From Octopus bimaculoides (taxonomy: Eukaryota), in the NCBI RefSeq assembly GCF_001194135.2, contig NC_068982.1, positions 35,024,243-35,088,242 of the forward strand: a DNA stretch of 64,000 bases, in the 5' to 3' direction. Shown in pieces: positions 1 through 64,000 of the stretch. Position 1 is the stretch's first letter. The number at the start of each line of letters is the position of its first letter. The notes beneath the pieces are model-generated. The model had not been told where the DNA came from. It did no database searches and worked only from the letters and a program-made list of their open reading frames with translations. The position numbers and the translations under genes are program-made.

Positions 1-34
1 ATATATATGTTTGTATGTGTGTATATGTTTGTGT

Positions 35-240
35 GTCTGTGTTTGTTCCCCCAACATCGCTTGACAGCCGATGCTGGTGTGTTTACGTCCTCGTAACTTA
101 GCGGTTCGGCAAAAGAGACCGATAGAATAAGTACTAGGCTTACAAAGAATAAGTCCTGGGGTCGATTTGCTCGACTAAAGGCGGTGCTCCAGCATGGCCA
201 CAGTCAAATGACTGAAACAAGTAAAAGAGAGTAAAAGAGA
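35..240 (+). mobile_element. 3' half of composite tRNA-derived SINE (family C: head + internal (TA)n/(TG)n + tail)
   Basis: Sequence tgtttgtyccccaacatcgcttgaca...gcggttcggcaaaagagaccgatagaataagtact...ggcggtgctccagcatggcc...gaaacaagtaaaagag recurs at ~36730, ~41960, ~50710, ~56885 and inverted at ~1905, ~8750, ~16760. Confidence 0.85.
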
Positions 241-763
241 GTATGCCTATTACTTTTTTTTTTTTAATCCTCCATCGCATTGTTTACATACAAGTATTCG
301 TATACGAAACCTCCTAACTTTCAGTGCTAGCTCTGAATTCTATAGAGCATCTGGAGAGATAACGCAAAAATATCAAGCAATGCAATCCTTGATACACAAT
401 GTCGGAAAAATACCGAAATGGTTATAACTGGGACGACTCAGATTATAGATCTGCCGTGGGCAAACTGTTGCCCGCAGGACTTTCTGAACAGTATGCCTAA
501 TTTCACGAAGAAAATAACATTTATTGAAATAACTTTTAATTTGTTTAGTAGTGCGGCTAACATGATTATGAGCTATGTCTCATACGGTCTGCTTTTCGAA
601 GAAGGTTGCCCATGCTTGTTATAAATCATAGAGCTGACCGGTAACTAAATGATAATGACGCTGACTGTTGTATGCATCTCTGCTCGATTATCAGCAGCAG
701 CATCAACACAACATTACCACTGCTACCACCATGGCCACCAAAATCAACAAAAACAACGGCAGA

Positions 764-795
<32 letters not shown>

Positions 796-1016
796 CACTC
801 CAACTTTAACAGAGAATAACAGAGGAGACGGTTTAACTGATATATTTATAGAGTAGGAAATAGGAATCACTGGAAAATATATAGAAATCAATAGACAAGT
901 TATCAAACTGTTTTCTGAAGCACATAGCTATAACGATTAGTGGTTGGTAGTTTACAACTACGTTTTAAACTGTGTTTGTGTGTGCTTGTGTATGAGCGCG
1001 TGTGTGTATGTACACG

Positions 1017-1047
<31 letters not shown>

Positions 1048-1904
1048 CCGATGAGACACACACCACACAACACACATATATAAAACGATCAGACATAAAT
1101 ACACACACACATATATATATATACATACATACATATGCATATAGGCGTAATATACTTATCTATCTATCTGTCTATCTGTCTATTTATCTATACTCACACA
1201 CACACACGCACGCACACACACAACAAGCACACACAAACATATGACGACACAACGGTAAAGACGTTAGTGTGGCTAAATAGCTCCCCGCTGCTACGTTAAT
1301 GAGTCCTAAACTTAGCCTTTAATTACACAGCTCAGCTGTGCCACTTAACAAGTCAGACTCAACATACGGTGCACCCGCTGACAAGCACGCCGCTGGGAAA
1401 GGATCTGTTTAATGCGAGGCTGTCGGACTAAGGCATTATTTATTTAATACTCTGTGGTTTTCGCTCTGTCTTAGCATGATTTTGTTTTCTTCTTATTCCA
1501 TGCGAAGCCAACCCTTTGAAAGAGACAGTGAACCGAATTGACTTTATCAAGAAAGATACATTACAGTTAAATCTTTCTATACGTGTGCTCCCAGCTTTAT
1601 TATTATTATTATTTTCTTTTTTCTGGAATAGTCGAATGAAAACGGTAGATTTAGCATACAACAAATATTCTCACATACATATACTTACACATAAGCTTAC
1701 ATAGTCTTTTAGGTAAATTGTACAGATACGCATGAACTCATACATACACGCGCGCGCGCACACACATGCATATTTACATATTACCTTAAAATATATGTGT
1801 GTGGTGTGTGCATGAGTGTGTGTTTGTTACTAAAACTGCCAATCACGTATATGTGTATTTAAGGGTCTGTGTGTGCATATATGTATATTTATCTTTTATT
1901 TTTC

Positions 1905-2110
1905 ACTCTTTTCATTCACTGGACAACAGCACCGCCTTGAAGGTTTTAGCCGAATTAATTGACCGCACTACTTCTTTTATGTATTTTGTTTTTGTGGGGG
2001 TCGGTTGCTTGAAACTTATTATATCACGTAGTTTTGCCGAACTGTTAAGTTACTGAAACGTAAGCTAACCAACACCGGTTGTCAAGCGGTGATGGGGGAG
2101 AAACACAGCT
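1905..2110 (-). mobile_element. Family C SINE tail (minus); its head lies at 3245-3385
   Basis: Reverse complement of the tail at 35-240 (cagcaccgccttgaagg..., gttttgccgaactgttaagttac...ggttgtcaagcggtgatggggg). Confidence 0.75.
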
Positions 2111-2149
2111 CAAACACAAATATATGTAAATTGAAAGAAACACGTCATA

Positions 2150-2237
<88 letters not shown>

Positions 2238-2261
2238 TGTGTGTGTGTGTGTGTGGATGGA

Positions 2262-3086
2262 CAAACAAAAACAAAATGCAATTAAACGAGAGAAAATTTG
2301 TGCTAATGCATTATGGAAGAAAGGCATTGCTAAAACAAAGGGGAACCATAACAGAAACTAATAATATCAGAGACCAAGGAGTAATTGTTGACAACAATCT
2401 CAAATGGGGTGCCCACATCAACAATAAGGTCGATATAGCTTGTAAGATGAGCTCCTGGATCATAAGAACCCACCGGTCTAGAGAACAGGGTGTCATCATT
2501 CCTCTTTTCTCTTCCTTTGTACGGCCACACCTCGAATACTGCTGCCCCCTGTGGTCTCCCCATACAAAACAAAACATTTCGAAAATTGAATCACCCCAGA
2601 GGTCATTCACTAAAGGAATCAAGGGCATGACTGATCTCGATTATTGGGACCGCCTTAAAGCAACGAAACTATTCTCTCCAGCACCGCCGTGAGCGATAAA
2701 TCATTTGCACGATGTGAGAATATACCACCAGCATTGCCATAACGACCACAACATTAGCTTCAAAATTCATACAAGGCTAAGACCACGGGCCATACGGCCC
2801 CTACAAAATTCAGGATCACAACACATAAATACAGTGCGTCACAATTTCTTTCCTTCAACAGGCCCCGTACTATTTAACATTGTCCCGAAACAGATCAAAG
2901 AAGAAAAGGATCCCATCACCTTTAAACAGAATCTGGACAAATTTCTTCAAGGAATGCCAGATAAGCCACTTATACTTGGATACAACTCACTCAACAAGAA
3001 CTCCCTACTCCAATGGACCATGATATCACAAAAGTTGACTTTAAAAGGATCTAGCTATTCCTATCAGGTGGTGCGACTGAGTTAGA
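2262..3086 (+). mobile_element. 5'-truncated, frameshifted CR1/Jockey-group LINE ORF2 C-terminal fragment
   Basis: Translates MQLNERKFVLMHYG..IRDQGVIVDNNLKWGAHIN..VRPHLEYCCPLWSP..DYWDRLK, then in another frame ..LFNIVPKQIK..FKQNLDKFLQGMPDKP. These are typical post-RT motifs of CR1-like LINEs. Clearly homologous to the copy at 6030-6824. Confidence 0.85.
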
Positions 3087-3175
3087 CATACAAATATATA
3101 TACACATTTGTGTGTGTGCATGTGTGTGTGTGCATGTGTGTGTGTGCATGTGTGTGTGTAAACTGAAAGAAACAC

Positions 3176-3244
<69 letters not shown>

Positions 3245-3253
<9 letters not shown>

Positions 3254-3385
3254 CTTCCTTTCAGTGTGCACTCGCCAAATCCACTCACATGGCTATGGTG
3301 GGCCCAAGATTATAGTAGCAGACACTCGACCATGTCAAATTGCCGCATAGTGAGACCGAACATGGTTGGGAAGCGTGTGTGAGAG
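3245..3385 (-). mobile_element. Family C SINE head (minus)
   Basis: Reverse complement of the head at 36540-36690 (ttcagt..ccaaatccactcaca..ggccc..ctatagtag..agacact). Confidence 0.7.
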
Positions 3386-3602
3386 TGAGTTGATAAATGT
3401 ATGAATTGATATGGAGAGAGAAAGAGAGGGAGAAAGAGGAGGAAAGAAAGTAAGAAGAGGAGGATCAAGTAAGAACACTTAAGCATAAATCCGATGAATA
3501 AAACAAAGGAAGAATAAAGGAATCGTCTCAGAGAAAACTGAAAGTAAAGTTTGAAAGAAAAATTAAAGTATCCCAAAATAGATGCATAAATAGCAACAAT
3601 AA

Positions 3603-3931
3603 ACTGGCACTCCGTCCGTTACGACGACCAGGGTTCCAGTTGATTGTATCAACGGAACAGCCTGTTCGTGAAATTATCGTGCAAGTGGTTGAGCACGTCA
3701 CAGGCACGCGTACCCTTAACTAAGTTCTCGGGGGAGATTCAGCGTGACAGAGAATGCGACAAGGTTGGCCCTTTGAAATATAGGTACAACTCATTTTTAC
3801 CAGATGAGTTAACTGGTACAACGAGAAATGAAGTGTCTTGCTCAAGAACACAACGCGCCGCAGGAAATCGATCTCATGATCATAAGGTCGTGAGCTGAAT
3901 ACTCTAACCACTAAGCCACGCGACTTCACAA
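3603..3931 (-). mobile_element. tRNA-derived SINE family D, near full length
   Basis: Homologous to 40384-40706 (+) and 58215-58542 (-). Flanked by a caacaataa direct repeat (3594-3602, 3932-3940) compatible with a TSD. Confidence 0.85.
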
Positions 3932-4639
3932 CAACAATAATAATGATTCTATGGCTCCGTAAACTGCGATCGATTGACGTCGTTGTCTTCTTGTGTATTA
4001 CGCAATGTTAGATCGAGCTTGGGATTCCTCTTCTGTTGGGTTTTGCTCTTTCATTCCTTTCCTGCTGCTCTCCTCTCTGTTTCTATTGAATCTCCACTGA
4101 TAGAAAACGATGGGAAAGCTGTTTTAGTTACGGGAGGGGACGATTACTTCCTCGTCAATTGCTGGAATCGAGGACGTGATAGATTTTATGGTCTCCCGCG
4201 GAACTGGAGCCAATGTTGATCGTTTGTTGTTTCTGCTGTAGAAGACTTCCCCCCTCAATTCCTCTCACACTATCACCGCTGATAATACCAAGGGATTTGA
4301 TCTTACAGCTTCTTGATCAGTTCCTGGAACTGCGGGCGAGGTATTCTCCTCCAGCAATTCCGAAGTTTCGAGGGGTAATACTGATGGGGTAGCAGCTTCT
4401 GAATTCCCCTGGTGTTATTGCTGCTTTATTTCTCTTAATTCTTTTTTCAATTACTTAGAAGAAGAAGAGAAAAAAATGGACGAGTAAAAGTTGTATAAAT
4501 ACAAGAAAGATAAATACGTTAAAAGTTTGATAGAAATTAAACACATTGAATAAACAAATAATTATATAAAAATATACAATATTCAAAATAAAACATATAA
4601 TGTGGCAAAGATGAAGAGCAGATAGTGTAACTCCTACAC

Positions 4640-5180
4640 ACAAGCATGAGAATCTATCGCCCAGATCGAGTTAGAACACTTCATGACTTTGTTCGCCTGC
4701 TACTCATTATATTGAAATTGAGTACTCCCAAAGCATCTGTAAGCATTTTCTAGGTTGGTCATAATAAAAATCATTCAGCGTCCTGTAGGTAATGTGCTTT
4801 ATGCTGTGATAGACCATAGATGTAGCCTTCACCAACATCTTAACCTCTGTCTGATTCATATTATTCGGCCGACACTAAATATGCCTCCTTGAACAAAAAG
4901 TTACCATCATTATCAACTGTGTAAACGTCTAGCTTGTATCTCAATTACACGTTGCCATTCACGGTACTAAGAACACCATGTCGTTGGTGAATGTGTAACT
5001 ATTCTTCCAATGCAATATATGGTTTTTGCCTAAGCTCACCATTCTTTTTCTGTTTTCTCTTCCTTTTCCTATACCCTGTGACAGCCTGCCACTCCTTTCC
5101 AGCTTTCATTTGGTTCCCATCGTCGCAAAAAGATGAGGCAGGACTAATAGGAGGAGGAGTTATTGACCCCATTATCTTCT
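4640..5180 (-). mobile_element. Possible decayed L1/Tx1-type ORF1 relic
   Basis: Minus frame reads MGSITPPPISP..WQAVTGYRKRKRKQKK..; near 4700-4770 it reads YYDQPRKC and, after a 1-nt shift, (Y)RCFGSTQ, a degenerate YxxQPxxCxxC zinc-knuckle context. Multiple stops. Confidence 0.35.
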
Positions 5181-5670
5181 AAGACTGACAATGTAATCTT
5201 CTCCGCCAAAATAGTAATAACAAAATATTAACAAAAACCCTACAACTACACCAAAGCTTACAATGTTATCTAAAATCCAAAAGGCAACCCTGCTGTCAAT
5301 ATCTTACATGCTTATACACGCCACCAATCACCTAATGTGTATAAAAAACATCACTCAATAAAATAATACAACTCACATTATACATATTGGATGCCCTCAA
5401 GGACAAGCTAACATGGATGATAGTTTTCTTTTAGAGATGTTTTTAGCTCACAAGGAAGCACGAAATGTCAAGGTTTTATGGAGGGGAGTGCCGAGAGTGT
5501 AAAGTTGTGATTTTTCTTAGAAATGAAATATCTAAATCAACTAAAATATTTATATTTTCAAATAAACTTTATCACGATTAGAATGTGAGAACATTCTATT
5601 AGCGCGGATCAGAAGTGCAACTGAAGGTCGGACAAGTTAGGCCTAATAAAATTTCATTTTATAAATCGTC

Positions 5671-5775
5671 AAGGCGGCGATCTGTCAGAATCTTTAACGC
5701 GTCAGGCAAAATGCTTAGCGATATTACCTTCCAGCTTTTTACATTCTGAGGTCGACTTTACCTTTCATTTTCCAT
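5671..5775 (+). mobile_element. Family A SINE fragment (internally deleted)
   Basis: aaggcggcgatctgtcagaatc..aaatgcttagcg..gaggtcgactttacctttcat matches family A. Confidence 0.65.
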
Positions 5776-6029
5776 AAATATTTAATATAGGGGACACTAG
5801 TCTATGCAAATATCTAAATGTAGACGTGAGAACGAAATAACATAAAAAATATATAGATAAATTATCGCACAAAATTATCTTAAATTTGGTTAAAATAATC
5901 TGATGTCTTTTGGTGGATGGGGATTACAAAACATGTGGGAGGTGGCGTTTGCAAGATATTTCTTGGTGAGAGGATGTGCTGAGCTATGAAAGGTCCACAA
6001 GCAATTCTCCACACAATTTGATGAAACTC

Positions 6030-6824
6030 TGCTATATCACGGCATCTAATAATATCAGAGACCTGGGTGTAATTGTTGATAACAATCTCAGTTGGAGTGC
6101 CCACATCAACAATAAGGTCAATATAGCTCGTAGGATGAGCTCCTGGATCTTAAGAACCTTCCGGTCCAGAGAACAAGGTGTCATCATTCCACTTTTCTCC
6201 TTTGTACGGCCACTCCCCAAATATTGCTGCCCCTTGTGGTCTCCCCATACAAAACAAAACATCTCGAGGATTGAATCACCCCAGAGGGCATTCACTAAAC
6301 GAACTGAAGGCATGACTGATCTCGATTACTGGGACCGCCTTAAAACCTTGAAACTCTACTCTCTCCAACGCCGCCGCGAGCGGTACATCATTTGTACGAT
6401 GTGGAGAATATACCGCCAGCATTGCCCAAACGACCTGAATATTAGTTTCAAGGTTCATCCAAGGCTGGGACCACGCGCCATACGTCCCCTGCCCAATTCA
6501 GGATCACAACATATAGGTACACTGCGACATAATTTCTTTTCCTCAACAGGTCCTGCCCTGTTTAACATTGTCCCAAAACTGATCAAAGAGGAAAAGGATC
6601 CCATCACCTTTAAACGGAGTCTGGACAGTTTCCTTCAAGGAATACCAGATAAGCCACCCATACCTGGATACAACTCACTCAAAAAGAACTCACTACTTGA
6701 ATGGATCATAAACAAAACTTGACTTAAAAAGGATTTAGATATTCCTATCAGGTGGTGCTATTAAGTTAGGCATGGCCTGGACCAATCTTTGGTCGAAACA
6801 TGTCTAGGTTTATCTAAGTTTATC
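6030..6824 (+). mobile_element. 5'-truncated CR1/Jockey-group LINE with intact 3' end
   Basis: ORF 5976-6722 contains IRDLGVIVDNNLSWSAHIN..YCCPLWSP..DYWDRLKTLKLYSLQRRRERY..LFNIVPK..FKRSLDSFLQGIPDKP. It is followed by a 3' stem-loop (6767-6806) and a short CTAAGTTTAT-like tandem tail. Confidence 0.88.
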
Positions 6825-7698
6825 ATTGAACAACAAACCAAACACCGCAACAAAGTATAAACGAAGTAGCATACAAACAGAATTCTAACGTTGTTTATAT
6901 ATAAAGTTAGAGTTATGGGTAAATTCTAATGCTATAAAGATAACACTGCCCAGACCTGAAGAGCATAGAAGTGCACCTGGTGCTGCAGCAGAACACTCAC
7001 AATAATGGAAACTTGATGTGTTTCTCAAACCATGAATGATAAAAATAACAACAACAACAACAACAAAAATAACATCATTTAGGTTTCAAAAAAAGAAAGA
7101 AGGTATATGGAAATAACTTTAAAGAAAGGGAGGACACTTTTTTATACAACAGATATTAAGAAGAAGAAGCAGGAGGAGGAGGAAGAGACAAATAGAAACA
7201 AGCAGAGACAAGTAGAGAATCAGAGCCAGAGACAAGGAGAGTTGTATGGAGATGAAAATAAGGGCAGTTGGTGAAGAAAATATAAAAATAAACAGAAAAA
7301 TAAAGGAAAATGTGAGATGAATAGGGAAAGGGGGAGAAGGGGTGAGAGAAGCTAGAGATAGAAAGAGAGAGAAAAATTGATAGAAAAGATGAGAGAAGAA
7401 ATAAAGAAAGATAGAGAGCGACATTTGATAGTGATATGGGGAAGAGGAAAGTAAAAAAGAAAAGGCACAGAGGAATGTGAAAAAGATGTTGTTATCGATA
7501 GATGGAACTAAGATGGTGGTGAGGTGCTGGAACAGTTGTTTATTTTCTCAACAAAACGCTACAAGAGGAGTAGAAACAGATTGGCAGATTTAGTTCAACT
7601 GAAAAAGGAAAAGTAAAAGAAAATGTCTCGTTAATAGCTTACAGTGTTTATAATTAGGATGGATATTACAGCAGTCAAGGCCCAGGAAGCGCAGAAAA

Positions 7699-7734
<36 letters not shown>

Positions 7735-8073
7735 AAAGTAAAACAAAACAGAGACAGACAGATAGAATGTGTGCTGGAGTAGGACGAGTCATGTGATTTA
7801 AAATAAATGAAAATAATAAGAAAACAAGGACAAGAAATGAACCAAGCCGTACAACAAAAACAAAGGAAAAGTTCCTTAACTTTGAATATTCCCTACAAGC
7901 AAGTACATAAGTAAATAAAATATTTAATCCGCAAATAAATTACGATACAGTGTTAACTAGCTCTAATGACTCAATGCACTGCTGTGTGTAGTTTGATGTT
8001 TCACTGTCTGAGTTCAAATTCCTCCTGTGTCAACTCAAATTTTGGATGAAGCAGTCAATATTTTTTTCAACTA

Positions 8074-8164
8074 GGGCGGCGAGCTGGCAGAATCGTTAGC
8101 ACGCCGGGCGAAATGCTTAGCGGTATTTCGTCTGTGTGACACCGGTTGAAATGCTTAGCGGTAT
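8074..8164 (+). mobile_element. Family A SINE head, 3'-truncated, with 17-bp local duplication
   Basis: ggcggcgagctggcagaatcgttagcacgccgggcgaaatgcttagcggtat; gaaatgcttagcggtat occurs at 8110-8126 and 8148-8164. Confidence 0.75.
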
Positions 8165-8744
8165 AACGACTCCGTGAATTTGGACTATTACTTATTATTT
8201 GAGTGCGTCTGTACAGTAAGTGCAAGTTTCCATTGACTGTTTTTGTGTGTTCTTGTTATAACTATTGTGTGATAGTCTTCGTTCGAAAACTATCGTGTGT
8301 TTCCAGTATGGGGGAAACAGTAATTTCTGGTAAGATGCCGAATAGTATATCTTCGTCTGGCGAAGAGGCGTCAACCGAGAGAAAAAATATAGAACATTTA
8401 TTGTTTGGAGAAGTTTCGGATTCTTCTGAAGAGGAGTTTCCAAATNNNNNNNNNNNNNNNNNNNNNNNNNNNNNNNNNNNNNNNNNNNNNNNNNNNNNNN
8501 NNNNNNNNNNNNNNNNNNNNNNNNNNNNNNNNNNNNNNNNNNNNNCAAATAACTATCCTCAACCGCATCCTAAGAAAAGGCATCACATTGATTGGCAAAT
8601 ATTCACTTACCAACATACTTCAGTTAATAACACACGAGTGCTCTGTTTCTTCTCTGTGTTTTCTCTGTCACTATTATTGCAATCCATACTGCTTTGAAAT
8701 AATTAATTTCTTAATGTATCCTTCCGTAAACATCCAATAAATTT

Positions 8745-8945
8745 TATTATTTATCAGTCACGAGACTGCCGCCCTGCTAGGGCAACGCCTTGAAGAACTT
8801 TAGTGGAATGTATGCTTTTAAAGTACATATGCTTTTAAAGCCTGGTACTAATTATATTGCCGACTTTGCTGAACCGCTAAGTTACAGGGATGTAGACACA
8901 CCAAAAGCGGTTGTCAAGCGGTGGCGGTGGAGAGACAAACCAGAC
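8745..8945 (-). mobile_element. Family C SINE tail (minus); head at 9777-9925
   Basis: Reverse complement of tail consensus (cagtcacg..ctgccgccc..ccttgaagaac..tttgctgaaccgctaagttac..ggttgtcaagcgg). Confidence 0.7.
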
Positions 8946-9028
8946 ACATGCACATTGATACATATATACATACATACATACGTACATACATACATACACA
9001 TATTTGTGTGTGTGTGTGTGTGTGTGTG

Positions 9029-9360
9029 AAGGCACATGTCTTAGTGTTTAGGATGTCGGGCTTACAATCATGAGGTAGTGAGTCTGGAATCCCGGGCCGG
9101 GTTGTGTGTTATGTTCTTGAGCAAGACATTTAATTTCACATTACTCCAGTTTACTCAGCTCTAGTAATGAGTTGTGACGTCACTGGTGCCAAGCTGTATC
9201 AGCACTTTTGTCTTTCCCTTGGGTAACATCAGTGGCGTGGAGAGGGGAGGCTGGTATGCATGGGTGATTGCTGGTCGTCCATAAACAACCTTACCTGGAC
9301 TTGAGCCTCGAAGGGTAACATTTTATGGGCAACCCCATGGTCATTCATGACCGAAGGTGG
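9029..9360 (+). mobile_element. SINE sharing the family D head/core but with a different 3' body
   Basis: Head ..gttcttgagcaagacatttaatttcacattactccagtttactcagct matches 40384-40510; the body after ~9180 does not match family D. Confidence 0.7.
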
Positions 9361-9410
9361 GGTCTTTTATATGTGTGTATACATACATATATATATATAT
9401 ATACATACAT

Positions 9411-9471
<61 letters not shown>

Positions 9472-9776
9472 NNNNNNNNNNNNNNNNNNNNNNNNNNNNN
9501 NNNNNNNNNNNNNNNNNNNNNNNNNNNNNNNNNNNNNNNNNNNNNNNNNNNNNNNNNNNNNNNNNNNNNNNNNNNNNNNNNNNNNNNNNNNNNNNNNNNN
9601 NNNNNNNNNNNNNNNNNNNNNNNNNNNNNNNNNNNNNNNNNNNNNNNNNNNNNNNNNNNNNNNNNNNNNNNNNNNNNNNNNNNNNNNNNNNNNNNNNNNN
9701 NNNNNNNNNNNNNNNNNNNNNNNNNNNNNNNNNNNNNNNNNNNNNNNNNNNNNNNNATATATATATATATATATAA

Positions 9777-9925
9777 ACGAGCTTCTTTCAGTTTCTGTCA
9801 ACCAAATTCACTCCGGTCGGCCCGAGGCTATAGTAGTAGACACTTGCCAAAAGTACCACGCGGTGGAACTGAACCGAGAACTAAGTGGTTAGGAAGCAAA
9901 CCTCTTACCACACAGCTACGCCTTC
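9777..9925 (-). mobile_element. Family C SINE head (minus)
   Basis: gagcttctttcagtttctgtcaaccaaattcactc..ggcccgaggctatagtagtagacacttgcc..ggaactgaacc..cttaccacacagc. Confidence 0.8.
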
Positions 9926-9929
9926 CCCT

Positions 9930-10290
9930 AATATGCCACTACTCGATTCTTCTCATTTTCTTACTCCTTTCATTTCGCACTTCCAAGAAGACTCCCTGAA
10001 CTAAATAAACATCATACCCAATCAAGCGATTCCAGTATAGCGATTCCATTTGGGAATGTCTTCCGTGTTCCATGTCTGCTGGCGATATAGTCTTGCAGTT
10101 AGGGACTCTGAACATTGCCGAATCTGCATTCCAAAGTCTCTGCGTCACCTTCAGGACAAGAAAGTGCTTCAGCCTTGACCAGTTGATGACCCACCGGAAA
10201 ACTGAAATCAATTCATTAGTCCTGGGGTGGGTGGTGCAGGGATGCGAAGAGTATATCAGCTCTGTCCGTCCTGATCTGACTAACAACCAT
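9930..10290 (-). mobile_element. Possible L1/Tx1 ORF2 C-terminal (zinc-binding) relic
   Basis: One minus frame gives LFASLHHP..ALSCPEGDAETLEC, with RQC in a shifted frame, and ..LLGSAK*KE*..EKNRVV. This loosely fits CxxC..ETxxH..C and AKxxIW..RN motifs. Many stops. Confidence 0.25.
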
Positions 10291-10343
10291 ACGCACACAC
10301 TCACACAAACACGCACACACACACACACACACACTCACATGCA

Positions 10344-10381
<38 letters not shown>

Positions 10382-10977
10382 TAGTAGTAATCTTGTTATT
10401 TTTGATTATAGTTTTAATTATGCTAACTCTACCTGTCTGCGCGCTTTCAAACATATTTGATAAATCAATATCATTAGCTGCAGCATCTTCATCTTCGTAA
10501 TCATCATCATCATCATCATGATCATCATCGTCATCATCACCACGCCATTATCATCCTCATCACCACCATCATCATCATCACCATCATCATCATCACCACC
10601 ACGCTACCACCACCGTCTTCATCATCATTAACATCATCATCATCATCATCATTATTATTATCATCAGTTTGTGATCAACATCACTGTCAGTATCGTAATC
10701 ATTATTATTATTATTATTATTGTTGTTGTATGTCAATTTTTTCCCCCTCTTTCTTCATGTTCCACCTTCTCGGCCAACTCCTTTCTCTGTCTCTTTCCAT
10801 TGCAGTTATAAAAACCACTCCATAAACCACAGATAGCCAAAAAAAATGACGAAGATGTTTTTAATTAAGAGAGAATATGATAGACGCATTAAATAGCTAT
10901 CTACTTGAAATCATTTTCCTGAAGGAACACACACGGACAACAAGACAGAACACAAGGAAGAGACAGAGTTGAGTTAT

Positions 10978-11063
<86 letters not shown>

Positions 11064-11753
11064 ACTCGCGCACACACTAACGCATGCATATTTGCTATAC
11101 GCGCTTACATACACATTTGCACGTATCCGCACATGCACATACTACACACATGGGGCACAGGGTCCTATAGAGGAAACATAGCAAAAAACAAGAAAAAAAG
11201 ACAAAAGAAAGAGAAAGACAATAACAACAACAACTAAAGCTATAGGAAAGGTAAATAAAATTATGGTAGGGAACACTTGAGAATCCAACCGGAAATTCCA
11301 CTTACAAGCTGCCACAGACAGACAATCGGCATAAATAGTAAAATACTACTACTACTACTACTACTACTATTACTACCAATACCACCACCACCACAATAAT
11401 CACCACCACCACCACCACAACTACTACTACTACTACATACTTGAATCCTCCCCCGACACCTCTTCTCCTTCGTTGCTCCTTCTTATTTTTCTTATTTTTC
11501 GTCTTTCTCTTTCTCCACAACGAAGAAGAGAGATAAGAAAAAAAAAAAGAAATACCAAATAATTATTGGGAAGGAAATACTGAGTTAGTTCTTAGTAAAT
11601 GAATAATGTAAAATAGTGAATGAATGTCTTGTTGAGGTATAGAAGAGGAGGAGGAGGAGGAGAATGGGAGGTGAGGAGAGGAGTAATTGAAACGTAGTTG
11701 CAAAAGAGAGTAGAGTGAGAACAGGTTATTAAATTAACAGACAGTCGTGATGA

Positions 11754-11900
<147 letters not shown>

Positions 11901-12017
11901 ATGCCAACGGAGTGGAAGGAAAGCCGTAAGATTGAAGTAATGTTTAGGAAGACGTCGACGACGTAGTTAAAGGAATGTTGTGGTGAAATGTATAGATGTA
12001 TAAATATTGATTTCAGA

Positions 12018-12645
12018 TTTTGGCTCAAGGCCAGCTATTTCGGAGGAGGGGATAAGTCAATTATATCGACCCCCAGCACTCAACTGGTACTTATTTTATC
12101 CACCCCGAAAGGATAAAAGGCGAAGCCGACTTCAACAGAATTTGAACTCAGAGCGTAAAGACGGATGAAATGCCGCTAAACATTTTGCCCGGCGTATTAA
12201 CGATTCTGCTAAAGGATGTATGAATATTGACTTCAAATTTTGACACAAGGCCAGTAATTTCGAAGGAGAATATTAGTCGATTACATCGATTCCAGCGCTC
12301 ACTTCGTATTTATTTTATCCACCCTGGAAGGATGAAAGGCAAAATTGTGACCTCGGCTGAATTTGAACTCAGGACATAAAGATGGACGAAATGCCGACAA
12401 AAGTTTTGCCCGGTGTATTAACGCAAGAGGATAAATGAATATTCTTTTCTACTCTAGGCACAAGGCCCGAAATTTTTGAGAGGGGGCCAGTCGATTAGAT
12501 CGACTCTAGTAAGCAACTGGTACTTAATTTATCGACCTCGAAAGGATGAAAGGCAAAATTTTGACCTCGGCTGAATTTGAACTCAGAACATAAAGACGGA
12601 CGAAATGCCGTTAAGCGTTTTGCCCGGTGTATTAACGATTCTGCA
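12018..12645 (-). mobile_element. Three head-to-tail family A SINE copies (~12018-12210, ~12232-12424, ~12445-12645)
   Basis: Each contains aactggtacttattttat.accccgaaaggatgaaaggc..gaatttgaactcag..aaagacgga.gaaatgccg. The B-box-like GAGTTCAAATT is on the minus strand. Confidence 0.9.
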
Positions 12646-12679
12646 AGAGGATAAATGAATATTATCACTTAGAGAGCGA

Positions 12680-12875
12680 AGGCGTAAGCGCCTCAAAGTT
12701 CTGAGTGGAATTTCTTCCAGCTTTACGTTCTGTGTTCAAATTCCGTTGAGGTCGATTTTGCCTTTAATCTTTTCGATAAAATAAGAAGCAGTTGAGCACT
12801 GAGATCAGTGTAATCGACTTACCATTGCCCCTCAAAATTGCTGGCCTTGTGCTAAAACTTGAAACCATTATTACT
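12680..12875 (+). mobile_element. Family A SINE
   Basis: ttacgttctgtgttcaaattccgttgaggtcgattttgcctttaatcttttcgataaaataag..gagcactg..gtaatcgactt..gctggccttgtgc. Confidence 0.75.
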
Positions 12876-13129
12876 TAGAGTGTGAGTAATGTACATCCAA
12901 GGGCGACGTTTTCGCTTACACTACAAGTGACAAAATAATGCTAACCTTGTTTTACATTCGCATAATAATGTGTAAAAAGGGTGAGTATATTATTGATGAT
13001 GTTATTGACTAGCTCCAGGTCAGTCTAAGACTAAACAGAACTATGGTCAGATACGTTCCACTCATAACCATCACATTTTTCTCTCGGATGTTACAAATCT
13101 AGCACATTATTCAATATATTCTTTCCAAT

Positions 13130-13323
13130 TAAAGGCGAGTTGTCAGAGTTGTTAGCACGTCGGCCAAAATGCTTAGTGGCATTTCGTCCATCTCTACATT
13201 CTGAGTTCAAATTTCGCCAAGGTCGACTTTGCTTTTCATCCTTTTGAAGTCGATAAAACAAGTACCAATTAAATCGACTTTTACTCTCCCTTGAAATTGC
13301 TGGCCTTGTGCCAAAATTTGAAA
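13130..13323 (+). mobile_element. Family A SINE, full head
   Basis: aaggcgagttgtcagagttgttagcacg..ttctgagttcaaatttcgccaaggtcgactttgcttttcatcc..gctggccttgtgccaaaatttgaaa. Confidence 0.85.
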
Positions 13324-13611
13324 GCAGTATGTTCCTCCCATTTTGAAAATTGTAAGGAAATTTGACTGCTATACTTTGAAAGTCAAACAACTATAAAGAG
13401 CTGCTTATTCCAGTCATTTTACTCTTAGGAAAGTTTTGAAAGACATCCTGTATCTCAGCGGACTCCTACACAGATAATGTATTTCTGTTAATTATTTTCT
13501 TTCTTTTTTTACTGTTAAACTTAAATATTTCAAGCAATTAAACAAATCATACAAGTGAGTGTTTGAATGGATTAGCAAAGCTAAATCCATCACACTCTAC
13601 AAATAAGAATT

Positions 13612-13853
13612 TAACGATTCTTGTTTCTTTATTGCCCACAAGGAGCTAAACATAGAGGGGACAAACAAGGACAGACAAAGGGATTAAGTCGATTACATCG
13701 ACCCCAGTGCGTAACTGGTACTTAATTTATCGACCCCCGAAAGGATGAAAGGCAAAGTCGACCTCGTCCGAATTTGAACTCAGAACGTAACGGCAGACGG
13801 AATACCGCTAAGCATTTCGCCCGGCGTGCTAACGATTCTGCTTGACCACCGGC
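13612..13853 (-). mobile_element. Family A SINE, low divergence, with alternative 3' tail
   Basis: Core near consensus (gaccccagtgcgtaactggtacttaatttatcgacccc.gaaaggatgaaaggcaaagtcgacctcg..). Tail ttctttattgcccacaaggagctaaacatagaggggacaaacaagg is not seen in the other copies. Confidence 0.9.
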
Positions 13854-13861
13854 TTAGGCAT

Positions 13862-14085
13862 GTATGTATAATCTTTTCTATGATAAGCACAAGGCCTGAA
13901 ATGTTGGCGGAGGGGCTAGTCGATTGCAAAGACCTCAGTACTCAACTGGTACTCATTTCAACGACTCTGAAAGGAGGAAACGTAAAGTAGACCCCAGCAG
14001 AATTTCAGCTCAGAACAAAGAACGGATGAAATGTCGTTAAATATTTTATCCGATGCGCTAACGATTCTACTTGCTCACCGGCTTA
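13862..14085 (-). mobile_element. Family A SINE, diverged
   Basis: gcacaaggcctgaaat..ctcaactggtactcattt..gaatttcagctcagaac..ctaacgattctac. Confidence 0.75.
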
Positions 14086-14539
14086 GCCATGCGTGAATAA
14101 TAATAAATTTACGAATATAGAATTAAACACAAAGACTACAAAAATTGAAATTTTCTCATAATTAGCCTCTTTATCGTTATTTTCCAGGAAACCATTAGTG
14201 GTCTCTTGTAGAATTCTTGGGTCCTGAAGAATTATACTTCGGAAACGCTAACATAAAGAATCTAGAGTTTTAGATGAATTTTGTTGTTTGTCTTAGTGTT
14301 TATCCTGCTTTAGTACAGGTCAACTCGTTTTTTTTTGTTTTGTTTTTTTTGTATTGATTTGAACGGAATGTTTATCCAATCAACGTTTATCTCCGGTACA
14401 CTCCTATCATCGTTCGCCGGTCTTAAAGACTCCATTTTTCGCTACTGCAAGGTCGGAGATAGAACACTATATTTGAAATCAGAATGAGAAGAACTAGCAC
14501 TGATACCGCAATGAGTTTCGTTTCCTCTTTTGACAATCC

Positions 14540-14795
14540 TGCCAAAAGCGGGACAGGTATATTATTTATTGAAAAATATATATTAGCGACAAAGACAGTA
14601 TTAATAGCGAGGGGTAATATCTATCCTCACTTAAACTCGGATGTTCTGTTAGAACAGCCTATACTGTGGTAGATACGATGAGAGAAACTCTCATATTGAC
14701 TTTTGGGGCAAAATACACTCTTGTTTATAACGCTTGTGGTGAGATAAATGTTTGCCACCGGCAGCACCGAGACCATCTGATCACGTGATTTCGAC
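14540..14795 (+). repeat. Unclassified dispersed repeat, copy 1 (inverted copy at 26945-27200)
   Basis: gatgttctgttagaacag..tactgtggtagatacgatgagagaaactctcatattg..cagcaccga..atcacgtgatttcga aligns by eye to the reverse complement of 26945-27200. Confidence 0.75.
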
Positions 14796-15217
14796 TTTCC
14801 TTGGTCTTGTCAATGATGGACATATTTATTGATTTTAAAGGAACAAATGCAAAGTTGAACCCTCGGTGTGATTTGAACACAAAGAGCTTTAATAGATATC
14901 GCAGAACATTCTATCAGACACTAACAATTCTACCAATCCACACACAACTTTTACGACTACGTTGCTTTAGGAGGGATATAATTGATTACAACGATCTTGT
15001 TACTCTTAAGTCAACCATGCGAGAGAAGTGGATGCCGAAATCAACTCCAGCAGTATTTGAGTTTGGAACATAGGAAAACGCAACCGAAAATTGAAATTCA
15101 TTAGTCTACTGTTTCATAATACCGTTACATTGTTTCTGCAATATCATGCTTGGTATTTAGTTCCGCTGTTTCTGTGAAATCAACTCCCGAAGAAATGCTA
15201 CAAATAAAGAAAACTGA

Positions 15218-15288
<71 letters not shown>

Positions 15289-15394
15289 GAGAAGAGGACA
15301 GGGAGAAAGGATGTAGTAGTTGTTGTTGTTTATGCCCAGTTTGGGCCTTTGTTAAAGACGTACGATGAGAAGAGAGAGAGAGAGATGGAATGTA

Positions 15395-16258
15395 CAGAGT
15401 GCGATGGGTAAATTATCATCATTTTATATTTTAATTTCGAGCATGTACATTGTTTGCTTTTGATTTTGTCGACTACACTGTATAGTAGGGTCCGTTGGGC
15501 ACCGTCTATGAGAAAAACAGTACCATGACGCAATTCACTCTGTCAGAAATTTGGAAACGACATTGTGTACTGCTTGGTATTTGCGCCGGACAATTCGAAC
15601 AAATGGTGAACACACAAGACAGCCGTTAGCTTGCCGTATCCCCAAAACATGTACTGAGAGTGATAAAAATCAAACAACCTATCAACTTCATGGTGTTTGG
15701 AGTGATCACTAGTGATGGTGACGTTATGCCTCCATTCATCTTCTCACACAACCTCAGTCTCAACACAGAGGCCAACATCAAGTGCCTGGAAGAGGTAGTG
15801 CTGCCCTAGGTCAAGAGAGTGGCTGCTGGAAGACTTGTCTGGCAACAAGACTCTGCACCATTCTACACAAGCAGGAGGACCTAGTCATGGCTGTCAGACA
15901 ATTTCTGCGACTACATCACCCCTAACATCTGGCCACCTAACTCCCCAGACTGCAACCCCCTTGGTTATTGTGAGCGGAGCGCAGTTGAGTGAGAGACCTT
16001 GTAACACCAAAGATGAACTGAAGGCAAGGATTATGGCAGCGTTCACCAACTTAAAGCAACCGTCCAGAAGAGTTGCAGGAGATTCCAAAGTCGCCGGAAG
16101 CCGTGGTTGAAGCCAATGACGATTTTATTCAATAAAGTTACTCTTTAGTATTTCAAGATATTTTTTTGTAATTTTGATAAATATATCTGTTAAAATGAGA
16201 TGTCAGTGTTATTTTCATTTTTGCGTAATTTAGACGACAATATATTCACTGCACTCTG
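15395..16258 (+). mobile_element. Internally deleted Tc1/mariner element, DD37D (maT)-like
   Basis: Imperfect TIRs CAGAGTGCGATGGGTAAATTATCATC and (rc) CAGAGTGCAGTGAATATATTGTCGTC with TA on both sides. ATG at 15525 (MTQFTLSEIWKRH..) jumps to NTQDSR..MVFGVITSDG..WQQDSAP..WPPNSPDCNPL(G)Y. There are 37 residues between the second D and the third catalytic position, now G. In-frame stops. Confidence 0.88.
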
Positions 16259-16309
16259 TATATTTTAGGAGCAAAAGATTCTAATAATACAGCTATTAAG
16301 GTGAGGGCC

Positions 16310-16572
16310 GTCAGCACCTGCAAGCACAGACCTGATCCTTCTCAAGCCATACAGACTCATAAGGCTAGTTTCGCAGTTTACGTGGTGCATACATTTTCTC
16401 CTTGGACGGGATGCCGGTCCATCGCAAGATTACTCACTTTGCGGTATGTGTGGACGGGAGCAACTTGAAACGAAGTGTTTTGCTCATGAACACAACACAT
16501 CACCCGGTTCAGAAATCGAAACAACAATCTTACGATCATGATTCCAACACCCTAACCCAAAGCCATGCGCCT
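16310..16572 (-). mobile_element. SINE with family D-like head and a third type of body
   Basis: Minus strand reads gaggcgcatggctttgggttagggtgttgg..gtgttcatgagcaaaacacttcgtttcaagttgctcc..gcgatggaccggcatcccgtccaagg. Confidence 0.6.
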
Positions 16573-16754
16573 CCAGAAGCACAGACCTAAGTAAAGTTTA
16601 TTTTGTGCAAGGCTACCAGCTGCCTATGCATGCAAATTTTTCCCGCTCCATTTCATTGATTATTTCTATGAAAAACGGTAAGCAAAGATCGAGGTAGTTT
16701 GACACCAATCTCATCTTATCCGATGCTCTATCGATCCCGCCAATCTACCGCTCT

Positions 16755-16924
16755 TGACTCTTTCTTTTTTCTTTCTTACTTGGTTCTGTCATTGGACTAC
16801 GACCATGTTAGGGCACTGTCTCGAAGCATTTAGTCGAACATCTTCATACCAGTACATGTTACTTAGTCGTAAACAAACCAACTCCGGTTGTCCAGCTTTT
16901 ATGGAGAAAAACGACAAACGCAAA

Positions 16925-16975
<51 letters not shown>

Positions 16976-17130
16976 TTACAATATGGGCTTCCACAGTTTC
17001 CATCTACTAAACCCACTCACATTGTATTAGTGAGCCCGGGGCTGTAGTAGAAGAAACTTGCTTAAGGTGCCACGCAGTGGGACGAACCCGAAACCACCTG
17101 GTTGCATGAGGAGGCACTTAATCACACAAC
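16755..17130 (-). mobile_element. Family C composite SINE (tail, internal (CA)n, head), diverged
   Basis: Tail 16755-16920, (CA)n 16927-16974, head 16985-17130 (cttccacagtttccatctactaaacccactcac..gctgtagtagaagaaacttgcttaaggtgccacgcagtggga). Confidence 0.75.
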
Positions 17131-17906
17131 CATACTTTCCCCCTTATTGGACCCAGTGAAAAAAAAAAAAGATGAAACGCAAAGTTGACCTCTGCAGAAT
17201 TCGAACTCAGAGCATAGAAAGTCGGTAGAAGGAATTCTATTCAACACGTTAACGCTGCTAAATAATAATCGATATTGGTCATAGTTTCTAAATCAAAAAC
17301 ATAGGCGATTTATTGTTCTATAAAATAGTTTTGACAAAATATATAACCGTGGAAATGTATTGTTGAAGTGATACGAAGGAGGTGCTAATGATTTGCTATC
17401 GAAACTTCATACTAGTATAAAGAAACCATTGCTCATAACTATGATACGTACGTCATTTGATAACTGAAGTTCTGGTGAAATGTTTAGTTTCATTACACAC
17501 ACACACACACACACAAGAGCGTGCGTATGTTTATGTGAGAGAGTGTGAGTAAGTAAAGGATGTGTACGAAAATATTACTATGTGGCAGTGCAGTAATTAT
17601 TTCCGATTAGATTTGCACGGAAAGGAAGAAGAAATACAATAATAAAAAGCAAGAGATGAACAAATTTACTGTTTGGTAGAAAAATGGAGAAAGACGGTGG
17701 GTGAATGAGATGCAAGTTTATTTATTGCATATAGAACTGAAATCAAAGAATTCGTATGGAAACAATTGTAGTTAAAGATTCAGTAACATATTGAATTCTT
17801 GTACAAAATGAAGCGTAATATGTAAGAGAAGGTGAAAAGCCATGAGTAATCTAGATCGACCATTGATACATATTGTTAAAGAATATATACATACATGTAT
17901 GTAAAC

Positions 17907-17952
<46 letters not shown>

Positions 17953-18954
17953 ATATATATGTATATAACACGAAAAGACGTTTCAGTGCGCTCTTTGATT
18001 TCAGTCCTAATGATTCACCACCATTTTAAGTTTATTTATCAGTTGTGTTTCAATGCAGGCAGAGAAAGATAACCACTGACGAATTATTCAACTGAAAATT
18101 GAACATTTTTGCTTGTTTTATCCCGTGAATGTACCAGTTAATGACGGAGAAAGATAAAATGTTGTAAAAATAAATTAGTATTCGTTTCATGTACATACGA
18201 TTATTGTACTCAGAAAAATGTTGTGGCTTTTTGTACTCGATGATGACGATGATGACTCGAGTGATGTTGACGGTAAGGGTGAGGATAATGATTGTTATTG
18301 TTGTTACTAATATTTCTGTTTTAGACACCGTTATCATTCTGTTAGAAATCATCAATAATAATTATTTATGAAACGAAATAAATAATGTATCATCGTTATG
18401 TTGGTAATAATGTCAGGTGGCAGAGACGATGACAGCGGTAGGTAGAGCTGGTTGAACCGATGCTTGCAGAAAATAGTTGTTGTCCTCCTCTATGTACCGG
18501 TTTCTTGGACTACATTATCCAAAGTGATCTTCATTCTTATTTTTAATACAGGAGACTATCATATGAAAGAAATTTCGTTGCTATTTGGAGAAGGTCGCGT
18601 AACAATGTGAAAGCAATCCCTTGTTCGTTTGGAAGAAATGTTGATGTAGTAAAAGACAAAGTTTGTGCAAATGGCTGGGGTAATCGACTACATCCTTTTG
18701 TATCTACCTATCTATTTATCTGTCTGTCTATCTATCTATCTATCAACACATACACACACACACACACGTATGTAGAGAGAGTTGTTCTGAATTTCGGATT
18801 TTTTCGGATCCCAGAACAAAAGTCAGCTGCCCCAGATTGTAAACTAGACATCAAAATGGACGTCCTAGGACTGTAGCAAAAGTATATGAATACGTACTCA
18901 CAATCAGTGGGAGAAATAAAGATTACGAATATTACTACAGTTTATTTATAGAGT

Positions 18955-19130
18955 ATACTAGCAAACGCACCCGTCCTTTGGACGATGTAATTTATATATA
19001 TAAAATTCTTTGTCTGTTTGTCTGCTCCTTATGCATTCTCAAACGGTTCGAGCAAATCAAACCAAATTTCACAAGGTAATAGTATCAGACCAGTGATTGT
19101 CAACATGTAATTTTTTATTTTCCATTTGGA
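18955..19130 (+). mobile_element. Helitron/HINE-like non-autonomous fragment
   Basis: actagcaaacgcacccgtcctttggacg followed by tatatatataaaa..tttgtctgtttgtctg..aaacggttcgagcaaatcaaaccaaatttc, the layout typical of invertebrate non-autonomous Helitron termini (recognition from memory). Confidence 0.4.
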
Positions 19131-20564
19131 TTAAAACGATATAACAGTGGTACTGGTTCGGTATTACTTGTCAAAAGTGTTCTATTATTCTATTCTAAAG
19201 ACATGCAACATATAGAAACTGGCTTATCCAAGGATATTGAAGTAGGAGTATTAAAGATCAGATATATCAAATTAAACAGAATATCTTGAGTTACATGTAA
19301 ATAGTGTTACTTTTGAGAAATGGGGAAGAAATTAAAAAGAAACAGGTTTGGTATGAGATAAATTAATAAACCAATAATTAAACTCTTTATATCAACATGA
19401 TTGTCACACTGATAGTTCACAGAAAAGTATGTTGTTTTCCTCCTTATTAAGGCTGCTTGTAGACGAAAAGGGAACATTCGAGCTTCTAGAAATAGTAAAC
19501 AAATATTTGCGAAATTGTTCCCTACCTTAAATAGAACGGAAAATATTGAATAATGTATTCTTAGATATTCAGTACTCAAAAAAAAAGGACCGAGTTGTCA
19601 TGGCTAGAAAGTCTATGATCACAGATTTACACAGACTGGGCTACTTGAAGGCAACTAAATAACACCGACTCACTTGAGCAGTAGTCCTTTCCGGAATTCT
19701 CACTCTTTAAAAGATAAATATAAATATAAAACGAATACATCTGTGACTGCTTACACTTCTTTGACCTGTCCCGGTTCCCGGTATCTCTTACTGACTTCGC
19801 CTCGGCTATTCCCTGAAGATCTGTTTTCATATGTTCCAATAATAAGCAACATATCTCCGACAACTCACTTCCAATCAAATCTCCATTACTTACATTAGCA
19901 TGACTTGATCTACTTACTTAACCAGACTTCCTAGTTCTCGGTTTTGTTTTTCCAGGTCAGCCTTAGATTTGGCGTAAACGTATCTTCACCCACAGTAAAA
20001 CCACTAAACTTTTTAAAGCGTTAGGTGTTCTGGATTGTTCTAATATTGTTTTTCTTTTATTATTATTTGGTTTCTTCCTCTTCTTTAAATCCAAAATAAA
20101 CAAAGACCACAGACATTTCCATTCCATCTAATTCAAACGGATAAACAGAATTTATAGACAGAACATTTCTCATGAGTTTCTCTCATCTTTTAAAATCAAT
20201 TTTACATCTGCATGTGACATTTGAAGGAAAACAATAACTGTTGTTTGCTAAATATTTTAATGTGAATGCATTTAGTTATTAAAGTTAGCAATTTGAAATT
20301 GTCGGCAAGGCAGCAGATTTCCTCAAATCATAAATAACATCTTAACGGTGTTACAAAGTGAAGTAAAGTAGTATCGGAATGTATTCTAAACAATTTACTC
20401 TTCTTTTGCATTTTAGAAAGGGAAACTGGAATAAAATACTTTTTCGACTTTGTTTCTTCTTCAGTATTTTCTTTCTTTTATCTTTGTAGTATTTTCGATT
20501 CAAATTTTTCTAACACCGCAAATGTTACATTTAGTGCAGATTAAATTAATTTCAAACTTTATGT

Positions 20565-20745
20565 GTTCTTCCGGTTCTGTATGTTATAAGTTCAAATCAC
20601 GTCGAGGTCGACTTTGTTTTTCAGCTTTTCGGTGTCGATAAAATTAAGTACCATTCAAGTACTAGGCTCTATAAAATTGACTAAAACCCTCCCGCTAAAA
20701 GAAAAAAATTGCTGACCTTGTGACAAAATTTGAAACTATTATTAC
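20565..20745 (+). mobile_element. Family A SINE, 5'-degraded
   Basis: aagttcaaatcacgtcgaggtcgactttgtttttcagcttttcggtgtcgataaaattaagtacca..gctgaccttgtgacaaaatttgaaac. Confidence 0.75.
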
Positions 20746-21996
20746 TATTATTATGACACCCTCATTTCCGACACCTTCATTCTTGTCATTCAGACAATAC
20801 AGCCGGTTGGACGTCAGCGCTTGCATAATATGGGTGGGGGTTAGTGGTATGTATGAGGGATGACGTTTACGTGGAGGTTTTATAAGATGATAAAGAGGAG
20901 TTGAACTGACTAGCCCGAAAGACATTCAGATGCTGGACAATGGACAACTTCTGAAAATTCTTGACATTGCGGTGAGACCAAAGGCTACAGCGAGTTTCGG
21001 GATGAAATCAATAAAGTAACGAGTACAGTAATTCCGCCAACCGAACCCACCACCAACGAAATATGTGCAGAGTAACAAAATGTATTTCGAGTTCTCATTC
21101 ATTGTCTGAACATTGCTGATACATGGAGTTATTTCAAACAGTCATTGCTGTGTATAGGACGGATTCGACTACGAATCAACACCATTCTGTTATGAAATGA
21201 TGAAAAACAATAACTGCTGTTTGTTAATATTTTAATGTAAATGTATTTAGTTATTAAAATTAGCAATTTGAAATTGTCAGCAAATTGTTGTTCTGCTGGA
21301 ATTAAATTACTAGTTATAAAGTTACACATCCTGCAACCTTAGATATTTGAAACATTTCCAAAAGTTATTGCTGCGCCAAGCAAAAAATTTTTCTGAGAAA
21401 TCAAGAAAATCATCTCGATATCCAACATTTTGAAACAACCGTTCAAATTTCTTACAATTGCTTCTAAGATTTCCGTTATAATTGGGATAATAATAACTTT
21501 AAGGCAAGTCTAGATACTTTGTATTTTAGGTCCTGGTACTTTCTATTTATCATGTATCAAACCGGTAAGCAATATTAATTAAGCAATATCTGAAATAATG
21601 ATGTTGAAGTACTTCCAATATTTAGTATTCAAAATAAAAGAAATGTACTGTTCCATTCCATATCGTTGAATAGCAAAGCAGTAATAATTATCATACAGCA
21701 CTCCAGTGAAATGTAAGGTAGTTCAATATTTATATGCTTTTTGATAACACTTTACAAAAATAATATATATATATATATATACAGATATGAAAATATTTTT
21801 TCTCAAATGCATAATAATAATAATAATACTGAATAGCATAAATAGGATAGAACATCTTTATATTACAATATAAGGATTTTCTATCCTAGTTATGCTATTC
21901 AGCACCATTGTTATGCGTTTGAGAATAAATTATTTCCATATCTGTATATTTCAATACATCTCATCTCTTCTAAAAGAGCAAACTTTGTTCGTTTAC

Positions 21997-22092
<96 letters not shown>

Positions 22093-22949
22093 GTATGTGT
22101 GTGTGCGTACGTGTGTGTGTGTGTGTGTGTGTATAAGTTTCGAATGGAAAGACGTTGCCCTTTCACAGGGATGTATTTTATCCAAGCGTACACCGGTTTC
22201 GCTCCATATCGATCAATATGCTTGGAATTCATTAATTTGTGTTAGAATTAGTATTACAAAAATGCATTAAATACTACAAAACGTACACGTACGACAGATA
22301 CAGAAGGGTCCTAATCCTTCTTCAGTTATCGAGCAAAAATATTGATACCCAGTTTCGTGCTTTAACGATAAGACTGGAAACTTCGTATATAGGCGGCACA
22401 CACAAGATTTGGGTAGAATTAGGGTTCGCTTTCTCCCTTCCTTCCCCTGTTCTCTCTCTCTCACTCATTCTGCCATCTTCCTCTCTCTCATCCTCCTTCC
22501 CTTCTATCTGCTACGCGCACGTGACCCGTGACTGATTTTCTATTGTCTGCCTTTTCACCTCCTCTTAAATTATGAAGCAAAAATAGATTATCAACCGAAA
22601 ATTATAAATGATATAAACGCTTGAGAGATTATACAAATTCTACAATATATGCTGTTTAGTAGCTTTCCAGCATTCTTTGAGCTCAAGGGATCACAAGACC
22701 AACTAGAAAGGGCCAATAACGTTTCCTTAAAAACCACACAGTTTTTTGTTTAAAATAATGATGAAAACATTAGATAATGTAGTCCTGAATATATTAGATA
22801 CGAAAATAAGACAGAATGATCACATCTGGAACAACTTTGGTCATAGCTTTGCGTGATGAAGTCTGACGGAACAGCAAGAAATAATTTTCATTTTTCATTT
22901 TGGTACCCCTTAAGGGCTTATATTTAAACCTATTCTTTTATATTTAAAT

Positions 22950-24100
22950 CTAAATCTTCTATATCTAAAGTTATTCATTTTTATGTTAAAATTATTAATT
23001 TCTTTTACACCTGTAATGATGGTTTATTTGCTATGATAATTCACCTTGACTCCCGCTGCTGCTTCTTCCTGCTTTATTAACTATCTCACAAAAAAATAAT
23101 GAAATAGCATTGGTTTTAGGTAGTGAAAAAATTTTAATGGTGAAGCCGATAAAATTTAATATTGAATGACAACTATTGTAGAGATCCATGGATAGGGAGG
23201 AGATTCAGATTGTCGCATTTTTGGAGAGGATTGACTGAGCGAATTGTTTAGTACGATGATTCGGCGAGTGAAACGTAATAATGATAAGGAATAGCGGAAA
23301 GCTTAGGTGGAACTAGTACTGAGGGACAGGTGCACTTGTGGGTACGGTATAAAAGACATAGGCATGTTACAACTTGTTCTTGGATTTGTGTCTGCAGTAT
23401 AGGTAAGCTCATCAATTGGATACTATTTTAGGGTCGTAATACACTCTTTTTGTCTAAAGCAGAGCAAGATTTTAGTATAGTTATATCATCAACTAATCGG
23501 AACTTAAAAGAGGATTAATGTGAAGATGCTATTTTGGCCATATTATTAATTCATCAGATTGCAAGGCCAATTACTCGTAGGTCTTATGGAGGTTTTCTTA
23601 ATGTGTATTTGTGTTTTATTAACTTGTGTATTAATGACTTGTGGTGTTGTTGAATAGGACTATGTTATTGCATCACCAGTGGAGAGTATTTGTACGATTT
23701 TCTTTTGATAGAAATAGTATGTATTCGGTATGAGACATAAGTGATACGCAGAGATGACGCCAGTGTAGGAAAGCTAAATGAAGAAGTGTTATATAATATT
23801 TGCATAGTAGTGTGTCGTTATAAAAGATCATTGATATCCAGGATGAAGAATGTGGGAAACATAACTAAATCCTTGAGAGGGGATTCTGTTTGGCACATTG
23901 ATGGAGTAGTTTGACAAAAAAAAAAATTCCAATCATTAACTGACAGATGGGTGGAGCTCGCAGGCGGTAACTTCGTCAGTAAGGTTTTCTAGCAAGAATT
24001 TATTGCTGTCAAGTTGTGATGAATCGCTATAAAAGCCCCTAATTTACAACAGTTTATGATAATTTCTGGTATGTTAAATGTTGAAACCTAACAGGATCAA
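22950..24100 (-). mobile_element. Highly decayed CR1/Jockey-group LINE RT region
   Basis: Minus-strand motif remnants in expected order across frames: KAFIAIHH (KAFD), RIPSQG..PTFFILDINDLL (GVPQGSVLSPTLFLLFINDL), HYYAN (YADD), W*CNNIVLFNNT (WGxxNLVxFN), CLCLLYRTHKCTCPSVLVPP, RTKQFAQSIL. Confidence 0.6.
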
Positions 24101-24478
24101 ACTGTATTATAATTCTTTGATTCATTCCGTAATTCCTTTGAACATTAACCAGTCAACCCAGGATGCACTATGCAGCAAATGAGATCAATCAATTTTATTA
24201 TATCTTGCCACGCAAACATATTTTAGTCTTGCTGAATAAAAAGTTTGTCTTTGGATAACTTAGAGGACAAACGATCTACAGCAATAGTTAAGCTATTTGT
24301 GACGCAGTTATTATCTCTTAAGCCATTTCAGCCGCTGAATTTTCAGATTATCTTGTTTTTGCGTAAATAAAAAAATATTGTGACATAATGGCATTTTTTA
24401 GCCTCAACGATACACTGTCTGAGTCCGATTAGTATTTCTAGGGGAGGTCATCGCTCCCATCTCTAGCCTTACGTAATA

Positions 24479-24523
24479 CACACAGACCCGGGTTTCTGGG
24501 TAGTTACCCGTCTTCAGTGTGTG
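24479..24523 (-). ncRNA. Type I hammerhead ribozyme motif, minimal, palindromic stem III
   Basis: Minus strand: CACACA-CUGAAGA-C-GGGUA-AC-UACCC-A-GAAA-CCCGGG-UC-UGUGUG. Stem I 6/6 bp; palindromic ACCCGGGU; GUC cleavage triplet; C-A mismatch at 10.1-11.1. Confidence 0.72.
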
Positions 24524-24801
24524 ATAACCACCAACTAGTGATGAAAACTCATTCCACTTGCAAAATACTATGCTTTTTCCAGCGACAAACTGTCGCTGAT
24601 CTCGAAAAGGAGAATTAAGCTATATTAAATCTCTGAGGTAAGCAGTAACAGTACGGAATCGTAAAAAATATTTGCCAACTAAATGTGGCAGTCCCCTAGA
24701 GGGACCATATTGAAAAGAAGTAGCATTTACCCAGTGGGATGTGAGATGTTTCTGCACTTTTACATACCGTTTTATACGTATTACTGAATGTGTCGAATAG
24801 A

Positions 24802-25190
24802 TGTCCGATCCTACTCTGTCAAGGAAATCACTTTCACTAAGTTCACTGTCATTATCAGGGTCAGAATCTGATGCACAAGTTTCATCTTCAAGTTCTTTCA
24901 GAATTTCCACCAATTGACGGGGTATCACTTCATTCTCTGTCCACTTTGGCTTCAGGATTCCAGCTTCCATTGTCCATCCATGCCCTTCGTCTGTACTGAA
25001 GGCTTTACAGTGTTCGCGAGAGCCGAGCTTCCATATCCTGGTCTGGAAGTTGCTTCGCCGAACGTGTCGCTCGAGGACGTTTCTACATGGGGTCGGTGAA
25101 GCGAGATCGAATTACTCAGATTTTGAGAAATCATCCCTGACAGAGTAGGATCGGACAGTGATACTGAAAGTGATGGTGATGATTATTAAT
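24802..25190 (-). mobile_element. Rearranged C-terminal fragment of a DNA-transposon-like protein (possibly Academ/XPG-associated)
   Basis: Open minus frame ~25105-24802: PTPCRNVLERHVRRSNFQTRIWK..EGHGWTMEAGILKPKWTENEVIPRQLVEIL plus an acidic tail. This matches the LPPxxxxLxxHxxRAxYQxxIW..GW..PxW motif that I recall from such proteins; superfamily assignment is uncertain. Confidence 0.45.
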
Positions 25191-26589
25191 CGGACACTTG
25201 CAATGACTGCTGAATGTAATAGATGGTTCACAAACAATGTTGTCATCTTTGACAATTATGTGGCGTACGTGGATGGGACGAAGTTCAATGCATTACAAAG
25301 TTAATGAAACTAAAAACTGTCGTGAAATTAAGAAACAACCAGGTAAGAATTAGGATGAATGCTTACTGTAAATGTATTAATTCAAATTTTAATGATCCGA
25401 AGGGTGCTCAGCTGAGATTTCTAACTCAACTTTAAAGCAAACTCGTACATCCATTGTTTTAATTCTGTGTATATGCCTACCAAGAAGGAAGGTAGCTGCA
25501 GCAACACTTGAAATGGATCTTGTTTAAACCTGAGAGATAGAAAGTATTATACAAGCTGGTATTTGTTTCAATATTAAGATTATATGGCACATTTCATAAC
25601 GACCAACCATGTATAGCAAACTGCTATGGTGTAGGTATGGTCAACTTTTGTTTACTTTTGACTTCAACAACCTCTTTGACGAAAGTATTTGCATAATTTG
25701 ATGTTTCATTTTATAGATCAACTCTGTGATCATTTGCAATGATTCAAAGAAAGATTCTAAAGTACCACTTGCTATATTTTGCCTTACTTTTATTTGACAC
25801 ATTCAGCAATACGTACAAAACAGAATGTAAAAGTGCAGAAATATCTCGCATTCCACAGGGTAAACACTACTTCTTTTCAATTTTCTTTTACTTCTAGTAT
25901 TAAAAAGCACATGTAAACCTTCGTTTTGATTTAAACTTTCAATAAAAAAAGACGTTATATGGTCTTGGTGATAAATAAAACCTGTGAATGCGAGATATTA
26001 TAGGTAAAGGTCAAAGTTGGTGACCTTTTGACCTATAGTGACCTTTATACAGAATAAATTTGCTTATCATTTACATGAACTTGTAGATCTTGACTAGGCA
26101 ATCATTTGAAGTGGTCATTTGAAATATTTTGGCGAAGAATTGCAAAGTTAGAGCTGTTTGAATTTTCCATACCCCTAATTTCTTCCTCCAGCTGGGCGTG
26201 GTATCTTCCATCCCAGTCGTTTTGCTGGCAACATAAATTTTCGGGTTTGTTAGACCCAGGGCTACACGAAAATACCCATTAAAGTAAATCGCAAGGGCAG
26301 TGCACCATGATAACCTCTATCCCATAGCCTAACACTTATGCTGATGAACCCACAGTGGTTACTAGACAATGACAATGGAAAAGACGATGAATTGATATGG
26401 TTGCCGTTTTACCCGTTGCTTGTTACTTTTACTGAGATATACTTTGTATTTCCTTCTTTCGCCGAGGCAAATAAAAGAAACCTTAATACCAACAATGTAC
26501 TGAGATCGATGCTGTCAACTAAACCACTTACCTCAAAATTACCAGCCTTGCACCTACATTAAAAACAATTAGTAGCGTTAGTTTTGATT

Positions 26590-26890
26590 TCAAATTTTGG
26601 CACAAGACCAGCAAGTTCGGGGAATGGGGTAAGCTGATTACACCGATCCCAGTATATAACTGGTACTTATTTTATCACCCTGAAAGGATAAAAGCCAAAG
26701 TTGACCTCGACGGAATTTGAACTCAGAACTTAAAGACGGAAGATATCCCGCTAAGCATTTTGCTCGGAGTGTTAACGATTTTGCCAGCTCGCCGCCTTAA
26801 GTAATGTTGACATTAGTTTCAAATCTTGGCACCAGATCATTAAGTTTGGGATGGAGTGGGTAAGTCGATTACATCGACCCCAGTGTTCAA
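26590..26890 (-). mobile_element. Family A SINE (26590-26800) plus an adjacent partial copy (~26810-26890)
   Basis: tttggcacaagaccagc..ataactggtacttattttatc..gaatttgaactcagaac..aacgattttgccagctcgccgccttaa. Confidence 0.85.
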
Positions 26891-26944
26891 TGACCTTATC
26901 AAAGATGGACGCAGTTGGGTGTCTGTCATTGATAAGACCAAGGA

Positions 26945-27200
26945 GGTTCGAAATCATGTGATCTGGTGATTTCGGTGCTGGAGACGGCGGGTACTTATTT
27001 CCCCGTTAGCGATATAAACAGGAGTGCATTTTACACCGAAAGCCAATATGAGAGGTTCTCTCATGGTATCTACCGCAGTATTATAGTCTGTTCTAACAGA
27101 ACATCTATGTTTAAGTGGAGGTAAATGTTATCACTAGAAAAGTATTGCAGGAACAGAAAATATCAATACTTGGCAGAGGTGGGGGATAATAAACATCATT
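26945..27200 (-). repeat. Unclassified dispersed repeat, copy 2
   Basis: Reverse complement homology to 14540-14795, including both small hairpins. Confidence 0.75.
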
Positions 27201-27466
27201 ACGGAAATGAGCATGAAGTTTAATTACGCAGTCAAAAGGTTAAGTACCAGGTGAGTGCTGATACAGGCCTCGCTTTATCTCTCTTCTGTTGTTACATCCT
27301 TTACGTCCCGCTGCGTTTAGCATTGGAGATCCTTAAGTGTATCCATGCACACCCGCGTCTACATATATACATCGGTGCTACCAATATGTATATAGATATA
27401 GTTATAATAGCTGGTTTTTGAAAAGATGATTATTCAAATGGTTTAATCAGGCTGGAAATGTTATAT

Positions 27467-27559
<93 letters not shown>

Positions 27560-28440
27560 AAGTAAATAGAGAAAACCAGTCGGTCATCTATAGTTAGGTT
27601 ATTTGGACTGCTATTGCAATCTCATAAGACAATACTGATATAGTACTCTGATTAAACGTGCTACTTTTGTTCCGTACTATCACAGATTTTTCAGACCTGG
27701 GAACTTTATAAAATCCTTTCAATTTAGGAAATATTTCACATCTTTAAGGAAACTCACTGTTTAAAATCAACATCATAAAGATAAAGTTTCGTTTCCTCTC
27801 TTCAAATTTGAATTATTTCTTTCGTATTGCTGACCAAAATTTGACATATAATTCGTGTTATTCTGCCCTTTCCGGTCTTTTATCAGCTCAATTCAGTTTT
27901 GGGTAATTTTTCTTGACAACTGATACGACTGAAATCAGATCAAGTTCTAGATATTTGTACAAGTTGAAGAAAGCTGAAGAATTTTATTTGACAGGCGGGA
28001 TAAATATGTTAGAGCAATGCGACAGTATTTATATGCTTCTGTATCATAGTACTTTCATTCTATGCTTGAATAGCAATATAAATAACTGACAGTGGCCTCG
28101 TTTGAAAGAGAAATTCAACTATAGTAATACTGTTGATTTTGTTTTGTTTTTCAATTATTCACTTTTCTGCCAATCTTTTAAATGCAATTACACTAATTTT
28201 ACGACGTGAGTCTTGAAAAATGATATTACATTAAATATTTTAAATATTTACGAGCTAAAATTGGCGTTCATTTATATGTTTGTTCATTCGCACTTCATTA
28301 AATCTTTCTTCAGTTACTTTTTTCTGCAACGATACATGGGGAGAAAATTTTTTAAACTGAGTGAACAGGAAAAACAAGACATTGGTCATCCAGCCATTAT
28401 AAAGTATATCACTTGCAACTTGTCAATAAACGACGTGTTA

Positions 28441-28500
<60 letters not shown>

Positions 28501-28531
28501 GTCAGTCAGTCAATCTGTATATATATATTAT

Positions 28532-28575
<44 letters not shown>

Positions 28576-28624
28576 GTGCGTGTTTGTCAGTAAATACATA
28601 CATGCATATATATATATATATATA

Positions 28625-28698
28625 TGGCCAGATAACTGAAGAGATGGCGGCGCGGGTTTCCGCCCCGGCATCCGAAACTAGGAGTTTTATCATGGCTA
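28625..28698 (+). ncRNA. Type I hammerhead ribozyme motif with long GC-rich stem II
   Basis: Stem I UGGCCA-GAUAA / UUAUC-(A bulge)-UGGCUA; CUGAAGA 28636-28642; stem II 28643-28672 with 11 of 13 pairs and GUUU loop; one extra C; GAAA 28674-28677; stem III ACU/AGU with AGG loop; GUU triplet, predicted cut after 28686. Confidence 0.72.
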
Positions 28699-28725
28699 CC
28701 GAATAATTGCCACATNNNNNNNNNN

Positions 28726-28764
<39 letters not shown>

Positions 28765-31383
28765 GCATATATATGCATACATGTATGTACGTATGTGTGC
28801 GTATATGCATATCAGATTTCCAAAGTAATTTTACGAAGTAGGACATGACTTGCTTGCAGGTCTACAATGGTATGTCCTCTCAAAATCCAATAATGGTGTT
28901 ATTGAGGTTGTTGGGCCCATTTTGATATTCATGTTCCCCTCATTGGCTCCCTGGGTTCCGGAACCGATGTACCGTAGAATTCCGTTGTCGCAGACCCTTT
29001 ATACATACATACATACATACATACATACATACATACATACATACATGTACAATCCCTTACAACACTATGACCCCAATAGGCTTCAGGCGATTCTTGGAAG
29101 TGAAGTCTATTCTTAGCTACAACAGCGACAACATGAATGTCTTCCGTCTTTTTTCTCTGTTAAAATATTTGAGAAATATTATATTAATTTGTCCTGATAG
29201 TTAAAATTCTATTTATTTATTTGTGCAGCTGAAGATGGCACTGCATTTAAATTGNNNNNNNNNNNNNNNNNNNNNNNNNNNNNNNNNNNNNNNNNNNNNN
29301 NNNNNNNNNNNNNNNNNNNNNNNNNNNNNNNNNNNNNNNNNNNNNNNNNNNNNNNNNNNNNNNNNNNNNNNNNNNNNNNNNNNNNNNNNNNNNNNNNNNN
29401 NNNNNNNNNNNNNNNNNNNNNNNNNNNNNNNNNNNNNNNNNNNNNNNNNNNNNNNNNNNNNNNNNNNNNNNNNNNNNNNNNNNNNNNNNNNNNNNNNNNN
29501 NNNNNNNNNNNNNNNNNNNNNNNNNNNNNNNNNNNNNNNNNNNNNNNNNNNNNNNNNNNNNNNNNNNNNNNNNNNNNNNNNNNNNNNNNNNNNNNNNNNN
29601 NNNNNNNNNNNNNNACGGGTTGCGGAGAAAGAAAGAATATCTAGCCATTTGTTTGATAGTGGTAAGAATAATATGAGCATGAATTACAATTACACTTCTT
29701 ACTTTGAACGTCTGAAAAGAGTTACCATGATAATGTTGACGGGGATGAGATAAGCATGAAGATGCCGATAAGGAAAGGAAGGATGGGAAGACGGCGACAC
29801 CGACGATAATGCTAATGATGATAACGATGGTGATGCTGACGATGACGACGTTGATGATGCTGATGCTGACAAGGGGCAAGTTTATATATTTTCCTCAATT
29901 ATGTTTCATAATCCATTATAAACTGGAATTATAATGCACACACACACACACACACACACATATTCACATATATTTAGAGAGAGTTTAAGACAGAGAGAGG
30001 GAGGGAGGGAGAGATGAGTGTCTTTGAGGCTGTGTGCGTTTACGTATACATACGCTATCAAGACCAAATGTTAAACGTTGTCATTGCGCGTTCACCTCTT
30101 ATTTTTGTTTCCCATTTCCTCAAAACCGTTTAGATTTTCTGTCTACCCGTCACGGAGAATTGGTAGCGAGGAAAATGGTTAAACACCAGCTGCTTACAAT
30201 AAACAGTGAAAACTTCTCCATTGACTTACAGACTCATTAAAATCTCACGGCTGAAGGGCTTAGGCGAGATTTTCGTATAGTATTCCAATTAGTACACATT
30301 AAACCAGCAGATATAACTCACTCTGTATACATTTACGATTGCAGAAAGTTGTGGAAATAAGGTTATAAGCATGTTAAAATACACATTAACAATCCTTCTA
30401 TATGCACGCATGCACACATGCACACGCACACACACATATACACGCACACCCATATGTATATACATAGACAAATACATACATATATATATATATATATATA
30501 NNNNNNNNNNNNNNNNNNNNNNNNNNNNNNNNNNNNNNNNNNNNNNNNNNNNNNNNNNNNNNNNNNNNNNNNNNNNNNNNNNNNNNNNNNNNNNNNNNNN
30601 NNNNNNNNNNNNNNNNNNNNNNNNNNNNNNNNNNNNNNNNNNNNNNNNNNNNNNNNNNNNNNNNNNNNNNNNNNNNNNNNNNNNNNNNNNNNNNNNNNNN
30701 NNNNNNNNNNNNNNNNNNNNNNNNNNNNNNNNNNNNNNNNNNNNNNNNNNNNNNNNNNNNNNNNNNNNNNNNNNNNNNNNNNNNNNNNNNNNNNNNNNNN
30801 NNNNNNNNNNNNNNNNNNNNNNNNNNNNNNNNNNNNNNNNNNNNNNNNNNNNNNNNNNNNNNNNNNNNNNNNNNNNNNNNNNNNNNNNNNNNNNNNNNNN
30901 NNNNNNNNNNNNNNNNNNNNNNNNNNNNNNNNNNNNNNNNNNNTATATATATATATATATATATATTAATATCTAGGTGAAGTAACAGTACCAAAGCTAG
31001 AGCACGTTGCGTATCAAAGAAATGCTGCCATTGCACTATGCTACTCTCACTCTATTTACGTGCAGCACAACAAAAATCTTTCGATTTACTAAGAATACTT
31101 GACATTAGAAACCCTTACAGATCATTCAGGACAATTAACACATCTGTAATATTTTCAAAACTTTCAGATATTAGGTTTCCCATTCAAGGTCAGAAACGGT
31201 TCCGACCAGACACCATTAGCGAATGATGGTCTTTAAAGCATAAATTCAGCTTCACGTTCTGTGGTTGCTTCAATATCTGGGACAATGCTGTTAGTTGCAT
31301 CACACAAAAGAATACATTATACACTGCTTCCAAAACTGGTTGTCTTTAGCTAATAAGTACAATTCATTCCACTCGCTGACTTT

Positions 31384-31481
<98 letters not shown>

Positions 31482-31514
31482 ATTGTTATTATTATTATTA
31501 TTATTATTATTGAG

Positions 31515-32056
31515 TGAGAGAGCAGTGCATGCTATCAAAGTGACACTGGGGTACAAGTATACGAAGCCCAATATACCCATCATGACTAACTGTCTGATAA
31601 AGGTACACCAGGCACATGCATCACAACCATATGTGCGCGACAAGGTGACCTTATATCAAAATAAACAGCACATGACCGTACAGTTGGGACCCAGTTAAAA
31701 TTTTCTTCAAGTTGAGTAGCCCATCCTACTCAAAAAGTCCCTGAATAAGGTTTGTTTAAGGATGTTGAACGAAACATTCATGTTTCCAGAGGCGAATTAT
31801 TCAAACTCCCAAGAATTCCTCTACACACATGGCTATGACGCTCTCCCACTACTTCTGCTCGTGATCAGAGATGCACATATTGTCAATCACTAAAGAACAT
31901 GCTCAAGTGGTTATGGTCAAGCAACTGACAAGGAAATCAGTGACACTGAGCAGAATTTGTTGTATCCCATCTTTTATATCAAGATGAAACATGTACAATG
32001 TAACACTTCTAATCAATTAGGATGAGAAGCCCTGAGAGCCAGTGCCTGGTACGGCA

Positions 32057-32060
<4 letters not shown>
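31515..32060. repeat. Probable interspersed repeat (retroposon-like) between (TAT)n tracts
   Basis: Complex ~540-bp block bounded by trinucleotide tracts; resembles a common octopus repeat from memory. Only one copy in the window, so not self-verifiable. Confidence 0.4.
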
Positions 32061-32141
<81 letters not shown>

Positions 32142-33225
32142 GTTAGTATGTTCCTTTGAACTGAACCATCTGATAGCCCTTGCCAACGTCGCACCAATAA
32201 TCAAAAAGATATAAAATTCTAAAAACAAAAGTCCTGCTCTCTGCCGTGTCTCTGCCGTGTCCCACCCCCAAAAAACTGTAATCAGTACTTGGCTTATTTT
32301 CTCCTTCCTTGAATCAGAATCTTTTAAAAGTCATTTTCTGTTCCCGCCTTCCCTACAGGCATCAAGCTAGAAGTCGAACATCAATCGACCCCAACCTTGA
32401 TATATTCTAGACATCCTTTAGAAGTCTTGTATTAGTGTCTTTGAACTGCTGAAGAACTTTAAATTGGCAATCAAACAATTCTAGTCTTTAAAGTATTGAA
32501 AATTTACTGTAAACTATAGTAACCACTAAAACTAGTTAGATCCTACTTACTTGTTCGATATTTCACTCGTTTGGTTTTGATTATTCTCTGCACTGTTGGT
32601 TCTAATATTTCCATCGAGAAGCCTGCAGCATGTTGGATATATTATTCGCTCTATTCTACGTAGTATTGGAACTGATGCCACAAATATTTCCATTTGAGAA
32701 AACTCACTCAAAACTTGCGAAATAGAAAATTTCTTCTTTCGTGTCATCTCAAGGATTGCAGGATTCAAAACAAACATTTTCTCCAACTGTAACTTGTATT
32801 CAGTTTTTTAAACTTCTACAAAACCGGGAAACAGATTTTAAATACTAAAGATGATTTTAAATTGTTTCATTCTCCTCCAGTTCCTAGCATTTTGTTTTTC
32901 GCTATGACCACTTTGCTTTAAGATCTGCAAGGAATTCACAAAAATTGGGGTTGGTGGAGCCCAAGGACCAACATTTTGTCTACGACAAGGATTTTTCTCC
33001 GTGATAAGATGCAGTGAATGGCTTTCTTACGGGTTCTAATATGTCTCAAGCATATTTGAACTGGTAACAAGTTTATATTTGAATATATCACTGCTTAGAG
33101 CTTCTAATCCGTATTTCAAAACAACCGTGGCATCGATTAGCGCAACCAGTTGCAGTAGTTTGACTGGAATATAATATGAGAGAACTGATCCCTCGTAGTC
33201 AGTTCGGAGCGTCTTTCTCTTCAGT

Positions 33226-33277
33226 AGTCTATGCTGAAGAGGGGATAACTACTCCGAAATGCATACATCCATCGACT
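33226..33277 (+). ncRNA. Type I hammerhead ribozyme motif
   Basis: Stem I AGUCUAUG/CAUCGACU (7 of 8 bp); CUGAAGA 33234-33240; stem II GGGG/CUCC with AUAACUA loop; GAAA 33256-33259; stem III AUG/CAU with CAUA loop; AUC triplet, predicted cut after 33269. Confidence 0.75.
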
Positions 33278-33627
33278 TGGGTAGAGCGTGCCACGGACTA
33301 ACTTGGTATGTTTAAACTCTTTAGTCTGCAGCGATAATGTTTCTCCATGTCAAAAGGCAGGGAATGACTTTATTAGTGACGCGAATATATTTTAAGCATA
33401 TTTGAACTGGGCACAAGATTATACTAAGGGTGAATATATCCAATAATGGTTAAGCACCCGCTAAGGTCGAATCTCCTTCCAAATATTATCTTATATCTTC
33501 CATTGACATCTATCCACCGACACTTCTAAATTCAAATCTCGACTGATTATTCATTATCTCATACAATGAGGCGGACAACTTTGATAAAAATCTATATCCA
33601 ATATATTGCAATCTTTCTCTTTCCGAC

Positions 33628-33653
33628 TATTCCTCAGATTATACATGTAGATA

Positions 33654-33693
<40 letters not shown>

Positions 33694-33719
33694 TATCTAC
33701 ATGTATAATCTGAGGAATA
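33628..33719. repeat. Perfect 92-bp palindrome (33-bp arms around (AT)13) abutting a gap
   Basis: tattcctcagattatacatgtagatatgtgtgc (33628-33660) is the exact reverse complement of 33687-33719; the N gap starts at 33724. Confidence 0.9.
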
Positions 33720-36539
33720 TATANNNNNNNNNNNNNNNNNNNNNNNNNNNNNNNNNNNNNNNNNNNNNNNNNNNNNNNNNNNNNNNNNNNNNNNNNNNNN
33801 NNNNNNNNNNNNNNNNNNNNNNNNNNNNNNNNNNNNNNNNNNNNNNNNNNNNNNNNNNNNNNNNNNNNNNNNNNNNNNNNNNNNNNNNNNNNNNNNNNNN
33901 NNNNNNNNNNNNNNNNNNNNNNNNNNNNNNNNNNNNNNNNNNNNNNNNNNNNNNNNNNNNNNNNNNNNNNNNNNNNNNNNNNNNNNNNNNNNNNNNNNNN
34001 NNNNNNNNNNNNNNNNNNNNNNNNNNNNNNNNNNNNNNNNNNNNNNNNNNNNNNNNNNNNNNNNNNNNNNNNNNNNNNNNNNNNNNNNNNNNNNNNNNNN
34101 NNNNNNNNNNNNNNNNNNNNNNNNNNNNNNNNNNNNNNNNNNNNNNNNNNNNNNNNNNNNNNNNNNNNNNNNNNNNNNNNNNNNNNNNNNNNNNNNNNNN
34201 NNNNNNNNNNNNNNNNNNNNNNNNNNNNNNNNNNNNNNNNNNNNNNNNNNNNNNNNNNNNNNNNNNNNNNNNNNNNNNNNNNNNNNNNNNNNNNNNNNNN
34301 NNNNNNNNNNNNNNNNNNNNNNNNNNNNNNNNNNNNNNNNNNNNNNNNNNNNNNNNNNNNNNNNNNNNNNNNNNNNNNNNNNNNNNNNNNNNNNNNNNNN
34401 NNNNNNNNNNNNNNNNNNNNNNNNNNNNNNNNNNNNNNNNNNNNNNNNNNNNNNNNNNNNNNNNNNNNNNNNNNNNNNNNNNNNNNNNNNNNNNNNNNNN
34501 NNNNNNNNNNNNNNNNNNNNNNNNNNNNNNNNNNNNNNNNNNNNNNNNNNNNNNNNNNNNNNNNNNNNNNNNNNNNNNNNNNNNNNNNNNNNNNNNNNNN
34601 NNNNNNNNNNNNNNNNNNNNNNNNNNNNNNNNNNNNNNNNNNNNNNNNNNNNNNNNNNNNNNNNNNNNNNNNNNNNNNNNNNNNNNNNNNNNNNNNNNNN
34701 NNNNNNNNNNNNNNATATATATATCCAACGCTATCAGCAACAATAAAACAACCACCAAATTCACTACTCTAAAATTATTAGAACAACCATTAAATTCCTT
34801 CCCCAACTACAACAACAACAACTGCAACAATCCACAATATAAATACAGCTACTATTCTCTCGCCACCAAATTTACCAACACCCTTCTTGCTAGCATAATA
34901 GGCTCCCATCACGAACAGTGCACTCTCACTGCTACACCATAACACCAACACAAACGCTATGCTGACATCGTTACAACAACACAAACTCTCTGTTGGCAAC
35001 GCTACAAATACTTGTCCCCTTGCTACTATCATCATCGTTATCATCATCAACGACCACCCCGCAAACTAGCGCTTCCACATCGACCACCTTTAATAATATT
35101 CTCATTACCCACAACCCCTATCAACAAAGATATCTCACATAAAATGGATTTAGTAATTTATTACCTCAAACTTGCTGCCTAATAATAAACCCAATGATAG
35201 ATTTCTATCTTGTTAAATCTATTACATCATCCTGAGGTGCAAAACATGAGAGGTTAACATTCTCAGTCTACGAACTGCAGATATTTATTTTAGTCTTATA
35301 TTCTGTATCTGACTTCAGTTTTGGACTGTAGATATGCTGGGACACCGTCTTGTAGGGTATGGTGGATTATATCCCCCACTTTTACTCATTCGGTCGATCG
35401 TAACTTATTTTTGGCGACGTTTTAAAGGTGAACTGCAAAGAGAACAGGAGCAGGACTTGAAATCCTAATCTAAAAGGGACGTATTTGAATGCGGCAAAAT
35501 ATTTCATAATGGCGCTCTAGTGGGCAAGATAATTATATCTATTTATTTAAGGACTATGTCCTATTTAGAATTGTATAATATTTTACTACATATTTAACTT
35601 AAATGCTGAAATTAATTATGTCTAGAGAACAACTAATAAATGATAGTCTTGAAACATATGCACGAGCGTGTGCACATATGTGTATGTGTGTGTTTATAAA
35701 TGTAGGTATGCATATATATATACATTTATAAGTAGAAATATATATATGTATATACACACGCACATACATCAAGCACACAAAAACACACGCGAACGCACAC
35801 ACGGACAACACACACACACGCACTCACTCGCTCACACACACATACACACGAATTATTGCTGTTTCAAAATGTGTTTGATCCAGCTATGCATACTATATAG
35901 TTACTGTTAACATATTAGCATCAAAAGCTAACAAAGAGATTACTTTGAAGAGGAGAAAAATATTTTGTGATTCAACTGATAAATACCGTTTAATAAAAAT
36001 CTTTCTTTTAGTGTCCTCATACGTATATATAAAATAATAAAATAAAAATAAAACATAATTCAACCAGAACAATGAAGTCACCATAATAAATTACAGCATT
36101 CATATGAGAGGTACAACGCAATGCTAACACCCTTTCGCTCTAAAACAAAACGTCAGTCAGGTGTCAAATAGTACTCTAGTCATTCTCATCTGCTACAATT
36201 TGTTCAGAAAACCTGTAGTTCTATTTGAATGAAGTTGCTTGACCTTCCTCTCTATGATCCATTAAGGCTGGTTACTACATACATAATCATGAATTCTATT
36301 ACATAGTCCTCTGTTTTTTTTTTGTTTTTTTTTTTGCAATTGGCCATCCCTTTTTAGTTGTCATGACATGCATTTTAACTTAACCCTTTTAATAGAGTTC
36401 CTTTATACTGCGCACGAACTACTCAATCCCAAACATTTCACTGTTGTGATCTCGTGATTAAAGTGGCCCACTGGAAAATAATTCTGTTCATTATCACTGG
36501 TACGTCTTAGACAAGGAATCTTTTAAAATATTTTACACA

Positions 36540-36912
36540 GGCGCACGCTTGGCTGTATAGTAAGAAGCTTGCTTCCAAACCACATAGTTCTTGGTTTGGT
36601 CCCACTAGGCAAGTGTTTTCTATTATAGCGTCGGGCCGACCAAATCCTTGTGAGTGGATTTGGTAAAAGGAAACTGAAAGAAGCCTTTCATATATATATA
36701 TATTTGTGTGTATATATTTGTGTGTGTGTGTACTCCCACCATCATTTGACAACCGATGTTGGTGATTTTATGTCTCCGTGGCTTAGCGGTTCGGCAAAAG
36801 AACCGGCTCAATAAGTACTAGGCTTATAAAGAATAAGTCCTGGGTTCGATTTTTTCAACTAAAGGCAGTGCTCCAGCATGGCCGTAGTCAAATGGCTGAA
36901 GCAAGTAAAAGA
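36540..36912 (+). mobile_element. Complete family C composite SINE
   Basis: Head ggcgcacgcttggctgtatagtaagaagcttgct..gcaagtg..ggatttggta..ggaaactgaaagaagcc, internal (TA)/(TG) tract, tail ending gcaagtaaaagaata. Confidence 0.9.
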
Positions 36913-36984
36913 ATATGTTCGTTGTAATAGATATCGGGTGTGCGTCTAAGAATTTCACATTGCACCTACGTGGACAATACTGAC

Positions 36985-37079
36985 TGGTATCTTGGGCAAA
37001 TGTCTTCTACTATTGCCACGGGCATTGCTAGTGAATTTGGCAGACGGAAACTGCATGGAAGCCCGTTGTCTGTAGTATA

Positions 37080-37138
<59 letters not shown>

Positions 37139-37498
37139 GTAAATTTGGGTATACATCATTCCATTTTTTTTCTTTCTCACTCTTTCTCCTTCTCACACTG
37201 ACACACCACACATGTATGTATGTATGTATGTATGTATGTGTGTATGTTTACATGCATGAATGAATTTATATGCATGCATGTACACATGTGTGCGTCTTTG
37301 CGTTTGTATTTGTATCTCCCTGCCACTTGACAGCCTGGGTTAGTTTGGTTACATCCTGTAACATAGCAGTTCGGCAAAACGGGCCGATAGAATAACTGGC
37401 AATCAACGTAAGTACTGAGATCGATTTATTCTATGGAACCATTCATGGAGGTACTCCAGCATGGCCTCAGTACAATGACCGAAACAAGTAAAAGGTAA
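36985..37498 (+). mobile_element. Degraded family C composite SINE with expanded internal microsatellites
   Basis: Head remnant ttgggcaaatgtcttctactattg..gacggaaactg..gaagccc; tail remnant gcagttcggcaaaac..ccagcatggcc..gaaacaagtaaaag. Confidence 0.65.
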
Positions 37499-37722
37499 CA
37501 GATATCAAAGTTATCAAATCCATTCATGCCATTTCTCTCCCCCAAAATTTGGTATTATAATAGTAATCTTCCTTCCTTTCACATTCAGGTGTAAATTCTT
37601 GAGCACTGCCCATGGTTGTTGATCGGTGATTTAACAGTGAAGGGTTCATGAAGCGATATGGGTTGCAGTTTCTAATTGAACGCATGGTTTAACTACTACT
37701 CATAACTATGCATCTTTTAGCT

Positions 37723-37889
37723 CTGTAGTTGGCAACCTTTTCATAGTGGTTCCCAACAGTAGTTCCCAACCCTTTTATTTAAATGTGTTTTCCCACGAAC
37801 CCCTTTTAATATGCTTATCCTTGTGTATATATTTATATATACCTTTGTGGACCACCAGGGGTCCGCGAACACCAGGTTAGGAACCACTG
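37723..37889. mobile_element. hAT (Charlie-like) MITE with triplicated left TIR
   Basis: Right TIR rc CAGTGGTTCCTAACC; left TIR-like units at 37723, 37744 and 37757; flanks ttttagct / atttagct (7 of 8 match, 8-bp TSD). Confidence 0.7.
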
Positions 37890-37924
37890 ATTTAGCTTTT
37901 GACAATTTAGTTTTTAGGACAGCA

Positions 37925-38112
37925 TTCAATATTGATTTCAATATTTGACATAAGGCCAGCAATTTTGCGAGAGAGGATAAGTCTATTACATCGACCCCAG
38001 TGTCAAATAAGGCAAAGTCTACCTCAGCAGAATTTGAACTCAGAGCGTAAAGACGTACGAAACGCCACTAAGCATTTGTCCGGCCCGACATGCTAATGAT
38101 TCTGTCAGCTCA
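37925..38112 (-). mobile_element. Family A SINE with internal deletion
   Basis: aaggccagcaattttg..acatcgaccccagtg..gaatttgaactcagagcgtaaagacg..gattctgtcagctc. Confidence 0.75.
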
Positions 38113-38144
38113 CTAAATAAGGGTTGTCTTGTTATCAATAAGCG

Positions 38145-38238
<94 letters not shown>

Positions 38239-38496
38239 CCAGAACCCCAAAAGTGTTACCGCTAATATGATGCGTGAGTGACAAGTCAATGACTAGTGGA
38301 TGAGCAGAAGAGAGAGGCGGGAAGAGTGAACGCGCACGCGTGTGTGTGTACATGCAACAACGAAAGCATATAATCCTAGTAGTACAGTGGAATAAATTTT
38401 GAAAAGCATGGAGGTGGCGGTGGAAAGGAAAGGAGACGATGGAGCCAGAAATATGAGAAGTAGGAGTAGAGCAATAGAGTAATGTATGATTGCGTT

Positions 38497-39240
38497 GATG
38501 ATTACACGTTTCGCTATAACCATGTCTATGATTATGCGTTTCGCTACGTCCGTGTCTATAGCTATACTTTTTGCAATATTCAAATTTCGCTATATATATA
38601 TATATATGTCGATGATAATATGTTTCACTATATCTATGTCTATTATTATACATCTCGCTACATTCATGTCTAGGATCATACGTTTCGCTACATCTGTGTC
38701 TAAGGTTGTACGCTTCGCAATATTCGTGTCTATGATTATACGTTTAGCTACATCCCTGTCTATGACTATACGTTTCGCTATATTCGTGTCTCTGATCAAT
38801 CGCTTCGCTACATTTGTGTCTATGATTGTACATTTCATCATATTCGTGTCTATCATTGTACGTTTCACTATATCCAAGTCTATGATTATACGTTTCGCTA
38901 TACCCATGTCTATAATTATACGTTTCGCTACATACATGTCTATGATTGTACGTTTCGCAATATTCGTGTCTATGATTATACGTTTCACTATGTGCGTGTC
39001 TATGATTGTACATTTCATTATAATCGTGTCTATCATTGTACGTTTCACTATCTCCCTGTCTATGGCTACAAGTTTCGCTACATCCACGTCTCTGACTATA
39101 TATTTCGCTATATTCGTGTCTATGATCGATCACTTCGCTACATTCGTGTCTCTGATTGTACATTTCATTTTATTCGTGTCTATCATTATACGTTTCACTA
39201 CATCCATGTCTATGAGTATACGTTTCGCTACATCCGTGTG
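38497..39240. repeat. 30-bp minisatellite, ~24 units
   Basis: Consensus TATGATTATACGTTTCGCTATATTCGTGTC; 21 units in exact 30-bp register from 38611 to 39240 plus ~3 degenerate units upstream. Confidence 0.95.
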
Positions 39241-40233
39241 TGTGTGTGTGTATTTGCATGTCTGTTGAACTCACCAAGAAACAAACGAGTCGACATGACG
39301 TTGTGTCCCTATGCAAGGGACGTCGTGTCTATTATTCTAGCCCTCTCAACTGCAAATGAGCGCCGGCGACAGTTGGGAAGGGGTATCAACTCTGCGACGG
39401 ATTGGTATCTCGTTCAAATCCTTCAGAAAACAAGATAAGATTCGGATCAATTAGTCAATAGGCAGACGGTGGCATTTAACTTCATATATTATTACCAACA
39501 TATTTGCACAATGCTCAAAACAAGCACACGAATACATACAAACATACGCACACACACACGCACACACACACAAACACACACACACACACAGAATCGCTTC
39601 ATATAATGTTATGCGTATGCTGTTGTTATTGTCATTGTTTTGCTTTTGGTTAAGTTATAACCACTAAAAGGAATTTCTGGTTTTCTGGCACTGCGCTAAG
39701 AGTTTTGGTCTCTGTCTGGCGCTTACCCGTTAATAGGTTTATTGTCTGTTTTGTCTGTTAACACATAAGAAGAACGAAATAAATGATTGGGAATTAAAAT
39801 TATTTTAATATCCAAGAAAGATGTGAAGCGAGATTTTCTGTGCTGCTCTGGGCGATTGTCTTCTACAATAGTCCTGGATCGAACAACGCCATGTGAGTAA
39901 ATTTGGTTGAGAGAAACTGCTTCATAGCGCATCATGTGTGTGTGTGTGTGTGTGTGTGTGTATACATATATGTATGTCTGTTTGTTTGCCTCTCCCACCA
40001 TTTGACAACCGTTGTTAGTTTATTTACAGCCCCGTAACTTAATAGAATAAATGCCTGCCTAAAAAAAGAAAAACATTAGTTCTAGGAGCACGTTGTGGGG
40101 CCATTTTGCTGCAATACGATGAGTGAAACAATAGATACAGGATTCACTTGTGCTTCCGTACGGCGTTCGAGTATTAGGCTGCTAAACTTAAAATTAGAAT
40201 AAATCTTTTATATTAGGAACTATTCATTCATAT

Positions 40234-40906
40234 AAGTGGTTCTCAACCACTTTTTCACTATCGACCCCTTTGATTACGACTCTATTCATGTGGCCCACCA
40301 TAACCATTCGATGTTTTAAAGATATAATTTTAGATTTTCATTTCAAAATTCTTATTTTCTTTTTCACACATTAACATGTGTAGTGTGAGCGAAATGTGGG
40401 TTAATGGTTAGGGTATTCAGCTCACGATCATAAGAGCATGAGTTCAATTCCCGGCGACACCTCGGGTTCTTGAGCAAGACACTTTAATTCACGTTGTTTC
40501 AGTTCACTCATTTGTCAAAAATGTGTAGTACCTGATTTCAAAGGACCAGCCTTGTCACACTGTGTCTCGCTGAATCTTTCTGAGAACTACGTTAAGGGTA
40601 ATCGTGTCTGTGGGGTGCTCAGCCACTTGCACGTAAATTTCGTGAACAGGCTGTTCCGTTGACTGGCTCAATTGGAACCCTCTTCCTCGTAACCGACGGA
40701 GTGGAGACATGTGTAGGATGAACTATGTTAAACGTTTGAGAAATGAGCCTAGCTGATTCTTGCAATAAACAGAGCCAAAATAACGCATTTTTTATGAATC
40801 CTTAAAATACTATTGTGGTTCCTCAAATTAGTATTTTACTTGTGTAGAGCTCTAAAAGTCTTACATGAACCTCTAGGAAGATATGTGTCCCAGTTGAGAA
40901 CCACAT
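40234..40906. mobile_element. hAT (Charlie-like) MITE interrupted by a SINE
   Basis: Ends aagtggttctcaacc / agttgagaaccacat; flanks attcatat / atttatac (6 of 8). Confidence 0.65.
40384..40706 (+). mobile_element. Family D SINE inserted in the MITE, 10-bp TSD
   Basis: acatgtgtag at 40374-40383 and 40707-40716; B-box-like gagttcaattc in the head; homologous to 3603-3931. Confidence 0.88.
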
Positions 40907-40919
40907 ATTTATACTGGTT

Positions 40920-41262
40920 TCAAAGTTCAGCAATTACAAGGAAGGGGTGAATAGCAAAGTCGACTTCGGCAGAATTTGGACTCACAGCATGAAGATGGAC
41001 GAAATGTCGCTAAGTGTTTCACCCGGTGTGCTAACGATTCTACCAGCTTGCCGCCTTTAAAACACGAAATACTGATTTGAAATTTTGGCACAAGGCCAGT
41101 AAGATTATTGGAGGGGTAAGTCGATTACATTGACCCCAGTGCTCAACTAGTACTTATTTTATCCACCCCGAAAGGCATGAATGCTAAAGTTTACCTTTGA
41201 ACACAGATAAAAGGCCGCTAAGCGTTTGCTCGGCTTGCTAACGATTTTGCCAGATCGCCGCA
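40920..41262 (-). mobile_element. Two tandem family A SINE copies
   Basis: Both end in ctaacgatt.t.ccag.t.gccgc; core aactagtacttattttatccaccccgaaagg in the second. Confidence 0.8.
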
Positions 41263-41699
41263 TTTTTCCCACTGATTTACATGAAAAAATAGAGTTATTC
41301 GTCGATAATAAAACAAATACATACATGAATAAGTAAACATGATTACGTGTATGATAAGCAGATTTGGTGGATTATCATTATTTCACTAAAAACGCCTCGG
41401 AAAACACGTACAAATAAACAACTGGTAAAGGGTTACTCATTGTTAGCGTATCGTTTTGATTAATGACAACTGACCGACGATAAAGCATGTGACCAGGTTT
41501 ATGTCACTACCAGGAGAATGTAACTCACATATCACAGTCTACCAACTCTCGCAATAGATAATAGAATTCCACTTTTACTTGGTTAATTCGTTGTTTAGAT
41601 ACTGATCGGTTTAACATAACATAATCTATTATCTTAAAACAAATGTTTCTGAGAAATTATTGATGTCTAAAAATATGCAAAACATTGATATTTGGAGAC

Positions 41700-41920
41700 G
41701 CAGAAGTGGTTGTGTGGCAAATAGCTTAGTTACCAACCACATGGTCCCAGGTTCAGTCCCACTGCGTGACACCTTGGATGGGTGCCTTCTGCTATAGCGN
41801 NNNNNNNNNNNNNNNNNNNNNNNNNNNNNNNNNNNNNNNNNNNNNNNNNNNNNNNNNNNNNNNNNNNNNNNNNNNNNNNNNNNNNNNNNNNNNNNNNNNN
41901 NNNNNNNTATATATGTTTTT

Positions 41921-41953
<33 letters not shown>

Positions 41954-42155
41954 TATGTTTGTATGTATGTGTTTGTCCCCTCAACATCGCTTGACAATCG
42001 ATACTGGTGTGTTTACGTCCCCGTAACTTAGCGATTCAGCAAAAGACCCGATAGAATAAGTCCTTACAAAGAATAAGTCTTTGGGTTGATATATTCGACT
42101 AAATGCGGTACTCCAGCATGGCCTCAATCAAATGACTGGAACAAATAAAAGAATA
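41700..42155 (+). mobile_element. Family C composite SINE spanning a gap
   Basis: Head gcagaagtggttgtgtggcaaatag..caggttcagtcccactgcgtgacaccttgg, gap, (TG)n, tail to gaaacaaataaaagaata. Confidence 0.85.
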
Positions 42156-43749
42156 TCTAATCAGAGATTAACTGTTCGAAACTTATGGCTTCGAAGCTAT
42201 TGTTCTTTCATTGAACAGTCAGGATGTAAATAGAATTGTGTTTTCTCAAAAGTATTGAAACCACGTGTGAATGATCTCTTTAATTCTCTGATGGAGGTAA
42301 CCCTATCATTTCTTTCTTTCCTTCCTTCCTTCCTTCCTCCACAGACATACACGCACACACAAGCACATATACATATAAATTTATTCAGGGTGAGAGAGAG
42401 GGAGATTGCGGGAGGAGAGATATGTTTGTATATACACTGAGTTAAGTGTTTAATACCAATGAAATGTTCTCAAGAATAATCTGATTCATCATGTTACAAT
42501 ATAATATGTATACACCTGTATATATTCTTATGTGTATAGGATGTTTTTGCATCGATGAAGTAACTGAATATAGATTACGAAACAGCTGTCAACGTATGGC
42601 ATTAATATTTTTTACCTCTTCTCTCTCTTGAATTTGACTATTATACACTCTCCAATAATATGATTCCCTGATTTTTAGATGCATAGTGACATTAGTTGTA
42701 TACCCTGTGTTCAACCACTATCTCCTTTCCTTGATGGCCGAACACCCTATAGAGAACTTACTGTCAATATTGTTTGATTTTTCGAATCCCAATTTGCAGT
42801 TGTGAGTACGTGTGTGTGTGGGGGGGGGGGGGGGTACGCGCACGCGTTTCTGTAGACATATATATGTGTGCGTGTATGTGTTTGCGTCTCCCCCCATTTG
42901 ACAACCGAAGATAGGTGATGTAGAGAACAAACAGATGTATTAGTATAACGCTCGATATGTACATGCATAGCAAGTGACTTGATCTGAGACCGTGTGCTGA
43001 AACAAAATCAATTACAGCATGGAAGATGTTTGTAAGCCATTCAAGAACACACAAAAACCGTTAGTTTCACTTCAACATTGAAATTACCTTTGTGTCAAAA
43101 TATTTTCGTCGCTTTGAAACCGCGACCTTTTCACTGACATAACTTCGTTATAATATAGACTTATTAAGGTGAATTCATATATAGAGATTTTTTATTAATA
43201 TTTCAGTAATTTGTACTACTCTGTACTACTCTAGCCATGTACACACGTACTGAGGTAGACTGCGGAATGTATGAATCGGTTCGTCAGGCGAAAATGTTGT
43301 ATTCCACTACTTCTAAGTTAGTCCTTTTGCACCCGGCATACTTCTTTCAGTTTCCACTGAAGCTCAATAAACTAAGAACCAGACAAAGTAACGGGTTTAA
43401 TATAATCGACTCAAACGTTTGAAAGTGTCACCCTTGCACAGCCGCAGTACAAATGACTGAAATGCCAACAAAAAAAATAATAACGGAATAAAATATCAAT
43501 TTCTTAATTTGGAGCCTAAATTATCGTAAAGTAATTGTTTCTTCAACTACTTGAGCTTTCAGAACATAGAACAACTCAACGCCTCGTGTCGTGTATTTAT
43601 TATCTTCACCTGTTCTATATTTTGCTTCATATAGTGAGCCCAGCAGACTAAATCGAGCGCTTCATTACTTTCATATCGTAAGAATAGTCACCTGACGTAT
43701 TATGATAATATTGGTGTATTTTTCTAATGTAAGCTGTATCGGCAAGGGC

Positions 43750-43805
<56 letters not shown>

Positions 43806-43809
43806 CATT

Positions 43810-43987
43810 TCTATTATAGACACAAGGCCTGAAATTTGCGGAGAGAGAGGTAAGATGATTACATCGACCCCAGTGCGAAACTGGTACTTATTTAATCAAC
43901 CCCGAAAGGATGAAAGGCAAAGTCAACCTCGGCGGAATCCGATAAGCATTTCATGCAGCGCGCTAAGGATTCTGCCAGATCGCCACC

Positions 43988-44048
<61 letters not shown>

Positions 44049-44212
44049 TAATAATAATAAGAAGAAGAAGAAGAATTTATATACAAGGCCAGCAAGCCTG
44101 GCGAGGGAGTAAGTCGATTACATAGACCTCAGTAGTCAACTGGTATTTATTTTATCAATCCCGAAAGGATGAGCAGCAAAATCAACTTCGGCGGAATTTG
44201 AACTCAGAACTG
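43810..44212 (-). mobile_element. Two family A SINE fragments separated by (AAT)n/(AAG)n
   Basis: Cores at ~43860-43935 and ~44115-44210. Confidence 0.75.
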
Positions 44213-44668
44213 TGTGCTATCGATTCGGCGCAGCACACTATCACTCCTGTAGAATACCTGAACTAGAACTATCTTCACACAAAACACACACCTTATGCAA
44301 TAAGTACCTTACAATCTAATACACCACAACTTGTGCAAATATACTATACATGATTAAGGCTCTATAAAGTAACACAACTCAAATTACCCACACTACACGC
44401 ATCTGAACAAACACTAATATAACAAGAAGCAAGAAACTAAACTCCATAACAAAACAAACTAATGCAGTACACCCTCAGGAGGAGTGTACTCTCCTCCAAT
44501 CCCTGCAGAATTAAGAACACAATGCTACATATACCTCAGGAATATCATGTGGCGCTGTAGTAACTCGCATAGAATTACCGAAGTAAAAATGTTTATATGT
44601 GCAATATCAAATAGAACAAAAGCACTCAGAGAGCGCAAACCTCCGTCAAGGTAACACCAACGTCCTAA

Positions 44669-46075
44669 TTTTTTATTACCCACCAGGAGACAATACATAA
44701 CATGTGGGGACACACAACAAGAAAAAAATAGGACAAACGTATAAAAAAATATATGAAAGAGTAAAAAAAAATGAAAAAAATGGAATTAAGCTACTCGGCC
44801 TCATATCCGTGCAGCCTCATTTATATCTTTTCTCTATTAAACCCAGTTCCTTTAAGAATGTCTGTTTTATATTCTTTTCAAAATATCTGTGTAATCTATA
44901 ATTAATGGCATCTCATCTCTGTCCAAGTTTACTTCCCAATACTCATACCCATAATCAAATCTTTCTAATATATCTGTTCGTTCTTTGGTTAATTTCACAC
45001 AACTGTGCCACTCCTTCACATTATCATGCTCCTCAGTCTCCACGCTTTTTACATCTTTCCATGAAGCTATATCCTGGTTTAGTTCTTATGTCATAAATCA
45101 TACCTATAAAACTTTTTTCCTTTTAGCTGGGGGAGGGGAATTTTGGGGGTCCTTGTGAGCGTGTGTCTATTTTTTATTTTAGTGTCGGAGGGGAATGGGT
45201 AGGCTTGGTGTCTGTGGTAGTTGTGAGGCTGAGAGGGTGTGGGTTGGTGTTTTAAGCCCGTATCACTTGCCTTTTTTTCGTTTTCTTTTGTTTCCTCCAC
45301 TCACCGTCCTCCACGTTTCACGCCTCTACTCCATTGCTGGCGGCAAAGTCTTCTTTTTTCCTGTTTCCTCCACCGGTTCTTCCATTTTCTTCTCTTGTTC
45401 TTCCGTTGTCTTTTTGGTCGGTGAAGGGCAGTCCACTCTAATGTGGCCGTTTAGACCACATTTGTAATATCGAGGGATTCTGCCTTTACCCTCATTATCA
45501 CCGCGTCCATCGTAATGGTTTCCGTCGCCCTTTCCAACGTTTCCGCCGACCTTTACGCTGGTTGCACGTCGTCCAAGGTACGTGGGTAGAAGGACTATTT
45601 CTTCGTTTTTGATGGTTTCTGCTGCGCGCCTTTTTATTGTTGCCTTGTCTTTCATCCTCACTTACTCCGTACCAAATTTGTTTCCTCTTGCCAGGTATGT
45701 CATTTCATGCCAAATTGGCCTAAGCGCTTTCTCAATTTGGCTTGCAGTCATAATGTCTATTTTTCCTACTTTAACCGAATAAGTCTTGAACGTAATGTTT
45801 CTTTCCCTTATGTCAATCAGCATTTCCTCCGGGAGGGACAAGTCCACATTATACCCGTCCCTACTTAGCAAACCTTTAGAACTTTCCTTTTCAATTTTGC
45901 TCTTTTCCCAATAACTCTCAACAATTCATCTTCAGAAGACGACAACTCAGTAAAGCTGACATCCGAATAGAACATTCTCTTCTTCCTCTCCATTAGGCCA
46001 ACTCTCCTCATATGAGGAGGGAAAGCACAAACACACTGCGACAAGGCAGCAAAAACCAATTAACAAATGTTTAAA
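44669..46075 (-). mobile_element. L1/Tx1-type ORF1 relic with CCHC knuckle, no ORF2 seen
   Basis: Frameshifted minus ORFs: ..TFKTYSVKVGKID..ARGNKFGT..IVLLPTYLGRR..GRIPRYYKCGLNGHIRVDCP.., then further coding-like text to ~44880, a T-rich tract and AATAAA at 44672-44677. Homologous to 61183-61672. Confidence 0.65.
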
Positions 46076-47047
46076 GAACGCTGACACAAAAAAATTATAT
46101 ATACATATACATATACATACACACACATATATATATGTATATATATATATATATATATATNNNNNNNNNNNNNNNNNNNNNNNNNNNNNNNNNNNNNNNN
46201 NNNNNNNNNNNNNNNNNNNNNNNNNNNNNNNNNNNNNNNNNNNNNNNNNNNNNNNNNNNNNNNNNNNNNNNNNNNNNNNNNNNNNNNNNNNNNNNNNNNN
46301 NNNNNNNNNNNNNNNNNNNNNNNNNNNNNNNNNNNNNNNNNNNNNNNNNNNNNNNNNNNNNNNNNNNNNNNNNNNNNNNNNNNNNNNNNNNNNNNNNNNN
46401 NNNNNNNNNNNNNNNNNNNNNNNNNNNNNNNNNNNNNNNNNNNNNNNNNNNNNNNNNNNNNNNNNNNNNNNNNNNNNNNNNNNNNNNNNNNNNNNNNNNN
46501 NNNNNNNNNNNNNNNNNNNNNNNNNNNNNNNNNNNNNNNNNNNNNNNNNNNNNNNNNNNNNNNNNNNNNNNNNNNNNNNNNNNNNNNNNNNNNNNNNNNN
46601 NNNNNNNNNNNNNNNNNNNNNNNNNNNNNNNNNNNNNNNNNNNNNNNNNNNNNNNNNNNNNNNNNNNNNNNNNNNNNNNNNNNNNNNNNNNNNNNNNNNN
46701 NNNNNNNNNNNNNNNNNNNNNNNNNNNNNNNNNNNNNNNNNNNNNNNNNNNNNNNNNNNNNNNNNNNNNNNNNNNNNNNNNNNNNNNNNNNNNNNNNNNN
46801 NNNNNNNNNNNNNNNNNNNNNNNNNNNNNNNNNNNNNNNNNNNNNNNNNNNNNNNNNNNNNNNNNNNNNNNNNNNNNNNNNNNNNNNNNNNNNNNNNNNN
46901 NNNNNNNNNNNNNNNNNNNNNNNNNNNNNNNNNNNNNNNNNNNNNNNNNNNNNNNNNNNNNNNNNNNNNNNNNNNNNNNNNNNNNNNNNNNNNNNNNNNN
47001 NNNNNNNNNNNNNNNNNNNNNNNNNNNNNNNNNNNNNNNNNNNNNNN

Positions 47048-47092
<45 letters not shown>

Positions 47093-47287
47093 GAAGTTTC
47101 ACACGAGAGCATCTATTTTAGAAACAAAGGGATAAACGGGACGAAATATTTAGATCTTTTTCAAACTTACTACACGTTTCAAATGTTAAAATATATATAC
47201 TCATGCAAAAAAGAAAGTAGGAGATTAATTAAATTAATTGTTCATTATAGCATTGTTTCGTATCGTTAGGAAAAGCCGTACGGTGTG

Positions 47288-47347
<60 letters not shown>

Positions 47348-47470
47348 CGTTGTAGCATACTTGGGACTTAATCATTAGTTGCAGCAATTGTGGAAATAGT
47401 GGAAGTCGTAGGTGTAAGAGTAGATTGTTTTTTTCATTCAGCAGCAGGAGTGAGAGTTGTGACCGTACCG

Positions 47471-47518
<48 letters not shown>

Positions 47519-48216
47519 ACAAAAAATAGCAGCAGTAGCTGTAGTGGTAGCAGAAGCATATATCCTTCGCAAGCCTTTATATATGTTTAATTTTGCAGTT
47601 AAGCCTCCAAGGATTTAACTCCTAGTAAAAAATCCCACGTGAGCGGCTGTAATTGATTGAATGTAAGCCGAATGCTTATCCAAATCGTTATTCTCGAGTT
47701 ACTGAGCATCAAATCTCTGTAACCCCACAAAAAGCTTCATAGAAAGGTTAAGTATGTTTATATAAACAACATGGATTATTAAATACGCTGTGTAGTATAT
47801 AAAAGGTATTCAATTGCAAAAATGTAGCAACATTTTCCATTTTTTTTTTACAGAATGCAAAGTCTCACTATATATATATCGGGATTTTCTTGTCATAATT
47901 CAATTAGTATAGTAATGCGATTTTAGTTGCAAAATTAAGAAACAAAATATATTTTCGTTTCTGTTGTTTTTTCTTTTCCTTTTTTAGCTTAATACAATTT
48001 CTTAAATTTTTATTTTTCTTCAATTATGCTTTTCATGATCTAGTCAGGGACTAGATCACAGCAACCGAAGGAATACGATCTCGAATACAAACAGAAGAAA
48101 TGGGGTTTCTCTGAAGCAGGTTGCTTAAGTAACATTACTTGAAAACGTGCATAACTTAGAGATCAGGGAATCGCTCTAGGTCAAGCCGTTACTTCTCTGC
48201 ATTGGTAGGTCACAGC

Positions 48217-48358
48217 CAGTGCCAGATTTACAATTGTGCTAAGGTTTGCTTAAGTACAGGGCCCCGTTGACCAGGAACCCTGTAAGGGGCCCCTGTCCAA
48301 GTAAGGGGCCTCATAACTTAACTAGCACAGGCCCTCATTTGTCCTAAATCCGGCATTG
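48217..48358. mobile_element. 142-bp hAT-type MITE with perfect 8-bp TSD
   Basis: TIRs CAGTGCCAGATTTA and (rc) CAATGCCGGATTTA; GTCACAGC at 48209-48216 and 48359-48366; internal GGGGCCC repeats. Confidence 0.88.
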
Positions 48359-48391
48359 GTCACAGCTCTGATACCTGAGGAATATCTATAA

Positions 48392-48502
<111 letters not shown>

Positions 48503-48954
48503 CGCGTGTGTATACCTCTATTATGCATCATAGCTACCTAAGCATGAGGATCTGTTGACAGTTTTATGATTCCACTAGCACACCATACCAGCATATAGAT
48601 TCTCTGGTTATCTTCTTAATTTCTGCTAAATTAGCTTCTTATCTACTAAAGGGAATGTTTGAAGAAAGAATTGCAGGACAGAGCTTACCGATGAGCCAAC
48701 TTGTTGGGGAGATCTAGGCTTGGCTGCAATCGAGATCATCGGATAATATCCATAGCTTCATTTGGTTCCACAGAGAGAACCAGCCGGATCCTATGCTGAT
48801 GATTTCTTCCGACGTATCCTCTGAAAAGTGTGTCTAAAGACTCTGACCTTTTGACCCTTTGGCCCTTTGACTCTAAGAAGAAGAGTAGGCTACGAAGTTG
48901 GAGAGATAAATGAATGGACTAATATTGTTTATTTCAGTTTTTATTAAGAATATT

Positions 48955-49162
48955 GGTTTGAAATGTTGGTACACAAGGTCAGCAATTTCGAGAGATGGGG
49001 ACTAAGTCGATGACACCGACCCTAGTGCTCAACTGGTACTTATTTTATCGACCTAGAAAGGACGAAAAGCTAAGTTGACCCCGGCGGTACTTGAAGCCAG
49101 AACGTAAAGACGGACAAAATGTCGCTGAACATTTTGCCTGGCGTGCTAACGATTTTGCTAGA
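48955..49162 (-). mobile_element. Family A SINE
   Basis: cctagtgctcaactggtacttattttatcgacc..gaacgtaaagacggac..cgtgctaacgattttgc. Confidence 0.8.
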
Positions 49163-49195
49163 GTGTGTTTTTTTTTCGGATATATGAACTAATGA

Positions 49196-49249
<54 letters not shown>

Positions 49250-49272
49250 ACAAATATATATATATATATATA

Positions 49273-50120
49273 CAGGGTGGGTGAAAAGTAAGTAGGCATT
49301 AAAAATTGGTAATAAAATCCATATTCCCATGACAAATTTATTGAAACGAATGATACATGTTCGTTATTACATGGGAAAATGAAAGTAAATCTTCATATTT
49401 CGACGTAATCACTGGTAGTGTCAACCAATTTTCTCAGACTGCCAAGGATGGAATGAGCAGCCGTGTGAAGGACGTCGTCTGGGACATCATTAAGAACCTC
49501 CTGAATCCGTGCCTCCAACTCCTCCGGTGTGCGAGGTTCTGTCTCTTTTGTATAAAAATCACATGGAGTGAGATCTGGACTTCTGGACTTCTGCGGCCAC
49601 AGTCTTCAGGTTTTAGCTCCAGTACCGACGTAAATTCAATTCTTTATTCAACACCGTACGTATTGCGTGTCTTGTTAGTCTATTTTCATGAGCTGTTTGA
49701 AGCGTTGATTTTTGCGGGCTGCGATTAAGCACTTCCTGCACTGTTGCCAAGTTCTCCGCTGATCGGGATGTGGTTGGATGACCACTTCTTCTTGCATCGT
49801 TCACAGAGCCCATGGTCATCAGCTATGCATGACAACTTTTTAATGTCTCCGAACATTGTGTTGCATGCTTATCTTTCCATGCATGCCACCATCTCTGAAC
49901 CAAAACAATGGAATTCCACACTTCATAGCGTGCTGCTATCTTAACTCACTCCTGAATAATCAAGCAACCGGCTATCTGGAAAGTAAGAAATAAGACAATA
50001 AGAAAATAAGAAATCTTCATTAGTTTTTTTTCTGTTTGAAAAATGTTTTCGTCATGACTTCAGTAATACAAAAAATTCTATAAGTAATTTCTAATTACTA
50101 GTTACTTTCCATCCACCTTG
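49273..50120 (-). mobile_element. Internally deleted Tc1/mariner element (DDxD class)
   Basis: TIRs CAGGGTGGGTGAAAAGTAAGTAG and (rc) CAAGGTGGATGGAAAGTAACTAG, TA on both sides. Minus ORF GSVNDARRSGHPTTSRSAEN..KST..TRHAIRTVLNKEL joins directly to WP..SPDLTPCDF, so most of the catalytic core is deleted. Confidence 0.88.
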
Positions 50121-50152
<32 letters not shown>

Positions 50153-50626
50153 TGTATGTGTGTGTGTGCGTGTGTTTTCTGCGCTTTAAGGACTGTGTCA
50201 AGTCCTAAGATCGGAANNNNNNNNNNNNNNNNNNNNNNNNNNNNNNNNNNNNNNNNNNNNNNNNNNNNNNNNNNNNNNNNNNNNNNNNNNNNNNNNNNNN
50301 NNNNNNNNNNNNNNNNNNNNNNNNNNNNNNNNNNNNNNNNNNNNNNNNNNNNNNNNNNNNNNNNNNNNNNNNNNNNNNNNNNNNNNNNNNNNNNNNNNNN
50401 NNNNNNNNNNNNNNNNNNNNNNNNNNNNNNNNNNNNNNNNNNNNNNNNNNNNNNNNNNNNNNNNNNNNNNNNNNNNNNNNNNNNNNNNNNNNNNNNNNNN
50501 NNNNNNNNNNNNNNNNNNNNNNNNNNNNNNNNNNNNNNNNNNNNNNNNNNNNNNNNNNNNNNNNNNNNNNNNNNNNNNNNNNNNNNNNNNNNNNNNNNNN
50601 NNNNNNNNNNNNNNNNNNNNNNNNNN

Positions 50627-50687
<61 letters not shown>

Positions 50688-50699
50688 GTGTATATGTGT

Positions 50700-50912
50700 G
50701 TGTCTTTCTGTTTATGTTTGTCCCCATCACCGCTTGAGAACCGGTGTTGGTTTATTTACGTCATAATAGCCTAGCTGATTGGCAATAGAGACTGATATAT
50801 TGAATAAAAAGCTCAAAGATAAGTATTCGGTCGATTTGTTCGGCTAAACTCTTCAAGGCGGTGTCCCAGCATGGCCACAGTCCAATGACAGAAACGAGTA
50901 AAAGATAAAAGA
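50700..50912 (+). mobile_element. Family C SINE tail
   Basis: tgtttgtccccatcaccgcttgagaaccggtgttgg..caaggcggtgtcccagcatggccacagtc..gagtaaaagataaaag. Confidence 0.8.
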
Positions 50913-53209
50913 AAGAAGATAAACACAACATTCTGCCACAAGAAACGTTGCAAAGTTTACTCGATCCACACAAGCAATATATTCATCTGACAAATGTTTT
51001 CCGTAAAATCGGGTAACACTGAAAAAATTGAATATATTTTGGTGTGGAAAGAAAAAAGAATTTAAATCCTGCTAAAATTTTAATGTAAACCATTGTGCCA
51101 ATACCGAGTTCAAAAAACTTTTAAATATCATTCACCACTAAATTCTCAACTAAATTGCATCAAATTAGAATAAAATACTCCATTAATATTCCGAGCTGTC
51201 TGTGATGCTGTATTTCCAAGAGAGAACTCATATTTCAAAACTGTGCGAATTTCCGACTTATCCATCTCTAAACAAAAATAGTCAAAAAAATGATTTATAA
51301 ATATTTTATAAAGCACAAAATGAGTTAGAATAAAGGAATAGATGTGTCAGCTTTCTAACAAAAAATAAAGATTGTCAAAATATAATAATGGCGCAAAATG
51401 AGCAGCTGTCAAAAGTTTACTATATACCTTACTACAATTTTCATACTTGACGAACTAATAAAAGCTTCTGGACAGCTTGTATTATAAATTATTTAACCTT
51501 TAGCATTCAGATTATTCTACAAATTGTAATACTTATTTATATACATTGTATTGAATTAATCGTGCATTATCTCATAGTTTCGGGAGTTGGATGGTGAAGT
51601 TTTGATAGAACGACGTTTTAAGGAAGGTGTGAGACACTAGATCTAACAAGTTTGAGCATAAAACAGGTCGAATGATTGAATTAGATCTGCTATGATTTAA
51701 TAAATAGTATGACAATGTGATAATTCATTCCAGAAGAACTGATGTTTAAATTAAAGTTGAAAATGTATTTTGTACGGATTCTAAATACGTTAAATGATTT
51801 GATATCAACTAAAATGAACATATTTTGAAAATGTTCAACAATGTGTTTATGTTATATTTTGTCATTTCATTTATTTATTTTTCTTTTCGAATTTTCAAAT
51901 TTATATCGACAATTTAATAACGTAATTTGATTAAATTTTTCGTTGTGCTGTTTAAAATTAACAAATGCCGACTAAATTTATCAGTTTTGCAACTAATAAA
52001 CGATGAATGATAATTAATAAATTATTTCTTTAGGCAATTCAAGCCAAGCCATTTTAGTGAAATTGGTTAGATGGAAACTATTGCTGTAATTCGAAGGTCC
52101 ATCCTTGAAACGCAGTGTCTCGCTGTATCTACTTGAAAATTACGCTATGACAACGAGATTCTGTGGAATACTTCGTCACTTAAGCATTAAGTAAATGAGT
52201 ATGTAGTTGTATTGATTGAATAACTGGCGTATTTATTCGTCGAAATCGATACTTGAGTCCATTCATACAAGATGAAATTTATTCGTGACGCAGGAAGAGA
52301 CTACATCTACTTGACTAAATTGCTGGTACCTATCTATTCTGCCAGGAATGCAAGGGTCAACTAACAGCACGAATTTGATCTCACAATAATGAGTTGATAC
52401 GTAGATGATAATTGCAATCAAGAGTCCAGTAATGGGTACTCTGGTTTGGATATCTTCACGACTATTAATTTAATTAGCAATTATCAGTGTATTCCTTGAA
52501 ATTTTCAATGTACAAGTTATTTCAGAGAGGTTTTATGAATACAATTTAGTAACAAATTTTCGATTACTGCCGGATTTTCTCTGCACTTTCTATATCCAAG
52601 ATGTCCGACACCAATAAAATATCAAATGCAATAATTCATTATTTATTTATTTTATTGTACTGTATTTCTAAAATTGCATTGTGTAGTGTTATTTTGTTTC
52701 TTGGTGTATGCATATATAGATATGTGTATGTGCATGCGCGCGCGCGTAATATATACACATATATATTTATCAAATATGTGCATTTGCACATATATCTAAT
52801 ATATACATATGCATATATATATATATANNNNNNNNNNNNNNNNNNNNNNNNNNNNNNNNNNNNNNNNNNNNNNNNNNNNNNNNNNNNNNNNNNNNNNNNN
52901 NNNNNNNNNNNNNNNNNNNNNNNNNNNNNNNNNNNNNNNNNNNNNNNNNNNNNNNNNNNNNNNNNNNNNNNNNNNNNNNNNNNNNNNNNNNNNNNNNNNN
53001 NNNNNNNNNNNNNNNNNNNNNNNNNNNNNNNNNNNNNNNNNNNNNNNNNNNNNNNNNNNNNNNNNNNNNNNNNNNNNNNNNNNNNNNNNNNNNNNNNNNN
53101 NNNNNNNNNNNNNNNNNNNNNNNNNNNNNNNNNNNNNNNNNNNNNNNNNNNNNNNNNNNNNNNNNNNNNNNNNNNNNNNNNNNNNNNNATATATATATAT
53201 ATATATATA

Positions 53210-53392
53210 CGACGGGCATCTTTCAGTTTCCGTCTACCAAATCCACTCACAAGGCTTTGGTCGGCCTGAGGCTATAGTAGAAGACACTTGCCCAAGGTGC
53301 TACGCAGTGGGACTGAACTCATGACCATGTTGTTGGTAAGCAAGCTACTTACCACACAGCCACTCCTGCGCCTATACAATATATTCATTGGA
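53210..53392 (-). mobile_element. Family C SINE head, low divergence
   Basis: cgacgggcatctttcagtttccgtctaccaaatccactcacaaggctttggtcggcctgaggctatagtagaagacacttgcccaaggtg..cacagccactcctgcgcc. Confidence 0.9.
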
Positions 53393-53854
53393 AAATATTC
53401 GAAGTCTTATACCTGTTTCTATATACGACTTGAGATGTTTACCTTGCCTCAATGTTTGTTGTCCTCTTTAACAATTATATATCCACTGCATCGGAAATCT
53501 GTAATGGTTCCATCCATAACTACCGTCTCGGCTATAACCTTGGAGTCCTAGTAATCCGTTACAACATTTACTTAGCGTGCCTATTCATTCAGATCACCTG
53601 TGAACTAAACCCCCGTACTTTTTGTGTGTGTATATATATATCTTGCTGTTTTTTTTAACCCGAAAGAATTAATCATAATCAGAAACAAATAACAATATCG
53701 CATTAACTGAAAATCAATTTTACCCACGAACAAGAGACGAAACATACCTCCCAAGTGCATTGTATCAAGAGTTTGAATGTATTTTTCTTCGAAGTATTAC
53801 GTCTCTGATTTAGAAAAAATTACAAGAAAGAAATAACGTTGTTGTTTTCCTATA

Positions 53855-53927
<73 letters not shown>

Positions 53928-55179
53928 TCTTTGAAGTGAAACAATTTCATCTATGAATTCAAATTAAATCTTAGATTTTGCGCACTAGGAACTTGCCTCC
54001 TACATTAAGGACATCGCCATTCGATTAACAGTCATTGATGTGCTTGGAGTAGATTGATTTCAGTTAGCGTGATTTTATTATTTGTTTCATGGAATTTAAC
54101 CTCAGTTTAGTGCTTGACTTTCAAAGATATCTATCCTCGTTTATCAACAACACCATGTTTATAACACCATGTTAACTGAATCAGTAATAAATTAATAATG
54201 AAATATATGGGAAAATAGGTTTTATTCCGAGGCCCCAAGTTGTCTTAAGAATTGTGGATGTTCGCTTGGAGGTGCTTTTGCGATCCAAGCAACTGGCAAC
54301 CGATCCGTGTAATCACAATTCAATTTATGATAAGAGTAACACGATTCACAATTAGACGTTTCACCTGGATCAGTGATGAATGAATCACTAATCAACGAGG
54401 ATAGATGTATTTTATTACACTAATATTGAGATAGAGGACTTCGGTAATATTTGAACCAGGATTTGAAAGGGGGGAAAAAAAAAAACTAAAATCATTAATG
54501 GGTTTAGTTTTTTACTGTCCCAGAAATTTCCACAACCATCTAGAGTATCATGTATTAAGTTGTATGCTCTCTTTAAAAGGACAAATCTGAATTGCTCATA
54601 TAAATAGAAACAGCCTAAACTTTCAAGGATAAAAGCTTGTCTAGGCCACTCAAACGTTAACATCGTATACACAGCCTTGCTATTTGGAGAATCGGTGCAT
54701 TTGTCAAATCTATAGTTGCAAAAGGAGGGTGTGTTTTCCTCTCCGTGTAAGAAACATATAAAACACGGAGACTCGGTTATTGATGTGTAAAGTCACTGTG
54801 AAGAAGGGAGTGGGTAGCACATAAAGGAGTCTAAGTGTATTCTGTAAAGTTTAGGGAGCTATTTGAGAGTTTCGGAATGGGACAGACTGCTGTGAAAATA
54901 CACCAGCAAAATAAGAATAAAATAAAATAACATTAATATATGTCAACAGGATTTGTCGTTTACCGGAAGTAAGTCTGCGGGTGTGCTCCCTACGTTAGAG
55001 AAAAATGGGTGTTAAAGGGATATGTATGGTCTGGAAGTAGATTGCAGACTTAAAAAGAGAGATATGAGGACATATATCGAGAGAGGGGGGACAGAGGGGA
55101 AGCGAAGGAAAGAGAGAGTGTTAAAAAGACAGAGATGACATTGCAATTATACGTAAGTGTAGACGCATATCTGTGTGTG

Positions 55180-55247
<68 letters not shown>

Positions 55248-55776
55248 CATATATTTACTGCTGTAGTTCTATGTATGTGTATACGTGTGCATGCGAACTT
55301 GTGAAAATGATCTATGTCTTTATGCGTGTTGTGTTAAGAAACGGCAAACAGCAAAAGAGAAACAAGGACAGGTCTGCAATTTATTGCAGTGCCCCCAAAT
55401 CGACATATATAGGTCTGCACTTGTTCACTTGCCTCTGTTTTATTATTGTGATAGTTTCTGTTCTAAACATCGCCTTAAGAACTCCCCCCCACCACCACCA
55501 CCACTTAAACAGCACGGTAGCCGCTACATTTAAAGTACGGTGTGGGGTCTTCTGTTTGAACACCGAAGGTGAGAACGACATAAATATGCAAATAACTCTC
55601 ACCTACATAATCACAGACACCACGCATATTCACTAAAGACACACACGCATGCAGCGCATAGATAGACGTATTTACATGTTCATATGTATACATAATACAT
55701 ACACACTGACGTTTATCTATATGCATGTGCATGCATAATATATGTATATGTAGTTAGACAGACAGACAGACTGACT

Positions 55777-55829
<53 letters not shown>

Positions 55830-55949
55830 TTATTTTATGTACAAACGCACGTTTCAAATATACACGTGCACAAAGAAACACACACACATATACATATATA
55901 TATATATATACATACATATATACACACACACATGTATATAACATTCCGT

Positions 55950-55991
<42 letters not shown>

Positions 55992-56879
55992 NNNNNNNNN
56001 NNNNNNNNNNNNNNNNNNNNNNNNNNNNNNNNNNNNNNNNNNNNNNNNNNNNNNNNNNNNNNNNNNNNNNNNNNNNNNNNNNNNNNNNNNNNNNNNNNNN
56101 NNNNNNNNNNNNNNNNNNNNNNNNNNNNNTTATAAGTGAGGGTAGCTAAGTTTATTTCGATATACACTGAGAATAACAGTGTTCGAGTTGTCATTAGTTT
56201 ACGTTTCGCTGCAAATATGGCGCCGTATCTCAGTTATTTCGTACTAACCCTTTTGAAAATTAAATTCAAGTCAACGTTACTTGAAAACGACGACAAATTT
56301 AATTTGACCAATTATGTCTAATGTGTCTCCTGAAACAACCATAAAATTGATGATTTTCCTGTAGTTAAAGGAAAACTTTATTGTTGTCGTGAGACTAATT
56401 CAGTAATTGCTTGTGTTTGATATGTAAGAAACGTCTTTGTTAGCACCACTAACATTACTCGGAATGGATACAGATATATATTCCATTAGCGTCATTGCAT
56501 CATATAGTAGCCTGAGTCCATTTGCTGATGAATCTTTTATTCCGTTGCGATACTTCAAACCAGTATGTGATAATGAACCTACGCAATCTCTATCATAATC
56601 AGAAATCCGGATTGTTGGGTGATGAACATGATGTTACGAAGTGGCTAGAAAATACCACCCCATTCCGATAACTTAGATAACTTACACGAGAAAGTGAGGT
56701 GTCTACGATCTTTGTAGGTTACATACACCTTCAACCAAATGAGATTGGTTTGAGTGATGTTCAGCTTGAACATTTTGGGGACTTTACTTGCAAAAAAGAA
56801 AAATAATGTACGGACAAGACGGGATTTCGAGAGGACTGCATGAGCGCGCGTGTTTGTATGTGTGTGTGTGTCTTTATGT

Positions 56880-57075
56880 CTGTATTTGTCCCCCACCACC
56901 GCTTCACAGCTGGTGTTGATGTGTTTACGTCCACGTAACTTAGCAGTTCGGCAAAAAGTGAACAATACGATAAGTACCAGACTTTAAAAAAAAAAAAACA
57001 ATTATTACTAGGGTCGAATAATTCGACAAAAAAATTCTTCACAGCAGTGCCCCAGCATGACCGCAGTAAAAACAA
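56880..57075 (+). mobile_element. Family C SINE tail
   Basis: atttgtcccccaccaccgcttcacagctggtgttg..cgtaacttagcagttcggcaaaaa..cagtgccccagcatgaccgcag. Confidence 0.8.
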
Positions 57076-58214
57076 AGAAAAGAAAAGGAGTTGAGAGAGT
57101 TGTTAAATCGTCAGAGACGATACTCTTTGTTACTTGCACCTGATCTCTGTAATCTAAATTCAAATACCTTTACCTTTCATTCTTTCGGACTCATAAAAAT
57201 AAAAGTAAAAACCGTACCATTCCAGAACGGTGAATTGGTAGGATGCCTAGCAATAGTTCTTTGAGAGTTGTAATAGATTTAATCACTCATCTTCTACAAA
57301 AACAAATCTATTTCTCGTATAATAGGCATTTGTAATTTTAATATAATTAGTTGTTGGTTTTTAATTTCATTTCAGATATTCCTGGGATTTAAAGATTCGT
57401 ATTATAAAGTAAATATTTTTATGTTGGTAATTTATTCTGGATGGATATTTCACTTTTCCCTTCTTTACAACACCCTCGCCCACTTATTATGTAATAAATC
57501 TGCTAGTCAGTATTGGTGAGTCATCAAGTTTATCCCTACTGTATTGACATTTATGACTCATCGGTTAATTACATAATAACTCTACAACTAGATACTGCAA
57601 TACAGGAAGAGTGGTACATGTGGTAAATCGAGATGAAAAAAAGAGTGGATTCCGAGACGGCTAGGCGGCCTTTCTATTGTTTTATAATTGAATATAATCA
57701 AGAAACAACCAAATCATCTGAAGATCATCAGAACCTTCGATAATATTATGGTGTTGCTGCTGTTGCTGCTGTTGCTACAACTGATATTGTTGTATGAATA
57801 TCTGTGACAAGATATTAAACTGTTGTGTGTGCTAATGCATCAATATACTAATCTTACTCGGGTATTCTGGTTGTTGTCCTTTAAGCCCTGTCAACCCTAA
57901 CCGAGCAAATCTATCGACAAAAGTATTCCAGCCGTAACCTCACGTCTGTCTAGGAATATCTAGGAATAAATTTCCTAATGCGTCCTTATCTATTTTTTTT
58001 TTGTTCTTTTTCTTTTGCGATGGTAGGGCGCGATTTGAGCGGAATTCGACTGCTGCTCCTAGCTGGTCAATATATTAATATTTCTGACCTTTTTCTCTGT
58101 CTCTCAGGCATACATCGCTGCCCCCATGATGATTAATGTAGACATGTGATGCTTGGTTTGGAACCTTGGTTGATGGAGGAGTTGCAAACTGGAAGACAGC
58201 TGCAGCTTTGCATT

Positions 58215-58542
58215 ATAACTGGCACTCCGTAGATTACGACGAAGAGTTCTCTAGTTGATCCGATCAACGTTACAACCTGCTTGGGAAATTAACGTGCAAG
58301 TGGGTGAGCACTCTACAGACACGTGTACCTTTAGCATAGTTTTCAGGAAGATTCGGCGTGACACATAATGTTACAAGGCTGACTTTTGAATTACAGGTAC
58401 AACTTATTTTTGTCAGCTAAGTGGGGAAGGAGCAACGGGAAATATACTGTCTTACTCAATGTCACAACACACCTCCATGAATCGAACTCACGACCTTATG
58501 ATTGTAAACCAAATCTCCTAACCACTAAGCCGTGCGCCTTCA
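58215..58542 (-). mobile_element. Family D SINE
   Basis: taactggcactccgt..acgacga..aattaacgtgcaagtgg..ctaaccactaagccgtgcgcc, homologous to 3603-3931. Confidence 0.85.
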
Positions 58543-59749
58543 CTTTGCATCATAGGCTCCCTTTGTTGATCCAACTCCTTGTCAGTTTCCCACTCTGTTT
58601 GGTAGTCAAGTTTACAACACAATTTCGATTGTTGAGTGAAGTTATTTTGCATCACCTTATGTCTAATACTTCGGAAATCGACATGACTCCTTTCGGATTA
58701 CTTAGTTCGTTGTTAATTCTTTTGCTTTCATTTTATACGTTCACATTGCTCTAAGCCTTAAACTTCCTTACAGAACTGAGTGGATTACATGCTGTGCATG
58801 AAAACTGAAGGTAAACTCAAATATCTTTGCAACAAGGTTTGAGTAAAATTGATGGTTTTAAAGTATGTACTTTTATATTACGTGTGAATACGTTCAAAAA
58901 TCAAGCTAATATCATGTTATCTTTCATCCTTTTTGAGGGTAGGGATGGAAAGGATTATTGAATGAACTTCCAAGCAGACAGTGCATTGTAGCTATTACCG
59001 TGAAGTAGATTGTAAGAGGCCGGTTGTTTTGATTCGGTTAAATGCCATTTATTTGACTTATACTGTTAAATTCCTTTGCCAAGGGCATTGAATTAACAGC
59101 AAATCTTTTATCTTCCATTAAAATCAGAGATCTCACATTCAACAACACACACATATATATATATATATATATANNNNNNNNNNNNNNNNNNNNNNNNNNN
59201 NNNNNNNNNNNNNNNNNNNNNNNNNNNNNNNNNNNNNNNNNNNNNNNNNNNNNNNNNNNNNNNNNNNNNNNNNNNNNNNNNNNNNNNNNNNNNNNNNNNN
59301 NNNNNNNNNNNNNNNNNNNNNNNNNNNNNNNNNNNNNNNNNNNNNNNNNNNNNNNNNNNNNNNNNNNNNNNNNNNNNNNNNNNNNNNNNNNNNNNNNNNN
59401 NNNNNNNNNNNNNNNNNNNNNNNNNNNNNNNNNNNNNNNNNNNNNNNNNNNNNNNNNNNNNNNNNNNNNNNNNNNNNNNATATATTGATTATGCTTAGAA
59501 ATATCGTTACTAATAACCATTTCTTAGAACTCAATATAGTTATACTTTAGAGTAAAGTACCAGTTGAGTATAGAATATATTATGTATTAATGAAGACAAA
59601 AGGACAGGAGTTACGTAATCCCTTTATTTAAATGGCCCGCAAAAGCTATAAGATATCGCACAAGCACTCAGCCCTAAGTGCAATGCTCCTAATAGCAGAA
59701 ACAATTGTAAGCTAATGAAAGTGATTCCGTAAATCTTGAACTTTTGCCA

Positions 59750-60243
59750 TCTTACTATAACGTTACGTCCGTCTGTCTGTCTGTTCCCTCTTCATGGTCA
59801 ACGGCTGGACTAATAATCACGATGCTTTTCGGGATTAAGAAGGAGGTAATCAGGGACGTTTTAGTGAAAAAAATGTGAAAAAGTATGATTATTTAGTGAA
59901 TATTGAGTTTTGTATTAATAAATCACCTTTGATATTTTTCGTTAAAACTCTGGTGACGAGGATTAACTCTGGATTTCCGCCCCATATAGTTTGTGAATTT
60001 AGAGGGTTTAGATTTTGCGATACTGTCCCTCTATATCACATCGTAGATGAGCAGATTTGCTATCTTACTATATTGGGCGTTATGTCCGTCTTTCTGTGCG
60101 TCTGTCCGTCTTTCTGTGCGTCTGTCCGTCTTTCTGTGCGTCTGTCCGTCTTTCTGTGCGTCTGTCCGTCTCTTTGTCTGTTTCCACTTCACGGCCAGTC
60201 GGCTGGACCAATAGTTACGATATTTTTCGGGATTATAATGACG
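59750..60243 (+). mobile_element. Two tandem Helitron-like 5' ends (TC start after A); second has a 20-bp x4 repeat
   Basis: a|tcttactata at 59750 and 60063, each followed by (ctgt)-rich text and ..cggctggac.aata..acgat..tttcgggatta; unit tgtccgtctttctgtgcgtc at 60083-60170. Confidence 0.5.
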
Positions 60244-60639
60244 NNNNNNNNNNNNNNNNNNNNNNNNNNNNNNNNNNNNNNNNNNNNNNNNNNNNNNNNN
60301 NNNNNNNNNNNNNNNNNNNNNNNNNNNNNNNNNNNNNNNNNNNNNNNNNNNNNNNNNNNNNNNNNNNNNNNNNNNNNNNNNNNNNNNNNNNNNNNNNNNN
60401 NNNNNNNNNNNNNNNNNNNNNNNNNNNNNNNNNNNNNNNNNNNNNNNNNNNNNNNNNNNNNNNNNNNNNNNNNNNNNNNNNNNNNNNNNNNNNNNNNNNN
60501 NNNNNNNNNNNNNNNNNNNNNNNNNNNNNNNNNNNNNNNNNNNNNNNNNNNNNNNNNNNNNNNNNNNNNNNNNNNNNNNNNNNNNNNNNNNNNNNNNNNN
60601 NNNNNNNNNNNNNNNNNNNNNNNNNNNNNNNNNNNNNNN

Positions 60640-60674
<35 letters not shown>

Positions 60675-61182
60675 ATATCTGTATATATCTATATATGTAT
60701 CTGTATATATATATACACATATGTACATGTATAGAGAGAAAGACAGAGGGAGAGGGAGAGAGAGAGACAGACAGACAGACAGAAGGAGAAGAGCAGTTAA
60801 AAAACTTATCTTCCATGCGTGTTGAATGATCAATGTTTAAATAAAACATCGACAATTTTCCTTGTAATAATGTAAGGCAGACGAAATGAATTAAGTCTAT
60901 TTTAACGTTAGCGTGGTTAATATCATGTTTAATGTACAAACTAAATAAATCAATTTTAAAAAATTAATTTACTTTAAATTTAGTACATACTACATTCTTC
61001 AGCTGTATATTCCATATTTTCTCTGAAAAAAATATGCCTTACTTAAAAATATTTTTACCTTAATTCATCCACATCAATTCGTAATATTTCAAACTAGTTA
61101 AATATTTCACAATATTTCAAAATAGTTAAAGAGAAAGAAGTCATGATTCTTCGATCACAGTTCAACAGGCTTCTAGCTTGGA

Positions 61183-61672
61183 GTGAAAAAACGACCAGTG
61201 ATTTACAAAACACTAAAAGTATCGACAAGGAAAATTGAAGTGGCAACCATAGAGGACATCGAGAAGTGTCCGAAAGAGGTCAAAAAGGTTAAGATGTTTA
61301 TAACAAGAGGAAGAAGATATGGCACAGTGGAGGTGCGATTCGCAAGCAAAGACGAAGCGATAAAGCACTCCACTGATGCCATAAAGACAGAAGAGTGGGT
61401 GCTCCTACCGACATACTGTGGCAAACGAATGGTCAGAGTAAGAGTGGGAAAAGTACCACCAGAGTTGAATGAAACATGGCTGGTTGCATGTACAATATGG
61501 AGGAAGATGCGAAGATCCTGAGAGTAACAAGAACGAAAAGAGTCAACTGGTGGGGTTAAGGAATCGAGATGGCAGTTCAGACAACGGTGAGTGACATGAA
61601 TAAGATTCCAGAAGAAATAATATTACCCGAAGATATGAGATTGAGAGTGGTGGTGGAGGGCAGGCCTCACAT
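61183..61672 (+). mobile_element. L1/Tx1-type ORF1 relic, truncated just before the zinc knuckle
   Basis: IYKTLKVSTRKIE..TRGRRYGTVEVRF..EWVLLPTYCGKRMVRVRVGKVPPE, then after a shift ..NKIPEEIILPEDMRLRVVVEGRPH. Aligns by eye with the 45.3-45.9 kb relic. Confidence 0.65.
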
Positions 61673-62640
61673 ATTATCCTGATGGAAGAACACCTTTCGT
61701 CTGGAAACCAAAGATGGTCGTTTTCCTTCTAGCGCTGACTTAAGCCGCTCAAGCTGCTCGCAGTAGATCCCTTTGCTATCGTTTGGTTTGAGTTTAAAAG
61801 TTCAAAGTGGACTAGACCTTTCATATCCCATCAAACAAATAACAACACCTTACGTGGGTGAAGACCTTCTTCAACATGAGGTGCCGGTATCTCTCCTTTC
61901 TCTACCCACTGTCTTCAGCGCTTAAGATTTTTATAGAGAACCAATTTCTCGAGACAAGAATTTCTCGAGCAAAGAAGAGCACACATTCGCTCTCTGCACG
62001 CGATTAGAGTAGAAAGTTTGTGAGGAACCCATTGACTCAATTTGCTGACTCTTTCAATGGCACACAGGTGTCGATGAAAGGCTGAATGAACAGATCCAAG
62101 ATTCTCTGTTTGTTCCTCAACAGTTACAGTGAGATTTTATTCCACCAGGGAATGCAGGACGTCCTCGTCGAGTTCTACAGATTTTCCAGGACGTGGATCG
62201 TCTTCTAGGCTGTAGTTTCCGGCTCGGAATTTCTAGAACCACCGTTGACATTGACTTACGCTTATTGTCCGATCCCTATACACTGTATTAGTATTCCTCG
62301 CACTTTCCGTTGTGTTGTTGCCTTTATTGAACTTATAAAGCAAAAAATGCTGAATATGCTCCTTTGTCACTTTCATTATAACTTTGAAAAAATAACTGTT
62401 AAATATCAAACTGCATTCTTTAAAACTTGCACTAAGAATAAGGACAAGGTAAAATTACTACCTGCTTTTATAGCAAGTTGATTCAGGTAATTTATCCCGC
62501 CCCCGCTCTGATTTTAGTTCACGCAATTATAAAAGAAAAGATGTGTATGTTTCAGAAACTTTCTAGGAAAGTTCTGCTTAGTTCCAGCTGCCGTGGTGCT
62601 ATGTAAATACGATATTAAATAAGTAATGTAAAAAATTCTT
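61665..62640 (-). mobile_element. Decayed mariner (DD34D-type) transposase, 3'-truncated
   Basis: ATG at 62376: MKVTKEHIQHFLLYKFNKG..CQRWF*KFRAGNYSLEDDPRPG..QWVPHKL..KW.LYKN.KR..HPRKVLL.V*WDMKGLVHFELL..IYCEQLERL..FHQDN. WVPHxL and QDN are mariner hallmarks; the 5' boundary is approximate. Confidence 0.85.
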
Positions 62641-63278
62641 ATGTATCATAAGAAGAGTTAAATATGTCATGGCAAGTACAGCACCAGTCAAGTTTATATA
62701 ACCCCATCGCTGTTAATAGCGATGGAATCTTTCTTTTTGAATCCAAGGAAGATTGATAGTACTCGTGGCTATTTTCGATCGCTTACTCAAAAGAAAAAGC
62801 AATATCCATAACATTTTAAGTAGCACCCGAGACTAGTGGGGTCAAAGGAGTATGGTTAACTACAAGTAGGAGGCTTATCGTGAATGCTCGTAACAGTAAA
62901 GATTCCGCTTAATAGACACAAGGACCAGCAAGTAGTTTTAAATCGGGTGACGGATTAAGTCAACCGCCCAAGCGCTCTTCAGTGGGATTTTAAGCTCAGA
63001 ATGCAAACAACCAGAACAAATAACCCAAGCTATTCCGCTCATAACTCTAACGATTCCACTAATCCGATGCACCCAAGACTGGTACTTTACATATCAAACT
63101 TGGAAGGATGAAAAGTTAAGTTGACATCGGCGGGAGTTGAATAGCACGCAAGAAATCGGAATACATGTGGAATGTTGTCACAAGGTTATTATGGCTTTAT
63201 AACGACGTAATTGTTTCAATTTCAACACAGTCTTAAATCAAGTCACATCCAGCAATGAATATATATATATATATATAN

Positions 63279-63893
63279 NNNNNNNNNNNNNNNNNNNNNN
63301 NNNNNNNNNNNNNNNNNNNNNNNNNNNNNNNNNNNNNNNNNNNNNNNNNNNNNNNNNNNNNNNNNNNNNNNNNNNNNNNNNNNNNNNNNNNNNNNNNNNN
63401 NNNNNNNNNNNNNNNNNNNNNNNNNNNNNNNNNNNNNNNNNNNNNNNNNNNNNNNNNNNNNNNNNNNNNNNNNNNNNNNNNNNNNNNNNNNNNNNNNNNN
63501 NNNNNNNNNNNNNNNNNNNNNNNNNNNNNNNNNNNNNNNNNNNNNNNNNNNNNNNNNNNNNNNNNNNNNNNNNNNNNNNNNNNNNNNNNNNNNNNNNNNN
63601 NNNNNNNNNNNNNNNNNNNNNNNNNNNNNNNNNNNNNNNNNNNNNNNNNNNNNNNNNNNNNNNNNNNNNNNNNNNNNNNNNNNNNNNNNNNNNNNNNNNN
63701 NNNNNNNNNNNNNNNNNNNNNNNNNNNNNNNNNNNNNNNNNNNNNNNNNNNNNNNNNNNNNNNNNNNNNNNNNNNNNNNNNNNNNNNNNNNNNNNNNNNN
63801 NNNNNNNNNNNNNNNNNNNNNNNNNNNNNNNNNNNNNNNNNNNNNNNNNNNNNNNNNNNNNNNNNNNNNNNNNNNNNNNNNNNNNNNNNNNNN
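63279..63893. other. Assembly gap (last of many N runs, most bordered by (TA)n)
   Basis: N runs also at ~8446, 9473, 28716, 29255, 30501, 33724, 41800, 46161, 50217, 52828, 55992, 59174 and 60244; all X-containing ORFs are artefacts. Confidence 0.98.
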
Positions 63894-64000
63894 AGAAGAA
63901 GAAGAAGAAGAAGAAGAAGAAGAAGAAGAAGAAGAAGAAGAAGAAGAAGAAGAAGAAGAAGAAGAAGAAGAACTCTATCCGTACTTGTAAGTACATATGG

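What the first reader, a model, noticed from the sequence alone, without database searches (positions are those of the whole stretch)
24479..33277. Three type I hammerhead ribozyme folds within 9 kb: candidate cephalopod retrozyme/Penelope-related family
Seen: scanning both strands by eye for CUGANGA..GAAA gave three loci where all three stems and an NUH triplet close correctly (24479-24523 minus, 28625-28698 plus, 33226-33277 plus). All use CUGAAGA. Two share GGG(A)TAACTACYC around loop II. Known: animal type I hammerheads are typically carried by Penelope-like elements and by small non-autonomous retrozymes that make circular RNAs. Inference: these are dispersed members of one or more such families. 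No Penelope RT or GIY-YIG ORF is visible in the window, so they would be non-autonomous or orphaned.
Basis: partly seen in the sequence, partly recalled or inferred. Interest (0 to 1): 0.88.

Follow-up and report, generated by a model that had tools for sequence, protein, structure and literature searches.

The report
Three orphan hammerhead ribozyme motifs, octopus
Three short sequences in this octopus genome window carry an intact hammerhead self-cleaving-ribozyme core far more often than chance allows, and they are most likely solitary leftovers of Penelope-like or retrozyme retroelements, an expected kind of feature in an invertebrate genome.

Summary
All three type I hammerhead folds are in the sequence at the stated coordinates, and none touches an assembly gap. 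Each has the full CUGAAGA...GAAA...UH core.

They are not chance. A loose descriptor finds 4 loci in the window, against 0.19 in dinucleotide shuffles and 0.11 for 2,700 permuted-core decoys run on the real sequence. At a tighter setting it finds 3 against 0.02.

- **c2 (28625-28698)** is the strongest. It has an 11-bp helix I and a 12-bp GC-rich helix II, and it starts directly at an (AT)n tract.
- **c1 and c3** share helix II and loop 2. Both have a palindromic helix III, the hallmark of metazoan dimer-type hammerheads (2 hits against 0.0085 expected).

Important caveats apply:
- Rfam gives no hammerhead hit, even at E<=10 on 100-nt stretches.
- Each fold has a defect.
- The hammerhead fold lies 5-9 kcal/mol above the minimum-energy fold.
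- A 10-bp hairpin sequesters the c3 core.
- There are no tandem copies, no homologous flanks and no RT or GIY-YIG ORF.
- No further copies could be found, because no cephalopod genome is searchable with these tools.

The window is octopus DNA, and octopus genomes carry Penelope-like elements. My verdict is real hammerhead-derived motifs, probably orphan or inactive retroelement relics: a new member of a known kind, of modest interest.

The parts
24479..24523 (-). c1: type I hammerhead-like motif. Helix I is 24518-24523 paired with 24479-24484 (CACACA/UGUGUG). The core CUGAAGA is 24511-24517. The helix II hairpin is 24497-24510 (C|GGGU-AACU-ACCC|A). G12-A14 is 24494-24496. The palindromic helix III ACCCGGGU is 24486-24493. 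C17 is 24485, and the predicted cut is between 24485 and 24484.
   Evidence: helix energy -11.8; about 0.01 decoys per window are as good; dimer-type descriptor.
28625..28698 (+). c2: type I hammerhead-like motif. Helix I is 28625-28635 paired with 28687-28698 (5+6 bp, A28692 bulged). The core CUGAAGA is 28636-28642. Helix II is 28643-28673 (12 bp, two mismatches, one bulged C). G12-A14 is 28674-28676. Helix III is 28677-28685 (ACU/AGU, loop AGG). U17 is 28686, and the predicted cut is between 28686 and 28687.
   Evidence: the minimum-energy fold keeps helices I and II; helix energy -30.1; 0 of 2,694 decoy descriptors reach it.
33226..33277 (+). c3: type I hammerhead-like motif. Helix I is 33226-33233 paired with 33270-33277 (7 bp plus a U.C mismatch). 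The core CUGAAGA is 33234-33240. Helix II is 33241-33255 (GGGG/CUCC, loop AUAACUA). G12-A14 is 33256-33258. Helix III is 33259-33268 (AUG/CAU, loop CAUA), with C17 at 33269. The alternative dimer-type register is the palindrome AUGCAU at 33259-33264, with A17 at 33265.
   Evidence: (helix energy -6.6; about 0.04 decoys per window are as good).
33217..33241 (+). Competing hairpin CUCUUCAGUA / UGCUGAAGAG (10 bp, loop GUCUA). It sequesters the c3 core and the 5' strand of helix I.
   Evidence: 92-nt fold, minimum free energy -29.2 kcal/mol, dominated by this hairpin.
32974..33101 (+). Left copy of a direct repeat flanking c3 (about 70% identical to 33320-33455, 346 bp offset).
   Evidence: (score 54 against a shuffle mean of 12.8).
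33320..33455 (+). Right copy of the direct repeat flanking c3. Together with the left copy it could be a 1.4-unit remnant of a roughly 346-bp repeat unit (GC 41%).
28606..28625 (.). (AT)10 microsatellite that abuts the first base of c2's helix I. This is the left junction of the c2 insert and lies in contiguous sequence.
28699..28725 (.). 17 nt of unique sequence after c2 (28699-28715), then the 10-N assembly gap (28716-28725). (AT)n resumes at 28726. The 3' end of the c2 insert is therefore unknown.
28644..28706 (+). Short ORF (20 codons, MAARVSAPASETRSFIMATE) whose AUG sits at the start of helix II of c2. This recalls the Anolis Poseidon PLE, whose ORF starts at stem II, but here the frame stops after 20 codons.
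   Evidence: comparison with PMC11167929.

Best explanation
The three loci are genuine type I hammerhead ribozyme motifs with intact catalytic cores. They were left in an octopus genome by hammerhead-bearing retroelements: Penelope-like elements and/or their non-autonomous derivatives, the non-LTR retrozymes.

c2 looks like a short, probably 5'-truncated insertion into an (AT)n microsatellite. Its long GC-rich helix II and the AUG at the start of that helix resemble hammerheads in Penelope pseudo-LTRs.

c1 and c3 have the usual metazoan architecture: a 4-bp helix II and a very short, palindromic helix III. RNAs of that kind cleave efficiently only when two copies pair through helix III.

Mechanism when active: the transcript folds into the three-way junction, and the 2'-OH of residue 17 attacks its own 3' phosphate. 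That cuts after GUC (c1), GUU (c2) or AUC/AUA (c3) and frees unit-length retroelement RNA.

At these loci each motif is solitary, on different strands, and has a defect or a competing fold. They are most likely weak or dead relics, not producers of circular RNA.

Shown: the motifs, their excess over chance, the absence of partner copies and of RT/EN, and the octopus origin. Inferred: the retroelement origin, the need for dimers, and present-day inactivity.
For: - Intact cores and closable helices at all three loci.
- Excess over chance: 4 loci against 0.19 in shuffles and 0.107 in 2,700 decoys, of which only the true core and its alias reach 4. The excess is robust to thresholds, for example 3 against 0.02. 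The Poisson tail is 1e-3 to 1e-6.
- c2's helix energy of -30.1 kcal/mol is unmatched by any of 2,694 decoy descriptors.
- A dimer-type descriptor requiring a palindromic A15.1..U16.1 segment finds exactly c1 and c3, against a decoy mean of 0.0085. A palindromic helix III is a published hallmark of metazoan type I and PLE hammerheads (PMC4209133).
- c1 and c3 share helix II and loop 2 (edit distance 4 of 15). At most 1.5% of decoy pairs are that close.
- One-mismatch cores show no excess.
- c2 abuts (AT)n, and PLEs prefer AT-rich or (TA)n targets (PMC8557442; PMC11167929).
- c3 lies in a roughly 346-bp unit with partial duplication at GC 41%. That is the size range of mussel retrozymes (PMC7229834).
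- The host is octopus, and O. vulgaris has 30 recently active Penelope families (PMC13282606).
- Solo monomer copies of retrozymes are common (bioRxiv 10.64898/2026.07.22.740005).
Against: - No Rfam hammerhead hit at gathering thresholds, at E<=10 on the whole window, or on 94-121-nt stretches around each locus.
- None passes a fully strict descriptor. c1 has C.A at 10.1/11.1, c2 has a bulged C next to the core, and c3 has a mismatched helix I.
- The hammerhead fold is 5-9 kcal/mol less stable than the minimum-energy fold for each motif. A 10-bp hairpin buries the c3 core.
- The flanks are not homologous.
- No second copy was found in the window, in 25 kb of O. vulgaris DNA, or in the metagenome, viral or prokaryote collections, apart from chance hits.
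- There is no tandem arrangement and no RT/EN domain.
- The descriptor thresholds were set after seeing the candidates. The apparent compensatory changes between c1 and c3 follow from how the loci were selected, so they are not independent evidence.
Confidence: 0.6

Rival explanations
1. Only c2 is a real hammerhead relic. c1 and c3 are chance look-alikes whose shared 26 nt is coincidence, or comes from some other short conserved sequence.
For: - Taken individually, c1 and c3 are modest: about 0.01 and 0.04 decoys per window are as good.
- Their minimum-energy folds are not the hammerhead fold.
- c1 lacks the G10.1-C11.1 pair.
- c3's CUGAAGAG is one arm of a 10-bp inverted repeat.
- The full-flank local alignment score of 16.5 lies within the range seen for shuffled pairs of comparable length.
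- Rfam is negative.
Against: - Two hits of the palindromic-helix-III descriptor against 0.0085 expected.
- Helix II similarity is reached by at most 1.5% of decoy pairs.
- Both motifs have the 4-bp helix II plus palindromic helix III architecture described for metazoan hammerheads.
Confidence: 0.2
2. All three are chance matches produced by a permissive by-eye search in repeat-rich, AT-rich DNA.
For: - Rfam finds nothing.
- None passes a strict descriptor.
- No other copies were found anywhere.
- The thresholds were chosen post hoc.
Against: - There is a 20- to 150-fold excess over two independent nulls, across many thresholds.
- c2 is unmatched by 2,694 decoy descriptors.
- Near-miss cores show no excess.
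Confidence: 0.07
3. One or more of the motifs is an active, host-retained ribozyme. It could be an intronic or UTR processing element, or part of a transcribed retrozyme that yields circular RNA.
For: - The cores are fully intact, while one-mismatch variants are not enriched. That could reflect recency or selection.
- c1 sits in a longer rod-like pairing.
- Retrozyme circular RNAs are abundant in another mollusc (PMC7229834).
Against: - No tandem partner is present to give a second cut site.
- The motifs lie on different strands.
- Helix III is weak and competing folds are strong.
- No expression or conservation data are available.
Confidence: 0.08

Closest known systems
Hammerheads in the pseudo-LTRs of Penelope-like elements (Cervera & de la Pena 2014, PMC4209133; Anolis Poseidon, PMC11167929)
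   Same: - Type I topology and an intact core.
- c2: a long helix II, an AUG at the start of helix II, and insertion next to (AT)n.
- c1: an unpaired nucleotide after A9 and a palindromic helix III segment.
- The host genome carries Penelope families.
   Different: - No RT or GIY-YIG ORF and no pseudo-LTR pair carrying the motif.
- c2's irregular nucleotide is on the 3' side of helix II, not the 5' side.
- c2's ORF stops after 20 codons.
- c2 has a long helix I (11 bp) instead of the short 4-5 bp reported.
- No family of variable copies could be shown.
Metazoan non-LTR retrozymes and satellite hammerheads (mussel, coral, axolotl, newt; PMC7229834)
   Same: - c1 and c3: a 4-bp helix II and a 1-2 bp helix III capped by a palindromic loop, the dimer-type design.
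- c3 lies in a low-GC unit of about 346 bp with partial duplication, within the 170-400 bp unit range.
- Solo monomers are known for such families.
   Different: - There is no tandem array: at most 1.4 units, with a single ribozyme.
- The two repeat copies are only about 70% identical.
- The recognised loop 1 - loop 2 tertiary-contact nucleotides could not be identified.
- There is no evidence of circular RNA.
Rfam Hammerhead_1 (RF00163) and related Rfam hammerhead models
   Same: The same conserved core nucleotides and the same three-helix junction.
   Different: No match at any threshold tried. N7 = A, the helix II base irregularities and c2's 31-nt helix II are the likely reasons.

Membership tests
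Hammerhead ribozyme, type I | Conserved core C3-U4-G5-A6-N7-G8-A9 ... G12-A13-A14 ... A15.1-U16.1 followed by H17 (not G) | tested here: met
   All three loci carry it. The cut sites are GUC (c1), GUU (c2) and AUC or AUA (c3).
Hammerhead ribozyme, type I | Helices I, II and III close around the core, with helix I open (type I) | tested here: met
   Met under a loose descriptor, far above chance. Each motif has one irregularity, and none passes the fully strict version.
Hammerhead ribozyme, type I | G10.1-C11.1 pair at the base of helix II | tested here: inconclusive
   c3 has it. c2 has it with an adjacent bulged C. c1 has C.A, unless C and A are read as extra unpaired nucleotides flanking a G-C pair.
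Hammerhead ribozyme, type I | Match to the curated covariance model (Rfam Hammerhead_1 or related) at the gathering score | tested here: not met
   No hit at gathering, at E<=10 on the window, or on short stretches around each locus.
Hammerhead ribozyme, type I | Site-specific self-cleavage | not testable with these tools
   This needs in vitro transcription or RNA end mapping.
Penelope-like element (pseudo-LTR hammerhead) | Adjacent ORF encoding a reverse transcriptase plus a GIY-YIG endonuclease | tested here: not met
   No such domain in ORFs of 90 aa or more, nor in 20 open frames flanking the loci. The check covered ORFs only, so decayed fragments could be missed.
Penelope-like element (pseudo-LTR hammerhead) | The motif lies inside direct pseudo-LTR repeats or partial tandems | tested here: not met
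   c1 and c2 have no flanking repeats. c3 lies between two direct repeats, not within them.
Penelope-like element (pseudo-LTR hammerhead) | Insertion into AT-rich or (TA)n targets | tested here: inconclusive
   c2's left junction is directly on (AT)10. The right side is hidden by the 10-N gap. c1 and c3 are not next to microsatellites.
Non-LTR retrozyme | Tandem repeats (two or more units of about 170-400 bp), each with a type I hammerhead | tested here: not met
   TRF finds no such array. c3 has at most 1.4 units of 346 bp with one ribozyme.
Non-LTR retrozyme | A multi-copy family with covarying helices across the genome | not testable with these tools
   No cephalopod genome is searchable by DNA. 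Limited tries were negative: the window, 25 kb of O. vulgaris DNA, metagenome, viral and prokaryote scans, and a peptide search.
Non-LTR retrozyme | Expression as small circular RNA | not testable with these tools
   No transcript data are available.

The most novel reading that the evidence does not exclude
c1 and c3 are members of a so far undescribed cephalopod family of hammerhead-bearing non-autonomous retroelements, marked by CUGAAGA and a conserved GGG(A)UAACUACYC helix II/loop 2. The family would be transcribed and processed into small linear or circular RNAs in octopus tissues. c2 would mark an octopus Penelope lineage whose ORF starts inside the ribozyme, as in Anolis Poseidon.
Probability: 0.2. 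Interest if true: 0.45.

Novelty: new member of a known kind. Interest (0 to 1): 0.3.

Why it matters
If confirmed genome-wide, these motifs would extend the catalogue of hammerhead-bearing retroelements to cephalopods. Those genomes are unusually rich in repeats, and their neural transcriptomes are of wide interest. The motifs would also supply sequence tags (CUGAAGA plus the shared helix II) for finding the parent families and any circular RNAs they make.

There is also a practical point. Curated covariance models miss these irregular, dimer-type motifs, whereas a descriptor paired with a permuted-core control detects them.

As it stands, the finding is an expected kind of element: solitary, probably inactive copies.

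Tried and rejected
- **Rfam searches.** At gathering thresholds, at E<=10 on the whole window, and on three short stretches, I found no hammerhead or other ribozyme. The only hits were sub-threshold microsatellite or hairpin matches to miRNA models.
- **Self-BLAST of each locus +/-400 bp.** There are no paralogous flanks. Local alignments of c1, c2 and c3 flanks against each other were at background.
- **Exact-ORF look-ups of two window ORFs.** Neither is on record.
- **Pattern scans for the c1/c3 consensus.** I got one chance hit in a coding region of a metagenome contig and none in viral contigs.
- **Pattern scans for c2.** I found none in viral contigs. Six hits in bacterial MAGs lie in unrelated sequence; five do not meet the descriptor and one (L007) is a marginal hit.
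- **Protein search with a chimeric query built from the open frames across c1, c2 and c3.** It returned no hits.
- **LINE fragment search, meant to harvest more octopus DNA.** Nearly all hits were short ENA contigs, so it was not useful.
- **The ORF next to c1.** It belongs to a 1.6-kb repeat (24719-26334) also present in O. vulgaris. c1 lies 196 bp outside that repeat, so the repeat does not explain c1.
- **One-mismatch cores, to look for decayed relatives.** Hits were at background.
- **A fourth descriptor hit at 45877-45935 (minus strand).** I rejected it as chance level (helix energy -2.7).
- **CTGAAGA at 29229, beside the 360-N gap.** It is a simple hairpin loop, not a hammerhead.
- **MAFFT alignment of the three motifs.** It misaligns c2's GAAA. 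I therefore built no covariance model, and any covariation count would in any case be circular.
- **tRNA scan.** It found none.
- **Supplementary files of two papers.** They held no usable hammerhead sequences. Lunse et al. 2017 is not held.


Full report
**What is there**

I read the three loci directly. Each has the complete hammerhead core in type I order.

- c1 (minus strand, 24523->24479): CACACA|CUGAAGA|C-GGGU-AACU-ACCC-A|GAA|ACCCGGGU|C^|UGUGUG.
- c2 (plus strand, 28625-28698): UGGCCAGAUAA|CUGAAGA|GAUGGCGGCGCGGGUUUCCGCCCCGGCAUCC|GAA|ACU-AGG-AGU|U^|UUAUC(A)UGGCUA.
- c3 (plus strand, 33226-33277): AGUCUAUG|CUGAAGA|GGGG-AUAACUA-CUCC|GAA|AUG-CAUA-CAU|C^|CAUCGACU. A second register uses the palindrome AUGCAU and cuts after A33265.

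All three use N7 = A. c1 and c3 share 22 of 26 positions across the core and helix II.

'Close correctly' overstates it. c1 has C opposite A at the base of helix II. c2 has a bulged C beside G12 and a bulged A in helix I. c3 has a U.C mismatch in helix I.

**Gaps (the test requested first)**

The window has 14 N runs, and none lies inside a fold. c2 ends at 28698 and is followed by 17 nt of unique sequence and then the 10-N gap at 28716-28725. The left junction of the c2 insert, (AT)10 running into GGCCAG, is in contiguous sequence. The right end and the (AT)n at 28726-28774 are separated from it by an unknown length. The gaps at 29255-29614 and 30501-30943 only make the c2-c3 distance an estimate.

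**Is it more than chance?**

Rfam says no. There is no match at gathering thresholds, no hammerhead among the matches with E<=10 on the whole window, and none when 94-121-nt stretches around each locus were searched with the laxest filters.

I then wrote an explicit type I descriptor loose enough to admit the three folds. It finds four loci in the window. I applied two nulls:

- 300 dinucleotide-preserving shuffles in 1-kb blocks gave a mean of 0.19 loci, with none reaching 4.
- 2,700 decoy descriptors with permuted core letters, run on the real sequence so that all its repeats and hairpins are kept, gave a mean of 0.107. Only the true core and its alias CUG.AGA reach 4.

The excess holds over ten threshold settings. 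One example is 3 observed against 0.02 expected when helix II is at least 4 bp and helix III at least 2 bp. With no irregularity allowed, the count is 0.

I ranked the hits by summed helix energy:

| Hit | Helix energy (kcal/mol) | Decoys as good |
|---|---|---|
| c2 | -30.1 | none of 2,694 descriptors |
| c1 | -11.8 | about 0.01 per window |
| c3 | -6.6 | about 0.04 per window |
| fourth hit, 45877-45935 | -2.7 | chance level |

Cores with one mismatch are at background, 7 hits over 27 variants.

A further test used a published property that played no part in finding the loci. Metazoan type I and Penelope hammerheads have a very short helix III whose sequence is palindromic, so two copies can pair (PMC4209133). 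A descriptor requiring a palindromic A15.1..U16.1 segment finds exactly c1 (ACCCGGGU) and c3 (AUGCAU). The decoy mean is 0.0085, which gives a Poisson tail of 4e-5.

The similarity of c1 and c3 in helix II (edit distance 4) is reached by at most 1.5% of decoy pairs.

The apparent compensatory changes between c1 and c3 in helices I and III are a consequence of how the loci were selected, so I do not count them as evidence. The thresholds were also chosen after the fact. Even so, the margins are large enough that I accept the motifs as real hammerhead-derived sequences.

**Evidence against activity**

For each motif the hammerhead secondary structure is 5-9 kcal/mol above the predicted minimum: c1 -7.1 against -14.9, c3 -4.6 against -9.3, and c2 -19.0 against -27.9. 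c2's minimum-energy fold does keep helices I and II.

With 20 nt of flank on each side, c3's CUGAAGAG is buried in a 10-bp hairpin with the upstream CUCUUCAGUA (33217-33226), at -29.2 kcal/mol. Helix III is 2-3 bp in all three, or a single pair in c3's alternative dimer register.

The motifs lie on different strands, 4-5 kb apart. None has a tandem partner.

**Context**

The ORF just upstream of c1 (24620-24970, minus strand) matches a hypothetical protein of Octopus vulgaris. The O. vulgaris locus I retrieved (L002, chromosome OX597814.1) shares an 85%-identical 1.6-kb repeat with window 24719-26334 but has no shared flanks. It is therefore a paralogous repeat copy, and c1 lies 196 bp outside it.

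I found no reverse-transcriptase or GIY-YIG domain in ORFs of 90 aa or more, or in 20 open frames around the loci.

c2's insert begins exactly at an (AT)n tract. It also has an AUG at the first pair of helix II, opening a 20-codon frame.

c3 sits between two direct repeats about 70% identical, at 32974-33101 and 33320-33455, offset by 346 bp. The alignment score is 54 against a shuffle mean of 12.8, and the GC content is 41%.

**Search for relatives**

No cephalopod genome can be searched by DNA with these tools, and all indirect routes failed:

- Self-BLAST of the window.
- The consensus pattern in the window.
- 25 kb of O. vulgaris DNA.
- Pattern scans of the metagenome, viral and prokaryote collections, which gave only chance hits in unrelated sequence.
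- A protein search with the open frames across the motifs.

**Comparison with what is known**

In animals, type I hammerheads occur in the pseudo-LTRs of Penelope-like elements and in small tandem non-LTR retrozymes that derive from them (PMC4209133; PMC7229834; bioRxiv 10.64898/2026.07.22.740005). Solo monomers are common.

Penelope elements prefer AT-rich or (TA)n targets. In the Anolis Poseidon element the ORF starts at stem II of the ribozyme. O. vulgaris has 30 recently active Penelope families. Mussel retrozyme units are 350-390 bp.

c2 resembles the Penelope type. c1 and c3 resemble the canonical dimer-type retrozyme or satellite hammerheads. The defining features of membership are not met here: an adjacent RT/EN ORF, the motif inside pseudo-LTRs, a tandem array, and a multi-copy family. 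So I describe the motifs as working like these ribozymes and probably derived from such elements, but I do not file them as demonstrated members.

**Verdict**

The best explanation, at confidence about 0.6, is three orphan, probably weak or inactive hammerhead relics of Penelope-like or retrozyme retroelements in an octopus genome. This is a new member of a known kind. Interest is modest (0.3), because such motifs are expected in an invertebrate genome that carries Penelope elements.

Noticed in passing
window 24719-26334 (inverted arms 24709-24804 and 25786-25881): A 1.6-kb repeat element with an internal 96-nt inverted repeat and an acidic ORF (up to 163 aa open frame, 24623-25111 minus strand). 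It is 85% identical to a copy on Octopus vulgaris chromosome OX597814.1, and related ORFs occur in ENA and Logan contigs. No Pfam domain was found and the element type is unknown.
   Followed up: partly
window 33628-33719: A perfect 46-nt-arm palindrome centred on (AT)n, lying directly before the 991-N gap at 33724-34714. Several Rfam miRNA models match it below threshold on both strands. It may be a foldback repeat or an assembly artefact at a contig end.
   Followed up: no
window 31384-31511: (TAC)20 is followed directly by its complement (TAG)12 and then (ATT)10. This forms a long perfect hairpin and causes a sub-threshold MIR7526 match in Rfam.
   Followed up: no
window 2237-3085 and 5976-6722: Two diverged copies of the C-terminal part of a LINE-type ORF. 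The homologues found include longer proteins carrying the RVT_1 domain (PF00078), nearly all from short ENA contigs.
   Followed up: partly
window 45326-45661 (-) and 61183-61521 (+): Two related ORFs that look like retroelement gag fragments. The first has a weak zinc-knuckle match (zf-CCHC, E = 0.003, below the Pfam cut-off).
   Followed up: no
window 12045-14066, 26637-26800, 43796-43942, 49028-49161 and others: Copies of roughly 100-180 bp of a dispersed, SINE-like repeat, 75-85% identical to several places in the O. vulgaris locus L002 (for example L002 8757-8963 and 12329-12762).
   Followed up: no
whole window: CTGAAGA accounts for 20 of the 36 CTGANGA sites on both strands. CTGANGA itself occurs 36 times, against 25 in shuffles. 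Most of these sites are unrelated to the three motifs, and the cause is unexamined.
   Followed up: no
window 15835-16110 (+): An ORF ending ...CNTKDELKARIMAAFTNLKQ... resembles, from memory, the C-terminal end of a widespread mariner/Tc1-like transposase. It has no Pfam hit.
   Followed up: no
window gaps (14 N runs, 5,411 N in total): Most gaps are bordered by AT/AC microsatellites (for example 9472-9756, 30501-30943, 46161-47047 and 60244-60639). This suggests a short-read scaffold assembly that breaks at simple repeats.
   Followed up: no
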